This document shows, in pieces, positions 1 to 64,000 of a stretch of DNA of 64,000 nucleotides. The position numbers and the translations under genes were made by a program. Below the pieces are notes generated by a model, which had not been told where the DNA came from, made no database searches, and saw nothing but the letters and a program-made list of their open reading frames with translations. Every line of letters starts with the position of its first letter. The stretch's first letter is position 1. This DNA is from Candidatus Moraniibacteriota bacterium. GTDB taxonomy: Bacteria; Patescibacteriota; Minisyncoccia; Moranbacterales; UBA2206. The stretch covers positions 36,590 through 100,589 of the forward strand of contig JBAQNM010000015.1 of NCBI GenBank assembly GCA_049303795.1. Reading direction: 5' to 3'.

Positions 1-1
1 A

Positions 2-292
2 GAAGCACTCTCCTATCCTCCATTTGGAAAGATTGCCAAATTAGTCTTTCAAGATTATAATAAGCCCAGAGTTGATGAAGAAACAAAAAAGGGTTATGAC
101 CGCTTAACTGAAGCAAAGAATGAACTAAAAATAACTGAACCACAAGATTGTTTTATTCCAAAAATCAGAGGAAAATTTCGCAAGCAAATAATAATAAAAT
201 TCGATTCCAGTCTACCAGAAAAAACCAAACAAATCTTGAAATCACTTCCCTCTGGCTGGATTATTGATATCGATCCAATCTCAACTACATAA
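2..292 (+). CDS. priA: primosomal protein N' (PriA) C-terminal fragment; the 5' end lies outside the window
   Basis: Open frame from the window edge to TAA at 290-292. The tail ...IRGKFRKQIIIKFDSSLPEK...GWIIDIDPIS resembles the PriA C-terminal domain. The priA-def-fmt order is conserved. Confidence 0.55.
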   Translation, partial: EALSYPPFGKIAKLVFQDYNKPRVDEETKKGYDRLTEAKNELKITEPQDCFIPKIRGKFRKQIIIKFDSSLPEKTKQILKSLPSGWIIDIDPISTT

Positions 293-303
293 AAATTAGA
301 CCT

Positions 304-744
304 ATGACAATTCTCCCAATTCAAGTTTACCCAGCGCCTTGTCTCAAAAAAAAGACGCAAGAAATTGAAAACCCCAAAGATCCTCAAATTCAGGAACTCA
401 TTTTGGACATGATCGAAACAATGAAGGAAAATAACGGCATGGGCTTGGCCGCTCCGCAAGTGGGAAAATCATTGCGTCTTTGCGTGATCAAATTCGAAAG
501 AAAAACTTATGTACTAATCAATCCTAAGTTCAAATCAAAATCTTGGAGTAAGGAAATTTGCGAAGAAGGCTGTCTTTCATTTCCCGGTCAATTTTTGCCT
601 ATCAAGCGTTCAAAAAAAGTTAAAGTTATTGCCAAAAATAAAGCGGGAAAAGAAATAGAAATCAAAGCAGAAGGTCTTTTGGCCAGGGCATTGCAACATG
701 AAATAGACCATTTAGATGGAATTTTATATATTGAGAGAAGTTAA
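304..744 (+). CDS. def: peptide deformylase
   Basis: All three PDF motifs are present: GLAAPQVG, EGCLSFPG and QHEIDHLDG. Length is 146 aa. Confidence 0.92.
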   Translation: MTILPIQVYPAPCLKKKTQEIENPKDPQIQELILDMIETMKENNGMGLAAPQVGKSLRLCVIKFERKTYVLINPKFKSKSWSKEICEEGCLSFPGQFLPIKRSKKVKVIAKNKAGKEIEIKAEGLLARALQHEIDHLDGILYIERS

Positions 745-751
745 GCATTTA

Positions 752-1726
752 ATGGACAATTTTATGGACGAAAAATCAATCAAATTGAGAGTTATTTTCA
801 TGGGCACATCGGATTTTGCCGATAAAATTTTAAAATCGATTATTGCTGAAAAATATAATGTTATTAGTGTCTATACCCAACCAGATAAAAAAGTTGGGCG
901 TGAACAAACATTGGAAAAAACAGCTGTAAAAATTACTGCGGAAACAAAAAAAATTCCAGTTTTCTCACCTACCAGATTCGGAGATACAGAAATTGCCCAA
1001 CTAGAAGAGCAAAAACCAGATATATTGATTGTAGCCGCTTATGGTAAAATTCTTCCTAAAAAAGTTCTCGAAATGGCAGGTTTTGGGGCAATCAATATCC
1101 ATGCCTCTCTGCTACCCGAATACCGCGGACCATCACCAATTCAAAATGCTATTTTGGATGGAGAAAAAGAAACTGGCGTGACAATAATGCTTATGGACAC
1201 TGGAATTGATACAGGTAAAATTTTAAGTCAAAAGAAAATAACAATCGGACCGGATGAAAAAAGTGCCGAACTTTCAACAAGACTGGCAGAGTTATCGATA
1301 AAACTTCTCTTGGAAACAATCCCACTTTGGATTAGGAGAAAAATTGAACCGATTGAACAAGATGAATCAAAAGCAACTCTCTGCCAACTAATCGAGAGGA
1401 GTGATGGAAAAGTGATGTGGACGAATGCTGCTCAAGATATCTATAATCAATATCGTGCTTTTTTTACCTGGCCAGGCATTTTCACCTATTGGCAAAAAGA
1501 TTCCTCACTTAGTAGAATTAAACTAAATAAAATTAATTTCAAAGATAAGAGTCCTTCAGAGACCCATCACATCGGAGAAGTTTTCATACTAGAAGAAAAA
1601 GTTGTTGTGCAAACTGGCAAAGGTATTATCTTACTAGAAGAATTGCAAAAAGAAGGTAAAACTAATATTAAAATAAATGATTTTGTTAATGGCAACCCGG
1701 AATTTATTGGTAGTATTTTAAAATAA
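752..1726 (+). CDS. fmt: methionyl-tRNA formyltransferase
   Basis: N-terminal IFMGTSDFA and the formyltransferase core NIHASLLPEYRGPSPIQNAILDGEKETGVTIM. Start chosen at ATG 752, just after the def stop; the ORF track starts at 716. Confidence 0.9.
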   Translation: MDNFMDEKSIKLRVIFMGTSDFADKILKSIIAEKYNVISVYTQPDKKVGREQTLEKTAVKITAETKKIPVFSPTRFGDTEIAQLEEQKPDILIVAAYGKILPKKVLEMAGFGAINIHASLLPEYRGPSPIQNAILDGEKETGVTIMLMDTGIDTGKILSQKKITIGPDEKSAELSTRLAELSIKLLLETIPLWIRRKIEPIEQDESKATLCQLIERSDGKVMWTNAAQDIYNQYRAFFTWPGIFTYWQKDSSLSRIKLNKINFKDKSPSETHHIGEVFILEEKVVVQTGKGIILLEELQKEGKTNIKINDFVNGNPEFIGSILK

Positions 1727-1732
1727 TTTTTT

Positions 1733-2587
1733 ATGCAAGATAATATGCATCAACCAAAAAACGAAAATATAAAAATATTGACTATCGGCTTTGTTTTGAT
1801 TTTATTTATTGCCATAATTACAATATTAAAACCCTACGTAGGAGGAAAAAACAATGAAGAAACTCCCAAGGAAGCTACTGCTGATTTGATAAAAAGAGAA
1901 AGCGTGGACACAACAAAAATTAATAAAATTACACCGAAAGAATTATCCGGAAGGATTAAAAGTCGTGATAAAATAATCCTTATTGATTTGCGTGATGCAG
2001 TTGATTTTGAAATGGAACACATCCCAAACTCTCAAAACATTCCAATTGACCAACTATCCTCAGCAATCAAGTCGCTAGATAAAAACAAAGAATACGTCCT
2101 ATTTGACGATATCTGCGAAATAATAAACATAAATTCTATCGCTGATAGTTTGTCAGCTGAAGGTTATAAAAATATTTATTATCTAGAAGGCGGTTTTAAT
2201 AATTGGAAAAATAGTTTCAATCAAACAATCACCGAGGGAAATCCAGATTCATTTTCCGATCAAGCAAAAATTAACTACCTCTCCAGTGATCAACTCAAAG
2301 AAATGATAGCAAGCAAAGAAGAAGGTTCATTTTTATTAATTGACGTACGTAAAAGTTCAGAGTTTGATGCAGGACATCTTAAAGGTGCAATTAATATTCC
2401 ACTAGACGACTTGGAAAGAAGGAACGCCGAAATTCCTTTTAGAAAAGAAGTTGTCCTCTATGACACAACTGGCATTGACGCCTTTAAAGCCGGCGTTAGA
2501 CTTTTTGATCTTGGTAATTTTAATGCCTTTACGCTTTCTGATGGACTGCTTACTTGGAAACAAAAGGGTTATGAAATAGTTAAATAA
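1733..2587 (+). CDS. tandem rhodanese-domain protein with an N-terminal TM segment
   Basis: Two rhodanese-like segments (IDLRDAVDFEMEHIPNSQNIPID and IDVRKSSEFDAGHLKGAINIPLDDL). The second domain lacks an obvious catalytic Cys. There is an N-terminal hydrophobic helix. Confidence 0.65.
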   Translation: MQDNMHQPKNENIKILTIGFVLILFIAIITILKPYVGGKNNEETPKEATADLIKRESVDTTKINKITPKELSGRIKSRDKIILIDLRDAVDFEMEHIPNSQNIPIDQLSSAIKSLDKNKEYVLFDDICEIININSIADSLSAEGYKNIYYLEGGFNNWKNSFNQTITEGNPDSFSDQAKINYLSSDQLKEMIASKEEGSFLLIDVRKSSEFDAGHLKGAINIPLDDLERRNAEIPFRKEVVLYDTTGIDAFKAGVRLFDLGNFNAFTLSDGLLTWKQKGYEIVK

Positions 2588-2589
2588 AA

Positions 2590-2865
2590 TTATTCTATTA
2601 TCGCTAAAATATCCTCCGATTTAAGGATTAGAAAATCACCCCCGTCAATCTTAATTTCTGAACCTGAATATTTAGCAAAAATTATCACTTGATTTTTTTT
2701 AACTTTAATTTTTTCACTATCACCAACAGCAACCACTTTTCCTTCTTGTGGACGGTCAACGCTGGCTGTATCAGGAAGCACAATACCTGATTTAGTTTTT
2801 TGATCGGCCTTAGATATTTTCACTAATACATTTTCTCCCAGTGGTTTAATATTTTCTTTTTTCAT
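2590..2865 (-). CDS. groES: co-chaperonin GroES
   Basis: MKKENIKPLGENVLVKI...SGIVLPD...GKVVAVG... fits the GroES pattern. Internal Met start at 2865 gives 92 aa. No groEL is adjacent. Confidence 0.85.
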   Translation of the reverse strand: MKKENIKPLGENVLVKISKADQKTKSGIVLPDTASVDRPQEGKVVAVGDSEKIKVKKNQVIIFAKYSGSEIKIDGGDFLILKSEDILAIIE

Positions 2866-2881
2866 ATAATTTAAAATTAAT

Positions 2882-3610
2882 TTAATTAACAATCTTAACC
2901 TCATCACATTCACAATTTCTATCTTCACCTTTCTCCATGTAGGCGTGTAAAAAAACTGCCTGAGAAGCAAATAATTTTAAAATTTCAATATTCCTCGGTT
3001 TTTTCTCCTCTTGATCATCATAGTTATTAACCACCAAAAAACTCTTGATTTGATTAATTTTTTGCGGAGAGGAAATAATTAAATAATCTTCTTGTTTTTT
3101 AATATTAACATTTTCAGGCATACCTATCAATTCCTTGTTAGAAACTCGCATATTGGTATTTTCTGGTATTTTAAGCTCCCTTTCAGTTCTTTGCGTTTCT
3201 GTGTTTATGAACCGCAACGTTGTCGAATCGCCTTTCAAAAGAAAATTAGCGGCATTAATAATTGATTCATATACCTCCTTTTCTTTCTTTTTATCTAGAA
3301 GTGATCGGTCAGCCAGACCTAACGCAACTTCCATCAAAATATCCATTTTGCGATTTACTTCGCCGATATAACTATAGGAATCAACTAGATCTTTAACCGT
3401 TTGGTTCATCTTTTTTTGTGCTTTCTCTTTTTCTTTTCGTTGAGCTGCTATGCGACGCTCATTGCGCAAAAAAGTTAGAAAAGCGATTGTTCCCAAAGAA
3501 AAAATGATTATTTCCTCAGCACGTTCTTCTGGCAGAAAAGAAATATTACTTCTGATTATATCGGGAATCATCACTGCTATTATAAATAAAAATGAAAAAA
3601 ACCAATACAT
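2882..3610 (-). CDS. hypothetical membrane protein
   Basis: 242-aa ORF with two N-terminal hydrophobic helices followed by a charged linker. No recognisable catalytic motif. Confidence 0.5.
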   Translation of the reverse strand: MYWFFSFLFIIAVMIPDIIRSNISFLPEERAEEIIIFSLGTIAFLTFLRNERRIAAQRKEKEKAQKKMNQTVKDLVDSYSYIGEVNRKMDILMEVALGLADRSLLDKKKEKEVYESIINAANFLLKGDSTTLRFINTETQRTERELKIPENTNMRVSNKELIGMPENVNIKKQEDYLIISSPQKINQIKSFLVVNNYDDQEEKKPRNIEILKLFASQAVFLHAYMEKGEDRNCECDEVKIVN

Positions 3611-3615
3611 AGGCC

Positions 3616-4581
3616 TTATGAATTATTTTTTAACATTAATAATAAATTTTGTTTTAAGTTGTCTATTTGCTCTTGGTTGTGGATAGAAGCAACATATACA
3701 TTTGAATTTATTTTCTGCATTTGCTTAACTCTTTGATCGATAATCTTCTCGTCAGAAAGATCACTTTTTGTAAGTAGAATAATCTCTTTTTTCTTTATTA
3801 AATCCGGACTATAATTTCCCAACTCTTTTCTGATGACGTCGTAGTCTTTTTTAAGATCAGCTGACTCTAAACTAATACAATGAACTAGAATTTTTGTTCT
3901 CTGAATATGACGCAAAAATTTAATTCCCAATCCCTTTCCATTAGATGCACCTTCTATCAGCCCTGGTATATCAGCTAAAATAACACCGTCCATGACACCT
4001 AAATTAGGTTCCAGTGTTGTGAAATCATAATTACCCACTTTTGCATTCGCCATCGTTAACTCATTAAGTATGGAAGATTTTCCTGCGCTGGGAATACCAA
4101 TCAATCCGATATCCGCAATAAAGCGAAGTTCGATTAGAAAATCAACTTCTTCTCCAGGACTGCCCAATTCTCTTTCCTCAGGGGAAGTGTTGATCGGTGA
4201 GCGAAAACTGAAATTTCCTCGACCACCCATTCCTCCTTTGGCCACAAGCACCTTCTGGCCAACTTCAGTGATGTCAATTTCTTTTTTCATATTCACAAAA
4301 TGAAGAACACTGCCAATCGGAACTGTTAATATTAAGTCCTTTCCACTTTTTCCTTCTGAATTATCCTTCTTACCATTCATTCCATTTTCTGCATAATATT
4401 CTTTTTTGTGCTTATATTTATTTAATGCAGATAAATTAGAAACACCTTCAAAATAGACATTACCTCCCTTGCCACCCTTACCACCAGTCGGTCCGAGACT
4501 CATTTTAATTTTATTAAAAGCTACTACTCCGTCACCACCGTGACCGGCAATGACAGCTATTTTTACTTCATCTGTAAACAC
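3616..4581 (-). CDS. obg: GTPase Obg
   Basis: Obg fold glycine-rich N-terminus (IAVIAGHGGDGVVAF, GGKGGKGGNVYFE) and G-domain (GLIGIPSAGKSSIL, DIPGLIEGA). Confidence 0.92.
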   Translation of the reverse strand: MFTDEVKIAVIAGHGGDGVVAFNKIKMSLGPTGGKGGKGGNVYFEGVSNLSALNKYKHKKEYYAENGMNGKKDNSEGKSGKDLILTVPIGSVLHFVNMKKEIDITEVGQKVLVAKGGMGGRGNFSFRSPINTSPEERELGSPGEEVDFLIELRFIADIGLIGIPSAGKSSILNELTMANAKVGNYDFTTLEPNLGVMDGVILADIPGLIEGASNGKGLGIKFLRHIQRTKILVHCISLESADLKKDYDVIRKELGNYSPDLIKKKEIILLTKSDLSDEKIIDQRVKQMQKINSNVYVASIHNQEQIDNLKQNLLLMLKNNS

Positions 4582-4599
4582 AATTTTTAGTTTAAATAA

Positions 4600-4848
4600 T
4601 TATTTTTTTGGAACGGGATCATACCCTCCATCATTCCAAGGATGACAACGAACTATCCTACGAAATCCTAGCCAACTTCCTTTCAAAATACCAAAACGAT
4701 CAATTGCTTCATAGGTATACTGACTGCAAAGTGGATGAAAACGGCAAATACGTTCAGAGAATAAATAAGAGAAAAACCCTTGATCCAGGGAAAGTGTCTT
4801 TTGATATAGCCTAATAAGACCTAATGCGATTTTTTTCATTTGATTCAT
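4600..4848 (-). CDS. yidD: membrane protein insertion efficiency factor YidD
   Basis: [19 protein letters not shown]...[17 protein letters not shown] is the YidD/hemolytic-domain signature. The start may be the internal M at 4839. Confidence 0.75.
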
Positions 4849-4916
4849 CTTAGTCTTTAAAGCACTTTATGTCAAGCATTTTTTTGCTTCTGTTAGCCAA
4901 TAAATACTCTTCTATA

Positions 4917-6707
4917 TTACTCGACGTCACCCACCTCTTGCAATTTTATTAATTTGTGATACAAGCCGCCGTTTACGCGTGAAAGTTCCAAATGATTGCC
5001 TTGTTCAACAACCTTTCCTCGTTCAAGCACAATAATCTTATCTGCTTTTTTAATTGTGCTTAGGCGATGTGCAATCAGGATTACTGTTCTGTTTTTACTA
5101 ATTTTATCCATAGCATCTTGAATCAAGCGCTCTGAATAGGAATCCAGACTGCTAGTGGCTTCATCAAAAATCAAAATACGTGGATTAGCTAAAATTGCGC
5201 GAGCAATTCCCAATCTCTGTCTTTGTCCACCAGAAAGTTTAATTCCGCGCTCACCAACCGTTGTGTTATATCCATCTTTTAGCTGTAAAATAAATTCTTC
5301 TGCATTAGCAATGCGAGCAGCGGCTTTTATTTCCGAAATTGTCGCGTTCGGTTTGGCATAAGAAATATTATCCCTAACACTTGTATCAAAAATTTCCACT
5401 TCCTGAGGGACAATCGCAATAAATCTGCGAAAAGCATATAAATCATAATCTTTTAAGTCTTTCCCATCTAGCAAAATTTGACCGCCACTTGGATCGTAAT
5501 GACGATAGATCATACGTACAACTGTTGTTTTGCCTCCACCAGATGGACCAACCAAGGCTGTTACACAACCAGAGCCAATTTTAAAACTAACCTCGTCCAA
5601 AGCGCGATTATCACTTCCGCTATAACAAAAAGATAATTTTTTGAATTCAACCACTCCTTCTATATTTTTTGGCTTGATTCCACGTGAATTATTTTTAATA
5701 TCAAACTCTTCCATCGACAAAATATATAGCCTTTCCACTGCCTCACTTGATTCCATGATTCTGTCATATAAACGTGAAATGCGGAAAAGTGAAAGCAAGC
5801 CTTTTTCCGAAATAGTATACACAAAAACTAAACTTCCCACGGTAATTTGCTTCTCCATTACTAGATAAATTCCAAAAAGCAACACACAGCCCCTTCCCAA
5901 ATCAATTACAAAATTGCGCGCCACATTATATTTAAGAATTCTTTTAAATTCTTCAAGAATACTATTTTTAACTTTTTCTGTTGCTTTCACAAATTGATTA
6001 TGCTCACGCAATTCCTGCACAAAGGATTTTACCGTGTTAATATTGATGATTGATTGGGTCATTAAACTTCCCATTACTTCCTGCTCATCAAAGCGTTTTT
6101 TGCGGAAAGGAAAAACCATCTTATTAACACGTAAAGTCAGGAAAATAAAAATAGGCACAAAAATTAAAATGATAAGACCAAAGCGCCAATTAACTACAAA
6201 CAGTGTAATAGTTGTAAAAATAATTTGAAAAATAGTTGGTGCCACTTCCCAAAAGAAATTGCTACATAAATCATCAATCTTATCCACACCACGGTTTATT
6301 TTAATAATTTTACTGCCGGTATTTTCTTTTTCGTGATAACCAAGGCCCAAAAATACCATTTTTTTATGAGCATTGATAGAAAGATAGGAAATCACATCAA
6401 CTAAAATGTCAAAAATTTTCCGATCAGCAAAATAATCAATAAGAGAAAAAATCTGATTAACCAAAAACATTCCGGCAATTAAAATTAAAATACTCCTAAG
6501 CTGTGCCACGTCAAAAGTAGTAATCTTATCAATTATTATCTTGAGCATATATGGACCAACCAGATGGACAACCTCCATAACCATAATCAAAAGCGACAGA
6601 TATATAATCTGCTTGCGACTTGGTTTAAGAAGTTTCCAGATACGAACCCAAAAGCCCTTAAGATCAATCTTTATTTGTTTTTTTTCATCTTGCTTTTGCA
6701 TATTCAA
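4917..6707 (-). CDS. ABC exporter, fused permease/ATPase (MsbA-like)
   Basis: Six-TM N-terminal half. Walker A GPSGGGKTT, ABC signature LSGGQRQRLGIARA, Walker B ILIFDEATSSLD. Confidence 0.9.
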   Translation of the reverse strand: MNMQKQDEKKQIKIDLKGFWVRIWKLLKPSRKQIIYLSLLIMVMEVVHLVGPYMLKIIIDKITTFDVAQLRSILILIAGMFLVNQIFSLIDYFADRKIFDILVDVISYLSINAHKKMVFLGLGYHEKENTGSKIIKINRGVDKIDDLCSNFFWEVAPTIFQIIFTTITLFVVNWRFGLIILIFVPIFIFLTLRVNKMVFPFRKKRFDEQEVMGSLMTQSIININTVKSFVQELREHNQFVKATEKVKNSILEEFKRILKYNVARNFVIDLGRGCVLLFGIYLVMEKQITVGSLVFVYTISEKGLLSLFRISRLYDRIMESSEAVERLYILSMEEFDIKNNSRGIKPKNIEGVVEFKKLSFCYSGSDNRALDEVSFKIGSGCVTALVGPSGGGKTTVVRMIYRHYDPSGGQILLDGKDLKDYDLYAFRRFIAIVPQEVEIFDTSVRDNISYAKPNATISEIKAAARIANAEEFILQLKDGYNTTVGERGIKLSGGQRQRLGIARAILANPRILIFDEATSSLDSYSERLIQDAMDKISKNRTVILIAHRLSTIKKADKIIVLERGKVVEQGNHLELSRVNGGLYHKLIKLQEVGDVE

Positions 6708-6837
6708 TAAAACAAAAAAATAAAGGGAGCTATCCCTTCTTTTATAATAATATTATTTATTCTTTTGCGCAAATTTAGTTAAATAAAAAAGCAGGATTGA
6801 AATAAAATACACTCCCAATTCCACATTGTCAAGCTTT

Positions 6838-7236
6838 TTATTTGTGCAGATTTTTTTCCATAGAAACACTTGAAAAATTCATAGTATCACCCGCAATTGC
6901 CTTTAAAACATAGACCAATTGATCTTCATTTATAGCAATCCGTTCATCATTTAAAATTTCAAATTTAATTTTATTTTCTCCAGTTTCATTTTTTATTACT
7001 ATACCTCCACTATTTATATCCCCTTCTTCAGGCACGACAGAAACTGTTGTGTAATTTGCAGTGTCTCTTTTGACTGCTCTTAGAACAAACAACAATTCCT
7101 TTTTACCGACCACTAACCTTCCGTCTTTCAAAATATCAAATCTAACTACATTTTCTCCAAATTCATTCTTTATTTTTATCATACCACTTTCAGTTTCTCT
7201 TTTTTCAGGTGATGCTGATGGCTCTTTAAATTCCAT
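6838..7236 (-). CDS. hypothetical protein with an internally duplicated ~50-aa domain
   Basis: Two tandem copies: IKIKNEFGENVVRFDILKDGRLV...LFVLRAV and IVIKNETGENKIKFEILNDERIA...VYVLKAI. Confidence 0.5.
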   Translation of the reverse strand: MEFKEPSASPEKRETESGMIKIKNEFGENVVRFDILKDGRLVVGKKELLFVLRAVKRDTANYTTVSVVPEEGDINSGGIVIKNETGENKIKFEILNDERIAINEDQLVYVLKAIAGDTMNFSSVSMEKNLHK

Positions 7237-7271
7237 ATTTTTTAAAATTAATTTTGATTAAAACACAAATC

Positions 7272-9620
7272 CTATTGCAATATTTTTCCTCCTTGCCCGA
7301 CTTGATCAATTCTAACGGAAAGCAATTTTGACATTCCATCTTCACCCATTGTTACTCCATAAAGCAGTGCGGCTTGACGCATTGTTTCACGATTATGCGT
7401 GATAGTCACAAACTGTGTGCGAGAAGAAAGTTCTTGAATAATTCTTCCGAAACGCTTCGAATTAGCTTCGTCCAATGCTGCTTCCACTTCATCTAGAATT
7501 GAAAATGGTGGTGGATTATGAGCAATAATTGCAAAAAGAAGTGCCAGAGACGTTAGTGAACGCTCACCGCCAGAAAGCATAGAAAGATTGCTAATTCTTT
7601 TTCCAGCCGGACAAGCTGAAATGTCAATTCCTATTTCATTATTATCCTCTTTTTCCTTTTCAGAATTTTCCTCTGGAAGAGAATCTGATTCAGCCTCACC
7701 TTCTCCATTTTCCTCATCTGTCAAAATTTCTTTGCTCTTTCTGGGTTTAATATTTATTTTAGTCAAATGTGCGTCTCCGCCTCCAAAAATAATCCGGAAA
7801 TATTTAGAAAATTCTTTATTGATTTCAGCAAAAGTTTCATGAAATTTTTCATTCACCTTCTTTTCCATTTCTCTAATCACCTCTCGCAGTGAAACAAGCG
7901 CATTTTCCAAATCTTGAGATTCTTTAGTCAAAAAATCAAAGCGCTTACTCGTCTCATCATATTCCGTCATCACTAAAGGATCGATTCCTCCAATTTGTTC
8001 CATTTGAAATTTCAACTTAGCGATTTCTCTTTCCAATAAAAATTGATCCTCGACTTCCTTAACTGTCTCACCTAAAACTGAAACTTCTATTTTAAGCTCT
8101 TCTAAGACACGTGCTTTTAAATCCTCCTCTCGCACTTCAATTTTTGCTAGAGATATCTTGAAATCATTAAATTTATCTCGAAAAGTATTTACCTCATTTT
8201 GTCTTTGACGCAGTTCATGCTCAATTTGAAAAAATTGTTGTCTCCTAGCACGATCACGCGCCACCTCTTCTTGAATATCTTTAGCAATTTTTTCCAACTC
8301 TTTTTGCAATTCACTAATTTCTTGACGAACTTTTTCAGCTTTCGCTTTAAGTTCGAGGATAATTGGCGTATCGACACGCGGAACTATTGCCAATTTTGGC
8401 TTCTCATCGGGCACTCGTTCTTCCTTTTTTCCTTTTTCAATATCTAGTTTTAAATCGCTCAATCTCTTTCCGATTTTTCCCGCTAGCACTTGTAAATCCT
8501 TTAGATCTTCAAGACTCTTTGCCTCACTCAGTTTCTTAATCAGCATTTCTTGATCATGCCTAATTTCGTCCAAATTATTTTTCACATAACTTAAATCAAC
8601 CGGCTGACTTTTGATCTTTATTTCTTCAATTATTTGAATACTCTTTTGCTTTTCCCTTTCGATTTCAACACGACCAGACAGAATCATAACTTCGCGCTCC
8701 AAATCATTTAGCTTATTTCTTTTTTCTCTTTGGATTTTTTCCAATTCAGCCAAAGCTTCATTAGCCTTTTCTTCCTTAGACCTACTATTAATCTCGTCAG
8801 TCAATTTATCTGCTTCACGCTGAACATTCATCATGCGCCGACCTAATTCGTCTTTTTCTTCACTTAACCTTATTTTTTCCTCAGTAAATTTATTCCATAA
8901 GTAGGTATAGAGAATTGTTTGTTTTTCTTTTAAGTCTCTAGCAACAACTTCGCTCTGAGCGGCTTTTTCTGCCTGGCGCTTCAAAACCTTAAGATGTGGC
9001 CTAATTTCTTCAATAAGCTCACCAACACGCAATAAATTTTCCTTAGTCGTTTCTAATTTACGCAGAGATCTTTCTTTTTTTATTTGATATTGCTTAACGC
9101 CAGCTGCTTCTTCAATCACAAATCTTCGCTCCAAAGGAGTGGCATTCAAAACTGCGTCTGCCATTCCCTGATTGATAATGGCGTGACTCTCCTTGCCTAT
9201 CCCAGTTTTTGCCAAAATATCAACGATATCTTGCAATCTTACTCGAGAACCATTTATAAGATATTCGCTTTCCCCACTACGAAAAATTTTTCGAGAAATT
9301 GAAACTTCAGAAAAATCTAAAGGAATTCTTTTTTCACTATTATCAAAATATAAGGTTACTTGAGCACTGCCCAACTTAGCTTTTTTTCCTGAGCCAGCAA
9401 AAATAATGTCTTCGGATTTCTTACTTCGCAAGTTTTTCATTGATTGCTCACCAATCACCCAGCGCATTGCATCGGCAATATTAGATTTTCCACTACCATT
9501 CGGTCCGACAATAGCTGCGATGCCACTAACACCATTTTCATTATTAGACAACGAAAAATCCAACACCGTTTTCGTTGCGAAAGATTTAAACCCATTAATT
9601 TCCAGTTTTTTGAGAAACAT
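7272..9620 (-). CDS. smc: SMC-family chromosome segregation ATPase, short and apparently hinge-less
   Basis: Canonical SMC N-terminal head (LEINGFKSFA...IVGPNGSGKSNIADAMRWVIGEQS...ERRFVIEEAAGV) and C-terminal head (LSGGERSLTSLALLFAI...ILDEVEAALDE). Only ~780 aa with continuous coiled coil. Start taken at internal Met 9620. Confidence 0.8.
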   Translation of the reverse strand: MFLKKLEINGFKSFATKTVLDFSLSNNENGVSGIAAIVGPNGSGKSNIADAMRWVIGEQSMKNLRSKKSEDIIFAGSGKKAKLGSAQVTLYFDNSEKRIPLDFSEVSISRKIFRSGESEYLINGSRVRLQDIVDILAKTGIGKESHAIINQGMADAVLNATPLERRFVIEEAAGVKQYQIKKERSLRKLETTKENLLRVGELIEEIRPHLKVLKRQAEKAAQSEVVARDLKEKQTILYTYLWNKFTEEKIRLSEEKDELGRRMMNVQREADKLTDEINSRSKEEKANEALAELEKIQREKRNKLNDLEREVMILSGRVEIEREKQKSIQIIEEIKIKSQPVDLSYVKNNLDEIRHDQEMLIKKLSEAKSLEDLKDLQVLAGKIGKRLSDLKLDIEKGKKEERVPDEKPKLAIVPRVDTPIILELKAKAEKVRQEISELQKELEKIAKDIQEEVARDRARRQQFFQIEHELRQRQNEVNTFRDKFNDFKISLAKIEVREEDLKARVLEELKIEVSVLGETVKEVEDQFLLEREIAKLKFQMEQIGGIDPLVMTEYDETSKRFDFLTKESQDLENALVSLREVIREMEKKVNEKFHETFAEINKEFSKYFRIIFGGGDAHLTKINIKPRKSKEILTDEENGEGEAESDSLPEENSEKEKEDNNEIGIDISACPAGKRISNLSMLSGGERSLTSLALLFAIIAHNPPPFSILDEVEAALDEANSKRFGRIIQELSSRTQFVTITHNRETMRQAALLYGVTMGEDGMSKLLSVRIDQVGQGGKILQ

Positions 9621-9651
9621 TTTTATTTTAAATAAGTGATGTTCAAAAACA

Positions 9652-10341
9652 CTACCAACTTTTTGCTTCCAATGCTTTTTCTGCAGCATTCCTCTGGGCC
9701 TCTTGCTTGGAAAGCCCTTCACCCTTAGCTACCATATCATCACCCAAAAAAGCTCCCACAACAAATTTTTTATCATGATCTGGTCCGCTTTCTTCTAGGA
9801 CACGATAAGATGGTGTTGTGCCGATTCGTTCTTGTGATTCTTCCTGAAAACGGCTTTTTGGATCGAGATATAATTTATTTTCTATGATATCCGGTAATTT
9901 TGTTACAACTTGTTTGAGAATAAACTCCCTGCAAACATTATAGCCTTCTTCTTTTTGATCCAAATAAATTGCCCCCACAATTGCTTCAAATGCATTGGCA
10001 AGTAGATATTGACGTGCCCTTCCCATATCCTTAGCTTCACCTCTGCTCATCATTAAATATTCTTCAACACCAAGTTCTTTGGAAATCTTAGCCAACATTT
10101 CCCCACAAACCAAAGCCGCTCGCCAATTTGTCATTTCACCTTCTGGATTGGAATAATTATTATATAAATGCTCGGTCACAACCAATTCCAAGACCGCATC
10201 ACCTAAAAATTCCAGACGTTCATTATGCTCTAATTTATAGTCTCGATGTTCGTTTAAATAAGAACGATGCGTTACCGCCTGCTTCAATAGATCAAGATTA
10301 TTAAATTTTACTTCAATTTTTTCCGCTAATTTTTCAACCAC
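9652..10341 (-). CDS. rnc: ribonuclease III
   Basis: RNase III signature ERLEFLGDAVLEL and a C-terminal dsRBD ending KQEAQRNAAEKALE. Confidence 0.92.
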   Translation of the reverse strand: MVEKLAEKIEVKFNNLDLLKQAVTHRSYLNEHRDYKLEHNERLEFLGDAVLELVVTEHLYNNYSNPEGEMTNWRAALVCGEMLAKISKELGVEEYLMMSRGEAKDMGRARQYLLANAFEAIVGAIYLDQKEEGYNVCREFILKQVVTKLPDIIENKLYLDPKSRFQEESQERIGTTPSYRVLEESGPDHDKKFVVGAFLGDDMVAKGEGLSKQEAQRNAAEKALEAKSW

Positions 10342-10412
10342 AAAAATGCACTATTTACAATTCGCAACTCCGACTGTTCGGAACTGGGAATTGGAAATTG
10401 AAAATTTAAAAA

Positions 10413-10892
10413 TTATTCTTCTTCTGTTTTTGCCTTTTTCTCTTTAGGTTTAGTCTTATCATCTTTCATCGGTTCACCTAACTCTCGATAGATTGTGCCC
10501 AAAACTCCATTAACAAACCTTCCTGAAGATTCTCCCCCAAAAGACTTAGCCAACTCAATTGCTTCATTAATTGCCACTTTTGGTGGCACCTCCTCATAAT
10601 TACCGAACAAAAGCTCACAAATTCCCAAACGCAAAATATTACGATCAACAATTGTTACTTGTTCCAACGGCCATTCCGGAGCACATTTTTCAATCAGAGG
10701 ATCAATTTTATCCTGGTTAGCTATAGTCATCTCAACAAGTGTGTGCACAAAAGAAACATCATCCATACCTGGTGCAAATTCAGCAATATTTTTTTGCATA
10801 ATATCAGCGACTAGTTCTTTTTTTTGACCTTTAAAATCCCACTCATAGAGGGATTGCATTGCAACTGATCGTGATAGGTGCCGATTGGCCAT
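10413..10892 (-). CDS. nusB: transcription antitermination factor NusB
   Basis: NusB-like helical protein ([36 protein letters not shown]). A lysine-rich C-terminal tail is present. Confidence 0.82.
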
Positions 10893-10905
10893 AGTTGAAT
10901 TTTGT

Positions 10906-11112
10906 TTATTTTTTCTTGGCTTTTCTTGTCAATTTTTTAGTAGTATCAATAACTTCCTTGCCTTTGTATTTACCACAATTGCTACAAGCAACATGTGGTT
11001 CAATTTGAGCTTTACAAGTCGTACATTCCACTAGATTTTTAGGCTTTAGTTTATAGGGAACTCTGGCTCTGTCTCTTCGGGCCTTAGTATGGCGCTTTCT
11101 TGCTACTGGCAT
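10906..11112 (-). CDS. rpmF: 50S ribosomal protein L32
   Basis: [17 protein letters not shown]... with a C..C...C..CG zinc-ribbon pattern typical of L32. Confidence 0.8.
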
Positions 11113-11177
11113 AGTTTAAAAATAAAATAGTTAATCTGCTATGTAATATATCATCAAGTTTGCCTTTTGGCAAATAC

Positions 11178-11780
11178 TCACATTGTGATTGCTAAAAAAA
11201 GAGCGAGCTCTTTTTTTAACTGGTCGGGATTTTTAAACTGAATAGTGCTTAATCCAATCGATTTAGCGGTATTAATATTGTTTTCATTATCATCAATAAA
11301 TAAGCAATCCTCAGCCCTTTCACCTAGTTTTCCCAATAAAATCTCAAAAGTCTTCTTATCTGTCTTACAACATTCAACTTCAAAAGAATACTGTGTAGAA
11401 TGAAATAATTTATGATAATCAAATTTTTTATTACAATGGTCTATCCACTCTCTTGAATGATCAGATAATAAGCCCAGCTTATATCCATCAGCTTTAAGTT
11501 TTTCAATAATATCCCTTGTCCCTTCAATCTCTTCGAAGTTATTTCTAATCGCATTTTTAAATTCTCCAACTTCAACATTCCAATTATTTCTTTGAATATT
11601 TCTTTCCCAAAATTCATCCTCCGTTATCTTTCCCTCCATTAGCGGTCTAAATTCTGGGCCTTGAAGTTTATTTTTAATTTCACTTACTTCTAAATTTAAT
11701 ACATCTTTAAGATAATCCTCTATTCCATAAAAACCCTTAAGATAAACTTCTGCTAAATCAAAAATTATTGTCGTTATCAT
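11178..11780 (-). CDS. HAD-superfamily hydrolase with a degenerate motif I
   Basis: N-terminal IIFDLAEV (motif I: second Asp replaced by Ala), a GLLSDHS-type motif II region and LFIDDNENN motif IV. Paralog of the gene at 33845-34438. Confidence 0.6.
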   Translation of the reverse strand: MITTIIFDLAEVYLKGFYGIEDYLKDVLNLEVSEIKNKLQGPEFRPLMEGKITEDEFWERNIQRNNWNVEVGEFKNAIRNNFEEIEGTRDIIEKLKADGYKLGLLSDHSREWIDHCNKKFDYHKLFHSTQYSFEVECCKTDKKTFEILLGKLGERAEDCLFIDDNENNINTAKSIGLSTIQFKNPDQLKKELALFLAITM

Positions 11781-11798
11781 ACAATTAGAATAAATAAA

Positions 11799-12509
11799 TT
11801 ATTTCGCCAAAAGTTCGATGGTTTTTATAGTCACGTTTTCCACTGGACGATCAGGTGTGGTCGTTTTAACATTTTCAATCTTAAGCGCAACGTCAATTCC
11901 TGACACCACTTCTCCGAAAACGGTATAACTAGCAGGAAGCGCTACCTGAGGACTTGCTGTTACGATAAAAAATTGACTGCCGTTAGTATTAGGTCCTGAG
12001 TTGGCCATAGCCACTGTTCCTTGAGGATATTTTTCTGTTCCTTTGAGCTCATCCTTGAATTTATAACCAGGATCACCAGTTCCCCATCTATTTTTCATTG
12101 CATCATCTTTAGAAAGAGGATCTCCGGTTTGAATCATAAAACCTTTAATCACACGATGAAAACGAACACCGTCATAAAACTTACTGTCTGCTAGCTGCAA
12201 AAAGTTAGTCACAGTCAATGGAGTTTCGACGCCAGCCAGTTTAACCTTAATATCACCGAGATTAGTTTTGATCACGGCGAAGGGATATTTTTTAATTAAT
12301 TCCTGACTGATTGTTGGCGCTTTTAAGGTTGACATCATATTCTTTTGATTATTATTTAAATTATTAGAGCTAACGTTCTCTGTCTTCGCTGTTTTTTGTT
12401 CAGACTCTTCTTTGATTGTTTTATTGTCCCCCAAAGGATTGCTACAACCGGAAAAAATGACTATGAGCGCAAAAATACTCAAAAAATAAAACGTTCTTTT
12501 TATTTGCAT
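11799..12509 (-). CDS. cyclophilin-type peptidyl-prolyl cis-trans isomerase lipoprotein
   Basis: Signal peptide with lipobox FSGC. Cyclophilin core FHRVIKGFMIQTGDP and GTVAMANSGPNTNGSQFFI. Confidence 0.9.
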   Translation of the reverse strand: MQIKRTFYFLSIFALIVIFSGCSNPLGDNKTIKEESEQKTAKTENVSSNNLNNNQKNMMSTLKAPTISQELIKKYPFAVIKTNLGDIKVKLAGVETPLTVTNFLQLADSKFYDGVRFHRVIKGFMIQTGDPLSKDDAMKNRWGTGDPGYKFKDELKGTEKYPQGTVAMANSGPNTNGSQFFIVTASPQVALPASYTVFGEVVSGIDVALKIENVKTTTPDRPVENVTIKTIELLAK

Positions 12510-12661
12510 ATTTTTTATTATTGCCTATTGATTACTTTCTCATTCTATATTCAATTAAAAAAACTGTCTAGGATATTTAAGAGACAAATCAAACTTGCAC
12601 AATAGTTTTAAAAATTGTATAATTCTATTGAAATAAAAAACATAAAAAATAAACAAACATA

Positions 12662-13444
12662 ATGGACGAACAAAATAACAATTCAAGCGAAAAGAACGCG
12701 CAAAAAATTCAAGCGCTTCGCGATATGATTTCTAATGCAGAGATAACATTACAAGGCGCAAAATCGATGCTATTGCAACTGGAAGGCAAGAAAAAAACCG
12801 GCCGCCGACGCAAAGCCGAAGATGAGGATGATGAAAATAATCGAGTTATTGAAGGCACTTTCGATGGCCAAATCATGATTGGAACAGACGGAAAACAATA
12901 TCCCGTTCCAGCTAACTACGCTTCCAAATCAAAACTAGTTAAGGGCGATATGCTCAAATTAACCATCACTTCGGATGGCTCATTTGTGTATAAGCAAATA
13001 GGACCAGTCGTGCGAAAGATGACAATCGGAACAGTCAATCAAGATGTTGACGGAAACTATTTCGTAGCAGCTGAAGGAAAAGCTTATCGCGTGCTCCTTG
13101 CCTCAATCACCTATTTCAAAGTTGAACCAGGAGATGAGGTCACATTAGTAACCCCACGTGATATGGAATCGGAATGGGGTGCAATTGAAAACGTCTTGCA
13201 AAAAGTAACAGAAAAAATGCTGCCCGAAAAAAGTCCTGAACCAAAAAATATTGATGATATTTTTCGAGAAAAACCTAGCTATACAAAACCTAGCTATTAT
13301 ACAGAACCAACTCCTACAGAAGAAAATAAACCTACCGAAGAATCCGCTTCGTCTATTATTGATGAGTGGGCACCGGATCTGGAAGAATTACGCAAAGAGC
13401 TGGCTGAATCTGATGATAAAGCTGAAACTAAAGAGGAAGAGTAA
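12662..13444 (+). CDS. hypothetical acidic protein
   Basis: 260-aa ORF with a clean intergenic lead and no recognisable motifs. The C-terminus is acidic and proline-rich. Confidence 0.5.
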   Translation: MDEQNNNSSEKNAQKIQALRDMISNAEITLQGAKSMLLQLEGKKKTGRRRKAEDEDDENNRVIEGTFDGQIMIGTDGKQYPVPANYASKSKLVKGDMLKLTITSDGSFVYKQIGPVVRKMTIGTVNQDVDGNYFVAAEGKAYRVLLASITYFKVEPGDEVTLVTPRDMESEWGAIENVLQKVTEKMLPEKSPEPKNIDDIFREKPSYTKPSYYTEPTPTEENKPTEESASSIIDEWAPDLEELRKELAESDDKAETKEEE

Positions 13445-13484
13445 TATCAATCCTCTACTTTATTAATAAAATAAAAATTAAGGA

Positions 13485-14141
13485 ATGAAAACTGAAATAA
13501 TTCAAGTGACAAAAAAAGATTTAATTTTTGCCACTTCTGCTGGTTTTTTAATTGGCCTGCTTCTCTTACCAGTTTTAAAAAGCTCCAATCAAAAACTCTA
13601 CGATCAATTATTCTTTGCCACAGTACCATTTTTTTTAATAGCAACCCCTCTTGGTTTAATCATTGCTCATAAAATCAGCAAAAAGATTGCTATTTTTTGG
13701 CAACTGGGAAAATTCGGTATATCTGGCGTGCTTAATGTTTTAGTTGATCTAGGAATGCTCTCTCTTTTAACTTTCTTTTTCAAGAGCACATTTCAAATTG
13801 AAGCAAAAAATGTTATCGTTTCAGGAATCTCTATTTTAACTTTTTATTCCTTATACAAAGCTATATCTTTTATAATTGCTAATATCAATAGTTATTTCTG
13901 GAACAAGCACTGGACTTTTAATAAGATTGGGGATAAAAAATCTGAATTTTTTCAATTTTTTGTTGTTAGCGTTGTTGGTTTTATGATAAACAACCTTGTT
14001 GCTTCTTTTGTTTTTAAATACATTCCTCCAGTCGCAGGAATGGATGATAATCAGTGGGGATTAATTGGCGCAGCTTTTGGTTCAATTATTGGACTAGCTT
14101 GGAATTTTATCGGCTATAAATTTATTGTTTTTAAAAAGTAG
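13485..14141 (+). CDS. GtrA-family membrane protein with an N-terminal extension
   Basis: Four to five TM helices. The GtrA-like motif NSYFWNKHWTF is present. Confidence 0.6.
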   Translation: MKTEIIQVTKKDLIFATSAGFLIGLLLLPVLKSSNQKLYDQLFFATVPFFLIATPLGLIIAHKISKKIAIFWQLGKFGISGVLNVLVDLGMLSLLTFFFKSTFQIEAKNVIVSGISILTFYSLYKAISFIIANINSYFWNKHWTFNKIGDKKSEFFQFFVVSVVGFMINNLVASFVFKYIPPVAGMDDNQWGLIGAAFGSIIGLAWNFIGYKFIVFKK

Positions 14142-14155
14142 CTATTTTTTCAACA

Positions 14156-14188
14156 AAAATCCTGTTAAAATCAGGATTTTTCTTTTTG
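14156..14188 (+). terminator. rho-independent terminator after the GtrA-like gene
   Basis: Hairpin AAAAATCCTG-TTAAAA-CAGGATTTTT followed by a T-run. Confidence 0.6.
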
Positions 14189-14226
14189 GAAAAATAGTGT
14201 TAGACTGATAATAAAGTTACAAAAAT

Positions 14227-15909
14227 ATGTCTCAAACTCTATATCGAAAATACCGACCAAAAAACTTTTCCGAAATCATCGGACAGGCCCATATTGTGCG
14301 CACGCTTTCTAATGCCATCAAGCACAATCGCATTTCTCACGCCTATCTTTTCACCGGATCAAGAGGTACTGGGAAGACAACTTTTGCTAGAATTTTCGCC
14401 AAAACAATTAATTGTGAAGTTGTCGACAAAATCAGCACCGATGAAAAAATAAATTCTTGTGAAAATTGCCAGTCCTGCAAAACAATCCAAAATGGACAAA
14501 CCCTCGATATCATCGAGATCGACGCCGCTTCAAACACGGGAGTGGATAACATTCGTGAATTAAAAGAAACCATTGGCTTGCCTCCTACCCTGCTAAAATA
14601 TAAGGTGTATATAATCGACGAAGTGCACATGCTTTCTACTGGCGCTTTCAATGCACTTTTGAAAACACTCGAGGAACCACCAGCTCATGTCATTTTTATT
14701 CTTGCCACAACTGAAATTCATAAAGTGCCAGAGACAATCATTTCTCGTTGTCAAAGATTTGATTTTCCGCGCCTACCAATGCCAGACATCATCGAAAAAT
14801 TAACCCTTATCGCCGAAAAGGAAAAAATCACGATTGAAAAAGAAGCCTTGGAAATGATCGCCCTTTCAGCTGAAGGCGGTTTTCGCGATGCCGAATCACT
14901 TTTGGGACAAATCTTTTCCATGGAAGATAAAAATATCACCGCCAAAGAAGTGGAAGAAATTCTAGGCACCGCTGATAAAAGTTTTGTCATTGATATTGCC
15001 GAAGACATCGCCACCAAAAATACTACCAATGCAATCAAAAAAATCAATGAGCTAATCGCTAAAGGGTATGACTTGCAAATTTTCACTAAATCCCTGATTA
15101 ATCATTTTCGTCAATTAATGCTCCTCAAGGTTGATGAAAATTTCAAAGATTTTTTCACACGCGAAATGACCCAAGAAAAAATCAAAGCCCTTCAAAATCA
15201 AACAACCAAAATTGAGCTGCCAGAAATAATTTCCGCGATCAATCTTTTCCTGGAAGCGCAAAATAAAATCCATTCTTTTCTTTTGCCTCAATTAGCCCTG
15301 GAAATCGCCATCATCAAAGCCACCAGAAAATTTCCCGCACCAGAACAAATAATAGAGCAAGAGATTGCAGTGGAAAAAAATACTACTACGAGCACACCGG
15401 TAACAAACAAACCGGAATCACCTATCGCACAAAAACCAATAGCGCCAGTCTCGAAGCATACGGAAGTCATTGCAGATTCCCCTATTTCCCCCAAAAAAGA
15501 AATTGAAATAAATCCAAATATTTCGCTTGATGCGTCACTGCTAAAAAGTCGCTGGAACAAACTCTTGATTGAAATTCGCCCTCACAATCATTCTCTTTGT
15601 GCCTTTCTGTCTAATTGTCAAATTCTAAAAACCGAAGGCAACATTATCACGCTTGCCACACCTTATGATTTCTACAAAGAAAAGCTAGATGATCTTAAAA
15701 ATAAATTGACAATTGAAGAAGTTTTTAGTAAGATTCTTGAGTTACCCGTTCGCATCCAAATAGTGGTTGATAAAAATTTAGCGCCAATTCAGTCCTCCTG
15801 TTCTGAAGAAGAAATTCGACAAGAAACAACAAAAGAAGCACCACGCGAACAATCTTCACTCCTAACTTCCGCTATGGAAATTATGGGAGGAAAAGTTGTT
15901 GCAGAATAA
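14227..15909 (+). CDS. dnaX: DNA polymerase III subunit gamma/tau
   Basis: YRKYRPKNFSEIIGQ, Walker A GSRGTGKTT, IIDEVHMLS, a CxxC zinc module (CENCQSC) and sensor SRCQRFDF. Confidence 0.92.
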   Translation: MSQTLYRKYRPKNFSEIIGQAHIVRTLSNAIKHNRISHAYLFTGSRGTGKTTFARIFAKTINCEVVDKISTDEKINSCENCQSCKTIQNGQTLDIIEIDAASNTGVDNIRELKETIGLPPTLLKYKVYIIDEVHMLSTGAFNALLKTLEEPPAHVIFILATTEIHKVPETIISRCQRFDFPRLPMPDIIEKLTLIAEKEKITIEKEALEMIALSAEGGFRDAESLLGQIFSMEDKNITAKEVEEILGTADKSFVIDIAEDIATKNTTNAIKKINELIAKGYDLQIFTKSLINHFRQLMLLKVDENFKDFFTREMTQEKIKALQNQTTKIELPEIISAINLFLEAQNKIHSFLLPQLALEIAIIKATRKFPAPEQIIEQEIAVEKNTTTSTPVTNKPESPIAQKPIAPVSKHTEVIADSPISPKKEIEINPNISLDASLLKSRWNKLLIEIRPHNHSLCAFLSNCQILKTEGNIITLATPYDFYKEKLDDLKNKLTIEEVFSKILELPVRIQIVVDKNLAPIQSSCSEEEIRQETTKEAPREQSSLLTSAMEIMGGKVVAE

Positions 15910-16000
15910 AATAATATCGGAGAATAGCCCTACCGACAGACAGGCAAGCGGCAAGGTGCATTATTTGCAATTTATTGAAAGGAAAATTAAATAATATCAT

Positions 16001-16072
16001 TGGGGAGTAGCCAAGCGGTAAGGCAACGGACTTTGACTCCGTCATGCGAAGGTTCGAATCCTTCCTCCCCAA
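16001..16072 (+). tRNA. tRNA-Gln (anticodon UUG)
   Basis: Hand-folded cloverleaf. Acceptor TGGGGAG pairs with CTCCCCA; D-arm GCCAAGCGGTAAGGC; anticodon stem ACGGA/TCCGT with loop CTTTGAC (anticodon TTG); T-arm GAAGG-TTCGAAT-CCTTC. CCA is not encoded. Confidence 0.85.
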
Positions 16073-16082
16073 CAAATTTAAA

Positions 16083-16112
16083 AAATCGCCATAGAAATGG
16101 CGATTTTTTATT
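16083..16112 (+). terminator. rho-independent terminator after the tRNA
   Basis: ATCGCCAT-AGAA-ATGGCGAT hairpin followed by TTTTTTATT. Confidence 0.65.
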
Positions 16113-16303
16113 AAAAGAAAAAACAATCAGAAGACCGTTTAAATTTTACAATATTTCAGATATTCTTATTATTTCAAGTTGAGTTTCTTCAATTTTTTTT
16201 CTTAACACAAAAACATCGGCCATAAATTCATCATCGGCCTGCAATAAAAGTATTTTATTGTAGATTTTTTCTTTGGTTGAAAATTCTTTAGACATAGATT
16301 ATC

Positions 16304-16813
16304 TTATTGTTTCCTTTTCTTGTTTATATACCAAGCTAGTCCGCCTATGGAAACAGCACCAAACAGAAATCCCCCACCAAAAGAATTATCATCCGCTTTT
16401 TCTTTATTGAGATTTGCTATGGTAGATTGAAGATTATTTTTATCATCCTTCAAGTTGTCATTCTCTTTTTGTAATTCTTGCAACTTACTAGCATTTTCGG
16501 TCGCGGTGCTTTCTACTAGTTGTGAAATTGCACTATTATTTGAATTTTGTGGTTGAGTTGTTTTAACAGGGGTTTTCGGAACAATCGGTGCTGGCTTTGG
16601 TTTTGGAGGAATATATGTGCAACCGCAACTTGGACTATACGAACCATCATTACAGACATATTTTCCTACGGATGTGTCGCAATGCGAAACACCACCGTGC
16701 CAAGAACAACAACCACTTGTAGCATTTGCTGGCGTAGTGGAAAATAAAAAAACAGCCAAAAGTAGGACCGTGATAAAGAGATGTGTTTTTGCCTGCTGGA
16801 AACGAATTACCAT
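16304..16813 (-). CDS. hypothetical secreted protein with a Cys-rich module, Pro-rich linker, coiled coil and C-terminal TM anchor
   Basis: N-terminal signal peptide. Cys-rich segment SGCCSWHGGVSHCDTSVGKYVCNDGSYSPSCGC. Linker PKPKPAPIVPKTPVK. Heptad-like region and a terminal hydrophobic segment followed by KKRKQ. Confidence 0.5.
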   Translation of the reverse strand: MVIRFQQAKTHLFITVLLLAVFLFSTTPANATSGCCSWHGGVSHCDTSVGKYVCNDGSYSPSCGCTYIPPKPKPAPIVPKTPVKTTQPQNSNNSAISQLVESTATENASKLQELQKENDNLKDDKNNLQSTIANLNKEKADDNSFGGGFLFGAVSIGGLAWYINKKRKQ

Positions 16814-17120
16814 ATGATTTTTATTAAAAATTATAGATATGTGACTGTATGCTTATTTTGAGAAAAAGTCAAGGCTAGCCGTGATTGTTTTTTTATTATC
16901 TATTATGCATGTATCTTACTTTTTGGAGACCATAAGGAACTTCAATCCGAAGATCATACTTACCGCATAAAGACATTGGAAATGTTAGGAGATCGAAATA
17001 ATCAATTCACAAAAGTTAAAGTTTCTTCTGCAATAAATAATCCAGAACAAGCCGATCCAAAAAATCAACAAGGATGGCTTTCCAAAGAGGCTTAGGATTG
17101 GTTTAGTCCTTATGAGCAGT

Positions 17121-17156
17121 AACCAAATAAGTTCCCGCCGTCCCATAGCCTCAACA
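17121..17156 (+). repeat. dispersed intergenic repeat, copy 1 (AACCAARTARGTTCC...CCATAGCCTCAACA)
   Basis: Shares its 5' and 3' cores with copies at 21830-21867 and 22499-22536. All three are plus-oriented and upstream of plus-strand genes. Confidence 0.55.
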
Positions 17157-17234
17157 CAAAAAACCCAGCCTTCCAAGTGAGCCGGTTTTATATTATACTT
17201 TTAATAAGTACTAAATAAAAAAATAGCTAAGTCT

Positions 17235-18614
17235 ATGTTTAACCTTGAAAGCGGTCTCATGAGGTCAAAAAAAGAAACCGAGTCAAAATCAGTTGACGAA
17301 AAAAATGTGCAACGAGCAGAATATTTCGCGGACCGCATCATTAATAATGAACCTAGCGATCCGACTGCCCTTGAACATGAAACTCAATATCTAAAAATGC
17401 ATGTGCAAGACCTTTTGGATATACTAGCAAAACCACAGTCTGAAAATGATTCTGAACTTCGCGATAATGCCGAACGAATTATTCTAAAAATATTTAAAAA
17501 TGCTGAATATAAAGATGAAATCCAATTAGACTCACCGCCCGCATACAGAAAATATGCCGATCAATATGGCGGAGTAATGAAAAAAATCTATTCTTTTCTT
17601 GCGTTGCAAACACTGGCATCGTCAGGAAGAACAATAAAAGACTATAACCATCTTTCTCATTACGATAGTAAGGAGGGAGGCATGGGACCTGCCGTCATAT
17701 CAGCACTCGAAAAACGCGACAAAGGAGAAGCGACTAAATATCAAATACAAGCCTCAAATAAACTTCTAATAAAAATACTAGAGGAATATAGCTTGCCTCC
17801 GGAAGATACTATTTCCGCATGGAAATCAAGTGGGTACACGAACAGTGGTGACGAAATTGCTCTGGGAGCCATGCAAAACGTTGAGGCAATGAGATATTTG
17901 GAAAGCGTATATCCGGGGTCTGCAGGTGTTTTGTCTAAACAGTTCGGCATAAGACATTTCGGGCGTTATCCAGAAAAGCTACTTGCGGAACAATATCAGG
18001 AGAGGGATAATTGTGACAAGCCTTATGGCGTGATGTTTTCAGCCATCAGTGATCACAATGGTGTATTTAGAACGGCCTGGGGTGATACAAAATTTCTATG
18101 GGAAAATCTTAAGGGCAAATATTCATTTCGCATTTTCGAAGTTGGCCGTAAATTTGGCATAGGACGACGACTTGTTGAATGCAATGTAAAGTATGGAGAA
18201 CGCCATAAAATATCGTTTGCCAAATTTAATGGACACGGAGAAAAAAATAAAATAATTTTCGGCAGAAATGATGAGAATGTTTTTAATTTCTTGACCCGCA
18301 CGCTTTTCAGAAAAAGTGAACCGACATCAATATCCTCTCGAGACTTGGAAGGAGGAGGGTTTAAGCGTGCCAAAAAATTTTTTATCGAATCTCCCCATCT
18401 TATATTTGAAGCATGTGGCGCTGGAGTTGAGAACGGAATCGTACAGAAAGCATCTAAAATCTATGAAACTGAAACCTTAGGGCAAGATTACGTCGGCAGT
18501 TCCCTCCCTATACACCCAGTACTGGATAACGAAGGCGTAATTAGCAGCTTTGCAACTTATTCAAAAGAATGGGAAAAGCTAGCTGGACGTTATCGCAAGG
18601 GAGAAAGAATATAA
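17235..18614 (+). CDS. hypothetical protein (459 aa)
   Basis: Long ORF with no recognisable catalytic motifs. Confidence 0.5.
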   Translation: MFNLESGLMRSKKETESKSVDEKNVQRAEYFADRIINNEPSDPTALEHETQYLKMHVQDLLDILAKPQSENDSELRDNAERIILKIFKNAEYKDEIQLDSPPAYRKYADQYGGVMKKIYSFLALQTLASSGRTIKDYNHLSHYDSKEGGMGPAVISALEKRDKGEATKYQIQASNKLLIKILEEYSLPPEDTISAWKSSGYTNSGDEIALGAMQNVEAMRYLESVYPGSAGVLSKQFGIRHFGRYPEKLLAEQYQERDNCDKPYGVMFSAISDHNGVFRTAWGDTKFLWENLKGKYSFRIFEVGRKFGIGRRLVECNVKYGERHKISFAKFNGHGEKNKIIFGRNDENVFNFLTRTLFRKSEPTSISSRDLEGGGFKRAKKFFIESPHLIFEACGAGVENGIVQKASKIYETETLGQDYVGSSLPIHPVLDNEGVISSFATYSKEWEKLAGRYRKGERI

Positions 18615-18639
18615 ATTCTAAATCATCAATAAACATAAT

Positions 18640-19275
18640 ATGAAACCATATCTAAAAATGAATTCAGAAAATACAGCACTATTGATTATAGATGTAGTTA
18701 ATAGTTGCTGTCATGAAAATTCTGAGGATCCAGAAATTGGTATTTGTTATTCCAAGATAAGAAAAATGATTCCTAGGCTGGCCAAGTTTATTGATATTTT
18801 TAAAAAGAAAATAAAGAGTCAAGTTATTTTTGTAAAAATAGATCCCTGGACGAAAAAATGTCTATCTCCAAATGTAATAGAACTGTATGACAATGACCCG
18901 TCAGCTTGTTATTATTCCGATGATGAAACTGGATTTTCGGAAGAATTTTATTTAGTTAAACCTGAAAAGGAAGATTTGGTTATTACAAAAAATAATTATG
19001 ATGCCTTTGCCAACCGCGATCTCGAAAAGATACTCAAAGAAAAGAATATCCAATACCTACTAGTCACCGGCGTATTCACTGATGGTTGTGTTTTGGCAAC
19101 AGTCTGCGGAGGTTTCCAAAAAGGTTTTAATTTTATTATCCTAAAAGATCTTGTTGAAACTACCGATGTTAAAAAAAGACAAAACTTACAAAAACATCTC
19201 ATTGACTACACATTCCCTATGTTATACGGAAAAACAGTAACTTCTAAAGATTTTTTGGATAATTGGGATGAATAA
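18640..19275 (+). CDS. isochorismatase-family cysteine hydrolase
   Basis: ALLIIDVVNS (catalytic Asp region) and LLVTGVFTDGCVLATV (nucleophile Cys) are typical of the isochorismatase/nicotinamidase fold. Confidence 0.7.
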   Translation: MKPYLKMNSENTALLIIDVVNSCCHENSEDPEIGICYSKIRKMIPRLAKFIDIFKKKIKSQVIFVKIDPWTKKCLSPNVIELYDNDPSACYYSDDETGFSEEFYLVKPEKEDLVITKNNYDAFANRDLEKILKEKNIQYLLVTGVFTDGCVLATVCGGFQKGFNFIILKDLVETTDVKKRQNLQKHLIDYTFPMLYGKTVTSKDFLDNWDE

Positions 19276-19350
19276 GTTTTGACTTAGTCCTACAAACGCA
19301 ACAAAATAATACTTAACGCTAAATAACATTCAGACAACAGGAGGTGTTCT

Positions 19351-19659
19351 TTGAAAAAAACCAACCGATGGAAAAAGCTCGTTGAGAGATTATTCATTAT
19401 CATTCATGCGATCAGATCATCGCAGATGAAAGAAAACTCTCAGGGATACAAAATGAAAGTTATCGTGGCAAATTCACAAGACGTAACAAGCCCACAGGAA
19501 AAGGTCAATAATCCTTGTCAAACCTTTTCTCCAAAAACAAAAAAATATTGCGGGCAGGAATCTACACATGTCTATGCGGGCCTACAAATCTGCACTGCTT
19601 GCGCAGAACAACTAAACGCCGGGGGCGCCAATCCCCCACCAACAAAATTTAACTTTTAA
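19351..19659 (+). CDS. hypothetical small protein (TTG start)
   Basis: ORF preceded by AGGAGGTG 5 nt upstream of TTG. The C-terminal half is Cys-rich (CQTF...YCGQ...CTAC). Followed by a terminator. Confidence 0.4.
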   Translation: MKKTNRWKKLVERLFIIIHAIRSSQMKENSQGYKMKVIVANSQDVTSPQEKVNNPCQTFSPKTKKYCGQESTHVYAGLQICTACAEQLNAGGANPPPTKFNF

Positions 19660-19690
19660 AAAGTGCGTCAATTAAAAGTTAAAATATTAT

Positions 19691-19728
19691 CGCCCCTATC
19701 AATAAATTGACTGGGGCGCTGTTTTTTA
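19691..19728 (+). terminator. rho-independent terminator
   Basis: CGCCCC ... GGGGCG stem followed by CTGTTTTTT. Confidence 0.55.
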
Positions 19729-19943
19729 ATCTCCTAATTAATTTTTCTGCCGATCTGTCGCCTTAGCTCTCCTCTTTTTATTTTCCTTTTTCCAGACAGA
19801 ATAAATGACTCTGGCTAAAATAATTATTGCGATGTATGGTAGAAATAATTTAAACACACTCCAAAATGGAACAAAAAACATTGCGGGTGTGATTTCTAGA
19901 TTCAACATATTTTTTATTTATTAAAATTTTTAGATACAAAAAA

Positions 19944-20080
19944 GGTCACACGACGGCGGTGCCCTTGCGAACACCCCAAAACCCTTTCGAGTGAGAACCT
20001 GCGTAACAAGTACCGATCATGAGACCGTTTATGTTACGCGAGGTTCCAGACCATGCCCCACCAAAGAGTGAGGTTTAGGT
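19944..20080. ncRNA. GC-rich structured element of unknown identity (candidate small RNA)
   Basis: ~140-nt island of about 55% GC in a ~25% GC intergenic region with no ORF. Complementary segments include CCTGCGTAACA/TGTTACGCGAGG and GGTG/CACC. It sits directly 5' of a copy of the 20085-20130 direct repeat. Confidence 0.3.
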
Positions 20081-20084
20081 CAAT

Positions 20085-20130
20085 TCAATTGTATTTGTAT
20101 TTTGCCTTATTTTTGGACAAAAATCAACCT
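20085..20130 (+). repeat. direct repeat, copy a (...TGCCTTATTTTNNGACAAAAATCAA)
   Basis: Matches copies at 33765-33818 and 36372-36427. Confidence 0.55.
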
Positions 20131-20192
20131 CTTTATATTTTTAAAAACAAAAAACCAGCTGATTGGGCTAGTTTCTAGATACCAGAGAATAC

Positions 20193-20807
20193 TTATCTTT
20201 CCGAAATGAATCGCAACTTATCTATCGCTGGAGTGTTATATATAAAATCAATTTTCTCTGAAACAATTTTAAGTATTTGCTGAGACGGCAGAGGCAGTAT
20301 TATACTGAAATTTTGATTTGGTGCTGGTGGCGTAGGCATTGTCGCCTGATTTACATTCACAACATTAATAAAATTACTATTTTGATGATCAGAAATTTTT
20401 TCAATCACAACATCTAAATATGCAGCATTTGTATAGAATCTACTTATAATGTCAATTTCTGATTCCTTAAGATCATTAACAAATAAATGAATATTTTTGT
20501 GCCAGCTATTGGTAGGCAAAAGTTTATCGGCAAGTTGATAGTTATAATCATTCACGCGAGCATCTTTTATTTGATGCTCTGCATATCTAATTTCTTGTAT
20601 AATCAATTGAGCAGAGTCCCGTTTATGATCAGACTTTTGTTTTAAATATAATGCTATAGCGGTTCCACCAACTAGTAATGTGACGATGGCCAAAAAGAAA
20701 TTAGAATTAAAAAAAGTATTAAATTTTGTATAAGATAAATATGCTAATGACGACCCAATTCCCAAGAGTAATATATAAAAACTTATTATATTCTTATCTT
20801 TTTTCAT
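20193..20807 (-). CDS. hypothetical membrane protein (2 N-terminal TM), co-operonic with the proteasome-like gene
   Basis: 204-aa ORF starting 4 nt after the stop of the upstream gene. Two hydrophobic helices. Confidence 0.55.
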   Translation of the reverse strand: MKKDKNIISFYILLLGIGSSLAYLSYTKFNTFFNSNFFLAIVTLLVGGTAIALYLKQKSDHKRDSAQLIIQEIRYAEHQIKDARVNDYNYQLADKLLPTNSWHKNIHLFVNDLKESEIDIISRFYTNAAYLDVVIEKISDHQNSNFINVVNVNQATMPTPPAPNQNFSIILPLPSQQILKIVSEKIDFIYNTPAIDKLRFISER

Positions 20808-20811
20808 AAAA

Positions 20812-21738
20812 TTATTCTATTTTTAGCTCTTTTTGCTTAATCCAGTTAAAACCACTCGGAGTTAGAACTAAAACATCCACAGGTCCACCGACACCAGGAA
20901 TATCACCTGGATCAGCTTGGATTCCATCAGAAAATCTTTGCAATGCTGCGGTTGTTTGTATAACCAGAACAGTAAAATCAATAGCGTCCTGAAGTGTCAT
21001 TGCCCCCCAATTTATGGCATATTCCAGTCCATTAAGTTGCTTCTCTATTTCTGCTTGTTTACCATTCTTTACACTTTCAACAACAAAAGGTGCATTAAAA
21101 ATTCTAGGATCCCAACCCTTAACAATTCTTGTAACAACATCGGTTTGTCCAAGCCAGCCAGCACCGTATTCTAAATTCTGTTGTTTGCTATCTCTCATTT
21201 TTAAAACTTCTCCTGGCACATTAACATTGTAAACTTCATGTGAACCGTCCGCGTTATATCCAGCAACAAATAAAGCTAACCCATCCACTGTTCCAATTCC
21301 ATCTTTAACTATTCCTGCTTTATCCTTAAATTTAAATTTTATACCAGGCGCCTCCTTTTTGATTTCCAAAAGTTCTAATCCTTGATTGGATAAATCAATT
21401 TTTACACGTTCCATGAGCTTATCCAACTCTGCATCAGGATTAATCTTCTTATCAAAAAGATAATGCAATTTATCAGCAACGTCTCTCACTGAAAAGTCTG
21501 CCACTTCAACCTCCCGCTTAAACTGCTCAATAAATTTACTAATATTTTTAAGTACACCATTCTCCTGAATAAAAGCAATCCCAGTTATTGCAACACCTAT
21601 GCGATCATTTATTAAAAATAATTTAGTAGCAGAATCAGAACCAACCCTAGAAACGCCTTTTTGATTTCTGTAAGATTGACGACTATCAGCTGCTAAAACC
21701 ATGCCTTCTGGCGTTGTTGTATTTATAGCTAAACTCAT
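20812..21738 (-). CDS. proteasome beta-subunit/HslV-like Ntn-hydrolase family protein with a C-terminal extension
   Basis: N-terminus ...NTTTPEGMVLAADSRQS...SATKLFLINDRIGVAITG parallels proteasome beta TT(I)VG..VVLAADTR...K(33)...AG. Putative Thr1 after a short propeptide; Lys at +33. An extra ~100 aa at the C-terminus. Confidence 0.5.
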   Translation of the reverse strand: MSLAINTTTPEGMVLAADSRQSYRNQKGVSRVGSDSATKLFLINDRIGVAITGIAFIQENGVLKNISKFIEQFKREVEVADFSVRDVADKLHYLFDKKINPDAELDKLMERVKIDLSNQGLELLEIKKEAPGIKFKFKDKAGIVKDGIGTVDGLALFVAGYNADGSHEVYNVNVPGEVLKMRDSKQQNLEYGAGWLGQTDVVTRIVKGWDPRIFNAPFVVESVKNGKQAEIEKQLNGLEYAINWGAMTLQDAIDFTVLVIQTTAALQRFSDGIQADPGDIPGVGGPVDVLVLTPSGFNWIKQKELKIE

Positions 21739-21829
21739 ATAATTGATTTTACTTTATTTAAAAGCCTTCTTATCCTATTTTACCATATTTAACATAAAAA
21801 TCAACCCGTAATTAAAAGGTATACTTGCT

Positions 21830-21867
21830 AACCAAGTAGGTTCCAACTTCATCCCATAGCCTCAACA
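21830..21867 (+). repeat. dispersed intergenic repeat, copy 2
   Basis: AACCAAGTAGGTTCCAACTTCATCCCATAGCCTCAACA. Confidence 0.55.
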
Positions 21868-21878
21868 TTTCACTAACT

Positions 21879-21906
21879 TAGGCTCATTTGAGCCTTTTTT
21901 ATTTTA
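21879..21906 (+). terminator. hairpin plus T-run immediately 3' of repeat copy 2
   Basis: AGGCTCA-TT-TGAGCCT followed by TTTTTTATTTT. Confidence 0.5.
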
Positions 21907-21911
21907 ACCTC

Positions 21912-21940
21912 TGGACAAGTGGCGTTTTTTGTGCTATACT
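21912..21940 (+). promoter_or_regulatory. sigma70-type promoter
   Basis: TGGACA, then 17 nt, then TATACT, with TG at -15/-14. About 50 nt upstream of ATG 21991. Confidence 0.55.
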
Positions 21941-21990
21941 TTCCAGTTAACGGTGAAAATGACAATCATTCAGAAAAAGGAGAGTTCTTT

Positions 21991-22293
21991 ATGAAAAATT
22001 TCGTTGAAACCTATCTGGTAGGTGTAGCAGTTCAGGCTCTTGCTAGTTTTTGCGAAAAGAAGGGCGTAAAGCTCCTTCCGCATACCCTTGCGGATATCGC
22101 AATGACTTGGCGGGAAAGAAGAACTTTTGAATGGACCCCCTGCGAGCCAGCTTTTCGGAGGATTATGTTCATCAATCCGCTCCAAACGGGTGCCAATGTT
22201 GCGGTGGTATTTAACTACCAAGACATCGACAGCTCACTGACTGAGGAGCTTAACAGGAGCATTTACAATGCCACCAACAATCGTTGGGCATAA
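21991..22293 (+). CDS. hypothetical protein, GC-richer than its surroundings
   Basis: RBS AAAGGAGAG precedes ATG 21991 (the track ORF starts at 21919). 100 aa. Local GC is clearly above the backbone. Followed by a ~140-nt GC-rich 3' region and a strong terminator. Confidence 0.45.
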   Translation: MKNFVETYLVGVAVQALASFCEKKGVKLLPHTLADIAMTWRERRTFEWTPCEPAFRRIMFINPLQTGANVAVVFNYQDIDSSLTEELNRSIYNATNNRWA

Positions 22294-22433
22294 TGGCCAC
22301 GATTACACGGGCTGGCACCGTTGTGTTGAAGGCCGATTGACTGACGAACGCCATCCGGAGTGGAATTACAAAACTGGAAAAACTCGCTACAGCTAGCCCA
22401 ACAAAAACGGCCGTTTCTATCACTGAAACTTTG

Positions 22434-22480
22434 GACGACCCGCCCGCTCGAAAGAGCAAAGTGGTCGTCTTTTTTTTATT
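22434..22480 (+). terminator. rho-independent terminator
   Basis: GACGACC...GCTC-GAAA-GAGC...GGTCGTC two-tier hairpin followed by TTTTTTTTT. Confidence 0.65.
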
Positions 22481-22498
22481 TTTCTAAACCATAGCAGA

Positions 22499-22536
22499 AA
22501 CCAAGTAAGTTCCCACTTCTTCTCACAACCTCAATA
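22499..22536 (+). repeat. dispersed intergenic repeat, copy 3
   Basis: AACCAAGTAAGTTCCCACTTCTTCTCACAACCTCAATA. Confidence 0.5.
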
Positions 22537-22656
22537 TTGTGCGAAATATATGCGGTATAAGGTATTCCGATTTTATCAAGATATGCACTCTGATTATGGT
22601 CGGAGCTTCCTCAATATTCAACAAATTAGGCTTTTTAGGCCTTTTTATTTTTCACA

Positions 22657-22685
22657 ATTGACAAAATCCCAAGAACATACTAATA
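22657..22685 (+). promoter_or_regulatory. near-consensus sigma70 promoter plus a conserved ~110-nt leader (module P1)
   Basis: TTGACA, 17 nt, TAATAT. The downstream leader TTTTTATCCTAATTGGGGTAAGAATTGG...CATAAAGGAGA is shared with the leader at 35300-35410. Confidence 0.65.
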
Positions 22686-22803
22686 TCCATAGTCCGCTCT
22701 TTAACAAGTTTAATCATCCAATTTTTATCCTAATTGGGGTAAGAATTGGGTGATTAATAAAATAGGAACTAAAAAACAATCATACACATAAAGGAGAGGG
22801 TCC

Positions 22804-23418
22804 ATGAACAAGCGGAAAGAAAGCATTGCAGAATTTTTTAAAATATTTACTACTCCCCATATGGTATCATCGTTGATGGCAATAATCGTATTTGTCGTAG
22901 CCGTACGATACTTTACTCAGGCCTGGTGGAATATTGATTTCGATGATACCATTTCGGAAGTCGAGTACGTACCACCAACGAAGGTTCACTTCAAAATGAT
23001 CCGCGGAAGAGATATCAGAAAGGAAGAATTGACAGAAATTCTAAGTGAAAATCTTTTTTGGCAAATCGCCAAGAACGCCGATGTAGAAGTTTTAGCTCAA
23101 AACAAAGGTGCGGACATTCAAAACATCTTGCTTTATGTAAGCTTTGACAATGATAAAGATGTTGTTGTGCATAAATTGATGTTCATGCCAAAGCCAGCAG
23201 TGGATTATTGTGACAACCTCCTGTTGACTTATGGCGCGTTTGCGTCACAAATCAAGGACGACAGAATCGTCTTTTACTGCAAATGGCACAAGGCACCAAC
23301 TATCATTGCTTCCACATTGACATTCATAGCCAGCTTAGCAGTGGCGGCTATTGCATGGGGGTTATCGATGCTCATTATGAGCCTTGTGCTACTGATGCTA
23401 TTTAACTCCCCCCGATAA
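22804..23418 (+). CDS. hypothetical membrane protein with N- and C-terminal TM; paralog of 35411-36049
   Basis: Shares architecture with its paralog: N-terminal TM, a conserved FWQIAKNADVEV / FWEIARDSDVEV block and a C-terminal TM helix. Same leader and RBS. Confidence 0.6.
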   Translation: MNKRKESIAEFFKIFTTPHMVSSLMAIIVFVVAVRYFTQAWWNIDFDDTISEVEYVPPTKVHFKMIRGRDIRKEELTEILSENLFWQIAKNADVEVLAQNKGADIQNILLYVSFDNDKDVVVHKLMFMPKPAVDYCDNLLLTYGAFASQIKDDRIVFYCKWHKAPTIIASTLTFIASLAVAAIAWGLSMLIMSLVLLMLFNSPR

Positions 23419-23518
23419 TTTCCTCCCGGTTTTTTTAAAAATTAAAAAAACGGTTGACCAATTAAGGCAAACCGCTTTTGTTTTAATATAAACTACACTT
23501 ATTATACAAATAGTTCTT

Positions 23519-24559
23519 TTATTTTAATGCGTAACGCAATTGAGATGATAAAGAATTCTTGCCGCCTCGATCAGAGATATTATAGGAACCAAAAGGCAAA
23601 TAGTTGCAACCAACCGCATCCACATCTGTATTGAAACATCCTATTTTAGTCTCAAAAAACGGCATTTTTTCAATAATTTCAATCATCTGCTCCGCTGTTT
23701 CTTTTTGAGTAAGCGGTCTATTGATGCCGCCTTCTTCCTCCTGTCGCATCTTTTGTGCATAAAGACTTTGAATGCCCGCATTTACCCCCATAAAAGTAAG
23801 AAATCGTGGTCGGATAACCCCTAGTAATTCAGCGGTGCGTTCAACGTGTTCAATATAATGTTTAATCCCACCAAGTCCCGGCATTATCATTACTGAAGTG
23901 TTCATATTAACCGTCCTTAAAATAGTTGCTGCATCTATCATATTCCTACTTGTACATCCTTTTTGTACATAACGAAGCACATCATCAGAGCCAGATTCAA
24001 CGCCCCAGTAGATCAAATCCAAAACAGCAGGAAAATATTTACTACGCACATACCATTTTTTTCCTTTACGCCATCTTCCGCCGTGGCAAAGATTAGCCAT
24101 ACCATCTTTTCCATGCTTCAAAATATCTGTAGTACGACCATACAAAGCAACACGATTCGGTGTTCTGCCTATGTTTTTGGAAAATTCAATTTGTGTATAC
24201 AAAAGAAGCTGATGAAGCATTTCTCCGTCGATATTTAAGGAATTGCCCCCTCCTACAAAAATGCGCTTAAGTTTCCTTGAAAAATATTTTTCGCCAATAA
24301 GTCTCCAGATATTGTCGACATGTTGTTTATATTCTTCTGGAGTTTTTATGGAATATTTTATTCCACAATATCCTCCGCAGAAAGTACATTTTCCCCAGCT
24401 ACATCCCTTGGTCAACTCAAATTGTATTACATGATCTAGTCTTTCTGATGGAGGTGAAAACATATTTGGCGAACTGTATAAACCTGGAATTCTATATAGA
24501 TCTTCTAAGCTTTTCATCCTCTCACTCCTTTCTACATTGATATTTTTAAAAAAAAACAA
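23519..24559 (-). CDS. radical SAM-superfamily protein with a non-canonical CX4CX2C motif
   Basis: KGCSWGKCTFCGG cluster motif, FVGGGNSL (GGE-like SAM motif) and GVESGSDDVLRYVQKG (the GxES(G)S...L...KG radical-SAM motif). Confidence 0.55.
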   Translation of the reverse strand: MFFFKNINVERSERMKSLEDLYRIPGLYSSPNMFSPPSERLDHVIQFELTKGCSWGKCTFCGGYCGIKYSIKTPEEYKQHVDNIWRLIGEKYFSRKLKRIFVGGGNSLNIDGEMLHQLLLYTQIEFSKNIGRTPNRVALYGRTTDILKHGKDGMANLCHGGRWRKGKKWYVRSKYFPAVLDLIYWGVESGSDDVLRYVQKGCTSRNMIDAATILRTVNMNTSVMIMPGLGGIKHYIEHVERTAELLGVIRPRFLTFMGVNAGIQSLYAQKMRQEEEGGINRPLTQKETAEQMIEIIEKMPFFETKIGCFNTDVDAVGCNYLPFGSYNISDRGGKNSLSSQLRYALK

Positions 24560-24692
24560 ATTCCTGTTTTAAAGAACATTTATATTACCCCCAAATCATA
24601 TACATTTTTTCATTTTTGTCAAGGAATACGTCTTAAATTCTAATCTAATTATCACAATCTTAGAAGAAAAGCCAGACAAACTCAAAATTATC

Positions 24693-25313
24693 CTAGAATC
24701 CCAAGATTTGTCTGACAAAAATAATGTGAATCCTATTAGGAACGAATTCTTTTTCAACTAGCAATATTTTTCCAATCACACTACCAGCATAGTCACTATT
24801 TTTCATGCGCTGATCTTCCAACGGGAAAACATATTCTCCGAGCCTAGTAAAGGCATCCTCCAAATTTTCCGTGATCTTATGTGCTCCAACCACCCAGATA
24901 ACATGCGGACTCGTAAATGCGTATGATGGCAATTGACTGCCTGTCGCACTAGCGTCCAAAACAACACCATCCTTTGTTATGGCATGGATACTGCCTAAAA
25001 AATAATCCGCCAGAACGCTTTTTCTACGCAATTCGTTTTGTTTGGTCAAATCCTCTTCCGCCAGCACTTCTTCTTTTAGATTTTTCCAAGAATGTTTACC
25101 AGATTTTAAAAATTCAGAAAAACCAATCTGATCTAGCGTCGTTGAACTACCAGTCATCAAACTAACACCGGCGGGAATGAGTTCTTTTAATCTATCCAAC
25201 GCCTGCGTTTGATCGTCCACAATTTCGGCTGAAATATTCCTATTTTTTAGGTTTTCAATCACTTTTTTAATAACGGCTTTTGTTGGGATTTTTTCCCATT
25301 TAGAATTACTCAT
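24693..25313 (-). CDS. LUD-domain (LutC/YkgG-like) protein
   Basis: LMTGSSTTLDQIG...HVIWVVGAHKI pattern typical of DUF162/LUD. Confidence 0.6.
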   Translation of the reverse strand: MSNSKWEKIPTKAVIKKVIENLKNRNISAEIVDDQTQALDRLKELIPAGVSLMTGSSTTLDQIGFSEFLKSGKHSWKNLKEEVLAEEDLTKQNELRRKSVLADYFLGSIHAITKDGVVLDASATGSQLPSYAFTSPHVIWVVGAHKITENLEDAFTRLGEYVFPLEDQRMKNSDYAGSVIGKILLVEKEFVPNRIHIIFVRQILGF

Positions 25314-25545
25314 ATAATTTTTAAATTAAACATTTATACTCTGTTATTTTAATACGATATTTCCAGTATAATTATTACACTATAGCTTTTGATTTCAAAG
25401 AAATTGTTTGCTACACTTTATTTACTAAAAATGATACTATAATCTCGTCTCTTAAATTGAGAAGTTTATCAAGAAGTGGTTTTTTATTTTAGAAGTATAG
25501 TTATAATATAAGACTTAATCCAAAAAAAATTAAATATTTTGAAAT

Positions 25546-26289
25546 ATGAAAGAAAACTATTTGACCGCTGAAAATTATTATGAAACTTATTCCGGTTGGG
25601 ATCTCAGATTGATGTATGAAAGAATAAAAAAAATGCAAATTCCAGATAATAATCGGGAGCAACTTAGCACAAAAGAAAAAGCAAATATATTAATTTTGGG
25701 ATCGGCCACGCCAGACAATCTTTCTCGTATTGCCCAAATCGATTCTTATCTTCGACCAGGTAAAGTTGAACAAGATGTGGCTATAATTATTGATCAAAAT
25801 ATGCATCCTCTTGCGAAACATAAAGAGGATATTCTTTGTCTTGAAGGCAAGGATGGATGGAGTAATACACCAAAATCTACACCAGAATTCCCTCTTCCAA
25901 AATTTGAATTGTCCCAAGCTGATATCAGAGAACTCCCTTTTAAAAATAATGAAGTTGATATAATCATATCTGACTACACTCTCAATTACTTAGAAACTAT
26001 TGAGGACATCAATAGAACATTTGAAGAAATTTCTCGCGTACTCTCAACAAATGGACTTGTTTTTATCTCCCTTAGAGGCAATGAAAAATATCCTTACCAA
26101 AAAGAAAACCCCATCAAATTGCAAAATGATGTACAGCAAAAAAATCAAGGAGGTGTAATGGTTAATTATTTCCCCTTACACACCTACTTCGAGATTGCTA
26201 AAAATCATAACTTAAATATCGTCAATACTGATAATGCTGGAACGGATATTTGCGCTCTTATAGTCAAAAAGCAAGAATCACCCAATTGA
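25546..26289 (+). CDS. putative class I SAM-dependent methyltransferase
   Basis: Motif-II/III-like segments: IRELPFKNNEVDIIISDYTLNYL then LSTNGLVFISL. Motif I is atypical. Confidence 0.5.
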   Translation: MKENYLTAENYYETYSGWDLRLMYERIKKMQIPDNNREQLSTKEKANILILGSATPDNLSRIAQIDSYLRPGKVEQDVAIIIDQNMHPLAKHKEDILCLEGKDGWSNTPKSTPEFPLPKFELSQADIRELPFKNNEVDIIISDYTLNYLETIEDINRTFEEISRVLSTNGLVFISLRGNEKYPYQKENPIKLQNDVQQKNQGGVMVNYFPLHTYFEIAKNHNLNIVNTDNAGTDICALIVKKQESPN

Positions 26290-26373
26290 TTGATTCTTTT
26301 TTTGCATAAAAAAATGACTGCCTAGTAATCTAGAACAGTCATTAAATAGAAACACGTAAGTTACAACCTCACA

Positions 26374-27261
26374 TCAACTGCACGGGTCGTCATCTCGATC
26401 ATGATGATCATTATACTTCCTACTGGCTTTATCATATCCTTCTTCATAACCATCCGTGTAGCCTTTGCTATGCCCAGCCGCTTTGCCTTTTCCATAGCCA
26501 GCCTTATAGCCTTTCGCATGACCATCAATATAGCCCGCTGTTAGCCCTTGATCATAGGTTCCTTTACCGTAACTACCGATAATAGTCCACTCCAGACCGA
26601 TTTCGGAAGCTTTTTTTACAAGATCAAGAAAATTATCGACCTTGTCCGGCTCATTTTTGAGCATATGGACAATGCAGAGTATCAGTTCGTGATAGAGAGT
26701 CGCCTCACTAAGATTGAGCAGATTGATTGCCTCCAGAATATTCAAGCTTCTGCCCGCACTCCATGTGTGCAAGCTAATTGCATCCATTATGAATTGGCTC
26801 AACTCTCCTCCTGCCAAATCCCAGATCGCAAAACATCTCCGAATGTATTCTTTGCCTACAGCAGCATCATAAAGTTTTTTTATTTCGATGGCGTACGCCT
26901 CGACCTTCACTTTGTCTTTTTCAGCAGAAAGGGTTCTGAGTTTTTTCGGTCCCAGAGTTGAATAGATATAGGCCCCGTTCCGGATGAGTGTTACCGCGAA
27001 GTCATCATCCATAGCGTTATCGATAACAATCTGGAAAAAATCAGACAGGTCTCCGGATTTTAGTTGTTCGATTATGACCATTCCCTGGCGAATAATTTCA
27101 AGACACGCCTTCGATGGTTGACTTAATGGGACCGCGTTCCTGATGCTATAAGCACCATTTAGGAATATGTCCACAACAGTCACTCCCATAGATTCAAGGA
27201 TTTCACTCAAATCGTCTCCACCGCCGAGTGATTGCAATCTTCTTTTTTGTTCATCGTTCAT
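26374..27261 (-). CDS. hypothetical protein with a C-terminal Gly/Tyr repeat (GYxxG..)
   Basis: 295-aa ORF with GC distinctly above the backbone. C-terminal GYIDGHAKGYKAGYGKGKAAGHSKGYTDGYEEGYDK repeats. Confidence 0.5.
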   Translation of the reverse strand: MNDEQKRRLQSLGGGDDLSEILESMGVTVVDIFLNGAYSIRNAVPLSQPSKACLEIIRQGMVIIEQLKSGDLSDFFQIVIDNAMDDDFAVTLIRNGAYIYSTLGPKKLRTLSAEKDKVKVEAYAIEIKKLYDAAVGKEYIRRCFAIWDLAGGELSQFIMDAISLHTWSAGRSLNILEAINLLNLSEATLYHELILCIVHMLKNEPDKVDNFLDLVKKASEIGLEWTIIGSYGKGTYDQGLTAGYIDGHAKGYKAGYGKGKAAGHSKGYTDGYEEGYDKASRKYNDHHDRDDDPCS

Positions 27262-27543
27262 CTGTCATCCTCCCTTTCGATTGTTGTAAGTTAATAAACG
27301 ACCATTGTTAATGTAAATTTAAAAGAACTTTCAATCTTACACCAAAAAATCAACGCTGTCAATGCACGATTGACAAAAATCAATTTTAATAGTATTATCG
27401 AAAATCGATCATTAAAAATTAAATACTCATTTGAGTAGCAATAAGAATGTAAATCTGTATATTATTATTTTATTACTACTCATATAACCCAGCAAAAAAA
27501 CTATAATCATTTATCCACATCAAATCAAAATAAGGAGTTTCCG

Positions 27544-27843
27544 ATGAAAAATTTATTATTGAAGGCAGAAAATGGGAAGTCCGCCAGCATTACCGTCAAG
27601 AAAGGAGAAAATATAACTTTCGGCGGTACTAATGGTAAAAAATTCAGCTTCAGAAATATCGACGGAGAAAATTATAATATCTCCAATGCTTCAAAAAGAG
27701 TCTTTAAGCAAAGGATTAATGCAAGAAACAACTATCTGATGGATGATTATGGTACTGCCAGAATTGTGTGTGATTGGCGAATAAAAAAAGCTGATGAGCA
27801 CGCAATGATCGTTTATACAAACGAAGGTTACCATCATCTTTAA
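27544..27843 (+). CDS. hypothetical small protein
   Basis: 99-aa ORF with RBS AAGGAG, a TATAAT at 27503-27508 upstream and a terminator downstream. Confidence 0.45.
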   Translation: MKNLLLKAENGKSASITVKKGENITFGGTNGKKFSFRNIDGENYNISNASKRVFKQRINARNNYLMDDYGTARIVCDWRIKKADEHAMIVYTNEGYHHL

Positions 27844-27891
27844 AAACACTCACACAATCAAAAATAGAAATTCCATCACTCAAAAAAAATC

Positions 27892-27930
27892 GGCAGGTTT
27901 GCATAGCAAACCTGCCTTTATTTTTTTATT
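27892..27930 (+). terminator. rho-independent terminator
   Basis: GGCAGGTTTGC-ATA-GCAAACCTGCC followed by TTTATTTTTTT. Confidence 0.7.
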
Positions 27931-28059
27931 AAAAATTTATCTTTACAATAAAAAAGCAGGAACTTTCATTTAGAAATGGCCCGCTCTTCACGACATATAA
28001 TTTATTAGATTAGAGATTAAGGCGATATACTCTCGTAAATAATTAATATTTTGTCAATT

Positions 28060-28836
28060 TTATTTCCTTAATTCTTTTGACCCTACCCATAAGCCTTCGA
28101 ACATAGCTGACATAGTTTCATTTATTTCATTCGATTGAATAAGCACGGCAGAAATATTTTTAATAGACGTTATGAAAGCCACTTTATCATCAAAGATAAT
28201 TATGACTGACTGAAATCTACCTTGCATTATTTTAGGCAAATAGCGCGGATTACGTTCGCGCATATCCTCTGGAGTCAAACTTTTCGCATCTGAAACATAT
28301 TCCCAAAGCGAGCGCGATTGAATGTTATTTTCTTTTCGTGTTTTTAAATAATAACGAGCATAACTAGAATCAAATTCACTAAAAAAATTCTTCTTCGGTG
28401 CAATAATATTCCACTGACGACTCCTGCAGTAAAGCGCTTCCTCGACCACCAATTTTATCCCTTCAATACCCTCAAAATGAGAAACCTTGAAAGTATCTTC
28501 TTTTTGCTTAACGCGATCAAGAAGTAGCGGAATAACACTTTCAATTTCCTGTTTTCTTTCTTGAAGCAATCTTATCTCACGATCAAAAAATTTTTTAATA
28601 TTTTCTGGCGAAGTCATAGAGAATATTAATTTGGCCCCCGTCCCACTTTCCCGTTTTGAAGCTAATCCCTTTTGAATCAAAGTATTCAGAGCATGATAAA
28701 TAGTCGTCCTATTAATACGCGTTGTTTTTTCCAATTCCTTAACACCAATTGAATCATAAGAGAGACCTCTTAAATAAATTTCTATTTCCGTATCAGTTAA
28801 ACCCATCTTTTGAAGAATAGTTTTCACTTGAGACAT
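28060..28836 (-). CDS. TrmB-family transcriptional regulator
   Basis: N-terminal wHTH LGLTDTEIEIYLRGLSYDSIGVKELEKTTRINRTTIYHALNTLIQKGLASKR typical of TrmB. Start at internal Met (the track ORF begins at 28890). Confidence 0.65.
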   Translation of the reverse strand: MSQVKTILQKMGLTDTEIEIYLRGLSYDSIGVKELEKTTRINRTTIYHALNTLIQKGLASKRESGTGAKLIFSMTSPENIKKFFDREIRLLQERKQEIESVIPLLLDRVKQKEDTFKVSHFEGIEGIKLVVEEALYCRSRQWNIIAPKKNFFSEFDSSYARYYLKTRKENNIQSRSLWEYVSDAKSLTPEDMRERNPRYLPKIMQGRFQSVIIIFDDKVAFITSIKNISAVLIQSNEINETMSAMFEGLWVGSKELRK

Positions 28837-29061
28837 AAACTTGTAATAATAATTATATCCGCATTTTACCCCATATTCTTTTTTTGTCAATTTATATTTG
28901 AACTATATAATGCTTTTTTTAAGGCATATCACAAGCTTGTCATTCATTCATTATAAACACATATTAACACTTTTTTTATTTCCATTAATATAAAGTTATG
29001 ATGAGTTCTTTAAAAATAAACAAATTTGATTTTTAATCTTCAAGAGAAAGGAAACAAAATT

Positions 29062-29733
29062 ATGAAATCTACTACAATGAAAGTACTCGTTACTGCTGGC
29101 AGCACACTTATGTCGATCGATCAGGTACGTGCGATCACTAATATTTTTAAAGGAAAAACAGGTACTGCGATCGCGACATTCATTGCGCACACAAAGGCAG
29201 ATGTCACATTGGTTACATCAAATCCAGCTATTGCGTCAAAGATCGATACGATGAGTGTCATTCCCTATAAGACATATGCAGATCTTGCTGAGATCATGGA
29301 GCAGCAAATCGTGCATGGTGCATATGATATCATCATCCACTCAGCTGCAGTAAGTGATTTTTTTGTGAGTAATGTATGTGTGATGGATACAGATGGTCAA
29401 CTAGTAAAAATTGACGCGACAAAAAAAGTATCATCAGCATATCCAAAACTCTATTTGGAACTCTCTCCCACTGAAAAGCTTATCAATAAGATTCGGTCTG
29501 ATTGGGGTTATTCTGGGAAGCTGATCAAATTTAAACTGGAGGTTGAAAAAACGTATGATGAATTGATCTCGATCGCTATAGCAAGTGTTCGAGCGTCTGG
29601 AGCTGATCTCATTGTTGCAAATTGCCTTGAATGGTGTGATCGATCAGCTGTGATCATATATGCAGACGGTGCATATATAGAAGTCGATCGTCACAAGTTA
29701 CCAGAGGAATTATGGAGGAGGATAAACAGATGA
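29062..29733 (+). CDS. coaB: phosphopantothenate-cysteine ligase (stand-alone CoaB)
   Basis: KVLVTAGSTLMSIDQVRAITNIFKGKTG matches the CoaB/Dfp C-terminal signature (TAGxTxExIDxVRxIxNxSxGxxG). Stop TGA overlaps the coaC ATG (ATGA). Confidence 0.78.
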   Translation: MKSTTMKVLVTAGSTLMSIDQVRAITNIFKGKTGTAIATFIAHTKADVTLVTSNPAIASKIDTMSVIPYKTYADLAEIMEQQIVHGAYDIIIHSAAVSDFFVSNVCVMDTDGQLVKIDATKKVSSAYPKLYLELSPTEKLINKIRSDWGYSGKLIKFKLEVEKTYDELISIAIASVRASGADLIVANCLEWCDRSAVIIYADGAYIEVDRHKLPEELWRRINR

Positions 29734-30281
29734 AAAAAATTCTATTAGGCGTAACGGGTAGTGTTGCCGCAAAATTGACGCCAAAACTGGTTAATCTTCT
29801 TGAGGCATCAGATTATGAAGTGCGAGTGGTTGCTACTGAGCAGTCTCTTTACTTTTGGGACTCGAAAGATGTAAACATCCCAATCTTTCGTGAGACAGAT
29901 GAATGGTCAGGTTTTGCCTATATAAAAGATCAAATCATCCCACATATTGCATTGTGTGATTGGGCTGATGTATTTCTTATTGCACCGCTCACTGCTAACA
30001 CACTCGCTAAAATGGCATGTGGCATATGTGACAATCTTATCACATCTGTGGTGAGAGCATGGCCGTTAGCAAAACCATTGATCGTAGCACCATCTATGAA
30101 TACACAAATGTGGAAAAACCCACTGACTAAAAAACATCTTACCAATCTCTCTGAATATTATCAGGCAATTATTATCCCGCCCATTGAAAAAAAATTGGCT
30201 TGTGGCGAAGAAGGTCTCGGGGCAATGGCTGAACTTTCAGATATCCTAAATATTTTAGCAGATATTATTGACAAAAAATAA
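29730..30281 (+). CDS. coaC: phosphopantothenoylcysteine decarboxylase / HFCD-family flavoprotein (stand-alone CoaC)
   Basis: ILLGVTGSVAA (FMN-binding), IAPLTANTLAKMACGICDNL, APSMNTQMW and LACGEEGLGAMAE motifs. Confidence 0.82.
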   Translation: MKKILLGVTGSVAAKLTPKLVNLLEASDYEVRVVATEQSLYFWDSKDVNIPIFRETDEWSGFAYIKDQIIPHIALCDWADVFLIAPLTANTLAKMACGICDNLITSVVRAWPLAKPLIVAPSMNTQMWKNPLTKKHLTNLSEYYQAIIIPPIEKKLACGEEGLGAMAELSDILNILADIIDKK

Positions 30282-30304
30282 TGATATCTCATCAAACCTC
30301 GCTG

Positions 30305-30345
30305 TTTTCAAAAAAACAGCGAGGTTTCTTTAATTAAAAAGCAAT
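30305..30345 (+). terminator. rho-independent terminator after coaC
   Basis: AAACCTCGCTGTTTTT-CAAAAAAACAGCGAGGTTT followed by CTTT. Confidence 0.7.
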
Positions 30346-30482
30346 TTTTAAATTATTATGAATACACAAAAACTGATTAATTAAATCAGTTAAGCGCATA
30401 CTTATTATAAATAAAAATCAAACTTACAAGTAAAATTACGGCTTTTTCTTGTTTTCACTTTTTCTTTTCTTAAGTTCTTTTT

Positions 30483-30526
30483 TTAAAAATAAAAAATTCC
30501 CATCCAGACATTTGTCCAGATGGGAA
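30483..30526 (-). terminator. terminator of the radical SAM gene
   Basis: TTCCCATC...GATGGGAA hairpin with a T-run on the minus strand (A-run 30485-30496 on plus). Confidence 0.5.
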
Positions 30527-30544
30527 TTTATGCAACAAGCAATC

Positions 30545-31972
30545 TTATAGCCAAAGCTCGTTTATAGATACGATTTGATCGGGAATAGCTCGCTCCAGAA
30601 TCCTCTCCTTCATCAGGTCAACAAATTCTGAAATGAGTCTATAAACATAGGCGTAGCAATCCATTCGCGGATAGTTGTTTTTCTGCACAACGCAACCACC
30701 GCCACACAAAGGACCAATATGGCAAATTCTGCAATCCTCCTTTTCCATAAAAGTCTTGCTCTTAAGTTTTGCTTCGTTTTCAGAAAAACCACTGCTTGCC
30801 TCGCCAATGCAGAAAGTATTATTATTGATAGTTCTTGGGCAATGAAAAATCCTTCCATCAGTTGAGAATACATAATGGAAACCTTTTTGAGGTTCACAAA
30901 AACCAAACTTGGGCCCCCAATACGTTTTATATCTGCCCAACCAATCGAAGCTATGGGTGAGGTGTGCAAGATATTTAAAACTTTCAAACTTCAGCTTGCC
31001 TCGAAGTTCAGGATGATTTTCCCAGAGCTCAATGATTGATTTCACCATTATCGCTTCGGTTATTTCATCCTTCCGAGAGTCCAGATTGGCATAATCATGA
31101 GAGCCTTCGATTCGCCACTGAAAATTAGATAAACTAAGCCAGCCTTTATCTTTAATGAACGAGGATAATTCTTCCAAGCAGTCCGCATTGCCTGCACCAA
31201 GAATAGTTTGCACCTTTACCTGAAAATTTCTTTTGAGCAGACTATCCACGGCCGAAACAACTTCGGTGAAAGATCCTTTGCCTCCCCTGAAAGGTCTTCG
31301 TAAATTGTGCGCATGAGAAGGTCCATCAATTGTTATCCGAAAATCGGATATAACCTCTCTGAACCTCTCGAAAACCTTCATAAAATTTAACACTCTAGAC
31401 CCATTGGTTACAATAACGCATTTCCAATTATTCCGCTCGGCCGTCTCCAGTATCCAATTAAGAATATTTCTGCTGGAAACCAGCAGTGGCTCTCCCCCGA
31501 AAATAATAAGATTCATCTTGTCCGCTGGTATATTCTTTTCTTCCTGAATCTTTTTTATCCGACTGCTTACATCCTCCAATACCCTCCTGCTGATTTGCGA
31601 ATTTTTTAGGATTTTTTTCTCATAGCAGATAGGGCAAGCGAAATTACAATTGAGCGTTGTAAGAACGTAGAACCAGTAGGGCACATGCTTGCCGTGCTCT
31701 TGACTAGTTTTAATTAGCCTCTCCAGTTGCAATGAATCATCATTCTGAATCAAATAGCCTCTTGAATTAAGAATATCCCCTTCTTTACTGTCAATTTTCC
31801 CCTCAAGAATTCTTTTGGGAACGATATCAATCGCTCCTGTGAGTGTGTTAATCAGCAACAAAAATAAATCACTGAGCTCAAATACAATTGTCCTTGCATT
31901 AAATATGGCCACGATAGTCTCCTTTATATAGGTCTTTATTATTTGGTATTTACTATTTTTAATATAAGTCAA
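30545..31972 (-). CDS. radical SAM / SPASM-domain protein with an N-terminal extension
   Basis: CX3CX2C (LNCNFACPICYEKK). C-terminal Cys-rich SPASM-like segment (CPRT...CRICHIGPLCGGGCVVQ...C). Extra ~100 aa at the N-terminus. Confidence 0.8.
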   Translation of the reverse strand: MTYIKNSKYQIIKTYIKETIVAIFNARTIVFELSDLFLLLINTLTGAIDIVPKRILEGKIDSKEGDILNSRGYLIQNDDSLQLERLIKTSQEHGKHVPYWFYVLTTLNCNFACPICYEKKILKNSQISRRVLEDVSSRIKKIQEEKNIPADKMNLIIFGGEPLLVSSRNILNWILETAERNNWKCVIVTNGSRVLNFMKVFERFREVISDFRITIDGPSHAHNLRRPFRGGKGSFTEVVSAVDSLLKRNFQVKVQTILGAGNADCLEELSSFIKDKGWLSLSNFQWRIEGSHDYANLDSRKDEITEAIMVKSIIELWENHPELRGKLKFESFKYLAHLTHSFDWLGRYKTYWGPKFGFCEPQKGFHYVFSTDGRIFHCPRTINNNTFCIGEASSGFSENEAKLKSKTFMEKEDCRICHIGPLCGGGCVVQKNNYPRMDCYAYVYRLISEFVDLMKERILERAIPDQIVSINELWL

Positions 31973-32048
31973 ATACTACTTGTGAAAGAACCAATGTTAA
32001 AGGATATAAGTAAAAATGAGGATAGTCAAGTCTCGATCTTCCGTTCAA

Positions 32049-32234
32049 TTATTCTTTCAGCTTCTCTAAATATTCCATGCCTTGCTTATAATTCTTAAAT
32101 TTATCCGCTTTTGCTCCAAAAAAAGATCTTGAATTTTTAAAAGGAAATGTCGAAAGTAAATTGAATGTAAAATTTGACCAATAAGGCACTTTGATTCGCT
32201 TACCTGGCGGTAGACAGAAATCCTTCCTCCTCAA
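32049..32234 (-). pseudogene. remnant of a HAD-hydrolase paralog
   Basis: The C-terminal ~22 aa (FGAKADKFKNYKQGMEYLEKLKE) align with the C-terminus of the HAD at 33845-34438 (LGMKTIEFKNYKQCVEDLEML), and the DNA similarity extends past the stop. The remainder of the ORF is not HAD-like. Confidence 0.45.
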
Positions 32235-32286
32235 CAGACGAGAAAAGTTTTAATATAGCCTTTTCATTGTGTTTAATTCACAGATA

Positions 32287-32315
32287 TTGACATGATGGCT
32301 ATTTTATGCTATCAT
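32287..32315 (+). promoter_or_regulatory. near-consensus sigma70 promoter (module P2)
   Basis: TTGACA, 17 nt, TATCAT. The -10/+1 region TATGCTATCATTGTTAGTTCATT is almost identical to the promoter at 35264. Confidence 0.65.
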
Positions 32316-32410
32316 TGTTAGTTCATTAGGGTGGTCCTAGTGAAAGTTCATTCCACTATCGATCTCAAAAAGATTTGGGACGAAAAGAAGAAAGGAAAGG
32401 AGAATACAAC

Positions 32411-32833
32411 ATGTCGTCAATTCATGGATGGAAAAATGGCGTAGCAGAGGGAAGGGCTGTTGGAAGTGAACTTACTCTTGCCAGGAAAGAAATTCTTAAT
32501 GCAGGAAATTTTGATTATCTCACTTCATACACTTATTTTCACACGTGCCCTCCTCGCATAAGAGGAGAATACCGCATAGGTAGCAGCGTGGGAACACTGG
32601 ACTACATCAATAAAGCAATGACCAAGTCCGTTGAATACAAGCTGATCATTGAATTTACAGACCTTGATGAAGCGTTAGTGTTGTATAATTTGATTCGAGG
32701 CGGAAAAATCTGGCCAGTCATCAACTATGAAGACCCTCAAGTGCCATCGCCCTGCCGTCACCTGAAAGATATTTTCCGTGAAGGCCTGGGAATTATCCGT
32801 CGCGAAATTGCAAAAAAACTGCACTTCGCATAA
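32411..32833 (+). CDS. hypothetical protein
   Basis: RBS AAAGGAGAA precedes ATG 32411. 140 aa. GC-richer than the backbone. Confidence 0.5.
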   Translation: MSSIHGWKNGVAEGRAVGSELTLARKEILNAGNFDYLTSYTYFHTCPPRIRGEYRIGSSVGTLDYINKAMTKSVEYKLIIEFTDLDEALVLYNLIRGGKIWPVINYEDPQVPSPCRHLKDIFREGLGIIRREIAKKLHFA

Positions 32834-32878
32834 TCACTCAATACAGCAAATGCACTAATTCAAGGAAAGGATTAAGTC

Positions 32879-33115
32879 ATGTATATAGACGATTCTCCCG
32901 TTCCAAATTTCCCACCGTCTTCGTCCGGACAAGTTATCGTTATCGATAAAACAGACAAGGACGCGGATTCTGTCATCGAGCTGGCCCGCGACGAAGGAGC
33001 TACCTCCATCGATGCTGACGGAGATGAAACCTTCTGGGTAGTTTTCTCCGATGAACCCCGTCGCGTGTGGGACTTCACTGAAGAAGCCCTGAGAGGGGAA
33101 ATTAAAAAGATGTAG
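32879..33115 (+). CDS. hypothetical small acidic protein
   Basis: RBS AGGAAAGGA. 78 aa, rich in D/E. Followed by a strong terminator. Confidence 0.45.
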   Translation: MYIDDSPVPNFPPSSSGQVIVIDKTDKDADSVIELARDEGATSIDADGDETFWVVFSDEPRRVWDFTEEALRGEIKKM

Positions 33116-33150
33116 CTCGCGTAACACCCGAGCATAACACATTCAAAACA

Positions 33151-33183
33151 GGGTCACTAGATATTTCTAGTGACCCTTTTTCT
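33151..33183 (+). terminator. rho-independent terminator
   Basis: GGGTCACTAGA-TATTT-TCTAGTGACCC followed by TTTTTCT. Confidence 0.75.
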
Positions 33184-33285
33184 ATGATAAATTCAACGAA
33201 GATATTTTAATTTAATTCCATAACCTAAATACTGGCTTAAATTAGCCATTTCTTGCTTATTTTACTCAAATCGCTATCACGGCAC

Positions 33286-33313
33286 TTGACAAGTTCCATA
33301 GATAGTGTATACT
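33286..33313 (+). promoter_or_regulatory. near-consensus sigma70 promoter (module P3) driving a noncoding unit
   Basis: TTGACA, 16 nt, TATACT, preceded by the AATTAGCCATTTCTTGCTT box that also precedes promoter P4. Confidence 0.55.
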
Positions 33314-33770
33314 GTAGTGTACGATTGGTTGATTTACAATTTTTGTCACTCGAAAGATTTTCGAAAAATAGCCCTGGCATGAACAGTTGTGCTCGCAAAC
33401 AGGATGAAATTCGAAATTCAATCGAAACTTGATTTATCCGATGCAAGAGGTGCATTAGGCAATCAAGGATGAAAGTTGCGAATGCAACTGATCGTAGGTA
33501 GTGGTTCTTTTATTTTTTATTTTTTAAGAAAAACGTTGCGTGCATGTAAGCGCAACGCGAGAGTGCAAGTATTTTTTTATTTTTGTTCAAAAGTAAGACC
33601 CTTGCGAGCACTAGCCGTCTGAATTGAATCTGATTTAAGCACAATGTGGATTCGGTCAGAAGTTCGTTTAGATGGCGAAAAATGGAGAAGGATCCACAAA
33701 AAGTCGAGACCAGACTATAATGGTCGAGTACCCAATCTATGGGGGATATGCGCTGCATATCCCCTTTTTT
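33314..33770 (+). ncRNA. candidate ~450-nt noncoding transcript bounded by a promoter and a terminator
   Basis: No credible ORF on the plus strand; the minus-strand ORFs look spurious. GC is above the backbone. Internal hairpins include GTTGCGAATGCAAC and CGTTGCGTGCATGTAAGCGCAACG. It ends in the terminator GGGGATATG-CGCTG-CATATCCCC-TTTTTT (33742-33770). Confidence 0.35.
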
Positions 33771-33818
33771 ATTTTCCAATTTCTAATCTCCCCTGCCTTA
33801 TTTTCAGACAAAAATCAA
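33765..33818 (+). repeat. direct repeat, copy b
   Basis: TTTTTTATTTTCCAATTTCTAATCTCCCCTGCCTTATTTTCAGACAAAAATCAAGC, about 85% identical to copy c. Confidence 0.6.
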
Positions 33819-33844
33819 GCTAGCTTTGCTATATAATATCAAAA

Positions 33845-34438
33845 TCAATTGCCTAAAAGCATTTCTAAATCTTCCACACATTGTTTATAATTCTTAAACT
33901 CGATCGTCTTCATTCCAAGAATTTTAGCAGGTTCTAGATTTTTTATTCTATCTTCAATATAAATACACTCCCCTGCTTCTAAATTCAATCTTTCAAGGAC
34001 TTTTTTATATATTTCTATATCTGGTTTTGCAAAACCCACATCATAAGACGTCACTATCACATCAAAAACTTCTCTAAATTTCTTCTCTTCCAAAATAGGC
34101 TCGAGCCAAGATTCTATCTGATTGGACAGTATCGCTAATTTATATTTACCCTGTAGATTATTTTTAACATAAGCATAAAGCTCATCGCGAAAGCCAGTGT
34201 ATTCAACAAAATATTTTTTGAATTTAAATGCATCCATTCCCACAAAAGCTCCAAGTTTTTCCCAGAAAATATTAGAATCTATTTTTCCAACTCTAGCTTC
34301 TAACCAAATAGACAGCCCTATCTCATTTGCTTTTTGCGAATCGACATTCAACTTCACAGCATTGTTCAACCAAAATTCCTGAATATCATCATTTATGGAG
34401 AAAACGCCGCCGAAGTCAAATATTATTGCTTTATACAT
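33845..34438 (-). CDS. HAD-superfamily hydrolase (canonical motifs)
   Basis: Motif I IIFDFGGV, motif II LSNQ, and YIEDRIKNLEP for motif IV. Confidence 0.75.
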   Translation of the reverse strand: MYKAIIFDFGGVFSINDDIQEFWLNNAVKLNVDSQKANEIGLSIWLEARVGKIDSNIFWEKLGAFVGMDAFKFKKYFVEYTGFRDELYAYVKNNLQGKYKLAILSNQIESWLEPILEEKKFREVFDVIVTSYDVGFAKPDIEIYKKVLERLNLEAGECIYIEDRIKNLEPAKILGMKTIEFKNYKQCVEDLEMLLGN

Positions 34439-34591
34439 ATATTTGCTAATTTTAATTATACCTTAATCATAGCACCCAATTAAATCATTTTCAATTATTC
34501 GCTTCTATACTAAAATAGGACGTTGAAATATTTTGTGATAGAATTTATTCAAACTGCTTTTAGTGTTTTGTCCTGAAAAATAATAAACCTT

Positions 34592-35170
34592 ATGCATTAT
34601 AAAAATAAAATTTTTGCAGAAAAAGAAGTTCGCGGTGAACATTTTTCTGATTGCCAATTTTCCGCTTGTTCCTTTCCTGAAATTAACCTAAAATTCACCA
34701 CTTTTAACAATTGCACATTCAATGCCTGCGATCTCTCATCCATCAACTGCGAAAGCACTGGCTTTTCCAATTGCTCTTTTCCTGAAAGTAAATTAAGCAA
34801 CCTAAACTTTCTGGCGGTCAAATTCACTGATTGCGATTTCTCTGGCGCTATCATGCAAAATTGCATCTTTGAAAAACGCCAAGGAATAAACAATTTGCCA
34901 GCGAAAAAATTCTCTCTCGCCGATTGTAAATTTGAAGAAACTGATTTATCAGGCAGTATCTTTTTTCTTTCTGATTTAACTGGAGTAAGCTTTAGAAACT
35001 CCAAACTAGAAAAGACTGGCTTTGAAAAATGCATTATCAGAAAAGTAGATTTTACCGGCGCAACAATCAATGGCGCACATTTCACAGATTGCACGATCGA
35101 AAAAACTATTTTGGATTTTCAAGGCTTTATTCATTTTGGCAATTCGCATGGGTTTGAGTTGAATGGTTAA
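34592..35170 (+). CDS. pentapeptide-repeat protein
   Basis: Tandem A(D/N)LxX-type pentapeptides throughout, for example FSDCQFSACSFPEINLKFTTFNNCTFNACDLSSINCE. Confidence 0.8.
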   Translation: MHYKNKIFAEKEVRGEHFSDCQFSACSFPEINLKFTTFNNCTFNACDLSSINCESTGFSNCSFPESKLSNLNFLAVKFTDCDFSGAIMQNCIFEKRQGINNLPAKKFSLADCKFEETDLSGSIFFLSDLTGVSFRNSKLEKTGFEKCIIRKVDFTGATINGAHFTDCTIEKTILDFQGFIHFGNSHGFELNG

Positions 35171-35263
35171 AATCATATAGACAGACAACCACTAACTTCT
35201 TTCTATGATCTCAAAGTTTTAAAAAATCGCCTCAATTAGCCATTTTTTGCTTTTCCTGATCGA

Positions 35264-35292
35264 TTGACAAAGAGCCTTAAATATGCTATCAT
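35264..35292 (+). promoter_or_regulatory. near-consensus sigma70 promoter plus conserved leader (module P4)
   Basis: TTGACA, 17 nt, TATCAT. The leader carries the palindrome CCTAATTAGG and shares about 100 nt with the P1 leader. Confidence 0.65.
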
Positions 35293-35410
35293 TTCAAGTT
35301 AGTTCATTGACAATATTGATCGTCCTATTTTTATCCTAATTAGGGGTAAAACTTGGACGATTAAGTATACTAAAAAAACCACACAAATCACTCATAAAGG
35401 AGACTCCGAA

Positions 35411-36049
35411 ATGAACAAAAAGGAAAAGCTCGTTGGATTTTTGAAAAAAATGGCAACCCCCGACAGCCTATCTGGAATAATTGCAGGCTTTATCTTTATT
35501 TTCATTATGATAGTTACAATCAACAGCTACCGGTCAATAAAGATCGACCCATGGAAAACAACAGAGGAGGTGCTTACTGCGCCAGTTCCAGCTACGCTGG
35601 TTAAAATCGGGAAAACCACCCCCAAAATATTGACGGTAATAGTCAATGAGCAAATTTTCTGGGAAATTGCCAGAGACTCGGATGTTGAAGTTTCAATTGA
35701 TTACAAGAAAGGGTTTGCAGAAGTGACTTATTTTAAACGTTTCGGCAAAGGCGAAATCGCGGTCATGCACAATTCCCTGTTCACGCCTAAAAAGCCCATG
35801 GATTCATTTCAGTCTTTTTTCAAATATGAACCATCGGCATTCCGCTTCGAAAATAATAAAATAATCTTTGATTATAGGTCAAGCCCAAGCCCCACTACTG
35901 CATATGGGGTAGTCATCCTTTCCGTGGTTAATCTAATGATTGCATTTTCATGTTGGTTTTTTTTATTTATTACCTTTAAGTTAGTACTTGATGAAAAACG
36001 GAAAGCGCTTTTCAAACGCAAAAAACAATTACCCATTAAGGAGGAATAA
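35411..36049 (+). CDS. hypothetical membrane protein, paralog of 22804-23418
   Basis: Same leader and RBS (CATAAAGGAGA), same start MNK(K/R)KE, and the conserved FWEIARDSDVEV block. Confidence 0.6.
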   Translation: MNKKEKLVGFLKKMATPDSLSGIIAGFIFIFIMIVTINSYRSIKIDPWKTTEEVLTAPVPATLVKIGKTTPKILTVIVNEQIFWEIARDSDVEVSIDYKKGFAEVTYFKRFGKGEIAVMHNSLFTPKKPMDSFQSFFKYEPSAFRFENNKIIFDYRSSPSPTTAYGVVILSVVNLMIAFSCWFFLFITFKLVLDEKRKALFKRKKQLPIKEE

Positions 36050-36050
36050 A

Positions 36051-36302
36051 ATGAAAAAGCACCTGTTAAGATTGGTTCTGTCCGGAGTGGAAGGCGTCAA
36101 AATCGTATGGTCTGACGTTGTTCCTGAGGCTGAAAAAGCCTACATCTTTGATGGCATTTCTGACCAAGTGCATTTCATCGGAGAAGTCAGTGTGTGCGAT
36201 AAGGATACCTATCGAGTCATTGAAGGAAATCCTTCCGCATTCAAAGAGGCATCCATTGCCTTAAAAAATCCGACAACCATCCAAGTCAAACCCATTGTCT
36301 AA
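36051..36302 (+). CDS. hypothetical small protein, translationally coupled
   Basis: RBS AAGGAGG lies inside the end of the upstream gene. ATG 36051 sits 1 nt after the upstream TAA. Confidence 0.45.
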   Translation: MKKHLLRLVLSGVEGVKIVWSDVVPEAEKAYIFDGISDQVHFIGEVSVCDKDTYRVIEGNPSAFKEASIALKNPTTIQVKPIV

Positions 36303-36347
36303 ATCCAGCAAAAAAATGCTAGAATTTAGGCGACTCCACCGTACACG

Positions 36348-36382
36348 GACCCTCTTTTCTCAAGAGGGTCCTTTTTTATTTT
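36348..36382 (+). terminator. rho-independent terminator
   Basis: GGACCCTCTT-TTCTCA-AGAGGGTCC followed by TTTTTTATTTT. Confidence 0.75.
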
Positions 36383-36427
36383 CCAATTTATTAATTTCCC
36401 CCTGCCTGATTTTTAGACAAAAATCAA
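36372..36427 (+). repeat. direct repeat, copy c
   Basis: TTTTTTATTTTCCAATTTATTAATTTCCCCCTGCCTGATTTTTAGACAAAAATCAAAT. Confidence 0.6.
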
Positions 36428-36448
36428 ATATTACTTTAGTATTAAATT

Positions 36449-37567
36449 ATGCAGAATAAAAAATTTATAAATGTTTTAACTTTCTATGTGACCTATCTTT
36501 GGTTCACATCTTTTGGTGGTGCCATATTACCTACGCATTTTTTAGCGCAAGGCATTAATTATAATCAAATGATTTTGGGAAAGTTTTTAATTTTTACCAG
36601 TCCACTTGTTTTACTTGTGTTCCTAAAATCCTTTTCTTCTAAAATTGCCTGGCGATTAGCTCCGTTTTCCTATTTAATGTTTGTATTATTATCTATTAAA
36701 ATTCTTGGCGTAACACAGTTTTATATCGCCAGTATATTTATCGGATTTTCTATCTTCTTCTTTTATGTCTTCTATAATATTGCTCATTTTAGAAATACTC
36801 AAAAAGAAAAAACTGGCCACAGCTCGGCTATAATGTTCAGCTTAGGACCGATAATAAATATCCTCGCCCCTCTAGCTTCCGGATATATTGCTAACATTAG
36901 TTTCACATTATTGTGGATTCTAGCAATTGTTTCTTTTTTTGTTTGTATTTTTTTTGCCGAAAAGCAAGAAAGTTTTCGCGTTTCATATACCGTGAAAAAT
37001 GCCTTGCGAGAGATAAGAGCTACTCGATTATTTATTTTTATTGGAGGAATATGGGAAGCAATCCCCTTTGGGATTATTCCCGTCTTTACTTTATATTTCA
37101 TAAAGGATCCTCTCCCTTATGGCGCTTATTTAGCCTATCTTTCCTTGATTGCCGTGTTTGCTAATTTGGTTTTAGGAAAAATTACCGATAGAATACAAAA
37201 AAGATCCATCTTTCTCTATCCTATAACGATAGCTATGGCTCTCATAACTTTTCTTCTCTATTTCTCAATTGATAATTTATATCTATGGATAGTAGCCACT
37301 AGTCTATTGCAATTCGTTTTGCCATTATTTTGGAATATTTCTACTGCCATGGTTATCGACACTCACTCAAATTTAGAGCTGGCCATTCCTGGTCGTGAGA
37401 TTATGCTCACGAGTGGAAGGATAATTGGACTTCTCCTTACTTTTCTCAGTTTGCTAATTGAAAAAACACCCAAAGATATTTTTATTTTTTTAGGCTTTGT
37501 AATTTTATTATATCCAACTCTTCTATTTTGGAACACACGGATAACTAAAAAATATAGCTATCTATAA
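36449..37567 (+). CDS. polytopic membrane protein (about 10-12 TM), transporter-like
   Basis: 372-aa highly hydrophobic ORF with regularly spaced helices. No diagnostic motif. Confidence 0.55.
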   Translation: MQNKKFINVLTFYVTYLWFTSFGGAILPTHFLAQGINYNQMILGKFLIFTSPLVLLVFLKSFSSKIAWRLAPFSYLMFVLLSIKILGVTQFYIASIFIGFSIFFFYVFYNIAHFRNTQKEKTGHSSAIMFSLGPIINILAPLASGYIANISFTLLWILAIVSFFVCIFFAEKQESFRVSYTVKNALREIRATRLFIFIGGIWEAIPFGIIPVFTLYFIKDPLPYGAYLAYLSLIAVFANLVLGKITDRIQKRSIFLYPITIAMALITFLLYFSIDNLYLWIVATSLLQFVLPLFWNISTAMVIDTHSNLELAIPGREIMLTSGRIIGLLLTFLSLLIEKTPKDIFIFLGFVILLYPTLLFWNTRITKKYSYL

Positions 37568-37615
37568 TTGCAAAAAAGAGATACAATGCATATATAATTA
37601 TTTTAACTTAAATAT

Positions 37616-37840
37616 ATGATTCACACTCTCGCGCTGACATTATTTTTAGGAAAACCGCTAGTGATGTATGGCGGAATTTTAACTCTCCTGATGATGTTGT
37701 TTACCGCCACAGTTGGAGCATTAAATATGAAAGGTATTCATGTAATTCCCTTGAAATGCCATTTCAAATTAGCGATTATTACAATAATCATTGGCCTCGT
37801 TCATGCCTTTTTTGGACTGTCTATTTTTTTCAATTTCTAA
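37616..37840 (+). CDS. small hydrophobic protein (2 TM)
   Basis: 74-aa ORF, almost entirely hydrophobic. Confidence 0.4.
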   Translation: MIHTLALTLFLGKPLVMYGGILTLLMMLFTATVGALNMKGIHVIPLKCHFKLAIITIIIGLVHAFFGLSIFFNF

Positions 37841-38080
37841 AAAATCAAGACCCCACTGCTAGTTTCCCCATGAAAACTTATTTTGCTTGAAATCACCAGA
37901 AAAATGCTACTGATTCTTTTGGCGATATAGCCACTTGCTTTTTTCTTTATTCTGTATTAACCTGAATTCAGGCAGTTTTAAACAAAAAACTGCCAAAAAT
38001 ACAACAGAACCTTAACAAAAAGCATTGTGCTTTTTTTTGTTTTAGCCAACCAATACCCACATAATATCAGGAGGCGTTTT

Positions 38081-39367
38081 ATGCGAAATACTATTCTAGC
38101 GAAGCTAGAAAAAAGATTTTCCTTAACCTCCCCTATTAATATATGGATGAGGTTAGTAACAAAAATTGAAACAGAAGCTGGCAAGATGATTATATCTTGC
38201 CCAAACAACACCACCAAAAAAAGACTCGGGGCACTTTCCGAAGAGATCTGTTCCGCGCTTGACTTAAAAGAAATCAGTCTGGTTATTGCGGGTACCAGCG
38301 CTGAGGAAAATACAAAAACAGTCCCCGCTGGAGATCCACAGTTGCATCTTCCAATGCACATTTCCACAAAATCGCCAAGACTTAGACCAAATTTTAATTT
38401 TGCTAATTTTTTCGTTGGCAACTTTAATAGTGTAGCCTATCATTCGGCGATGGCTTTGATTGATGAAAAGCAAAAAGCAACGGCGCCTGTGTTCATTTTT
38501 TCCGAACCGGGACTTGGCAAGACCCATCTCGCGCAAGCAATTTGTGCGAGTAATCATTCGGCTTGCTACATAACTGCCCCTTTTCTTATGGACGAGGTAG
38601 TTTATGCCTGTAGTAACGGTGGCACTGGAAGCATAAGAAAAAGATTTGCAATAAACATTGACCTGCTTGTGGTCGATGAGGTTCAAAGCTTATCGGGAAA
38701 AAACAGAACTCAAGAAGAGCTGTGCTATATAACCGATACGATACTTGACCGAGGTAAAAAAATAATCTTTTTGGGAATGCTCTCGCCAGGTGAACTTTTA
38801 AGGATAAGCGACCCTCTTCTTTCTCGTTTTCAATCATCCACTATTTGCAGTATAACTAGGCCCGATCTTGAAGATAGATTCAACCTTATTCAAAAAAAGG
38901 CCTCTGTATCTGAGCAAGTGATTTCCGATGAAGTTATTGACATCTTGGCAAGAAGATTGAGCGGTGACGTAAGAGTTATTGAAGGCTGTATTACCAGCAT
39001 GTTAAATAAGGCCACTTTTTCAAGTAGACCAATTGATACTGTTTTGGCAGAGGAAATAATCGAACAATTTGCCTCCGCCAAGAAAAAAGATCCGGCCAGC
39101 GACATCCTGAAAGTTGTCACATCCAACTTCAATCTTAAGGAAAAAGATTTATTCTCAAAAAGCCGACAGAAAAAAACTGTAATGGCAAGACAAATCTGCA
39201 TGTTTTTCTTAAGAGAACAAACGAATATGTCGCTAAAAGCGATTGGAGAAATTTTCAATCGTGATCACGCGACAGTAGCATACGCTATAACGGAAGTTCA
39301 GGAGAAAATAAATCACCTCCCAAGTTTCCTAACAACTATCGCGATTCTTAGAAAACAAATCACATAA
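38081..39367 (+). CDS. dnaA: chromosomal replication initiator DnaA
   Basis: RBS AGGAGG then ATG 38081. AAA+ domain (Walker A GLGKTHL; LLVVDEVQ). C-terminal DnaA signature RDHATVAYA within the HTH domain. Confidence 0.85.
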   Translation: MRNTILAKLEKRFSLTSPINIWMRLVTKIETEAGKMIISCPNNTTKKRLGALSEEICSALDLKEISLVIAGTSAEENTKTVPAGDPQLHLPMHISTKSPRLRPNFNFANFFVGNFNSVAYHSAMALIDEKQKATAPVFIFSEPGLGKTHLAQAICASNHSACYITAPFLMDEVVYACSNGGTGSIRKRFAINIDLLVVDEVQSLSGKNRTQEELCYITDTILDRGKKIIFLGMLSPGELLRISDPLLSRFQSSTICSITRPDLEDRFNLIQKKASVSEQVISDEVIDILARRLSGDVRVIEGCITSMLNKATFSSRPIDTVLAEEIIEQFASAKKKDPASDILKVVTSNFNLKEKDLFSKSRQKKTVMARQICMFFLREQTNMSLKAIGEIFNRDHATVAYAITEVQEKINHLPSFLTTIAILRKQIT

Positions 39368-39545
39368 CCACCTCCCAAATGCGCTGCATTCTGGGAGGTA
39401 TTTTTTTTATTTCAATTCAATTCTTAGCAAATTCGAACCTACTATTGCAATTATTTTTATTTTATGCTAAATTTTCCTATCAGTTTATCGTCAGCTTTTT
39501 AACAAAACACTCACCCAAATCACCCTAAGAAGAAGGAGCCTGGCC

Positions 39546-40166
39546 ATGGATTATTTCGAATTAATCAAGAAAAATGTCCCGATGTTTGCGAAGAATTTCC
39601 CTGGAGATATTAAAATCTCTCTCTTTGGAAGTAGAGCGCGGGAAGCGGTTGCGCCTCCACCACCGGATGATGAAGAATTCGATATCCTGAAAGGAGCATT
39701 TGAAAAAGCTCAAGATATCGACCTGCTTTTCGAAGTCAACGCTGAAACTTTCCTGCGCTATCAGCAAGAATGTCAAAATCACTCGCTCAATTTTTTCACT
39801 GACATTCCCCTCGATCCGCATGATTGTTTTTGGGAATACTTCTCCCCAAAAGAAATCAGACTTTCAGCAATTCTTAAAATAATCCGAATTAACGCGTCAA
39901 CGATGACAAAAATTTATGAGGCTTTCGATTATACTGGCGAGGTTGATATCATCATTCTCCCTTTTGGTTGGAGAAAAAACAAACAAATCATCCGGGCTAT
40001 CAACTCATATGACCGAGGTTTTTCCCGATCACTGAAAAAGGACGCTATATTGCTTTTCGAAAAAAACAAAGTGGAGTCGCCAACCCCTGTCTGCGCATGC
40101 GGTAATGGAGATAACTGTTGCAAAAACGGCGGGAAAATTCATGCCGACTGCAAATGCAAAAAATGA
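39546..40166 (+). CDS. hypothetical protein with a Cys-rich C-terminus
   Basis: 206 aa. The C-terminal segment is PVCACGNGDNCCKNGGKIHADCKCKK. Confidence 0.5.
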   Translation: MDYFELIKKNVPMFAKNFPGDIKISLFGSRAREAVAPPPPDDEEFDILKGAFEKAQDIDLLFEVNAETFLRYQQECQNHSLNFFTDIPLDPHDCFWEYFSPKEIRLSAILKIIRINASTMTKIYEAFDYTGEVDIIILPFGWRKNKQIIRAINSYDRGFSRSLKKDAILLFEKNKVESPTPVCACGNGDNCCKNGGKIHADCKCKK

Positions 40167-40266
40167 ACAGCTACGTAACTATCTGGCTAAAAAAACAACC
40201 GGGATGGACTCAAAAAGTCCATCCCGTTTTTATTTAATCAAAGTCAATTTTATTTTAAAATATTAA

Positions 40267-43200
40267 TTACGGGTTGCTAGCTGGATTTTTTCCGTTAATT
40301 TTTGCCTGAAAATCCATTAGCACCTCCACGGCGATTCGTTTAATTTCTTTATTATAATCATCGTTCTCCTTATTACTAGCTTTCTTGTCAGGCTTTTTTA
40401 TTTTATTAGTTTTCTTGAGAAAATCTTGAGTTAGGCCATCTACTTGTCGCATCGTTTCAAGCATTAAGTCCTTAAGACTAACATTTAATCTTATCGCCGT
40501 CTTTCGCAAAACATCTTCAGTGAATTTGTTTTCACTGATCATATCCATCATTTCTTTCGCCCCCTTATCAGCATTTAATTTTCGCTTTAATTCACCTTCA
40601 AACTCAAAAGGCTTTCCGGTAAGCTTAGAAAAAATTTCTTCCAAAGTTACTGTTAATTTTTCCGTGTTTTGCTTTTGCTTTGTCCACATGTGTCCGCGTA
40701 CACTAAATCCTTGGGAAAACATGTCCGGAGCCATCTTTTCTTGAGTGTATATTACAAAAGAATTGTCTTTTGGCGACCAGATAAGATAGGCGCCATAGCC
40801 TTTCGAAAAAACTGCCATTTGACTGGAACTGCCTTCTCCACTAATTTTAGGATACCACTTCCCTTTTTTACTCATTTTTCCAGTATCAATCAAGACCTTC
40901 CCAAAGCGATCATCGCCCGTATCAAAAACGAATTTGCCACATTCCTTGTTCTTTAAAAATCTTTCTCCATTTTCTATTTGATTTTGAATGTATTTTGCAA
41001 ATTCAGAAAGTGTTTCTGTCGTTCCTTTTTGTTGATTGGCGTAAGCGTACTTATCAAGATAGTCACTTGGAAGATCTGCCGCCGGATCCGTTCCGTTTCT
41101 AAAAAGTTCGATTATATCTTTGGTTTTCATTTTGTGTGACAAACCATACATATTCTTAGAATAATTTTGATAAACTTGTTTTATTTCAGCTTGTGTAAAA
41201 TTAAAATTATCAATTTTAGTGACAAATTCTACATATTTATCCAAATACGCTTCTTTTTTCAAAAGGCCCATTTCAACCAAAGTTTCATAGACGAGACTTG
41301 TAGCACAAGTTGTTCGATCAGATTCGTCTCCATGATGATCAAGAATCAAACGTTTACCGTCCTCCTCGGCAATAACCCCATGCTTCTTTTTTGAGGTATC
41401 CATAATCACACCGCTTTCTGAAATTTCTCCCGGCTTCACAAAATTAACTTTGTCCATATCCACTTTAATGCCCGCCAATTCCATAAGCTCCAAGCAAGAA
41501 TAGGCATCCAGATCTGCTTGCTTAACAATTTTTCCATTCACCTCTTTTCCGTGAATAGTCAACTCATCCCATAACTCACGCGTTAATGCCAAAAATTTTT
41601 GATCAGCTTCTTCAAGTGTTGGTGCGTTAAGATCCTCATATTTCTTAACCTTATAGATAGTATGCAAAGCCGCCGCACGCACCGGTGCATATTTTTTCTC
41701 TTTTTCCTTTAGCGCTTCAGCACGCCGATCATTTAAATTTTTTAGTGAAGTTAAAAAAGCCTTCAGATCTTCCTTTTTTGCCTTTTCCATCACTACTTCT
41801 TTTTCATCCTCCGCCACACTTGCCGGCTCTGCTTTGCCCAAAGTGGCCGCTGCTAATGCTGCTTTAACTTCTGCATCAAGCGCTCTTTCTCTTTCTTCGG
41901 CAGCAATTTGAGCTGCTAATTTTTCCGCCGATGATTCTGTTGGAGTTTTTTTCACTAGAGCCTCCAAAGGAGTTCTGACTTTCAATAGCAACATAGCCGC
42001 CCATGCAACTTTTTTACTTTTCATTTTATTAAATAACTCATCCTTTAGTGTTTTTTCTTTTAGAAAATCTTTCTGGATTTTTTCTTCCTTGATCTTTTGC
42101 AAATATTCATTAAGTTTCTGCTCGGTGTCGTAGGCTGTCGCCCAAGGCGCTTGAATATTTTTCTTCAAAAATACTTTTGCTTCAGCAACTGCAATATACA
42201 TTTCAGTTCTTTCCTGTTCAATATTTTTTGCATCTGAAAAGCCAATGAGATCAATTTTTTCTTGCTCGGAAAAAGTAATGCGAGATCCGATCTCATTAAT
42301 ATTCTCTAAAATTTCATGCATTTTTTGTTCGTCAGGATTGTGCTTTAATTTTTGCAAGCTTTTTCTTAGATTATCAGTAAGCTCAGTTGCACTTTTTGTT
42401 TCATATCTAAATCTTTCCATTTCCTCTCTTCTCTTTGATCCTTTTTCTATTACTTTTCCTTGAGCCATTTCTCGAGCATGTTGAGTGCGCTCCTCCTTGA
42501 TACGCCTATTTTCCTTCATCCCAGAGATAAGACTTCCGATACCAAGTCCAGCTCCAGCAGTAATTGGACTCAGCGCCCATTTTGCGAGTCCTTGAGTTAT
42601 ATTCACTGAACCCTTAGCCATTGCGCCTATAGCAATCGCCAAGGCAGAAACAATCACTGAATCTTTGACAAGTTTTCCGATAAATGATTTCTTTATTTTT
42701 TCCCTAATTTTATCTAACGCATTATGTTGTGGCTCTGTTTCAACTCCCATTTTCGCCCTTCCAATCACCACTTCAAAATCTCTATCAAGAGCATCCGATC
42801 CTTGTTTATGTGAAATATTATTTTTCACCTGCTTTGCTATTTCCAAAAGATTATCAGCAAAAACTAAATTATTTTTTTCTTTGGGTAAATAAATATTATA
42901 AAGTTTTCTCTTTTCTATTTGAAATTGTTCCTCAGTCAAATTCCCACCAGCAAAATTTTTAATAAGCTCGTTAACCTTATTTTTGATCTTAACATCAACA
43001 GGATCACTATTTTTTAAAGTATTTCTCTCTTCTCCTTTGCGCAACAAACTTTCAGATTCATATTCCGCCTCAAATCTCTTCACGATTGCCATCATCGCTT
43101 CTTTGTGGTCAGCCTTTTCACCATCCCCCGCTATAAGCGAATCACCTGCTAAGCGGATCTCTCTTTTGGCTTTAGCAATTTCTTTTTGGCGATAATAATC

Positions 43201-43398
43201 CTGCGCTAAATTATATTTCCAGATTTTTTTTAAAAAACCTTTAAAACCTTTTAACTCTGTCTTTGAAGACAACAATTTTTCTTCTGCAATATCACGAGCT
43301 TGTTTTTCAATGTCAACACTGGCAATAACAACGGTTTGTCTTTTTTCAATGGACGGCTGTTGAGGAAAGCTTGTTTTATTTTTATTATTTAATTCCAT
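40267..43398 (-). CDS. giant membrane protein (1043 aa): coiled-coil N-terminal region, Gly-rich TM hairpin, large C-terminal domain with DHH-like motifs
   Basis: Central hydrophobic Gly-rich helices (SVIVSALAIAIGAMAKGS...SPITAGAGLGIGSLISG). C-terminal region contains DLDAYSCLELMELAG and LILDHHGDESD, which resemble DHH phosphoesterase motifs I and III. The architecture parallels the ORF at 57985-61227. Confidence 0.6.
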   Translation of the reverse strand: MELNNKNKTSFPQQPSIEKRQTVVIASVDIEKQARDIAEEKLLSSKTELKGFKGFLKKIWKYNLAQDYYRQKEIAKAKREIRLAGDSLIAGDGEKADHKEAMMAIVKRFEAEYESESLLRKGEERNTLKNSDPVDVKIKNKVNELIKNFAGGNLTEEQFQIEKRKLYNIYLPKEKNNLVFADNLLEIAKQVKNNISHKQGSDALDRDFEVVIGRAKMGVETEPQHNALDKIREKIKKSFIGKLVKDSVIVSALAIAIGAMAKGSVNITQGLAKWALSPITAGAGLGIGSLISGMKENRRIKEERTQHAREMAQGKVIEKGSKRREEMERFRYETKSATELTDNLRKSLQKLKHNPDEQKMHEILENINEIGSRITFSEQEKIDLIGFSDAKNIEQERTEMYIAVAEAKVFLKKNIQAPWATAYDTEQKLNEYLQKIKEEKIQKDFLKEKTLKDELFNKMKSKKVAWAAMLLLKVRTPLEALVKKTPTESSAEKLAAQIAAEERERALDAEVKAALAAATLGKAEPASVAEDEKEVVMEKAKKEDLKAFLTSLKNLNDRRAEALKEKEKKYAPVRAAALHTIYKVKKYEDLNAPTLEEADQKFLALTRELWDELTIHGKEVNGKIVKQADLDAYSCLELMELAGIKVDMDKVNFVKPGEISESGVIMDTSKKKHGVIAEEDGKRLILDHHGDESDRTTCATSLVYETLVEMGLLKKEAYLDKYVEFVTKIDNFNFTQAEIKQVYQNYSKNMYGLSHKMKTKDIIELFRNGTDPAADLPSDYLDKYAYANQQKGTTETLSEFAKYIQNQIENGERFLKNKECGKFVFDTGDDRFGKVLIDTGKMSKKGKWYPKISGEGSSSQMAVFSKGYGAYLIWSPKDNSFVIYTQEKMAPDMFSQGFSVRGHMWTKQKQNTEKLTVTLEEIFSKLTGKPFEFEGELKRKLNADKGAKEMMDMISENKFTEDVLRKTAIRLNVSLKDLMLETMRQVDGLTQDFLKKTNKIKKPDKKASNKENDDYNKEIKRIAVEVLMDFQAKINGKNPASNP

Positions 43399-43400
43399 TT

Positions 43401-43730
43401 TTATAGATTCAGATAAATGTTTCTAAAATTAACCAACGACTGAGCTATAGCTTCATCAAGATTTAAAATATTACTTTGACAAAAAGCTTGAATTCTTCCT
43501 GTATCAGCAACATCCAAAAGAGCAGAAAATTCCTCTAATTTTTCAGGTGGCATATTTTCCAATATTGTTGCATTGATCCTATCTTCAACCCTTTCCGCTA
43601 AATCCTTTTTAATCTGATCCATAATCTCCGGATCAAGATTTTGAAAGTTTTTTTCTACAATCAATTGATTGATAAAGTCATCGATTGCTTGTGATTGATT
43701 CGCCATATTTTTACATTTAAAAATTTTCAA
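43401..43730 (-). CDS. small acidic helical protein; paralog of 57620-57952
   Basis: 109 aa immediately upstream of the giant protein on the same strand. Its pattern LDPEIMDQIKKDLAERVEDRINATILENMPPEKLEEFSALLD parallels SLPKDKQEELLIRMTEVLLKRIFVETMEKLNDADREAYEKMID in its paralog. Confidence 0.5.
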   Translation of the reverse strand: MKIFKCKNMANQSQAIDDFINQLIVEKNFQNLDPEIMDQIKKDLAERVEDRINATILENMPPEKLEEFSALLDVADTGRIQAFCQSNILNLDEAIAQSLVNFRNIYLNL

Positions 43731-43780
43731 CTTTCCTATAATAAAATTATACTTCTAATTTATTCTTTAATCAAATAATT

Positions 43781-43822
43781 AAAATAAAAATCAGACTCCC
43801 CCGGGTCTGATTCTTGTTTTTA
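43781..43822. terminator. bidirectional hairpin terminator
   Basis: AATCAGAC-TCCCCCGG-GTCTGATT flanked by an A-run and a T-run. It serves the SPFH gene on the minus strand. Confidence 0.55.
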
Positions 43823-43852
43823 TATTATTGCAAAACTTTTTTGAAATAATTC

Positions 43853-44938
43853 TTACTCGCCGATGCCTTTAAATAGCGGCATACCACTTGAAGGATTTAC
43901 TGGAACATAAATTGTTCCTTGGCGATCTTTTAGTTCCTTGATATAGAGATAATTCAAGTATTCGCTGCTTAGACTTTCATTGATAATTTTTTGTGCATCT
44001 CTCTGTCCTTCTGCTTCAATTCTTTTTCTATCAGCCTCTTTTCTTTCTTTTTCCAAAACAAAGTCATAACGTTGTGCTTCTTGTTCGGAAGCTAATTTTT
44101 CCTGAATGGCTTTGGCAAGGCTTTGTGGAAGTTGCACATTGCGAATCACTGCCTCTTCGATAATAATTCCTCTTGATTCAACTTTCTCTTTTAGGTTAGA
44201 AAATATTTTACTAGAGGCCTCCTGTCTTTTTTCTGAATATAATTCCTTAGCATCATATTGTGAGACAACATCCCGAATGATTCCTCGGATTTCAGGACGA
44301 ATAATCTTTTCAACATAGTCCAATCCGACTTCACGATAAATGTCTGAAGCTTTGGACTCTTCTAAGCGATATAGAGCAGTAAAATCAATACTGACGTCCA
44401 AGCCTTCCTTAGTTAGTGATAAAATTGAATCATCCCCTTTTCTTTGTCCTTCAGCAGAGGCAATACTCATCGTATATTGTTCAGTTCGAATATTCATCAA
44501 TGTAATTTTGGCCAAGGGATTAACAAGATGAATCCCTGATCGTAATTCTTCGTCATTGACTTTTCCAAAAAGTGAATAAACGCCAGTTTCTCCAGCATCA
44601 ATAACTATAACGAATCTGAAAAAGATCCAGATGACAACTATTAATAACAATCCTATTTTACCAATTCTCCAAAACCAACTCGCCTTTCGACCTAAGTCAC
44701 TTAGATCAGGTGCCTGATTAACCATATTATTTTTATTAAATAAATTATTTATAAAACTTAAAAATGTTTCATTCTTGGAAATCTTTTTTCGAAACAAGAC
44801 CACTGCAATAACAATCAAAATTAAAAAACCACCATATCCAAACATGCTGAATATAATCGGAAGTCCAACAGCTATAAAAATAATTGCTGGTGCAAGATAT
44901 TTTGAATTTATACTTTTATTAGGATTAAGCATTTGCAA
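43853..44938 (-). CDS. SPFH/band-7 (HflK/C, prohibitin-like) membrane protein
   Basis: N-terminal TM segments followed by a band-7 core (VYSLFGKVNDEELRSGIHLVNPL...ALYRLEESKASDIY...) and a C-terminal coiled coil. Confidence 0.8.
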   Translation of the reverse strand: MQMLNPNKSINSKYLAPAIIFIAVGLPIIFSMFGYGGFLILIVIAVVLFRKKISKNETFLSFINNLFNKNNMVNQAPDLSDLGRKASWFWRIGKIGLLLIVVIWIFFRFVIVIDAGETGVYSLFGKVNDEELRSGIHLVNPLAKITLMNIRTEQYTMSIASAEGQRKGDDSILSLTKEGLDVSIDFTALYRLEESKASDIYREVGLDYVEKIIRPEIRGIIRDVVSQYDAKELYSEKRQEASSKIFSNLKEKVESRGIIIEEAVIRNVQLPQSLAKAIQEKLASEQEAQRYDFVLEKERKEADRKRIEAEGQRDAQKIINESLSSEYLNYLYIKELKDRQGTIYVPVNPSSGMPLFKGIGE

Positions 44939-45142
44939 TAAACTTATTTGTTTAATCTCATAATAAACTAGTTTATGACTTTTGTAAAATAAAGCTTTTA
45001 AAAATAATTGGTCTCCTACGAGAAGATTACATTACACCAGATTGTTAATACCAACTTTCAGCCAATAATTTTATTATTTACAAAATTATGCTAATATAAA
45101 AATTATAAAAATAACCGGCTTATTTCTAATAAAATTCAACTA

Positions 45143-46297
45143 ATGGAAAAATATGACGTCATTATAGTTGGGGCTGGACCAGCTGGAAGCACAGCAGCCT
45201 ACTATATCAATAATCTAAAAGTATTAATAATCGATAAATTTGATTTTCCCCGTGATAAGGCGTGTGGTGGCGGGCTCTTAAATTCACTTGATTGGCCATT
45301 AGAATTTGATAATTTTAAAAAAATAGAGCCACGTCTTAATAAATATTCCAATTCTACTGTAAACGCTTATTGGAATAAAATGCCAATTATCACGTTTAGG
45401 CCAAACCATTTTTTTGACCAAGTTAAAAGAGCAGAATTTGATCACCTTCTCTTGCAAGAAGCTCTTCTTAAGGAAAATATATCTTTTCAAAAATTTAATC
45501 TGAAAACAATCAAAAAGAATGGTCAAGGAGATAAACAAGAATTTATAATTTCAGATGGAGAAAAAGAAATATCTGCTCGCTTTCTGATCGGAGCGGATGG
45601 TGTTTATAGTCTCGTTTCTCGTTTTATTGGAAATAAACCCCTTAGTATAAATCAGTCCGGACTTTGCTTGGAATATGATATTGTTTGTGAAAAAAAATCG
45701 TTGGATGTTCATCTAGTTGGTGGCTTTGGAAGGGAAATTGGCTATTCATGGATCTTTCCAACGCTCGACGGATATTATGTGGGATTAGGTATTGTAAGAA
45801 AACCAAAAAAACCTCTCAAGGAATATCTCGACGAACTTTTGAGCTGGGGAGTTGAAAAAGAATTTCTACCTAAGGATTATAAAATCAGAAAAATTTTTGG
45901 AGGTACTGATCCATTAAAAGTTCCTAAAAAATATTGCACTGACAAAATAATGCTTTGTGGTGATGCAATGGGACTCGTAAAAATTTGGAGTGGAGAAGGA
46001 ATTTATTACGCTATGAAAAGTGGAAAAATTGCTGGAAAAACAATAACAGAAAACCAAGTTAATTTAGAAAAAAGATACAAACAAAATATTAAATCAACAA
46101 TTAAAGATGTTTTGGCTACTCCCTATGTTCCTCCAAGATTTATTACTGTCAATTTTTTCTCCGTACTTTTTCATCTTTCGCTTATTCCCCTACCTTTTGG
46201 GATTATGCAAAAAATTAAAGGTTTCGTCTTTAGTATCGCCACAAGAAGAAACACCCTACCAAAAAAAAGCGCTTACGTTCCATTTCAAAAGCTTTAA
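45143..46297 (+). CDS. FAD-dependent oxidoreductase of the geranylgeranyl-reductase family
   Basis: YDVIIVGAGPAGSTAA (FAD GxGxxG) and DKACGGGL, the Cys motif characteristic of GGR-family reductases. Confidence 0.65.
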   Translation: MEKYDVIIVGAGPAGSTAAYYINNLKVLIIDKFDFPRDKACGGGLLNSLDWPLEFDNFKKIEPRLNKYSNSTVNAYWNKMPIITFRPNHFFDQVKRAEFDHLLLQEALLKENISFQKFNLKTIKKNGQGDKQEFIISDGEKEISARFLIGADGVYSLVSRFIGNKPLSINQSGLCLEYDIVCEKKSLDVHLVGGFGREIGYSWIFPTLDGYYVGLGIVRKPKKPLKEYLDELLSWGVEKEFLPKDYKIRKIFGGTDPLKVPKKYCTDKIMLCGDAMGLVKIWSGEGIYYAMKSGKIAGKTITENQVNLEKRYKQNIKSTIKDVLATPYVPPRFITVNFFSVLFHLSLIPLPFGIMQKIKGFVFSIATRRNTLPKKSAYVPFQKL

Positions 46298-46299
46298 TG

Positions 46300-47328
46300 C
46301 TAAACTTTTCCGGCCAACTGGCCACAAGCGCCTTGAACTTCTGCTCCAAGACTTTTTCTAATTGTCACGCTTATTCCATTATTTTCGATATACTTTTTGA
46401 AAATTTGCATTTTATTACCAGAAGTAGCCATAATATCACCGCCTGACTCGTTGTAACGAATTAGATTAATATGCAAAAGCTGCCTATTTCCTATTGATTT
46501 TAAATATGTAGCAAGCAAATAAGCGTCCTCCTCACTATCGTTAATTCCAGCCATCATAACATATTCCATGAAAACCTGCCTTCTTGTTTTAGAAAAATAA
46601 TTTTGCAAAGCCTTTTTCAGCTCTGCTAGATTATATTTTTGATTGATTGGCATATATTGATTTCTTTTTTCGTCAGTTGCAAAATGTAAAGAAACCGCCA
46701 AATTAACTTGAGGAAATTCTTCCGCCATACCTTCAATCCCTTCAGAAATTCCAGCTGTTGAGACAGAAATACTCCGCGAACCGAAAGCAAATAAATTTTT
46801 ATCAATTAGATTTTTGAGGCTTTTTCTTACTTCATCCCAATTCAGAAAAGCCTCACCCATGCCCATATAAACAATGTTGGAAATCTGATCTGTTTTCCAG
46901 TTTTTTTCTAAATATTGTCGCCAAAATAAAACTTGATCGGTAATCTCTTCTGATGTAAGATTTCTTTTAAAACCAGCCTTGCCAGTTGCACAGAACCGAC
47001 AATTCAGCGGACAGCCTACTTGAGAAGAAACGCATACCGACCATTTTTTTGGCAACGCTGAAAGCAAAACTGTTTCTATTAAGCTACCGTCAGTTAGCCT
47101 TAGCAGAGCTTTAACAGATTGCTTATCATTTGAAACTAAAATTTTTTCAGAAGAAAAAGTTAAAATTTTAATTTCTCTTTCTAGTAGTTCACGCAAATCC
47201 TTTGAAATATTAGAGATTTCTAAAAAACTTGAAATACCATCTTGATAGATGGCTTTTTGAATTTGAGTTGCGCGATAGCTTGGCTGATTATGCTCAGTTA
47301 ATATTTTTTTTAATTCTTCAACATTCAT
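46300..47328 (-). CDS. rlmN: 23S rRNA (adenine2503-C2)-methyltransferase RlmN (radical SAM)
   Basis: YRATQI, SSQVGCPLNCRFCATG (CX3CX2C), NIVYMGMGEA. Confidence 0.88.
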   Translation of the reverse strand: MNVEELKKILTEHNQPSYRATQIQKAIYQDGISSFLEISNISKDLRELLEREIKILTFSSEKILVSNDKQSVKALLRLTDGSLIETVLLSALPKKWSVCVSSQVGCPLNCRFCATGKAGFKRNLTSEEITDQVLFWRQYLEKNWKTDQISNIVYMGMGEAFLNWDEVRKSLKNLIDKNLFAFGSRSISVSTAGISEGIEGMAEEFPQVNLAVSLHFATDEKRNQYMPINQKYNLAELKKALQNYFSKTRRQVFMEYVMMAGINDSEEDAYLLATYLKSIGNRQLLHINLIRYNESGGDIMATSGNKMQIFKKYIENNGISVTIRKSLGAEVQGACGQLAGKV

Positions 47329-47336
47329 GTATTTTT

Positions 47337-48800
47337 TTATTTAAAATATAATGCAACTGAAATTACAGAAAGAGTAATCATAAAAACAATTGCTAGCCAA
47401 CCAAAAAATTTAACCCACTTGGGATGAGTTTCTTTTCCCATAATTTTTTTATTATTGCCAACAATCATGATTACAATCAGAAGTGGCAGCGCAATAATAC
47501 CATTCAGAAAAGCAGAATAATATAAGGCTGCGATTGGATTGATATGAAGCAGATTCAATGCTAATCCAACTAGAATAGAAAGGGTAATAATCAAATAAAA
47601 ACCCTTTGCCTGATTAAGTTTCAGCCCTAGACCTTCTTGTAATTTTAATAGTTCTGCCATAGCATAAGCACCAGAGCCGGCTAAAATCGGTATGGCTAGA
47701 AGACCAGTCCCAATAATACCAATAGCGAAAAGCAAATAAGCATAATCGCCAGCTAGTGGTCTTAATGCTAGTGCCGCTTGCTCTGCTGAATCAATATTAG
47801 TTATTCCGTTTGCAAAAAAAGTATGAGCAGCTGTGAGCACAATAAAGAAAAAAACTATATTTGCTAAAATCATTCCGGCGCCAACATCAGTACGCATGCG
47901 AGCAAGTTTGAAACGCAAAGAAGGATTTCTTTTTCCGGAAAGCATTTCGTGCTCTAATTTATTCTCTTCTACTTCTTCAGACGCTTGCCAAAAAAAGAGA
48001 TATGGGGTAACGGTCGTTCCAAATACCGCCATCATGGCAAAAACATATTCTCCATTAAAATTAATTTCTGGTAAAAAAGTCCATCGTAAAACAGCTAGCC
48101 AATCAGGGTGAATTATTATGCCAGTTATGATATAAGCTAGAACGGAAAGCGTCAGCCACTTTAAAAACTTAACGTAGTAATGATAACCGACAAATATTTC
48201 CATGACGATAGATAGAAGAGCGAAAAAAAGTGCTCCAATATAAAAATTCAGATTCGTAAGCATGGAAAGTGCCGCCGCCATCGCTCCTAAATCAGCACCA
48301 ATATTGGCAACGTTAGCAATAATCAATAAGATGACGGCTACTGCAACTACTCTTTTCTTATAATGCCTCGATAATACACCCGTCAATCCTTGATTAGTCA
48401 CAATCCCGATTCGTGCACAAACCTCTTGCACAGCAAGCATCACTGGCAAGAGCCAAGCAGCCATCCAAATGATTGAGAAGCCAAATTGTGCTCCAACAGA
48501 AGAATAAGTTCCAATACCAGAAGGATCATCATCAGATGCTCCGGTTATTAGGCCTGGCCCAAGTGCTCGAAAAAAATATTGTGCCTTTTTTCTAGGATTA
48601 GACATTATACTTCTAGCCACAGCAACCTCTGAATGAGCAATTTGAAAAGTTCCGTCAATAGCGCGCACTGCTTTAATTTCTCCCCACAAAACCAACTTTT
48701 TAGCTAGAACCAAGGGAATGCCTATCTCATGACGAAATTCAGAAAGAGTGAAAAATTGCTTATTATCATTTTGCTCTTGGATATTCTTTTCTTGTTCCAT
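47337..48800 (-). CDS. NRAMP-family divalent metal transporter with an N-terminal extension
   Basis: GPGLITGASDDDPSGIGTYSSVGAQFG matches the NRAMP consensus GPG...DPG......GA.FG. About 11 TM helices. Confidence 0.75.
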   Translation of the reverse strand: MEQEKNIQEQNDNKQFFTLSEFRHEIGIPLVLAKKLVLWGEIKAVRAIDGTFQIAHSEVAVARSIMSNPRKKAQYFFRALGPGLITGASDDDPSGIGTYSSVGAQFGFSIIWMAAWLLPVMLAVQEVCARIGIVTNQGLTGVLSRHYKKRVVAVAVILLIIANVANIGADLGAMAAALSMLTNLNFYIGALFFALLSIVMEIFVGYHYYVKFLKWLTLSVLAYIITGIIIHPDWLAVLRWTFLPEINFNGEYVFAMMAVFGTTVTPYLFFWQASEEVEENKLEHEMLSGKRNPSLRFKLARMRTDVGAGMILANIVFFFIVLTAAHTFFANGITNIDSAEQAALALRPLAGDYAYLLFAIGIIGTGLLAIPILAGSGAYAMAELLKLQEGLGLKLNQAKGFYLIITLSILVGLALNLLHINPIAALYYSAFLNGIIALPLLIVIMIVGNNKKIMGKETHPKWVKFFGWLAIVFMITLSVISVALYFK

Positions 48801-48863
48801 GTATTTTTAATTATTTTCTTTATTTAAGAATAACTACAAAAACAATAAAAGACAAGCGACAAT

Positions 48864-48894
48864 TAAAAAAGACGCCTCATCGACGTCTTTTTTA
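48864..48894 (-). terminator. terminator downstream of rplL
   Basis: AAGACG...CGTCTT hairpin flanked by an A-run and a T-run. Confidence 0.55.
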
Positions 48895-48908
48895 AAATAG
48901 AAAAGCTA

Positions 48909-49319
48909 TTATTTCAAAGTTACAGTCGCACCAGCCTCTTCCAATTTCTTTTTCATGTTGTCAGCATCAGCCTTGGAAACTTTTTCCTTAATTACCTTTG
49001 GAGCAGCATCTACTAAATCTTTAGCATCCTTAAGTCCTAGGCCAGTTAATTCACGAACGGCCTTGATTACATTGATTTTTGAAGCTCCACAATTTGTTAC
49101 TTCAACATCGAATTCTGATTTTTCTTCAACTGCAGCAGCCTCACCAGCAGCAGCTGGAGCAGCAGCCATCATCATTCCTGCAGAAGCAGAAACACCAAAT
49201 TTCTCTTCTAGAACCTTAACTAGCTCAGATAATTCCAAAACACTCATTGTTTCAATTTCAGAAACAAGCTTTTGAAATTTTTCTGGAACTACTACTTCTT
49301 CTTTCTTTTCTTCTGTCAT
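48909..49319 (-). CDS. rplL: 50S ribosomal protein L7/L12
   Basis: N-terminal dimerisation helix, Ala-rich hinge and C-terminal [24 protein letters not shown]...[12 protein letters not shown]. Confidence 0.92.
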
Positions 49320-49359
49320 ATTTTTATACTTATATATTTAATTAACTTAATTAGTAAAA

Positions 49360-49875
49360 TTATTTTGAATCTGCCACTGCTTTAAGCACACGAACCAAAC
49401 CACTAATATTTCCTGAAAGCACTCGAACAAAACCAGAAACAGGTGCATTGATTGTTCCAATAAATTTTGCCAGAAGTTCTTGTTTGGACGGTAGTTTGGA
49501 AAGAGCCACAACTTCTTCAGTAGAAAGCATCTTGCCATCTAATACTCCCCCGGTTACCTTTAGATTGGTATTTGTCTTAGCGAAATTGCTAATTATTTTC
49601 GCCGCAGCAACCTCGTCTTTAGGTGAAACAGCAATAGCGATTTGTCCTTCCATGTCTTTCACACTAGCAGCAATCCCCGCTTCTTTAAGAGCAATATCTA
49701 TCAGTGTTTTTTTAACAACCTTAAGACTGATGCTTTCAGTGCGCAATTCTTTTCTCAGGGCAACCAAGTCCTTCATGGTCATTCCCTTGAAATCAGAAAA
49801 AACGACAGCCTTAGCCTCTTTTAATTTTTCAACCAACTCTTTTGTAATTAATTCTTTTTGAGTCCTTGTTTGCAT
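49360..49875 (-). CDS. rplJ: 50S ribosomal protein L10
   Basis: MQTRTQKELITKELVEKLKEAKAVVFSDFKGMTMKDLVALRKELR is a typical L10 N-terminus. Confidence 0.9.
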   Translation of the reverse strand: MQTRTQKELITKELVEKLKEAKAVVFSDFKGMTMKDLVALRKELRTESISLKVVKKTLIDIALKEAGIAASVKDMEGQIAIAVSPKDEVAAAKIISNFAKTNTNLKVTGGVLDGKMLSTEEVVALSKLPSKQELLAKFIGTINAPVSGFVRVLSGNISGLVRVLKAVADSK

Positions 49876-49893
49876 AAAATTTTTCGTTTATTA

Positions 49894-49920
49894 AATTAAA
49901 AAACTGCGGGCTTTCCGCAG
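49894..49920 (-). terminator. terminator after rpsP
   Basis: CTGCGG-AAAGC-CCGCAG hairpin followed by a T-run on the minus strand. Confidence 0.6.
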
Positions 49921-50009
49921 AATTAAAACAAAAAAATATATTTTTGTTTTCCTCAATAGGACTTATTAATGCCTATGGTCTACGGAAAAAACTTTATTCT
50001 ATTTTAAAA

Positions 50010-50438
50010 TTATTCGCTCTTTACGGTCTCAGTTGACATTTCTTCTACTACTGGCGCAGCAACTTCTTCAATTTTATCTTCAATCTTAGTCTTGATTTCC
50101 GCTACAGCATCTTCTGCCTTAGCTTCAACTTTATTCCCACCTTCTGGAGAAACTTCAGCAACAGCAACTTTTTTCTCTGGTAATTTTACTTTTCTTTTCT
50201 CTCCAGTGATAACTGCATTTTTAACCAATAAGTTATAAACAGTATCTGAAGTATGAGCGCCTTTTTCAATCCAATACTTAATTCTCTCTTCATTTAAAAC
50301 TGTTACTTTTGAGTGCGGATTATGGCTTCCCAGTATTTCCACATGTCGTCCTCCCGGAGCAATGGTGCGTTCTTGAAGCATTATTTTGAATTGAGCCTTA
50401 TTCCTCTTTCCTGCTCTTGCAAGTCTTATAGTCAGCAT
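50010..50438 (-). CDS. rpsP: 30S ribosomal protein S16 with a C-terminal extension
   Basis: MLTIRLARAGKRNKAQFKIMLQERTIAPGGRHVEILGSHNP matches the S16 N-terminus. About 60 extra acidic residues at the C-terminus. Confidence 0.85.
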   Translation of the reverse strand: MLTIRLARAGKRNKAQFKIMLQERTIAPGGRHVEILGSHNPHSKVTVLNEERIKYWIEKGAHTSDTVYNLLVKNAVITGEKRKVKLPEKKVAVAEVSPEGGNKVEAKAEDAVAEIKTKIEDKIEEVAAPVVEEMSTETVKSE

Positions 50439-50712
50439 AATTGTTTTGTTTAATAAAAAGCACGGCGCAAAAAGCGCTTATTTATATAATTTAGGTTACT
50501 GGTACAGTTTATGTTTTTTTTGAATTATTGTCAAGTTTTATGCCCTATATCACCAAATAAACTATATATTACAAAAAAATCATACTATATGACATTTATT
50601 TTTATATTGAATAGTATTCAAAAAATAAACACCCGACTAAACCTACTAATAATACGCCATACTTGTAAAAATTTACAATATACTGACTAGTAGTTTTATT
50701 TTTTTAAGGATT

Positions 50713-53286
50713 ATGCTAAAATTAAACCATTATATAGATACTCCTATGTCAAGAAAAAAACCCGACAAAAAAACACAACTTTTGAAACCAGAATTTCAAA
50801 ATATTTTAATTTGTAAGAAAAAAGAGCACCGCCCGTTCCTAGAGATTCTTATTGAAGAACCAGAAAATATCTCAAGAAAAAACCTAGGTGTCCTTGTTGG
50901 AATTTTTCAAATCAATGATTATTCTGAAGACTCCTCCTATATTGTAAACTACCTTATTTCGGTTATAAAAAAGGAGTATTTTTCTCATATTAATCACGGA
51001 TCAGTGGAAAATTTCGAAGCAGCTCTACATAAAGCTAATCTCGCCCTGGCAAAATTAGCTTCTCATGAAAATATTGACTGGATTGGTAATCTTAATGCTG
51101 TTTGTGCTGTAATCGAAAAAAATAATATCCTAATTTCTCAGACTGGAACAGCATCTGTCTTTCTACTACGCAAAACAAACTTTATTGAAATAACTGAAAG
51201 CACCCAAGAGCAATCTGAAATAAGTCCGCTCAAAACTTTTCAGGATGTAATATCGGGAAAGATAGAAAAAGATGATAAGATTATTTTTACGACAAAAGAA
51301 ATTTTTGAGCTTTTTTCCTTAGAAGAAATAAAAAGAAGCGCACTTAAATTCTCCCAAGATAATTTCATTCAATTTCTCAATACCGCTCTTATCAACGAAC
51401 TTGATCAAGTAGCGACATTAATTGTGGATGTTTTTGAACAGGAAGATCCAAGTGTCATGGCCTCTGCGCCAACAAAAAAAACACCCCAAATTAATGCTTT
51501 CAGTCAAACGACATTTAGAAAAAAAGAAGCCCCGCGTCAAACATTAAAAGAATCAGAAGAAATACCACCCGTAACCATTCTCAACCAAAACGAAACAACA
51601 GCGAAATCCAAAGAGAAGGAGGATTTTATTGATAAAAAAAATGGTCACATCTACATGAAGGAAGAGCTTGATTCAGAGGGAAAATCTGAAGAAAAAACGC
51701 CTTTGATTGATTTTTCTTTATTGTGGAATAATTTTATTACTTCCTCCTCTACTTTTGGAAAGAGTGCTAAAAAACAAATGACGATTATTGGAAAATCAAT
51801 CGCAATGCCAATATTATCCGTTAAAGCTAATACGAGAAAATACATAATAGCATCAACCAGAAATATTAAGGCAATCCCTGCTAAACTTAAAAAGAAAAAA
51901 GAAAGAACGCCTGATGAATTAGAAGCAATGGTTTTGAATAATTTAAGAAAAGAAGCAGCAAGCCAGCTAATAGAAAAACCAATTATTGACAATAACGAAC
52001 TGACAGAATCACTCCCGCCTAAAACATCAATCTATTTAAAGACAATTCAAACATATAATGACTACATTCCTAAGTTTAACAAAAAGTTTGCCTGGCTTTG
52101 GGAGGGATTTATTGACATTTCTGTTATTGTTTTACATCAACCAGTTAAAGGTTTTTTCGCTATTAAAGCTTTCCTCGAAGAGAAAAAACAGAGAGAAAAA
52201 ATAGAAAAAACTCCTGTTACTTTCGAAGAGAAGTTGAGCGAGAAAGATATTGAAGCTTTTTTTTCAAAGGATACTATCGCAACGTCTTCAATTGAAAAAG
52301 ATGTAGAAAAAAATTGGCTTCTCAAAGCAAAACAGGTCCTTCCTGATTTTTCCAGACTTAAGGATTTCGGAAATAAATTCAATTCCAAGCAAAAACTATC
52401 GGCCATCCTGATTCTATTCATGCTTTTGATAGTCCCCTATTGGATAGCAAAATGGGCGAATAAAACAACTGAGGAAAAAACAATTCCGATTGTTGAAACA
52501 GCGCCTATTGCAATATTACCGTTAGAAAAAGATAAAAATGTCATAAGATTAGAAAATTTAAATGAATTATATTCCGGAGAAAATATTCAAAACATAATCA
52601 ATCTCAAAAGCAAGTTGCTTGTTATCAAATCTGATTCCATTATCAATCTTGAGACACAAAAAAACATTCCAATTCCAGCTGATTTTAAAAATCCAGACTC
52701 ATCCTTCATCATGCAAGATTTAAATACTATCTTTCTTATTAAAAACAACCAACTATCAGGGTTCACTCCATCCAACGAAAAATTTGCAACCAATAATCTT
52801 GCTTTTCCAACTAGTGACAAAATAACTGATATTAAAACTTATCTCACCTATCTCTACATTTTAGATAAAAATAATAATCAAATTTATCGCTACCCAAAAA
52901 CTGAAGGCGGATTTAATGATAAATCAGCTTGGATCAGTGAAAATATCGATTTATCCAATTCCAGCAGTATGACTATAAACCAAAGTATTTTTGTCATTAA
53001 TAATAATGAGATCATTAAGTTTTTTTCCCATAAAAGAATGCCTTTTTCAATAGAAGAAACTGCCACGCCAATCATGCTGAGTAAAATATTCACCGCACAA
53101 GACATAACAAATTTATATATTCTTGATAATAAGAATTCAAGAATAATCAAATTAGATGCTGATGGAAATATAGTGGCTCAATATTACAATGAAAAAATTG
53201 CTACTGCTAATGTTTTTTCTGTATCAGAAGAAAATAATTTGATCTATATTTCAAATGGGAATGGGGTGGAAAGTTTTAATATGTAG
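50713..53286 (+). CDS. large hypothetical protein (857 aa) with a central TM helix
   Basis: Long ORF with a Lys/Glu-rich middle and one clear TM (LSAILILFMLLIVPYWIAKWA). The C-terminal ~350 aa has a beta-rich composition. Confidence 0.55.
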   Translation: MLKLNHYIDTPMSRKKPDKKTQLLKPEFQNILICKKKEHRPFLEILIEEPENISRKNLGVLVGIFQINDYSEDSSYIVNYLISVIKKEYFSHINHGSVENFEAALHKANLALAKLASHENIDWIGNLNAVCAVIEKNNILISQTGTASVFLLRKTNFIEITESTQEQSEISPLKTFQDVISGKIEKDDKIIFTTKEIFELFSLEEIKRSALKFSQDNFIQFLNTALINELDQVATLIVDVFEQEDPSVMASAPTKKTPQINAFSQTTFRKKEAPRQTLKESEEIPPVTILNQNETTAKSKEKEDFIDKKNGHIYMKEELDSEGKSEEKTPLIDFSLLWNNFITSSSTFGKSAKKQMTIIGKSIAMPILSVKANTRKYIIASTRNIKAIPAKLKKKKERTPDELEAMVLNNLRKEAASQLIEKPIIDNNELTESLPPKTSIYLKTIQTYNDYIPKFNKKFAWLWEGFIDISVIVLHQPVKGFFAIKAFLEEKKQREKIEKTPVTFEEKLSEKDIEAFFSKDTIATSSIEKDVEKNWLLKAKQVLPDFSRLKDFGNKFNSKQKLSAILILFMLLIVPYWIAKWANKTTEEKTIPIVETAPIAILPLEKDKNVIRLENLNELYSGENIQNIINLKSKLLVIKSDSIINLETQKNIPIPADFKNPDSSFIMQDLNTIFLIKNNQLSGFTPSNEKFATNNLAFPTSDKITDIKTYLTYLYILDKNNNQIYRYPKTEGGFNDKSAWISENIDLSNSSSMTINQSIFVINNNEIIKFFSHKRMPFSIEETATPIMLSKIFTAQDITNLYILDNKNSRIIKLDADGNIVAQYYNEKIATANVFSVSEENNLIYISNGNGVESFNM

Positions 53287-53311
53287 AAACCTACTACATT
53301 AAAAAATACCC

Positions 53312-53356
53312 AAAAAAAAGAGGCCTTATCCTTTCAGATAATGCCTCTTTTTAAAA
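53312..53356. terminator. bidirectional terminator between convergent genes
   Basis: AAGAGGC...GCCTCTT stem flanked by an A-run and a T-run. Confidence 0.45.
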
Positions 53357-53361
53357 AATCA

Positions 53362-53736
53362 TTATTGTAGTTTTTCCATTGCTGCTGCTTTTTCTAATTC
53401 ATCCTTCTCTGCTGAAATCTCCCTATAAGCCTGATCTGAATCATTTTTAACACCATCGATCTCTTTTCCAAAAGTTTCTTCTGCACTTTTCAGGCTATCT
53501 ACCAAAATTTGCTTCTCTGCCTGAACCTCGGGAGAGTCCGCATCCAAAGTGACATCTTCGCCTTTGAAAGTATCCTCGATTTCTGCTTGCAAGGCATCAT
53601 CAACTAAATCTAGGGCCTCAGTTTCAGTTTTTTCTCCACTTTTTATTTCCTCAATTAATTGAGCTTTTTTTTCACCATCAAGCTCTTCAATTTCCCCTAT
53701 TTGCCTAACAATATCTTCTATATTTTGATTTTCCAT
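53362..53736 (-). CDS. hypothetical small acidic protein
   Basis: 124-aa ORF, D/E-rich and helical. Last gene of the minus-strand cluster. Confidence 0.45.
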   Translation of the reverse strand: MENQNIEDIVRQIGEIEELDGEKKAQLIEEIKSGEKTETEALDLVDDALQAEIEDTFKGEDVTLDADSPEVQAEKQILVDSLKSAEETFGKEIDGVKNDSDQAYREISAEKDELEKAAAMEKLQ

Positions 53737-53793
53737 TTCTTTAATTTATAAATTAAAAATTATCTCCAATCTCCATCTTATTGACTAACTAGC

Positions 53794-54483
53794 TTAGTTA
53801 GCACCACCAAGCGCCGCTATCTTAGCTCTAATTTCTGCTTGTTTTGCCATAAGTTTGTTGATTTTCTCCTGCTTTTTGCTATCTTTAGATCTCAATTTTT
53901 CCATTCTTCTGTTATTAATGAAATCGCGAAACCTTCCCTTTGCTGCATTCATTTTAGAAACTAAATTATCATAAGCTTCCGAACCTCTCTCTGCTAGTTC
54001 ATTGTATTTTTCACTTGCCTTATTTGTTAATATTTTTGCGCCTTCTACTGTCTTAGATGTCACGAAAGAACCTGCTTCTACTGTAGCCATTCCCGCAGCT
54101 AATCCCGCTTCTCCAACGGCTCTCGCCCCTCTACCGGCAGCATCAACACCACTTGTAATAATTTCACCAGCTTTATTTTTTACCACATTTGCCCCTTCAA
54201 CCGTTTTGGAAACTACCAATGCTCCCGCTTCCATACTAGCTGTCCCAACAGCCTGTGCTGCTCTGCTAGAAGCCTCTGGTAACGCTAGCATCTTAAACAT
54301 TCCTTTTTTAATGCCACCCCATGTTTTACTGGCAGCTTCCGCAATAGCAGCAGCTCTCTTTTCTCCTATTGACTCTAGACTCTCTTGACTTTCAGGTTTT
54401 TGTTGAGCCTCAACATTTTCCCCTACAGGACTCACTTTTTCTGTTTTTGAACCGGAACCGCCACCATCTGGACTTTTAAACAT
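53794..54483 (-). CDS. hypothetical protein with an internal ~45-aa duplication
   Basis: RAAQAVGTASMEAGALVVSKTVEGANVVKNKAGE and RGARAVGEAGLAAGMATVEAGSFVTSKTVEGAKILTNKASE. Confidence 0.5.
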   Translation of the reverse strand: MFKSPDGGGSGSKTEKVSPVGENVEAQQKPESQESLESIGEKRAAAIAEAASKTWGGIKKGMFKMLALPEASSRAAQAVGTASMEAGALVVSKTVEGANVVKNKAGEIITSGVDAAGRGARAVGEAGLAAGMATVEAGSFVTSKTVEGAKILTNKASEKYNELAERGSEAYDNLVSKMNAAKGRFRDFINNRRMEKLRSKDSKKQEKINKLMAKQAEIRAKIAALGGAN

Positions 54484-54644
54484 ACGCTTTTTGATTTCAA
54501 CTAAAAAGTTTATAAAAAAACTTCTTAATTAAAATGAATTAATAATGAATTATTTAAATCGCATCCTCTCCATACTGATTTTACACAAAAATTGACCCGC
54601 TTGCAAACATAGAAAAAACAAGCTGAATAATACTTTAATAGCAA

Positions 54645-57110
54645 TTACAATCTTGTTCTCGCAATAATTTCCTGATTGACAATGTGTCTATCTCGACCGT
54701 ATGTTAGGCGGGATAATTCTTTTATCGCATTGGCAATTTCTTGACTGCCCTTAGTTGGAGCGAAGCCTTCAATATTAAACGGTTTCGTCAAAACACCATT
54801 AATCAAAACCTTGGCGAAGCCTTTATGGTTATCCACATTCACCAGATCATTACGAGTGAATACTGGCGCGACTTGTTTTTCCAAAAATTCCGCATCCTCC
54901 GGACCAACACGATATAGAATCATTGAGCCAATATTACCGAATACCGCTTTCGAAATTTCTTCTTTGAGCTGAGCTATAAATTGATGAGCAATATTAAGAC
55001 AAAGTCGATATTTTCGCGCTTCTGATAAAATTTGAGCGATAGAATTAGTAGTTACATTTTGAAATTCATCAAGATAGAGATAAAAATCAACACGATCATT
55101 TTCCGCGATATTAGTCCGCCCCAATGCTGCCATCAATATTTTACCTACGATCACCATACCGAGAAGTCTTGCGTTAATTTCACCAATTTTTCCCTTGGAA
55201 AGAGCAACTAGAAGAATTTTTTTATTATCCATTATTTCGCGAAAATTGATTGTACTCTTTTGTTGCGAAATAATTGGGCGCATCATGTCATTGGAAATAA
55301 AGGGCGTCAGCTTGGAAGTAATATAAGGCACCATATTAGCTAATGCTGCATCTCCTCCAGCTTTTTCAGCTTCTTTTGTCCAAAAATCAACCACTGTTTG
55401 ATTAGTGCATTTGGAAATTTTCATTGCACGAAATTCTTCATCCGCCAACACTTTAGAAATTTCCATTAAAGTTGAACCTGACTCAGGATCACTCATGACA
55501 AGAAACATAGCATTTCGCATATATTGCTCAAACATCGGTCCTCCAGTTGCCTTCAAATCATATAATTGATCAAAAATACCAATCATCTCATTAATCACGA
55601 AAGTCATTTGCTCCGGATGCTCAGGGTCATATTCCATCATATTAAGACCGAAAGGACGCTCAACATCAGACGGATCAAAAAAGACTACGTCTTGCGCTCT
55701 TTCCTTAGGAATTGAAGCTAGAATATCTTCAATTGCATCCCCATGGGGATCAATAAAGCAAAAACCTCGTCCCTCACGCGCATCTTGTTTAGCCATTTCT
55801 TGTAAAATAGTAGTCTTTCCAGTTCCAGTTTGACCAATTGCGTAAAGATGCCTTCTTCGATCACTTTCTGTCAAACGAATATCTGTTTTTACTCCACGAT
55901 ACTCATTAAAGCCAATTAGAATCCCCTCATTTGGAATCCCAACTGGAGGTGGTGCAGCATTAGCCTTGAGCCACTTAATTTTTGGCGCCTCAGTTGTAGA
56001 TATCGGAATATGAAAAATACTAGCTATTTCCTCTACCCCTAAAATCATCCCTTCTTCTGGTTTAAAATTACGGAAAATAAAATCATAGGCTGTTATTTGA
56101 TTATTACCTCTTTTGACCTTAAAGCAGTTAATGTCACCGTTTTCATATTGTGAAAAAGCATTTTCCAGATGCGATAAAATTTCTTGTGCTCGCTCGCTGG
56201 TAGCAGCTGATGCGACTAAGCGGATATTAGTTTCAAATCCTGTCTTTGAAGCTTTTTTCTCAATGCCCTTGACTAACTCTTGTTCTTCGGGGGTTAGCTG
56301 AACAGTCTTGTTTTTATCCATACCACTCTCGTCTTTTTTACCTGAAGACAACATTGTTGAAAAAACCTCACCGATTCCATCGAATACGTGAGCTCCAAAA
56401 GATTTATCCGCATCTTCAAGTCTTTTTCCTTGTTGCATCTTGTGTGCGATCTTTTTTCCCTCACTACGCCAAAGCGTTCCAGCTGGCTTGATAATCAACT
56501 GAATCCCGGCTCCCTCCGTTTCATTTTCTAGTTTACTAATTGCATTAGCGATAGCGTTAAGCGGATCCATTTTTTGGCTTTCATATGTACGAATCGGAAG
56601 TGCAGGCTTATTTTTAAGTTTAATTATCGACGTTACGGTTTTACTGCCAGGAGAAAAAATGTTGTAATCAGCTGCTCTTTCCAAAGAAGCATATGGAAAA
56701 AAACTATTAATCTGTTTTTCAATATTTTCTCTATACTTTTTTGGCACAGCAATAAAAAAAATAATCTCCTCGCTTTTTGATGGCTTTGCAATTTCTAAAG
56801 AAATACACGGAGAACCATACATTAATTTTTTGAAAAAACTATGCGTATCCTTAATAGATGAAAAAGCCGTCAACATTTGCTCCATCGCACCAATTTCACC
56901 CTTCCAAGACTCACCGTCCTTGCTTTTTTCTTCTTCTGATTTATTAAGCTTGGATACTCTAATTACATCTAAATCAAGGTTCATTGATTGGTTAATTTGA
57001 GCACGGAAACCAAGAAAACTAGAAATTATCATCCAGATTCCACTGATAAAAGTTAAAATACCAGAGACAATAAGGCAAATATTAATCAAGGGGGAGAGAT
57101 CTATATTCAT
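54645..57110 (-). CDS. membrane-anchored P-loop ATPase of the VirD4/TraG/TraD (type IV coupling protein-like) family
   Basis: N-terminal TM helix. Walker A HLYAIGQTGTGKTT, then FIDPHGD, Walker B YLYLDEFQN followed by IAHQFIAQL. The order and spacing of these motifs is what is seen in T4CP/FtsK-HerA-type ATPases. Confidence 0.65.
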   Translation of the reverse strand: MNIDLSPLINICLIVSGILTFISGIWMIISSFLGFRAQINQSMNLDLDVIRVSKLNKSEEEKSKDGESWKGEIGAMEQMLTAFSSIKDTHSFFKKLMYGSPCISLEIAKPSKSEEIIFFIAVPKKYRENIEKQINSFFPYASLERAADYNIFSPGSKTVTSIIKLKNKPALPIRTYESQKMDPLNAIANAISKLENETEGAGIQLIIKPAGTLWRSEGKKIAHKMQQGKRLEDADKSFGAHVFDGIGEVFSTMLSSGKKDESGMDKNKTVQLTPEEQELVKGIEKKASKTGFETNIRLVASAATSERAQEILSHLENAFSQYENGDINCFKVKRGNNQITAYDFIFRNFKPEEGMILGVEEIASIFHIPISTTEAPKIKWLKANAAPPPVGIPNEGILIGFNEYRGVKTDIRLTESDRRRHLYAIGQTGTGKTTILQEMAKQDAREGRGFCFIDPHGDAIEDILASIPKERAQDVVFFDPSDVERPFGLNMMEYDPEHPEQMTFVINEMIGIFDQLYDLKATGGPMFEQYMRNAMFLVMSDPESGSTLMEISKVLADEEFRAMKISKCTNQTVVDFWTKEAEKAGGDAALANMVPYITSKLTPFISNDMMRPIISQQKSTINFREIMDNKKILLVALSKGKIGEINARLLGMVIVGKILMAALGRTNIAENDRVDFYLYLDEFQNVTTNSIAQILSEARKYRLCLNIAHQFIAQLKEEISKAVFGNIGSMILYRVGPEDAEFLEKQVAPVFTRNDLVNVDNHKGFAKVLINGVLTKPFNIEGFAPTKGSQEIANAIKELSRLTYGRDRHIVNQEIIARTRL

Positions 57111-57154
57111 TTATTTGTTTTAATTTAAATTTTATTTTTATAGAATATCCGGTT

Positions 57155-57598
57155 CTATATTTCAGTAATCAAACCTTTTCTAACTAAGGCATCATGTAAA
57201 TCATCCGCCAATAAACGATCATGTAACTCGTCTAATAAATAATTGTCTTCCAAGTGTTGAGCGACTTTCACTGCATGTGCAACGCCTTTTGTTTCAGCTA
57301 GCTGTACTAAGTGTGTGATTTTACTTTCATAATCAAGTTTGTCATTTGCCAATTTTGCATCATCAGAAACATCGTCATGAGCAATTGCTGTTGAACTTTT
57401 TACTTTGGACAAAATCCTATTATAGGCGTCGTCCTTTTCCATTGAACCCTCTAATCTTTCTTTGGTCTCCGGGGCATTAGATATTTTTTCAAGCTCCGTC
57501 TGATTTAATGTGCCATCAGTTTCAATATTTTCTTTTCTATCCAAGCCACCTCCAAACTTAGCTTTCAAATTCAATTCTTCATCGATTGGTTCCAACAT
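57155..57598 (-). CDS. hypothetical acidic protein
   Basis: 147-aa ORF tightly packed between the ATPase and the 110-aa gene. Confidence 0.5.
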   Translation of the reverse strand: MLEPIDEELNLKAKFGGGLDRKENIETDGTLNQTELEKISNAPETKERLEGSMEKDDAYNRILSKVKSSTAIAHDDVSDDAKLANDKLDYESKITHLVQLAETKGVAHAVKVAQHLEDNYLLDELHDRLLADDLHDALVRKGLITEI

Positions 57599-57619
57599 AA
57601 AATTGCACTTAAATAATTA

Positions 57620-57952
57620 TTATTCCACATTCTTCATTTCTTCTTTAAATTCAACAATGATTTTCTGCACCATTTCATCATAATTATACACCTTTTCTTT
57701 TAAAAATGCACCGATTTTTTCAGGATCCATATTTTCATCTATCATTTTTTCATAAGCTTCACGATCGGCATCGTTCAATTTCTCCATCGTTTCAACGAAA
57801 ATCCTCTTTAAAAGCACCTCTGTCATTCTAATTAGCAGCTCTTCTTGTTTATCTTTTGGCAAACTTGAAAGTCCTAATTCTTCAATCAATTCTTTTTGCA
57901 TTTGCAATTGTTTCTCATCTAATTCATCATCTTGATCATTTTGATTGGTCAT
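57620..57952 (-). CDS. small acidic helical protein; paralog of 43401-43730
   Basis: 110 aa. See the shared pattern under 43401-43730. Confidence 0.5.
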   Translation of the reverse strand: MTNQNDQDDELDEKQLQMQKELIEELGLSSLPKDKQEELLIRMTEVLLKRIFVETMEKLNDADREAYEKMIDENMDPEKIGAFLKEKVYNYDEMVQKIIVEFKEEMKNVE

Positions 57953-57984
57953 ATTTTTATTTTATTATTTAATAAGCTACCCCC

Positions 57985-60900
57985 CTAAGCCGTCACTTTT
58001 CTACTTGAAAAAAGTTTAGTAACTCTGGCAACCCAATGCAACATATCTTCCCTATTACCATTGATATTTCCGCCTTCCGTATTGCCAATTCTTGCTTCAT
58101 CTCCCAGAAGATGAACGAAATCAGCTTCTATATTTTTTATTTTTTCAGCTAAAGCTGCATTAACAATTCCATTTTCCCTAGTTGATTCATAGGTTATTTC
58201 CCAAATTCTCCTATTTTTTATTATATCCCAGTTTTTAGGATCACCTAGCGACAATTCTACCATTAAATTCTTTCCAAAAGCTACTTCCTTAGTCATAAAA
58301 GAAGTTGCTTCGACATCATATTTCTCAAGTATTCCGATTGATTTTGAATCTAAATTATCATAGCCAGAATTTGACTGTTCCAAAGATTCAGTCTCAGCAG
58401 GTGTAACGTCTGATTCAACAGGAGCGACAGTTGCAGCTCCTTCTGCGCTATTCAAAGAATCATTTCCGGTTGATGCCGGCTTATTTTCAATATTTTTTTC
58501 CGTATCCAGCGGAGCAGGAGTGGCTTCTTTGGGAGCTGAAATTTCACTATCTGGCGTTTCAGAATCTGCGACATCAATATCTGGATTTCCAATTTCTCCA
58601 TCCATACCCGATTCAACCGCATTATCCGCACTTAAAATTTCAGGCTTTAAGTTTTCAGAGGTATTTTTGATAATTTCTTCCACCTTAGCTGGGGTCAGTG
58701 GTTGATCCGGGTTATCAATCCTCCAGCTAGCTATTTTGGCATTATTTTCAGTAATATTTTTCAACTCTTCGGGATTTAAACTTTCAGCTTGATAGAATGC
58801 ATCTGTAATATCAGAATCGTCCTCAAACAAACTGGACAGGTCGACTTCTTGACCAACATTAATTTCATCAACATTTTCCAATCCAAAACTGCTTGGATCA
58901 TTCGCCACTTTATCTTTCAATGCGTCTATAATATGGGCTTGTATGGCTGGATCGAGTTTGGAAAATCCCTCATAACGCCCTTGCAGTTGCCTATCAATCA
59001 TCTTCCAAACTGAATCGCCTTTTCCGACAATCTCAACGCCCTTAATATTTTCAACTGGCGAATTCGTGTCAAAACCTTTTTCAAAAGCATCCCCAGAGGC
59101 AATAGTCGAACTAGGTCCTGCTTCAGTTTCAAGATCCACTGACAACTCAGGAACTTTTTCTGAATAAATTTCAGAACTAGCGCCAACAGGAATCTCATGA
59201 TTATCTGAAGGAATTTCTGGATTAACCGGACTAACATTCGCATGCTCTGTTAAATTAATTGGTTTACCAATTTCTTCTAGTGAATCATTTCCCACTGAAA
59301 AGTTAGGGTCATACAAAGGAATTGTTGAATTGGTTGGTGGAAGATCAAATCCGGAGTCAGACGGAACCTTAGAGGCGTCCTTGAATAAATTATGAAAAAA
59401 TTCCTTCTTCCTTGCTAAATCAGCAGCTTTATCGGGTCTAAGACCAGAATCACTGCCTGCAGAATCAACGCTAGCATCAGATCCAGGGGAAACATCTGGA
59501 TTAGCATTTGCGTCGCTAGTTAAATCAACTGGCTTGCCGATTTCTTCCAAATGAGTATTTTCTGGTGAAACATCCGGATTAGCATTTGCGTGCTCCGCTA
59601 AATCCACTGGCTTGCCGATAGTCTCCAAGTGAGAACCAGGCAAGGGAACATCAACACTATTTCCAGTTGGAATTTCTGCGCTATTAAAATGACTGAAGAG
59701 GTAGGAGCCAGATCCAACAAGAATACCCGCTGTTATGCCAAAAAGCCTCCTGCTTCTCGCCTTATCCTTTTCCGTTTTTAAACCTTTAGCATATCCGTTA
59801 ATCTCCTCTTGCATTAATTCCTTCATTGCTTCATATTTTGCTTCCGGATTATTTATACTTTCAACATTTCTAATGATTTCTGCTTGTTTTTTTTGTCTTT
59901 CTGCTCCTTCTTTTTTTCTATATCTGACTTCAAGCGCTCCAGTTATACCAGCCCCAGCCATCAATCCAGATAAACCTCTTTTCATGAGTTTAGCGACTCC
60001 TACGGCACTGGCGAGACCAGTGGCACCTGCGAATCCAGCAGTGCCAGCGATGCCAACCGCCACACCAGCAGAAAGAAGCCCAACAGAAGCCAGCATTTTC
60101 AGCTTCCAATCCAATTTTCTATATCCATTAACAAACTTCTCGCTTTTTTTTGCTAGATAGTTAGGCAACTTATATTTATTCTCCCATGCCTCTGTCTTTG
60201 CATTAGTTCGCGCTTCAATAAGATTCATTTGCTCACTTTCGTTATAATACTTTGCCAAAACTTCCATTTTTTCAGTCAGTTCCGTTGGAGAAAGACTTTC
60301 TTTTTTAAGTTCTTTTATTTGATGATCAAGAAGATCTTTAAGTGCATCTTTATAATTGGCGAAATAAATTTTAGATTCTTGAGAAATTTGCTGATTAGGA
60401 CGAAAAAATCTTCCCAAAGTATTTTTTATTCCAGTAATAGCATTTGTCAGTTCATAGTCTTTTTTAGCATAGAGACCTCTCGCTATTTCAACTGCCGTCA
60501 TAAGATCTGCCTCTCGCTCCTTTCCATCAATGCCAGCATATTTCAGGTCTGCTGGAACAACATCCACTACCTCGGGAATGATTACTTCGGCGTTCTTACT
60601 AGTTTCCGGCTTAGCTTCAAAAATTTCCCGCAACGTCATTGTTCCGTCTTGCACACCTTTAACTAGATTCTCAAATTCCTCCACGCTTTCAATAGTCCTT
60701 TCCTCGAATCCACCACCCGGCAATTTAATACTAATTTCGACTATTCCAGTATTTTCTGAATAATCCTTAACAAAAAAAGCATCGCCATTCTTATCAAAAA
60801 CTCTATCATCCGGAGCTTTTTTCAAACCAAGACTATTGCATTTTTCAAAAAATTCTTTTTTACTTATAACACCTTCCTTTTTTACTTCCTCCTTGCTTCT

Positions 60901-61227
60901 AGCTTTATCCTGATAGTCTTTAAATTTTTCAGAATTCTTAAAATCTTCCAGCTGTTCAGATAAGGCTTTAAGATTCTCCATAGAAATATCCTCAGGTTTT
61001 TTAAAACTATCAGACTCTGCTCCGAAAACTTCTTTATACATCTTCTTGAGATCGCTGCGTAAATTTTTTCGTAGACCATTAAGATTCCCTTTGAGATCTT
61101 TATTTGCTAATTCATTTTCCAGTAAATCATTATACGCTTTCTCGCAAGCTGCAAGCAGTTCTGCTTGCTCATTTTTTCCATCTGTTTCAACCTTAGGCTT
61201 TGGTTTATAAACGTCCTCTTTGCTCAT
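57985..61227 (-). CDS. giant membrane protein (1080 aa) with coiled-coil N-terminus, Gly-rich TM hairpins and a C-terminal region with tandem ~28-aa repeats
   Basis: TM block LASVGLLSAGVAVGIAGTAGFAGATGLASAVGVAKL...LSGLMAGAGITGALEV...LFGITAGILVGSGSYLF. Repeats IGKPVDLAEHANANPDVSP / IGKPVDLTSDANANPDVSP / IGKPINLTEHANVSPVNP. Confidence 0.6.
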   Translation of the reverse strand: MSKEDVYKPKPKVETDGKNEQAELLAACEKAYNDLLENELANKDLKGNLNGLRKNLRSDLKKMYKEVFGAESDSFKKPEDISMENLKALSEQLEDFKNSEKFKDYQDKARSKEEVKKEGVISKKEFFEKCNSLGLKKAPDDRVFDKNGDAFFVKDYSENTGIVEISIKLPGGGFEERTIESVEEFENLVKGVQDGTMTLREIFEAKPETSKNAEVIIPEVVDVVPADLKYAGIDGKEREADLMTAVEIARGLYAKKDYELTNAITGIKNTLGRFFRPNQQISQESKIYFANYKDALKDLLDHQIKELKKESLSPTELTEKMEVLAKYYNESEQMNLIEARTNAKTEAWENKYKLPNYLAKKSEKFVNGYRKLDWKLKMLASVGLLSAGVAVGIAGTAGFAGATGLASAVGVAKLMKRGLSGLMAGAGITGALEVRYRKKEGAERQKKQAEIIRNVESINNPEAKYEAMKELMQEEINGYAKGLKTEKDKARSRRLFGITAGILVGSGSYLFSHFNSAEIPTGNSVDVPLPGSHLETIGKPVDLAEHANANPDVSPENTHLEEIGKPVDLTSDANANPDVSPGSDASVDSAGSDSGLRPDKAADLARKKEFFHNLFKDASKVPSDSGFDLPPTNSTIPLYDPNFSVGNDSLEEIGKPINLTEHANVSPVNPEIPSDNHEIPVGASSEIYSEKVPELSVDLETEAGPSSTIASGDAFEKGFDTNSPVENIKGVEIVGKGDSVWKMIDRQLQGRYEGFSKLDPAIQAHIIDALKDKVANDPSSFGLENVDEINVGQEVDLSSLFEDDSDITDAFYQAESLNPEELKNITENNAKIASWRIDNPDQPLTPAKVEEIIKNTSENLKPEILSADNAVESGMDGEIGNPDIDVADSETPDSEISAPKEATPAPLDTEKNIENKPASTGNDSLNSAEGAATVAPVESDVTPAETESLEQSNSGYDNLDSKSIGILEKYDVEATSFMTKEVAFGKNLMVELSLGDPKNWDIIKNRRIWEITYESTRENGIVNAALAEKIKNIEADFVHLLGDEARIGNTEGGNINGNREDMLHWVARVTKLFSSRKVTA
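59200..59650 (-). repeat. in-frame tandem DNA repeats (~84-nt unit) inside the giant ORF
   Basis: Two near-identical adjacent units (59491-59574 and 59575-59650) plus a diverged copy near 59215-59290. Confidence 0.6.
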
Positions 61228-61422
61228 AATTATTCTTTTATTTTATATATCAAAATTATACAACAAAAAAATAAATAGCACCAGAGAAAAAACAATTTAT
61301 CACCAAATAGTATTGATAGATAAAATATGCTATAATAGATTCATAAATTTCGAATACTTTTCAATAAAAAAATATAAGTTTTTTATATTTTAAAAAATAA
61401 ATAAAAATTAAATAAAAAAACC

Positions 61423-63270
61423 ATGATAAAATTCCTAGAAAAAAACCACAAAGTCTTAATTGGACTAATTTTGACTTTTATGTTTATTGTTTCCGCACTC
61501 AACGCTTGGTGGGATAGTGCCATCTTCGACGAAACCGCCCACATTCCCGCTGGCTATTCCTATCTAACGATGCATGACATGCGTCTTAATCCTGAGCATC
61601 CACCGCTCTTGAAAGATCTCGCTGCGATTCCTTTAACTTTTATGAATCTAAAATTTGATACTACTCAAAATTTTTGGACAACTGATGTGAATGGTCAATG
61701 GGTTGCGGGAAATAATCTTTTTTGGCAAATGGGAAACAATGCCGATCAACTAATTTTTTGGGCACGCATTCCCCTCGTCCTCCTTTCTCTAATTTTTGGC
61801 TTATTTATTTTTAAATGGACTAAGGAATTAGCAGGCACAATTGCCGGACTTTTCGCTCTCATACTTTATGCGTTCGATCCAAATATTCTAGGTCATAATC
61901 ACTTTGTAACAACCGACGTTGGTATTGCTGGATTCATGATGCTTTCATTCTATTATTTCTTGCGCTTCATCAAGAACCCCACCTGGAAAAATGTCGCTGT
62001 CGGTGGTTTATTTTTGGCTTTGGTTCAGTTGACCAAATTTTCATCTATTATGCTTTTCCCGATTTTTGGATTAGTTATGATTGTTTACCCGCTAGTCAAA
62101 AAAGTTCCACCAGAAGAAAAAAGTGCCTTTATCTTCAAATTAAAAAAACTAAGTTTCTATTTGGGAAAAAGTATTATAGCTTTTGCCTTTTCAATTATTA
62201 TTGTTTGGATTTTTTATGCTTTCAATAATTATGAAATGCCAAAAGATAAACTAGCTCAAACAATAGACTTCTATTTTGAGACAACCGACACTAATATCAA
62301 AACTGTATACACGAGACAGCTACTACATAAACTAAACGATACTGTAGTGACTCGCCCCCTATCAGAATATGTTCTGGGAATTGCGATGGTTTTCAAGCGT
62401 GTATCCGGAGGAAATGGAGCTTACTTTATGAGTCAAGTTTCCAGCTCAGCTTTTCCTTCATATTTTCCAACCGTGTTTCTGTTGAAAGAAACTCTTGTAA
62501 TGCTATTTTTCATACTTTCCGCAATAATTATCGTGTTTTGGAAAAATATCCTAGCCTTTATTGGGCGTATTAAGCAACAAGCCAAACAACCATCTTGGTC
62601 CAGTTCCATTCAAGATTATCTAAGACATAATATCGAAATCCTCTCCATGTTCCTTTTTATTCTTCTCTATTCATATATTAGCATCACTGGTAATCTTAAC
62701 ATTGGATTTCGTCATCTGTTCCCCATCCTGCCTTTCGTCTATATCCTCACTGCCAGAACAATCGTTAACTTCTATAAAAATATCAAAACTCCTTTTGTGA
62801 AGAAGTCTTTTTTTGCAACAGTTTTTATGCTTTTGCTATTCCTAATTGCCGAAACTGTCGCTGCTTACCCTAGCTATATGTCCTATTTTAATAGAGCAGC
62901 TGGCGGACCAAAAAATGGTTACCATTTTGTAACAGACTCTAACGCTGACTGGGGACAAGACTTGAAAAGGCTGCAACTTTTCTTGAATAAACATCCAGAA
63001 ATTGATAAAATTCGTGTTGATTATTTTGGTGGAGCAGATATTAAATACTACATAAAAGATAAATATATTATGTGGTATGATTCAAAAAGACCAATTGAAT
63101 CTGGCTGGTATGCTATTTCCACCAATTTCCTTCAAGGAAGCATCTATGATAAAGCCAAAGAAAATTCTGCAAGCTACCGCTGGACCCAGAAAATTGAGCC
63201 AATTTATCAAGTTGGCACATCAATTCTTCTTTATTATATTAGCCCAGAAAATGCGAAAGTCTTAAACTAG
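61423..63270 (+). CDS. GT-C fold glycosyltransferase of the PMT/ArnT (GT39/GT83-like) family
   Basis: N-terminal loop WWDSAIFDETAHIPAGYSY (DE motif) and EHPPLLKDL, followed by more than 10 TM helices. Confidence 0.65.
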   Translation: MIKFLEKNHKVLIGLILTFMFIVSALNAWWDSAIFDETAHIPAGYSYLTMHDMRLNPEHPPLLKDLAAIPLTFMNLKFDTTQNFWTTDVNGQWVAGNNLFWQMGNNADQLIFWARIPLVLLSLIFGLFIFKWTKELAGTIAGLFALILYAFDPNILGHNHFVTTDVGIAGFMMLSFYYFLRFIKNPTWKNVAVGGLFLALVQLTKFSSIMLFPIFGLVMIVYPLVKKVPPEEKSAFIFKLKKLSFYLGKSIIAFAFSIIIVWIFYAFNNYEMPKDKLAQTIDFYFETTDTNIKTVYTRQLLHKLNDTVVTRPLSEYVLGIAMVFKRVSGGNGAYFMSQVSSSAFPSYFPTVFLLKETLVMLFFILSAIIIVFWKNILAFIGRIKQQAKQPSWSSSIQDYLRHNIEILSMFLFILLYSYISITGNLNIGFRHLFPILPFVYILTARTIVNFYKNIKTPFVKKSFFATVFMLLLFLIAETVAAYPSYMSYFNRAAGGPKNGYHFVTDSNADWGQDLKRLQLFLNKHPEIDKIRVDYFGGADIKYYIKDKYIMWYDSKRPIESGWYAISTNFLQGSIYDKAKENSASYRWTQKIEPIYQVGTSILLYYISPENAKVLN

Positions 63271-63362
63271 AAGCAGTAGTTCAATCTCTCTGATATAAAA
63301 ACAAGGATAAATAAATTATCCTTGTTTTTATATGTACTAAAATAGATCTAATCTAAAAGGTT

Positions 63363-63974
63363 TTATTTTTTCTTTTTTTCATCTTTCTTTTTTTCATCCA
63401 AAGCAGCGCTTTCTATGTTTTCGACCATACTCTGAGCTCCACTTTTAAATTTATAAAAAACTTTATTATTAACTCGAAGATCAATATATTCTAAATCTTT
63501 TTGGAGATCTTTTTCAATTTTATTTTCCAAAACTGCGCGAAGCACTGAAATTGATTTCTCTAATCCAACACTCTCATTAAAATAAACGATCCATCCATCC
63601 TGAGTCTCTATTTTCAAATCACCCGACATACGATTGGACGTTTCGTAGTTTTTTTTGAAATTAATCCCTGTTTCATCCTGAACTGCCTCAGCTAAACCTA
63701 AAATAAAAAGTCGGAAATCTTTTTCAAGAGGCACTTCGTCATCAAACTGAGAGTTACTCAGATCTTTAAGCGTAACTAAATTTTCCGCCGCTAATTCTTC
63801 CTGGGTGAAATTACTCGCTGGATAGCTCAATCCGTTTTCATCTAACGTGTAACAAGTGCTAGTTCCACAAAGTAACATCGAAAGCTTTCTCTCCTTAATT
63901 ATGAACTCAAGAGTATTTGGAAAAATTTTCTTAATCTGCACATCTTCAATTCGCTTAAAGCCATTTAGCAGCAT
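63363..63974 (-). CDS. ftsQ: cell division protein FtsQ/DivIB-like; the 5' end may extend beyond the window
   Basis: POTRA-like segment RIEDVQIKKIFPNTLEFIIKERK. Lys-rich C-terminus. The ORF start is at the window edge. Confidence 0.5.
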   Translation of the reverse strand: MLLNGFKRIEDVQIKKIFPNTLEFIIKERKLSMLLCGTSTCYTLDENGLSYPASNFTQEELAAENLVTLKDLSNSQFDDEVPLEKDFRLFILGLAEAVQDETGINFKKNYETSNRMSGDLKIETQDGWIVYFNESVGLEKSISVLRAVLENKIEKDLQKDLEYIDLRVNNKVFYKFKSGAQSMVENIESAALDEKKKDEKKKK

Positions 63975-64000
63975 TGTCTTAATTTTGTTTTTCCTAAATA

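Follow-up and report, generated by a model that had tools for sequence, protein, structure and literature searches.

A very divergent DHH-type phosphoesterase candidate on a membrane-anchored protein with a DUF5663 partner in a Moranbacteria genome

What does a giant membrane protein do when its gene lies beside that of a small acidic protein, and are two such pairs in one genome related? The question is raised by the window analysed here, a stretch of 64,000 nt from Candidatus Moraniibacteriota bacterium (GCA_049303795.1 JBAQNM010000015.1:36590-100589), one of the uncultured Moranbacteria of the CPR. It encodes two modules, s1 with g1 and s2 with g2. The original prediction took them for paralogous modules of an expanded lineage-specific family and proposed a DHH-like phosphoesterase in g1. 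The features discussed below are collected in table 1.

The open reading frames of both pairs and the two motifs reported in g1, DLD and DHH, were confirmed in position and length. The NCBI entry for g1 (MFZ2193036.1, Candidatus Moraniibacteriota) reads 'hypothetical protein'. Judged from their sequences, neither s1 nor g1 is a chance reading frame: g1 has 82 homologues, Pfam recognizes DUF5663, and dN/dS is low. Against a 70%-identical orthologue (P0001), the dN/dS of g1 is 0.15 overall and 0.11–0.17 in all domains but one (0.11 in the DHH domain), the C-terminal helical region reaching 0.24. The value for the DHH domain indicates purifying selection. For s1, the ATG at 43706 (101 aa) is more likely to be the true start than the TTG of the listed frame, because the protein paired with the orthologue is annotated with a length of 101 aa and begins with MTNQ. 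Only 2 nt separate the end of s1 from the ATG of g1. A terminator-like hairpin and a promoter-like site precede s1, and the bidirectional hairpin beyond g1, predicted to be a strong terminator, separates it from a convergent 206-aa gene. By these signals, s1 and g1 make up a predicted self-contained two-gene operon.

Table 1. Features of the two modules, in window coordinates. Residue numbers refer to g1; domain numbering is given in brackets.
Feature	Coordinates	Strand	Description or basis
s1, listed ORF	43401-43730	-	109 aa; start TTG at 43730
s1, preferred form	43401-43706	-	101 aa; ATG start at 43706; small acidic helical DUF5663 protein, subtype A
g1	40267-43398	-	intact ORF, 1043 aa; multidomain membrane protein
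Terminator-like hairpin	43786-43815		upstream of promoter-like site, after SPFH gene
Promoter-like site	43746-43774	-	TTGATT, 17 nt spacer, TATAAT; just 5' of s1; consensus match only
Bidirectional terminator-like hairpin	40200-40226	.	12-bp stem, 7 G-C pairs, T-runs on both strands
N-module, residues 1-470	41989-43398	-	BLAST and HMM coordinates; CPR-specific, common to all 82 homologues
Gly/Ala-rich hydrophobic hairpin, residues 243-294	42517-42672	-	hydropathy, charge counts, translation
Ala/Glu/Lys-rich linker, residues 471-559	41722-41988	-	comparison with homologues
DHH catalytic domain (predicted), residues ~609-774	41077-41574	-	alignment A1, AF2, Foldseek
Upstream metal-ligand His616 (H57)	41551-41553	-	
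Motif I, D629-L-D631 (D70, D72)	41506-41514	-	
Motif II, D667 (D108)	41398-41400	-	
Motif III, D687-H688-H689 (D128, H129, H130)	41332-41340	-	
Motif IV, D730 (D171)	41209-41211	-	
Second, DHHA1-like alpha/beta domain (predicted), residues ~784-929	40612-41049	-	AF2 secondary structure, full-length Foldseek alignments
C-terminal helical bundle (predicted), residues ~935-1043	40270-40596	-	AF2 helices 376-476 of model
g2	57985-61227	-	1080-aa acidic membrane protein
s2	57620-57952	-	110 aa; DUF5663 subtype B
p147	57155-57598	-	147-aa acidic protein; matches no known family
T4CP-like ATPase	54645-57110	-	821 aa; N-terminal TM, DUF8128 region, Walker A GQTGTGKTT, TrwB/TraG-type domains

The AF2 model of g1 residues 560–1043 (484 aa; pLDDT 89.7, pTM 0.85) has the organization of the DHH superfamily: an alpha/beta catalytic domain, a linker and a second alpha/beta domain. 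The top six Foldseek matches in the PDB all belong to the DHH family, and nothing else scores below E = 0.1. They include PggH (7d62; E = 5e-5), NrnA (5j21), Pde2 (8iu7), SH1221 (3dev) and a family II PPase (2eb0); for the first four the probability is 0.95–1.00, and the alignments, of 333–372 columns, cover both domains. The helical bundle that follows is duplicated in longer homologues (second HMM match, profile positions 388–477).

Motif I with its upstream histidine and motifs II–IV are all present in g1. The eight positions concerned (H57, D70, D72, D108, D128, H129, H130 and D171) are invariant in the 20 sequences of alignment A1 and kept in 137–145 of about 145 distant domains (95–100%); among the latter, the figures are 142/144 for D70, 144/144 for D72 and 138/144 for H57. 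The motifs are in register and collinear with those of a canonical CPR RecJ (locus L101). The DHH-like reading of g1 thus holds, and the predicted structure proposed as its check has the expected fold. The Pfam search suggested alongside came back empty, neither PF01368 (DHH; E ≤ 1) nor PF02272 (DHHA1) matching g1. NCBIfam and a profile search of PDB sequences likewise gave no match for the domain, and hhalign against RecJ is insignificant (probability below 1%). Sub-threshold Pfam DHH matches at the correct profile positions occur in two of 10 stand-alone relatives (13.8 and 12.2 bits versus 28.1). Nor does Pfam detect a PAS, GGDEF, RecJ OB or DNA-binding domain in g1.

In the second domain, the conserved residues are DTG, G833-K834, W874 and R901-G-H-M904. 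The GGGH substrate-binding motif of DHHA1 is absent from g1 and its family; its structural equivalent is R-G-H-M in g1, with T, H, N, R or K at the third position across the family. Since GGGH is missing, substrate binding cannot be carried over from NrnA or GdpP. The model shows a DHH fold with an intact set of catalytic motifs, and the C-terminal part of g1 would be a very divergent DHH-type phosphoesterase that is apparently active. Domains of this type are fused to many unrelated architectures (more than 500 clusters).

Three parts make up the N-module: one globular (alpha/beta), the hydrophobic hairpin, and one helical and charged. g1 matches its profile (475 positions, built from 82 sequences) in full length with 575 bits, and so is a member of an unnamed CPR family. 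The model of the module (pLDDT 79, pTM 0.77) has no Foldseek neighbour in the PDB or BFVD. Lys/Arg-rich sequence flanks the hairpin on each side, and pLDDT is low there, as it should be in a membrane segment. In g1, the linker stands in place of a third TM helix and a 'middle domain' of about 300 aa found in most homologues; both are also lost in P0001, which comes from an independent assembly. Because g1 lacks this helix, its enzyme head is predicted to lie on the cytoplasmic face. Longer homologues have their DHH-like head behind the third helix, where the positive-inside rule would put it outside the cell; this conflicts with one fixed cytoplasmic location. The proteins at loci L062, L110 and L111 carry their DHH-like domain ahead of the membrane module, on its N-terminal side, which predicts a cytoplasmic location for the domain. 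Heads on N-module giants vary (DHH-like, GT9, GT2 or kinase); since sister proteins bear the last three, the membrane module is not tied to nucleotide chemistry.

The small proteins are homologous, as had been proposed. Both match Pfam PF18908 (DUF5663; gathering threshold 23.7 bits), s1 with 27.5 and s2 with 36.2 bits, and both are acidic (pI 4.47 and 4.42). The subtype alignment places s2 in subtype B; s1 carries the motifs of subtype A (EDRINA..LPPEKLEEF..FC..LD..FR.xYL). A DUF5663 gene lies immediately upstream of the N-module giant in all 20 genome loci compared, from six CPR lineages, and the adjacency is also seen in L001, L003, L005 and L028. The synteny of DUF5663 and giant is strict.

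The giants are a different matter. g2 has a hairpin (residues ~376-435) followed by a basic stretch; a third TM segment (495-513), of which there is none in g1; and a repeat-containing Pro/Ser/Asp-rich C-terminal region unrelated to that of g1. A direct search finds only 3 homologues of g2; iterative searching within ATPase loci yields 35 core relatives. BLASTP of g1 against g2 gives E = 2.6, and the HMM of the g1 N-module scores −9.4 bits on g2, no match. With hhalign, the result for the g1 N-module against g2 varies with the depth of the g2 alignment: 47.8% with 3 sequences, 85.1% with 4 and 10.2% with 31. At 4 sequences the score is 51.6; none of 20 column shuffles exceeded 27.4. The two giants thus share an architecture (the Gly/Ala hairpin), a small-partner family and fusion partners, and sequence homology between them is not demonstrable. 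Of the supposed paralogy, the part concerning the small proteins stands and that concerning the giants is not demonstrated; of the supposed common architecture, the hairpin stands, whereas the N-terminus of g1, taken for a coiled coil, is modelled as globular alpha/beta. The assignment of the modules to large, CPR-specific families is borne out.

The genes of the second module follow the order giant, s2, p147, ATPase, as in L027, whereas in the first module the small gene comes before the giant. Upstream sequence of at least 5 kb is available for 44 related ATPase loci; p147 is found in 35 of these, a giant in 25 and DUF5663 in 24. The second module is a conserved operon. Its 821-aa ATPase has the features of a type IV coupling protein (table 1), with Pfam matches to TrwB_AAD_bind (27.0 bits versus 20.5) and TraG-D_C (27.3 versus 22), and its best relatives in the PDB are DotL and TrwB. 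NCBIfam matches to TraD, VirD4 and the CedD DNA-translocating ATPase are weak, far below cut-off; the DUF8128 annotation is taken from the record of an orthologue. No T4SS channel genes (VirB4, VirB6), relaxase or competence genes were found among the window ORFs scanned. An ATPase without virB4 or relaxase agrees with the pattern reported for patescibacterial T4CPs, which are mostly orphan, their genes far from virB4, and suspected of exaptation (PMC12102498).

In the window, 11 kb separate the s1–g1 operon from that of the ATPase. In the 20 subtype-A loci the ATPase gene is never adjacent; in one of them it lies 4.5 kb off. At L110 and L111, a single operon contains DUF5663, a giant that combines the N-module with the DHH-like domain, and then the ATPase; arrangements akin to these occur in L006 and L062. 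DHH-like domains are found fused to both types of giant; among DHH-like representatives with a length of 900 aa or more, 22 of 54 are fused to either hairpin module. Operon linkage with the ATPase is therefore recurrent. That pairs of the s1–g1 type recur in CPR bacteria, often by an orphan T4CP-like ATPase, points to an undescribed membrane machine. HopA1-domain proteins are encoded nearby in loci L005 and L109.

The explanation that best fits these data, and which we consider probable, is that s1 and g1 constitute a membrane-tethered nucleotide or oligonucleotide phosphoesterase of the cytoplasmic face and its DUF5663 partner, within a CPR-specific ATPase-linked machine. The CPR-specific N-module, of about 470 aa, would anchor g1 in the membrane through its Gly/Ala hairpin, and the flexible linker would bear a divergent two-metal phosphoesterase of DHH/DHHA1 type on the cytoplasmic side. 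The head would most likely hydrolyse phosphoester bonds in nucleotides or short oligonucleotides, as do NrnA, PggH or GdpP; with GGGH replaced, it probably differs from them in specificity. s1 would be an obligate partner of the N-module, an adaptor or chaperone presumably binding g1. Hairpin-anchored giants with interchangeable heads, DUF5663 proteins and an orphan VirD4/TrwB-like ATPase may cooperate in a CPR-wide system, the window's copy of the ATPase being the one encoded by the second module.

Alternatively, the giants could be cargo, that is, polymorphic effectors or secretion substrates with an N-terminal targeting module and variable heads. DUF5663 would then serve as an acidic adaptor or chaperone, comparable to IcmS/IcmW on DotL or to the Lap partners of LXG toxins, and the T4CP-like ATPase would export or insert the giants where the cell touches its host bacterium, whose nucleotide signals a DHH head could then destroy. 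Variable C-terminal heads on a conserved N-module, a small acidic partner gene that always adjoins the giant and operon linkage to a DotL/TrwB-like ATPase all fit such a role, as do the HopA1-domain neighbours, the orphan and possibly exapted state of patescibacterial T4CPs, and the third TM helix that would place the head of most homologues outside the cell. However, predictions put the DHH head in the cytoplasm in g1, L062, L110 and L111; among the window ORFs scanned there is neither a secretion signal nor the channel components VirB4 and VirB6; and no gene arrangement of immunity type is seen. DUF5663 shows no detectable similarity to known chaperones, and neither it nor p147 has detectable homology to IcmS/IcmW. 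In Saccharibacteria, a t4cp homologue was reported to be non-essential for epibiotic growth (PMC12102498). On balance, this role seems rather unlikely.

We regard as unlikely, too, a machine acting on nucleic acids, in which the ATPase would be a DNA or RNA translocase and the DHH head a RecJ/NrnA-like exonuclease on the translocated strands, serving nucleotide salvage in an organism unable to make nucleotides. T4CPs are DNA-translocation motors, and the weak TraD, VirD4 and CedD matches point the same way; the DHH family has RecJ and nanoRNases, the fold matches are all nucleotide or oligonucleotide enzymes, and a DHH-like giant shares one operon with the ATPase in L110 and L111. But g1 has no detected OB-fold of RecJ or DNA-binding domain, no competence or relaxase genes are found nearby among the ORFs scanned, and the glycosyltransferase or kinase heads of sister giants do not fit a nuclease machine.

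GdpP is a membrane-anchored DHH/DHHA1 enzyme, and g1 could simply be its counterpart, degrading c-di-AMP (or pApA/pGpG) in a DUF5663/ATPase context that is incidental. The best fold match, pGpG-specific PggH, followed by the dinucleotide-cleaving NrnA and Pde2, would agree with this. Against it are the missing PAS, GGDEF and GGGH elements, the lack of a diadenylate cyclase gene among the window ORFs scanned, and the occurrence of the domain in so many unrelated architectures, unlike a housekeeping enzyme of signal turnover; such a role is quite improbable. A purely structural resemblance, with the giant as a membrane scaffold and its domain as a pseudoenzyme or binding module, is hardly credible: sequence-profile methods all miss DHH and GGGH is gone, but the conservation of the eight metal-ligand and catalytic positions across about 145 diverged domains and the dN/dS of 0.11 are what a working active site predicts.

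Returning to the tethered phosphoesterase, its wider setting can be sketched only tentatively. DUF5663, both kinds of hairpin giant, p147 and the DUF8128 VirD4-like ATPase may form an undescribed CPR-wide membrane machine with interchangeable heads. Its working by coupling-protein-driven export or insertion, or by nucleic-acid translocation, with one head representing a new DHH clade, is a conjecture of similar standing. If true, the machine would explain thousands of patescibacterial 'orphan' T4CP genes far from a type IV secretion channel.

Among known enzymes, g1 has its best structural neighbours, and its only significant ones, in the stand-alone nanoRNases and dinucleotide phosphodiesterases NrnA, PggH and Pde2. 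They share with it the two-domain arrangement of DHH and second alpha/beta domain and motifs I–IV including the upstream histidine. Identity is 10–13%, below every sequence-family threshold, and g1 differs in having R-G-[H/N/T]-M in place of GGGH, an extra N-terminal helical extension, the C-terminal helical bundle, a fused 470-aa membrane module and a DUF5663 partner. GdpP, the c-di-AMP phosphodiesterase, resembles g1 in its membrane-tethered DHH/DHHA1 head, presumably cytoplasmic, behind N-terminal hydrophobic helices; g1 does not have its architecture, lacking the PAS domain, degenerate GGDEF and GGGH, and has a larger anchor module of no known fold and an obligate small partner gene. RecJ belongs to the same superfamily; in the L101 RecJ, used as a control, DHH, DHHA1 and RecJ_OB are all detected, whereas Pfam detects none of them in g1.

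At the level of the system, the second module recalls DotL with IcmS/IcmW/LvgA: a coupling-type membrane ATPase, acidic proteins of about 100–150 aa and large client proteins. It differs in having no T4SS channel genes nearby and a DUF8128 region in the ATPase, and its giants are putative clients. LXG toxins with their Lap partners (type VIIb) offer an analogy only: they have no sequence or fold relationship to the present giants, which carry membrane segments in the N-module and heads that are not typical toxins. Like the DUF5663–giant pairs, they combine small helical upstream partners, a conserved N-module and a polymorphic C-terminal enzyme, and by this analogy both systems would be served by an ATPase of the FtsK/HerA superfamily.

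The four open reading frames of the original prediction are all present, and they form two modules: the small acidic protein s1 with the 1043-aa membrane protein g1 (NCBI MFZ2193036.1), named 'hypothetical protein' in GenBank, and the small protein s2 with the 1080-aa membrane protein g2. The window comes from the ordinary chromosome of a low-GC (approx. 35%) Candidatus Moraniibacteriota MAG; a mobile-element origin is rejected on account of its housekeeping genes (dnaA, smc, dnaX, obg, rplJ/L, rpsP and rlmN). The gene dnaA is located about 900 bp past the 3' end of g1, and a published survey reports that T4SS-related genes in Patescibacteria cluster near dnaA. The product of the gene lying between dnaA and g1 matches a nucleotidyltransferase weakly and has a tail rich in Cys (CACGNGDNCCKNGGKIHADCKCKK).

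The end of s1 and the start codon of g1 are separated by 2 nt. The start of s1 is probably the ATG at 43706, giving 101 aa, because the partner gene at the orthologous locus has been called with this length and starts MTNQ. A terminator-like hairpin is present between the SPFH/Band-7 gene and s1, 5' of a promoter-like site. On the basis of the flanking terminator-like hairpins, the promoter-like site and the short gap, s1 and g1 seem to make up a self-contained bicistronic operon. The SPFH/Band-7 neighbour is not kept at other loci.

Table. Positions in the window of the genes and sequence elements discussed in the text.
Feature	Coordinates	Strand	Description
dnaA	38027-39367	+	
206-aa gene	39546-40166	+	convergent with g1
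terminator-like hairpin	40200-40226		strong, bidirectional; downstream of g1
g1	40267-43398	-	ORF, 1043 aa
DHH motif of g1	41332-41340		
DLD motif of g1	41506-41514		
s1	43401-43730	-	ORF
promoter-like site	43774-43746		upstream of s1
SPFH/Band-7 membrane protein	43853-44938	-	Pfam E 3.5e-30; directly upstream of s1
857-aa ORF	50713-53286	+	no Pfam match
smaller ORF	53362-53736	-	no Pfam match
smaller ORF	53794-54483	-	no Pfam match
p147	57155-57598	-	acidic, 147 aa, between s2 and ATPase
s2	57620-57952	-	ORF, 110 aa
g2	57985-61227	-	ORF, 1080 aa
g2 tandem repeat	59489-59652		78 nt, approx. 2 copies, 77-85% matches
PMT_2-family gene	61423-63270	+	divergent from g2

The proposed paralogy of the small proteins was confirmed: s1 (27.5 bits) and s2 (36.2 bits) both exceed the Pfam gathering score of DUF5663 (23.7 bits). 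Both are acidic (pI 4.47 and 4.42, respectively), and BLASTP detects only weak direct similarity between them (E 1e-4 across 46 residues). Alignment with partners from other loci reveals two subtypes: subtype A, which includes s1 (EDRINA…LPPEKLEEF…FC…LD…FR.xYL), and subtype B, which includes s2 (EELGL…LP…Q…LL.RMTE…LKR). The DUF5663 profile gave only chance-level matches to PDB sequences, and a literature search found no paper mentioning DUF5663 or DUF8128.

There are 82 homologues of g1, all from CPR (Patescibacteria) lineages, as expected of a lineage-specific family, and residues 1-470 (the N-module) are common to all of them. The AF2 model of this module (pLDDT 79, pTM 0.77) consists of an alpha/beta globular part, found in place of the coiled coil originally described at the N-terminus, a Gly/Ala hairpin (243-294) that is poorly modelled, and a long, charged, helical part. 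Foldseek found no neighbour of it in PDB or BFVD, and a search for further homologues with its profile returned only nine short proteins, which give no measure of family size. Lys/Arg-rich sequence lies on either side of the hairpin, and dN/dS against the orthologue indicates purifying selection along the whole of g1.

In most homologues the N-module is followed by a third TM helix (…KMKKRKVA-GLGIGLVVG-QE…), a conserved middle domain of approx. 300 aa and then a variable C-terminal head. DHH-like, GT9 and GT2 (glycosyltransferase) and Ser/Thr kinase heads are found on N-module giants. The middle domain (residues approx. 490-850; homologues P0002, P0040, P0042 and P0060) is conserved in most of these giants, has no Pfam match and carries the motifs W.DNDTP.PD.NELK.WWGG..GTG.D..GNY.F … PIDADG..IDPNSE.GK. 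Both it and the third helix are absent from g1 and its orthologue P0001, which have an Ala/Glu-rich linker instead; g1 has lost the middle domain. Since the third helix is missing, the positive-inside rule would place the DHH head of g1 on the cytoplasmic side, topology being the weakest step that we infer. In three other loci (L062, L110 and L111) the DHH-like domain is N-terminal to the membrane module and would therefore also be cytoplasmic. The long homologues, with their head after the third helix, fit a simple cytoplasmic placement poorly.

The DLD and DHH motifs on which the phosphoesterase prediction was based are real. The C-domain that carries them (residues 560-1043) is common to only the 19 closest of the 82 homologues, and its alignment has invariant columns His57, Asp70, Asp72, Asp108, Asp128-His129-His130 and Asp171 (column number + 559 gives the g1 residue). 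Motif I of shorter homologues, H-E-K-P-D-L-D-A-x-S-C, corresponds to the canonical pattern of NrnA and RecJ (H-x-x-P-D-x-D-A-x-G-S). The top six PDB matches found by Foldseek with the AF2 model (pLDDT 89.7, pTM 0.85) are all DHH-family enzymes, the best being the pGpG phosphodiesterase PggH (E 5e-5); further matches include Bacillus NrnA, S. aureus NrnA/Pde2, SH1221 and family II pyrophosphatase, and no non-DHH fold was found below E=0.1. The alignment profile retrieved 531 proteins at E≤1e-3 (269 of them at ≤1e-30) from 1.84 billion cluster representatives; conservation of the eight catalytic positions across the best approx. 145 domains is 95-100%. In the DHH domain, dN/dS is 0.11 against the orthologue, to which g1 is 70% identical.

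Sequence-family searches gave a different result. Pfam and NCBIfam had no match to g1, neither g1 nor the C-domain profile found DHH among PDB sequences, and hhalign of the C-domain family against a genuine CPR RecJ was insignificant, motifs I-IV being nonetheless in register. In two of ten stand-alone relatives, Pfam DHH matches below threshold occur at the correct profile positions. The GGGH motif of DHHA1 is absent from the second domain, which has conserved residues of its own (G-K, W, R-G-x-M). A literature search combining Patescibacteria and DHH found no paper. The DHH claim finds support in the fold and in the conservation of the active site, and fails at the sequence-family thresholds and the GGGH test. 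Our reading, from conservation and the predicted structure, is that the C-domain family represents a genuine, very divergent DHH/DHHA1-type clade, probably enzymatically active and with a seemingly remodelled substrate pocket.

The paralogy suggested for the two giants is not claimed here, because neither BLASTP (E=2.6) nor the N-module HMM (-9.4 bits on g2) relates g1 to g2, and profile-profile comparison is unstable (48% with three g2 relatives, 85% with four and 10% with 31; with four relatives the score is 51.6, and 20 column shuffles reach no more than 27.4). Their common architecture stands: a pre-hairpin region, the Gly/Ala hairpin and the basic stretch, together with the DUF5663 partner and fusion partners. 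Of the DHH-like representatives, 54 measure at least 900 aa; 14 of these have a g1-type N-module and eight a g2-type core. g2 is fast-evolving, with only three homologues among 5.8 billion proteins. The tandem repeat of g2 encodes HLE(E/T)IGKPVDL..ANANPDVSP, within an acidic Pro/Ser-rich C-terminal half.

The context of subtype-A DUF5663 genes was searched with one genome per species. In all 20 loci returned (Moraniibacteriota, Parcubacteria/Paceibacteria, Shapirobacteria, Saccharibacteria and Nomurabacteria), an N-module giant is immediately downstream on the same strand; L001, L003, L005 and L028 also show this adjacency. In Saccharibacteria the pair is present at loci such as L017 and L022. 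In the second module, s2 and p147 are followed by the gene of an 821-aa ATPase, which exceeds the cut-offs of two Pfam families, TrwB_AAD_bind and TraG-D_C, and has DotL and TrwB as closest PDB relatives. We recovered 80 metagenomic loci of its relatives, 44 of which reach 5 kb or further upstream; in these 44, a p147 homologue precedes the ATPase in 35, a g2-core giant in 25 and DUF5663 in 24, the last two together in 22. p147, which matches no family, is thus a conserved, undescribed component of the ATPase operon. The gene order is giant (N-terminal DHH-like domain and g2 core), DUF5663, p147, ATPase in L062; DUF5663, giant (DHH-like and N-module), small protein, ATPase in L110 and L111; and N-module giant, DUF5663-A, ATPase in L006. 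DHH-like genes occur inside or beside the ATPase operon in L030 and L043. L005 has, side by side, a DHH-like gene that stands alone, DUF5663-A, an N-module giant with a kinase head, a giant resembling g2, and DUF5663-B. A known defence system was ruled out, Pfam, NCBIfam and PADLOC giving nothing except DUF5663 for g1, g2, s1, s2 and p147.

Several other genes adjoin these modules. The 857-aa ORF and two smaller ORFs beside the ATPase operon have similar-sized counterparts in the same place in L027, where the PMT_2-family (dolichyl-phosphate-mannose-type) glycosyltransferase gene is also kept. HopA1-domain proteins (the domain takes its name from a type III effector of a plant pathogen) adjoin modules of DUF5663 and giant in two unrelated CPR loci (L005 550-3750 and L109 12485-13957); a region of the former is also found in the C-terminal half of g2 (E 1.6e-12). 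At L003 13050-14412, 1 kb downstream of a module of DUF5663 and a GT9-headed giant, there is an AbiEi/AbiEii toxin-antitoxin pair, probably by coincidence.

In the best-supported picture, g1 would be a membrane-tethered DHH-type phosphoesterase whose anchor module requires its DUF5663 partner. It would belong to a CPR-wide family of giants that are anchored by a hairpin, carry interchangeable enzyme heads and have a functional tie to an orphan T4CP (type IV coupling protein)-like ATPase. The wider linkage of giants, DUF5663 and ATPase holds at the level of synteny only; it is a more interesting result than the DHH call. The giants may be clients of the ATPase (an effector model), they may work with it on nucleic acid (a nuclease model), or they may simply be co-localised enzymes.

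CPR bacteria are obligate epibionts that must scavenge nucleotides, and their genomes are dominated by unannotated membrane proteins. The DHH/DHHA1-type clade (more than 500 clusters at 50% identity) is missed by Pfam, NCBIfam and GenBank annotation and therefore offers these organisms new candidate nucleotide-processing enzymes. DUF5663 and DUF8128 gain a concrete context, a strictly conserved small-partner/giant pair found repeatedly in a VirD4-like ATPase operon. A survey of Patescibacteria counted 5,713 VirD4-like T4CP homologues, of which only 148 lie near virB4; it suggested exaptation and did not settle what they do (PMC12102498). The gene linkage supplies candidates for what these T4CPs were exapted to, and turns that question into a testable hypothesis. 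As for the enzyme head, the sequence-family thresholds and the GGGH test keep it apart from NrnA, GdpP and RecJ; a member of none of these three, it would be of the same DHH/DHHA1 kind.

Follow-up and report, generated by a model that had tools for sequence, protein, structure and literature searches.

In the type IV coupling complex of Legionella, DotL is joined by IcmS/IcmW as small acidic adaptors and by DotM as a partner in the membrane. The locus described here has a comparable composition, i.e., a coupling ATPase with one membrane protein and two cytoplasmic proteins that are small and acidic, and the likeness is one of analogy only: no sequence or fold evidence relates its 147-aa or DUF5663 protein to IcmS/IcmW. 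In Patescibacteria, 5,713 VirD4-like T4CP homologues have been identified in 2,918 genomes, 148 of them near virB4, and exaptation was regarded as possible by the authors of that survey (Quinonero-Coronel et al., 2025; PMC12102498). A t4cp homologue of Southlakia epibionticum, not necessarily of the DUF8128 family, was reported to be dispensable for epibiotic growth, whereas the T4SS genes were essential (PMC12102498); in the description of the Southlakia T4SS itself, no coupling protein was recognisable (PMC10633639). Patescibacteria are already known to carry orphan T4CP homologues (PMC12102498), and the ATPase gene reported here very probably belongs to the 5,713, sharing with the orphan homologues the phylum, a chromosomal location distant from virB4, and the lack of a relaxase. 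We found no statement in that study on an N-terminal VirB4-like domain or on the module formed by a large protein, a DUF5663 protein, a 147-aa protein, and the ATPase.

The window, i.e., the whole analysed stretch of 64,000 nucleotides, belongs to a Candidatus Moraniibacteriota MAG (CPR/Patescibacteria), which bears out the initial annotation in its conditional assignment of the organism to the CPR. All six minus-strand ORFs that it had mentioned were confirmed (Table 1). In 5'->3' gene order, the gaps are 32, 21, and 44 nt between the four upstream genes and then 161 and 57 nt, as expected from the reported close packing (50 nt or less) and the ~160-nt gap ahead of two further genes. Dozens of independent genomes carry homologues of the four upstream genes in this order; hence, these ORFs are real genes rather than chance ones. 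No terminator-like site was found between them, which together with gaps of 21-44 nt is consistent with a single operon. The proposed six-gene unit holds for these four genes, whose order is conserved, but the two downstream genes are outside the conserved module. The synteny suggests that the four genes may be functionally linked.

Table 1. Features of the locus (positions in the window; residues refer to the encoded protein).
Feature	Position	Strand	Basis
1080-aa membrane protein: Lys/Glu-rich N-part, Gly/Ala-rich hydrophobic core, acidic Ser/Pro-rich variable C-part	57985-61227	minus	ORF confirmed
Gly/Ala-rich hydrophobic region, residues 374-514, around K/R-rich loop 435-494	59686-60108	minus	hydropathy, charge counts
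78-nt (26-aa) tandem repeat, ~2 copies, in the predicted extracellular part	59489-59633	minus	TRF score 216
110-aa acidic DUF5663 protein	57620-57952	minus	ORF confirmed; Pfam PF18908
Acidic cytoplasmic protein of 147 aa, most constant ATPase partner	57155-57598	minus	ORF confirmed; synteny 61/70
821-aa membrane-anchored T4CP-family ATPase, DUF8128 N-domain and TrwB/VirD4-type motor	54645-57110	minus	ORF confirmed
N-terminal membrane helix of the ATPase, residues 1-39	56994-57110	minus	hydropathy, model, conservation
DUF8128 domain of the ATPase, ~residues 45-365, VirB4-N-terminal-domain-like fold	56016-56978	minus	
P-loop motor domain of the ATPase, ~residues 396-821	54648-55925	minus	
Two lineage-specific downstream genes	53362-54483	minus	after 161-nt gap
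229-aa protein	53794-54483	minus	ORF confirmed
124-aa protein	53362-53736	minus	ORF confirmed

The ATPase carries the four previously noted motifs in the same order, namely, GQTGTGKTT at residue 426 (Walker A, residues 426-434), DPHGD at 454, YLYLDEFQN at 677 (Walker B, residues 677-685), and IAHQFIAQL at 707. The single N-terminal membrane helix was likewise recovered: the segment has a Kyte-Doolittle maximum of 2.32, is modelled as one long helix over residues 6-43, and keeps its hydrophobic consensus across 66 homologues. The AF2 models, which are of moderate confidence (pLDDT 76), contain, between the two Walker motifs, an all-helical insert at ~residues 501-628, i.e., the all-alpha insertion of the T4CP-type nucleotide-binding domain. 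In Foldseek comparisons, the ATPase model was aligned with the ~425-residue TrwB-deltaN70 chains over ~420 columns at target-normalised TM scores of 0.60-0.65, and the C-domains of VirB4 and HerA fit the motor almost as well as TrwB. The membrane helix is separated from the motor by the DUF8128 domain of ~330 aa, which has the fold of the VirB4-type N-terminal domain, and the direct junction of anchor and motor seen in canonical T4CPs is absent.

Profile searches of the ATPase, suggested in the initial annotation, placed its FtsK-HerA-type P-loop motor above the Pfam cut-offs for both TrwB_AAD_bind (27 bits; cut-off 20.5) and TraG-D_C (27.3 bits; cut-off 22), and DotL was its best sequence match in PDB (E 5e-4). 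PF26449 is precomputed on all homologues of the ATPase. Scores against curated equivalogs (TraD, VirD4-like CD1115, and others) fell below the cut-offs, the best being 37.7 bits (cut-off 366) and 33.6 bits (cut-off 250). The VirB4 Pfam models AAA_10 and CagE_TrbE_VirB gave no match at E <= 0.1, and TIGR00929 (VirB4) matched at E 0.012 with 13.8 bits vs. a cut-off of 643. The similarity to canonical T4CPs (TrwB of R388, VirD4, TraD/TraG, DotL, Cag-beta) does not extend beyond the regions of the two Walker motifs, and the ATPase differs from them in the additional VirB4-NTD-like domain and in having no relaxase or T4SS linkage. The description of the protein as a T4CP-like coupling ATPase stands on the T4CP Pfam models and the helical insert, but its identity as a canonical VirD4 is ruled out by the N-terminal domain. 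From VirB4 proteins (TrwK of R388, VirB4 of T. pseudethanolicus), it is distinguished by the lack of VirB4 Pfam matches and of VirB3, VirB6, and VirB8-like neighbours, for which the operon gave no Pfam or NCBIfam match. Three further assignments were considered and rejected: the motor signature and closest fold match of FtsK/SpoIIIE were not found, nor were an above-threshold DUF87/HerA central domain with a HAS-barrel N-domain (HerA), nor a multi-domain FtsK-like ATPase accompanied by small WXG100 helical-hairpin proteins (type VII, EssC/EccC + WXG100). The NCBI name of the source protein is "TraM recognition domain-containing protein."

Full-length relatives of the ATPase were found by tblastn on 276 plasmids. 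Alignments with plasmids of Bacillus, Streptomycetaceae, Clostridium, and haloarchaea cover ~residues 90-815 at 22-28% identity, and the plasmid proteins are 812-886 aa long; Sulfolobus plasmids match as well, outside the tblastn rows inspected. Used as phmmer queries, plasmid T4CPs match the CPR ATPase in 80/80 loci with E-values down to 8e-75, while plasmid VirB4 queries yield no match or reach only about E 1e-4. On the B. subtilis plasmid NZ_CP032854, the homologue (WP_121549396.1) is followed by Replic_Relax, TcpC, TcpE, and VirB4 (AAA_10), and on an Embleya plasmid the order is TrbL_4, PrgI, VirB4-like, the homologue (WP_331738717.1), Replic_Relax, and NlpC/P60; Replic_Relax is adjacent to the homologue in both loci inspected. 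The monoderm and archaeal plasmid DUF8128 T4CPs share with the CPR ATPase the N-domain and motor architecture, the length, and full-length homology, but they adjoin Replic_Relax, VirB4 (AAA_10), TcpC, TcpE/PrgI, TrbL-like, and cell-wall hydrolase genes, whereas the CPR gene is chromosomal, has none of these conjugation genes within 10 kb, and is accompanied by CPR-only partners that the plasmid loci lack. No homologue of the 147-aa protein was found beside the plasmid or phage relatives.

Among 80 related CPR loci, 70 of which had enough upstream sequence for counting partners, the ATPase is 47-91% identical and syntenic throughout, and it evolves more slowly than any other gene around it, core genes included. 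The 147-aa protein is encoded directly upstream of it in 61/70 loci, and DUF5663 and the large membrane protein are found upstream in 47/70 loci each; a large ORF with a central membrane region directly precedes DUF5663 almost everywhere. More distant CPR classes retain the ATPase beside other small neighbours. The flanking genes are core genes, including PMT_2, POTRA/FtsQ-like, holB, rpsP, and L10/L12, with dnaA 15 kb away. That no VirB4 or relaxase is recognisable had been pointed out before, and this extends from the scanned ORFs of the window, where VirB4, relaxase-like, and TcpC genes were absent, to the 10 kb around the ATPase in all 80 loci, where neither VirB4 nor Replic_Relax (relaxase-like) nor TcpC was found. 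The conservation of gene order across related genomes, proposed as a check, was established in the same set. Because of the helical insert, the conserved order, the absence of nearby conjugation genes, and the CPR identity of the organism, the two outcomes named against the initial annotation, i.e., an FtsK/SpoIIIE- or HerA-like ATPase without the all-alpha domain in a non-conserved gene order, and a cytoplasmic large protein, do not apply.

The 1080-aa protein has a Lys/Glu-rich N-terminus, in which residues ~130-235 look globular. Of the three Gly-rich membrane helices proposed for it, the segments 374-415 and 494-514 are indeed hydrophobic, but the former is of hairpin length and 418-434 is weak. 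The loop 435-494 contains 17 K/R, and beyond residue 514 there are one K/R and seven D/E; this charge distribution around the hydrophobic segments supports the presumed extracytoplasmic position of the C-terminal region. The repeats had been given as 28 aa long; their period is 26 aa, with copies at residues 535 and 561 in tandem and a dispersed third one at 651. A close relative (P0122) has one copy more. Residues 374-514 are nearly invariant among the three close homologues. Only three database relatives of the protein were retrieved. It matched nothing in Pfam, NCBIfam, or PDB, and no similarity to VirB6, TrbL, or other channel families was detectable. An iterated HMM joins 47/63 of the upstream large ORFs through a core at ~residues 200-550, i.e., the membrane-proximal part, and a second block at ~724-860. 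Divergence can be rapid: in one locus (L001), the large protein aligns over 26% of its length at 32% identity, compared with 85% identity for the ATPase, and in some relatives (L002, L009, L059) the large protein is missing or cut to a TM-less form of 198-471 aa. Since it is undetected in about one-third of loci, it is not an obligatory channel for the ATPase.

All 102 homologues of the 147-aa protein are unnamed or hypothetical, and none has a Pfam domain; no match was found in PDB. Three blocks of its sequence are conserved, one being a region of ~60 aa at the C-terminus that is predicted to be helical. The 110-aa protein matches DUF5663 with 36.2 bits (cut-off 23.7) over model positions 1-83 of 84, and by hhalign the two small proteins are unrelated.

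Beyond the observed family identity, domain architecture, conservation, synteny, and absence of conjugation genes nearby, we propose, at a probability of about one-half, that the locus encodes a non-conjugative envelope translocation module, exapted from conjugation and equipped with CPR-only partners. The ATPase belongs to a type IV coupling-ATPase family of monoderm bacteria and archaea, as a Patescibacteria form that is chromosomal and, on this proposal, vertically inherited; in the CPR lineage, the relaxase and channel genes would have been lost from the locus, and the ATPase fixed beside three CPR-only genes. As to oligomeric state, physical partners, substrate, and direction of transport, it may assemble as a membrane-anchored hexamer and use ATP to hand over a macromolecule, either protein or nucleic acid, to a conduit in the membrane of which the large protein would most likely be a part, with the 147-aa protein as a putative adaptor or regulator of the motor. 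The large protein would have kept its cytoplasmic juxtamembrane part and Gly/Ala-rich membrane core, while its predicted extracellular part diverged rapidly and varied in repeat number. Possibly, the module serves cell-surface or host-interaction biology; the secretion or host-attachment apparatus conjectured in the initial annotation is likewise hypothetical. A conjugation-type motor kept in the CPR core chromosome, with no other DNA-transfer genes nearby and tied to three lineage-specific genes, offers a concrete handle on the role of thousands of "orphan" coupling ATPases in CPR bacteria.

Somewhat unlikely, in our estimate, is that the ATPase serves as the coupling protein of a canonical Patescibacteria T4SS (VirB4, VirB3, VirB6, pilins) located at another genomic site, with the 147-aa and DUF5663 proteins as adaptors or chaperones and the large protein as a substrate or an unrelated neighbour. 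T4CP genes often lie away from virB4, and most Patescibacteria genomes have a VirB4 cluster (PMC12102498); moreover, plasmid members of the family act alongside a separate VirB4, the pair of ATPase and 147-aa protein is more widespread than the large protein, and the latter is truncated in some lineages. However, both Southlakia observations cited above speak against it, and a dedicated partner is suggested by the tight packing of the four genes and by the conservation of the membrane-proximal core in the large protein.

A housekeeping DNA translocase, active in segregation at division, DNA uptake, or repair like FtsK, HerA, or the archaeal Ced/VirB4-like importers, and not a secretion device, would be an improbable identity for the ATPase. 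An anti-phage defence or other conflict system around a HerA/mad8-like ATPase is very unlikely: the PADLOC match is limited to the generic P-loop motor, no nuclease, Sir2, or other effector domain was found in the operon with Pfam and NCBIfam, and defence islands are patchy and mobile, whereas the recovered loci, with the ATPase as the most conserved gene in 80/80, suggest a uniform single syntenic copy across the clade. Finally, the reading of the locus as what is left of a decayed integrated conjugative element, suggested by the conjugation clusters around the nearest non-CPR relatives and by full-length relatives in Bacillus phages, is largely refuted by synteny and conservation, as the chromosomal position recurs in numerous species and the ATPase is under stronger purifying selection than neighbouring core genes; besides, the locus has no integrase, relaxase, VirB4, or tRNA junction, and its GC content (0.32-0.39) shows no anomaly against the rest of the window.

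For the two downstream genes, the 80 related loci yielded no homologues, even with HMM iteration, and they probably form a separate transcription unit. The nearest relative (L085, 91% identical) is alone in having genes at the same two positions, encoding proteins of 197 and 122 aa, the correspondence being positional.

All six minus-strand ORFs of the initial annotation are present exactly where it placed them. Its description of the first four genes as tightly packed holds, the gaps being 32, 21, and 44 nt, and the gap of about 160 nt claimed before two more genes measures 161 nt and precedes the 229-aa gene, which is separated from the 124-aa gene by 57 nt. A scan for promoters and terminators yielded 26 promoter-like sites versus 23.6 expected. 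The composition of the window has no break and reads as ordinary chromosome, and VirB4, relaxase, and pilin genes, said to be lacking, were indeed not found among the window ORFs scanned. An NCBI protein of a Candidatus Moraniibacteriota MAG matches the ATPase with 100% identity, and Moranbacteria are placed in the class Paceibacteria (genome table in PMC12102498). The operon is about 15 kb away from dnaA, which makes the module origin-proximal; the same has been reported for Paceibacteria T4SS genes.

Features of the window and of related loci (L-numbers), with protein identities between the window and locus L001
Feature	Location	Coordinates	Strand	Identity in L001
ATPase (821 aa)	window	54645-57110	-	85%
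147-aa protein	window	57155-57598	-	59%
DUF5663 (110 aa)	window	57620-57952	-	79%
Large protein (1080 aa)	window	57985-61227	-	32% over 26% of length
Tandem 26-aa repeats	window	59489-59633		
229-aa protein	window	53794-54483	-	
124-aa protein	window	53362-53736	-	
857-aa neighbour	window	50713-53286	+	47%
PMT_2				74%
POTRA protein				57%
DnaA gene	window	38027-39367	+	
1043-aa ORF	window	40267-43398	-	
459-aa ORF	window	17235-18614	+	
LOOT RNA (RF03000)	window	19958-20081	-	
Core genes SMC, DnaX, RNase III, Obg, RlmN-like radical SAM	window			
Second large protein + DUF5663 pair	L031	12623-14896		
Short large protein	L002	8431-9465		
Short large protein	L009	7967-9382		
Short large protein	L059	8859-9455		
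~160-aa upstream protein	L078	1920-2405		
~160-aa upstream protein	L082	9471-9983		
~160-aa upstream protein	L083	9410-9874		
220-236-aa downstream protein	L076	12594-13256		
220-236-aa downstream protein	L079	12469-13170		
220-236-aa downstream protein	L082	12511-13221		
phrog_5156 example	L084 (MW001214.1)	99766-102486		

A word-indexed search with the ATPase returned 2,265 relatives, the best 120 of which are all at least 68% identical. Scanning of GTDB species representatives yielded 80 loci with full-length ATPase identity of 47–80%, from Moraniibacteriota, Parcubacteria, Paceibacterota, Uhr-, Magasanik-, and Portnoybacteria, and Minisyncoccota. Their neighborhoods were surveyed by searching six-frame ORFs with the window proteins and iterated HMMs, 70 loci having at least 1.5 kb upstream. 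The gene order recurs in these relatives: the 147-aa protein is encoded directly 5' of the ATPase in 61/70 loci, and DUF5663 and a large-protein homologue are found upstream in 47/70 each. An ORF of 700–1800 aa with a mid-protein hydrophobic segment adjoins the upstream side of DUF5663 almost everywhere. No homologues of VirB4, Replic_Relax, or TcpC occur within 10 kb at any CPR locus. The two downstream genes, originally counted in the operon, do not belong to this pattern, as neither protein has homologues in the 80 related loci; a 91%-identical relative alone has genes at the corresponding positions.

The more distant classes retain the ATPase with a different ORF of about 160 aa upstream and a conserved ORF of 220–236 aa downstream. 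The former, from Uhr- and Magasanikbacteria and Minisyncoccota, carries the C-terminal motif LEQEAKIKADKIL; the latter, in three distant loci, the motif VEGVFDGQ...NYASKSKLVEGD. Both may be alternative partners of the ATPase. In one related locus (L031), a second large-protein homologue and DUF5663 pair lies directly downstream of the ATPase, suggesting that the two travel together as a duplicable unit.

The four ordered motifs ascribed to the ATPase were found at residues 426, 454, 677, and 707, and its proposed N-terminal TM helix corresponds to residues 1–39, which are strongly hydrophobic and modelled as helical. The Pfam families TrwB_AAD_bind and TraG-D_C exceed their gathering scores, covering only the Walker A and Walker B regions. 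NCBIfam matches to TraD and VirD4-like models are below threshold, and the VirD4-like CD1115 model spans the entire motor (residues 398–740). Sequence matches in PDB are weak (DotL, E 5e-4; TrwB, E 9e-3). In an AF2 model (66-sequence alignment, pLDDT 76.3), a long helix at the N-terminus is followed by an alpha/beta domain (residues 45–365) and a RecA-like motor, which carries an all-helical insert at about 501–628. Foldseek ranks full-length TrwK/VirB4 first for the full-length model (E 2e-15), followed by TrwB (target-normalised TM of about 0.63 over about 420 columns); hence, the modelled motor is of the T4SS/HerA type and clearly not FtsK. The motor fold alone cannot tell a T4CP from VirB4.

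The N-terminal domain, DUF8128, was modelled separately (residues 37–400, pTM 0.75). The list of structural matches to this model includes neither P-loop ATPases nor a VirB4 entry consisting of the C-domain only; thus, the match is to the N-terminal domain of VirB4, and DUF8128 is predicted to have a VirB4-NTD-like fold. Searches with this domain returned 1,671 clusters at the 50% identity level, with full-length members of about 790–930 aa among the matches listed. Identification of the ATPase itself as VirB4 was rejected: the fold of the N-domain agrees with it, but the sequence models and plasmid VirB4 queries disagree.

Full-length relatives of the ATPase (22–28% identity, residues ~90–815) were detected by tblastn on 276 plasmids, with hosts including Streptomyces, Bacillus, Clostridium, haloarchaea, and Sulfolobus. 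Gene order was inspected for two of them. A 24.7-kb B. subtilis plasmid has an operon that opens with the homologue and continues with Replic_Relax, TcpC, TcpE, a separate VirB4 (AAA_10, E 3e-116), and more genes for conjugal transfer. The cluster of an Embleya plasmid runs TrbL_4-like, PrgI family, VirB4-like, the homologue, Replic_Relax, and NlpC/P60, and the homologue matches T4SS-DNA_transf, TrwB_AAD_bind, and TraG-D_C. In both cases, it occupies the coupling-protein position beside a relaxase-like gene, and VirB4 is a distinct gene. In reciprocal phmmer searches, plasmid T4CP queries match the CPR ATPase in 80/80 loci (E down to 8e-75), whereas plasmid VirB4 queries give no match or about E 1e-4. 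Gene position on plasmids together with the reciprocal searches identifies the CPR ATPase as a T4CP, of a monoderm/archaeal subfamily that kept a VirB4-like N-domain.

Phages also carry full-length relatives (phrog_5156, E 1.7e-86; 47 records, 43 from Bacillus phages), including SPO1-like phages, phage G, and Tsamsa/Thrax. The family phrog_5156 (e.g., the L084 protein and JN638751.1 gp156) has no assigned function, and its neighbours are hypothetical genes, with no conjugation genes close by. The partner proteins are CPR-specific, their HMMs matching nothing beside the plasmid or phage homologues.

Database relatives of the large protein number only three (100, 74, and 68% identity); in these, the N-terminal part, membrane core, and a block at ~600–900 are conserved, while repeat number and the last ~150 residues differ. 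Its tandem repeats are real, with a period of 78 nt (26 aa) rather than 28 aa; about two tandem copies are followed by a third, dispersed one, and a close relative has one extra copy. Where three Gly-rich TM helices were claimed, it has hydrophobic Gly/Ala-rich segments at 374–415, 418–434 (weak), and 494–514. Loops 413–420 and 435–494 are K/R-rich and the sequence after residue 514 is acidic, which by the positive-inside rule fits an N-terminus inside and a C-terminus outside. An iterated HMM joined 47/63 of the large upstream ORFs by a core matching residues ~200–550, which takes in the juxtamembrane part on the cytoplasmic side, the hydrophobic region, and the loop; another block common to related ORFs lies at ~724–860. 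A LysM-like reading of block ~720–860, suggested by the pattern GDS...GQ, has no Pfam support even when the segment is searched by itself at E <= 5, and three further sub-segments gave no Pfam matches. The 229-aa protein has a duplicated Gly/Ala-rich amphipathic segment (residues ~75–110 and 126–160) and resembles the hydrophobic core of the large protein in composition.

In three loci (L002, L009, and L059), the large protein has shrunk to 198–471 aa without a hydrophobic segment, and DUF5663 is missing. Portions of the cytoplasmic core survive in the first two short forms, as does the block at the very C-terminus; the third has a core match only.

All 102 homologues of the 147-aa protein are unnamed or hypothetical, and none has a Pfam domain. 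Conservation is in three blocks, an N-terminal motif LEPIEExDLDLKxKF, a central motif ERKEG..EKD.AY..ILSK, and a C-terminal region of about 60 aa. DUF5663 is acidic and about 100 aa long, and neither protein has a hydrophobic segment. They are unrelated to each other, so a reading as paralogues was rejected (hhalign probability 0.04%), a type VII-like reading with small helical proteins as WXG100 substrates is unsupported, and sequence searches of PDB with these two and the large protein gave nothing meaningful.

Identities to a single genome (L001) range widely (see table). Together with the divergence among the large-protein relatives, they argue for strong purifying selection on the motor and a fast-changing predicted outer part of the large protein.

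Thus, the ATPase belongs to a subfamily of conjugative T4CPs that have a VirB4-like N-domain, and it has been domesticated into the core genome; relaxase and channel genes have been stripped from its neighborhood in CPR, and CPR-specific genes fixed alongside. The initial observation is essentially correct, and its interpretation is partly supported and now sharper: the T4CP-type family and the absence of conjugation genes nearby hold, and gene order is conserved in relatives; the ATPase is no canonical VirD4, the two downstream genes fall outside the conserved module, and the repeats are 26 aa long. The ATPase would act as a membrane-anchored hexameric motor with the 147-aa protein as its adaptor or regulator, joined in most Moranbacteria-type genomes by DUF5663 and the large envelope protein, whose conserved cytoplasmic/TM core would face the machinery and whose variable part would face outward.

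There is a roughly 15% chance that the four genes make up a minimal translocon that is self-sufficient, needs no VirB4, and is unique to Paceibacteria-type CPR. The coupling-type ATPase, with its VirB4-like membrane-docking domain, would drive DNA or protein through a channel of the Gly/Ala-rich helices of the large protein, whose hypervariable outer domain would touch the host cell or environment; this would be a new class of conjugation-derived device for uptake or for transfer between cells. The leading alternative is that the module is a detached coupling complex of a canonical T4SS encoded elsewhere, an explanation kept alive by lineages in which the large protein is partly dispensable. 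Housekeeping DNA translocation by the ATPase is less likely, as is a defence system, for which only generic motor matches were obtained. An ICE remnant is also less likely, a mobile-element remnant having been rejected on synteny, conservation, and composition.

Orphan T4CPs are already known in CPR: thousands of coupling-ATPase homologues reside in Patescibacteria chromosomes far from secretion systems (Quinonero-Coronel et al., 2025; PMC12102498). A t4cp homologue of Southlakia is dispensable for epibiotic growth, and exaptation was considered possible (PMC12102498); the essential Southlakia T4SS has no recognisable coupling or relaxase proteins (Wang et al., 2023; PMC10633639). A literature search for DUF5663, DUF8128, PF18908, and PF26449 found no mention, and the four-gene module and VirB4-like N-domain appear undescribed within the literature searched. 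Patescibacteria, which live in dependence on other cells, account for a large fraction of the bacterial diversity not yet cultivated. The locus makes the orphan-T4CP observation concrete, with the best-conserved gene of the neighborhood, a VirB4-like docking domain, and defined partners, among them a membrane protein with a predicted variable surface, and it structurally links the VirB4 branch of type IV secretion ATPases to the VirD4 branch. Testable hypotheses follow on interaction and co-transcription, on localisation, and on whether the module is phyletically coupled to the VirB4 cluster. If the module alone moves DNA or proteins, it would be a new minimal descendant of conjugation; if it only serves a canonical T4SS, the missing coupling complex of that system would have been identified.

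The 857-aa protein, convergent with the operon, is a conserved neighbour: 41 related loci have homologues downstream of the ATPase. The protein has a single strong TM segment (residues 556–583), weak beta-propeller-like (Pizza) similarity in its C-terminal part, a weak PADLOC SAVED match (E 8.6e-6), and a very weak PP2C match at the N-terminus; it belongs to no Pfam family, and sequence search of PDB gave nothing meaningful. The 1043-aa ORF close to dnaA and the 459-aa ORF likewise lack Pfam matches, and the LOOT RNA scores 57.5 bits in Rfam against a gathering score of 46.4.
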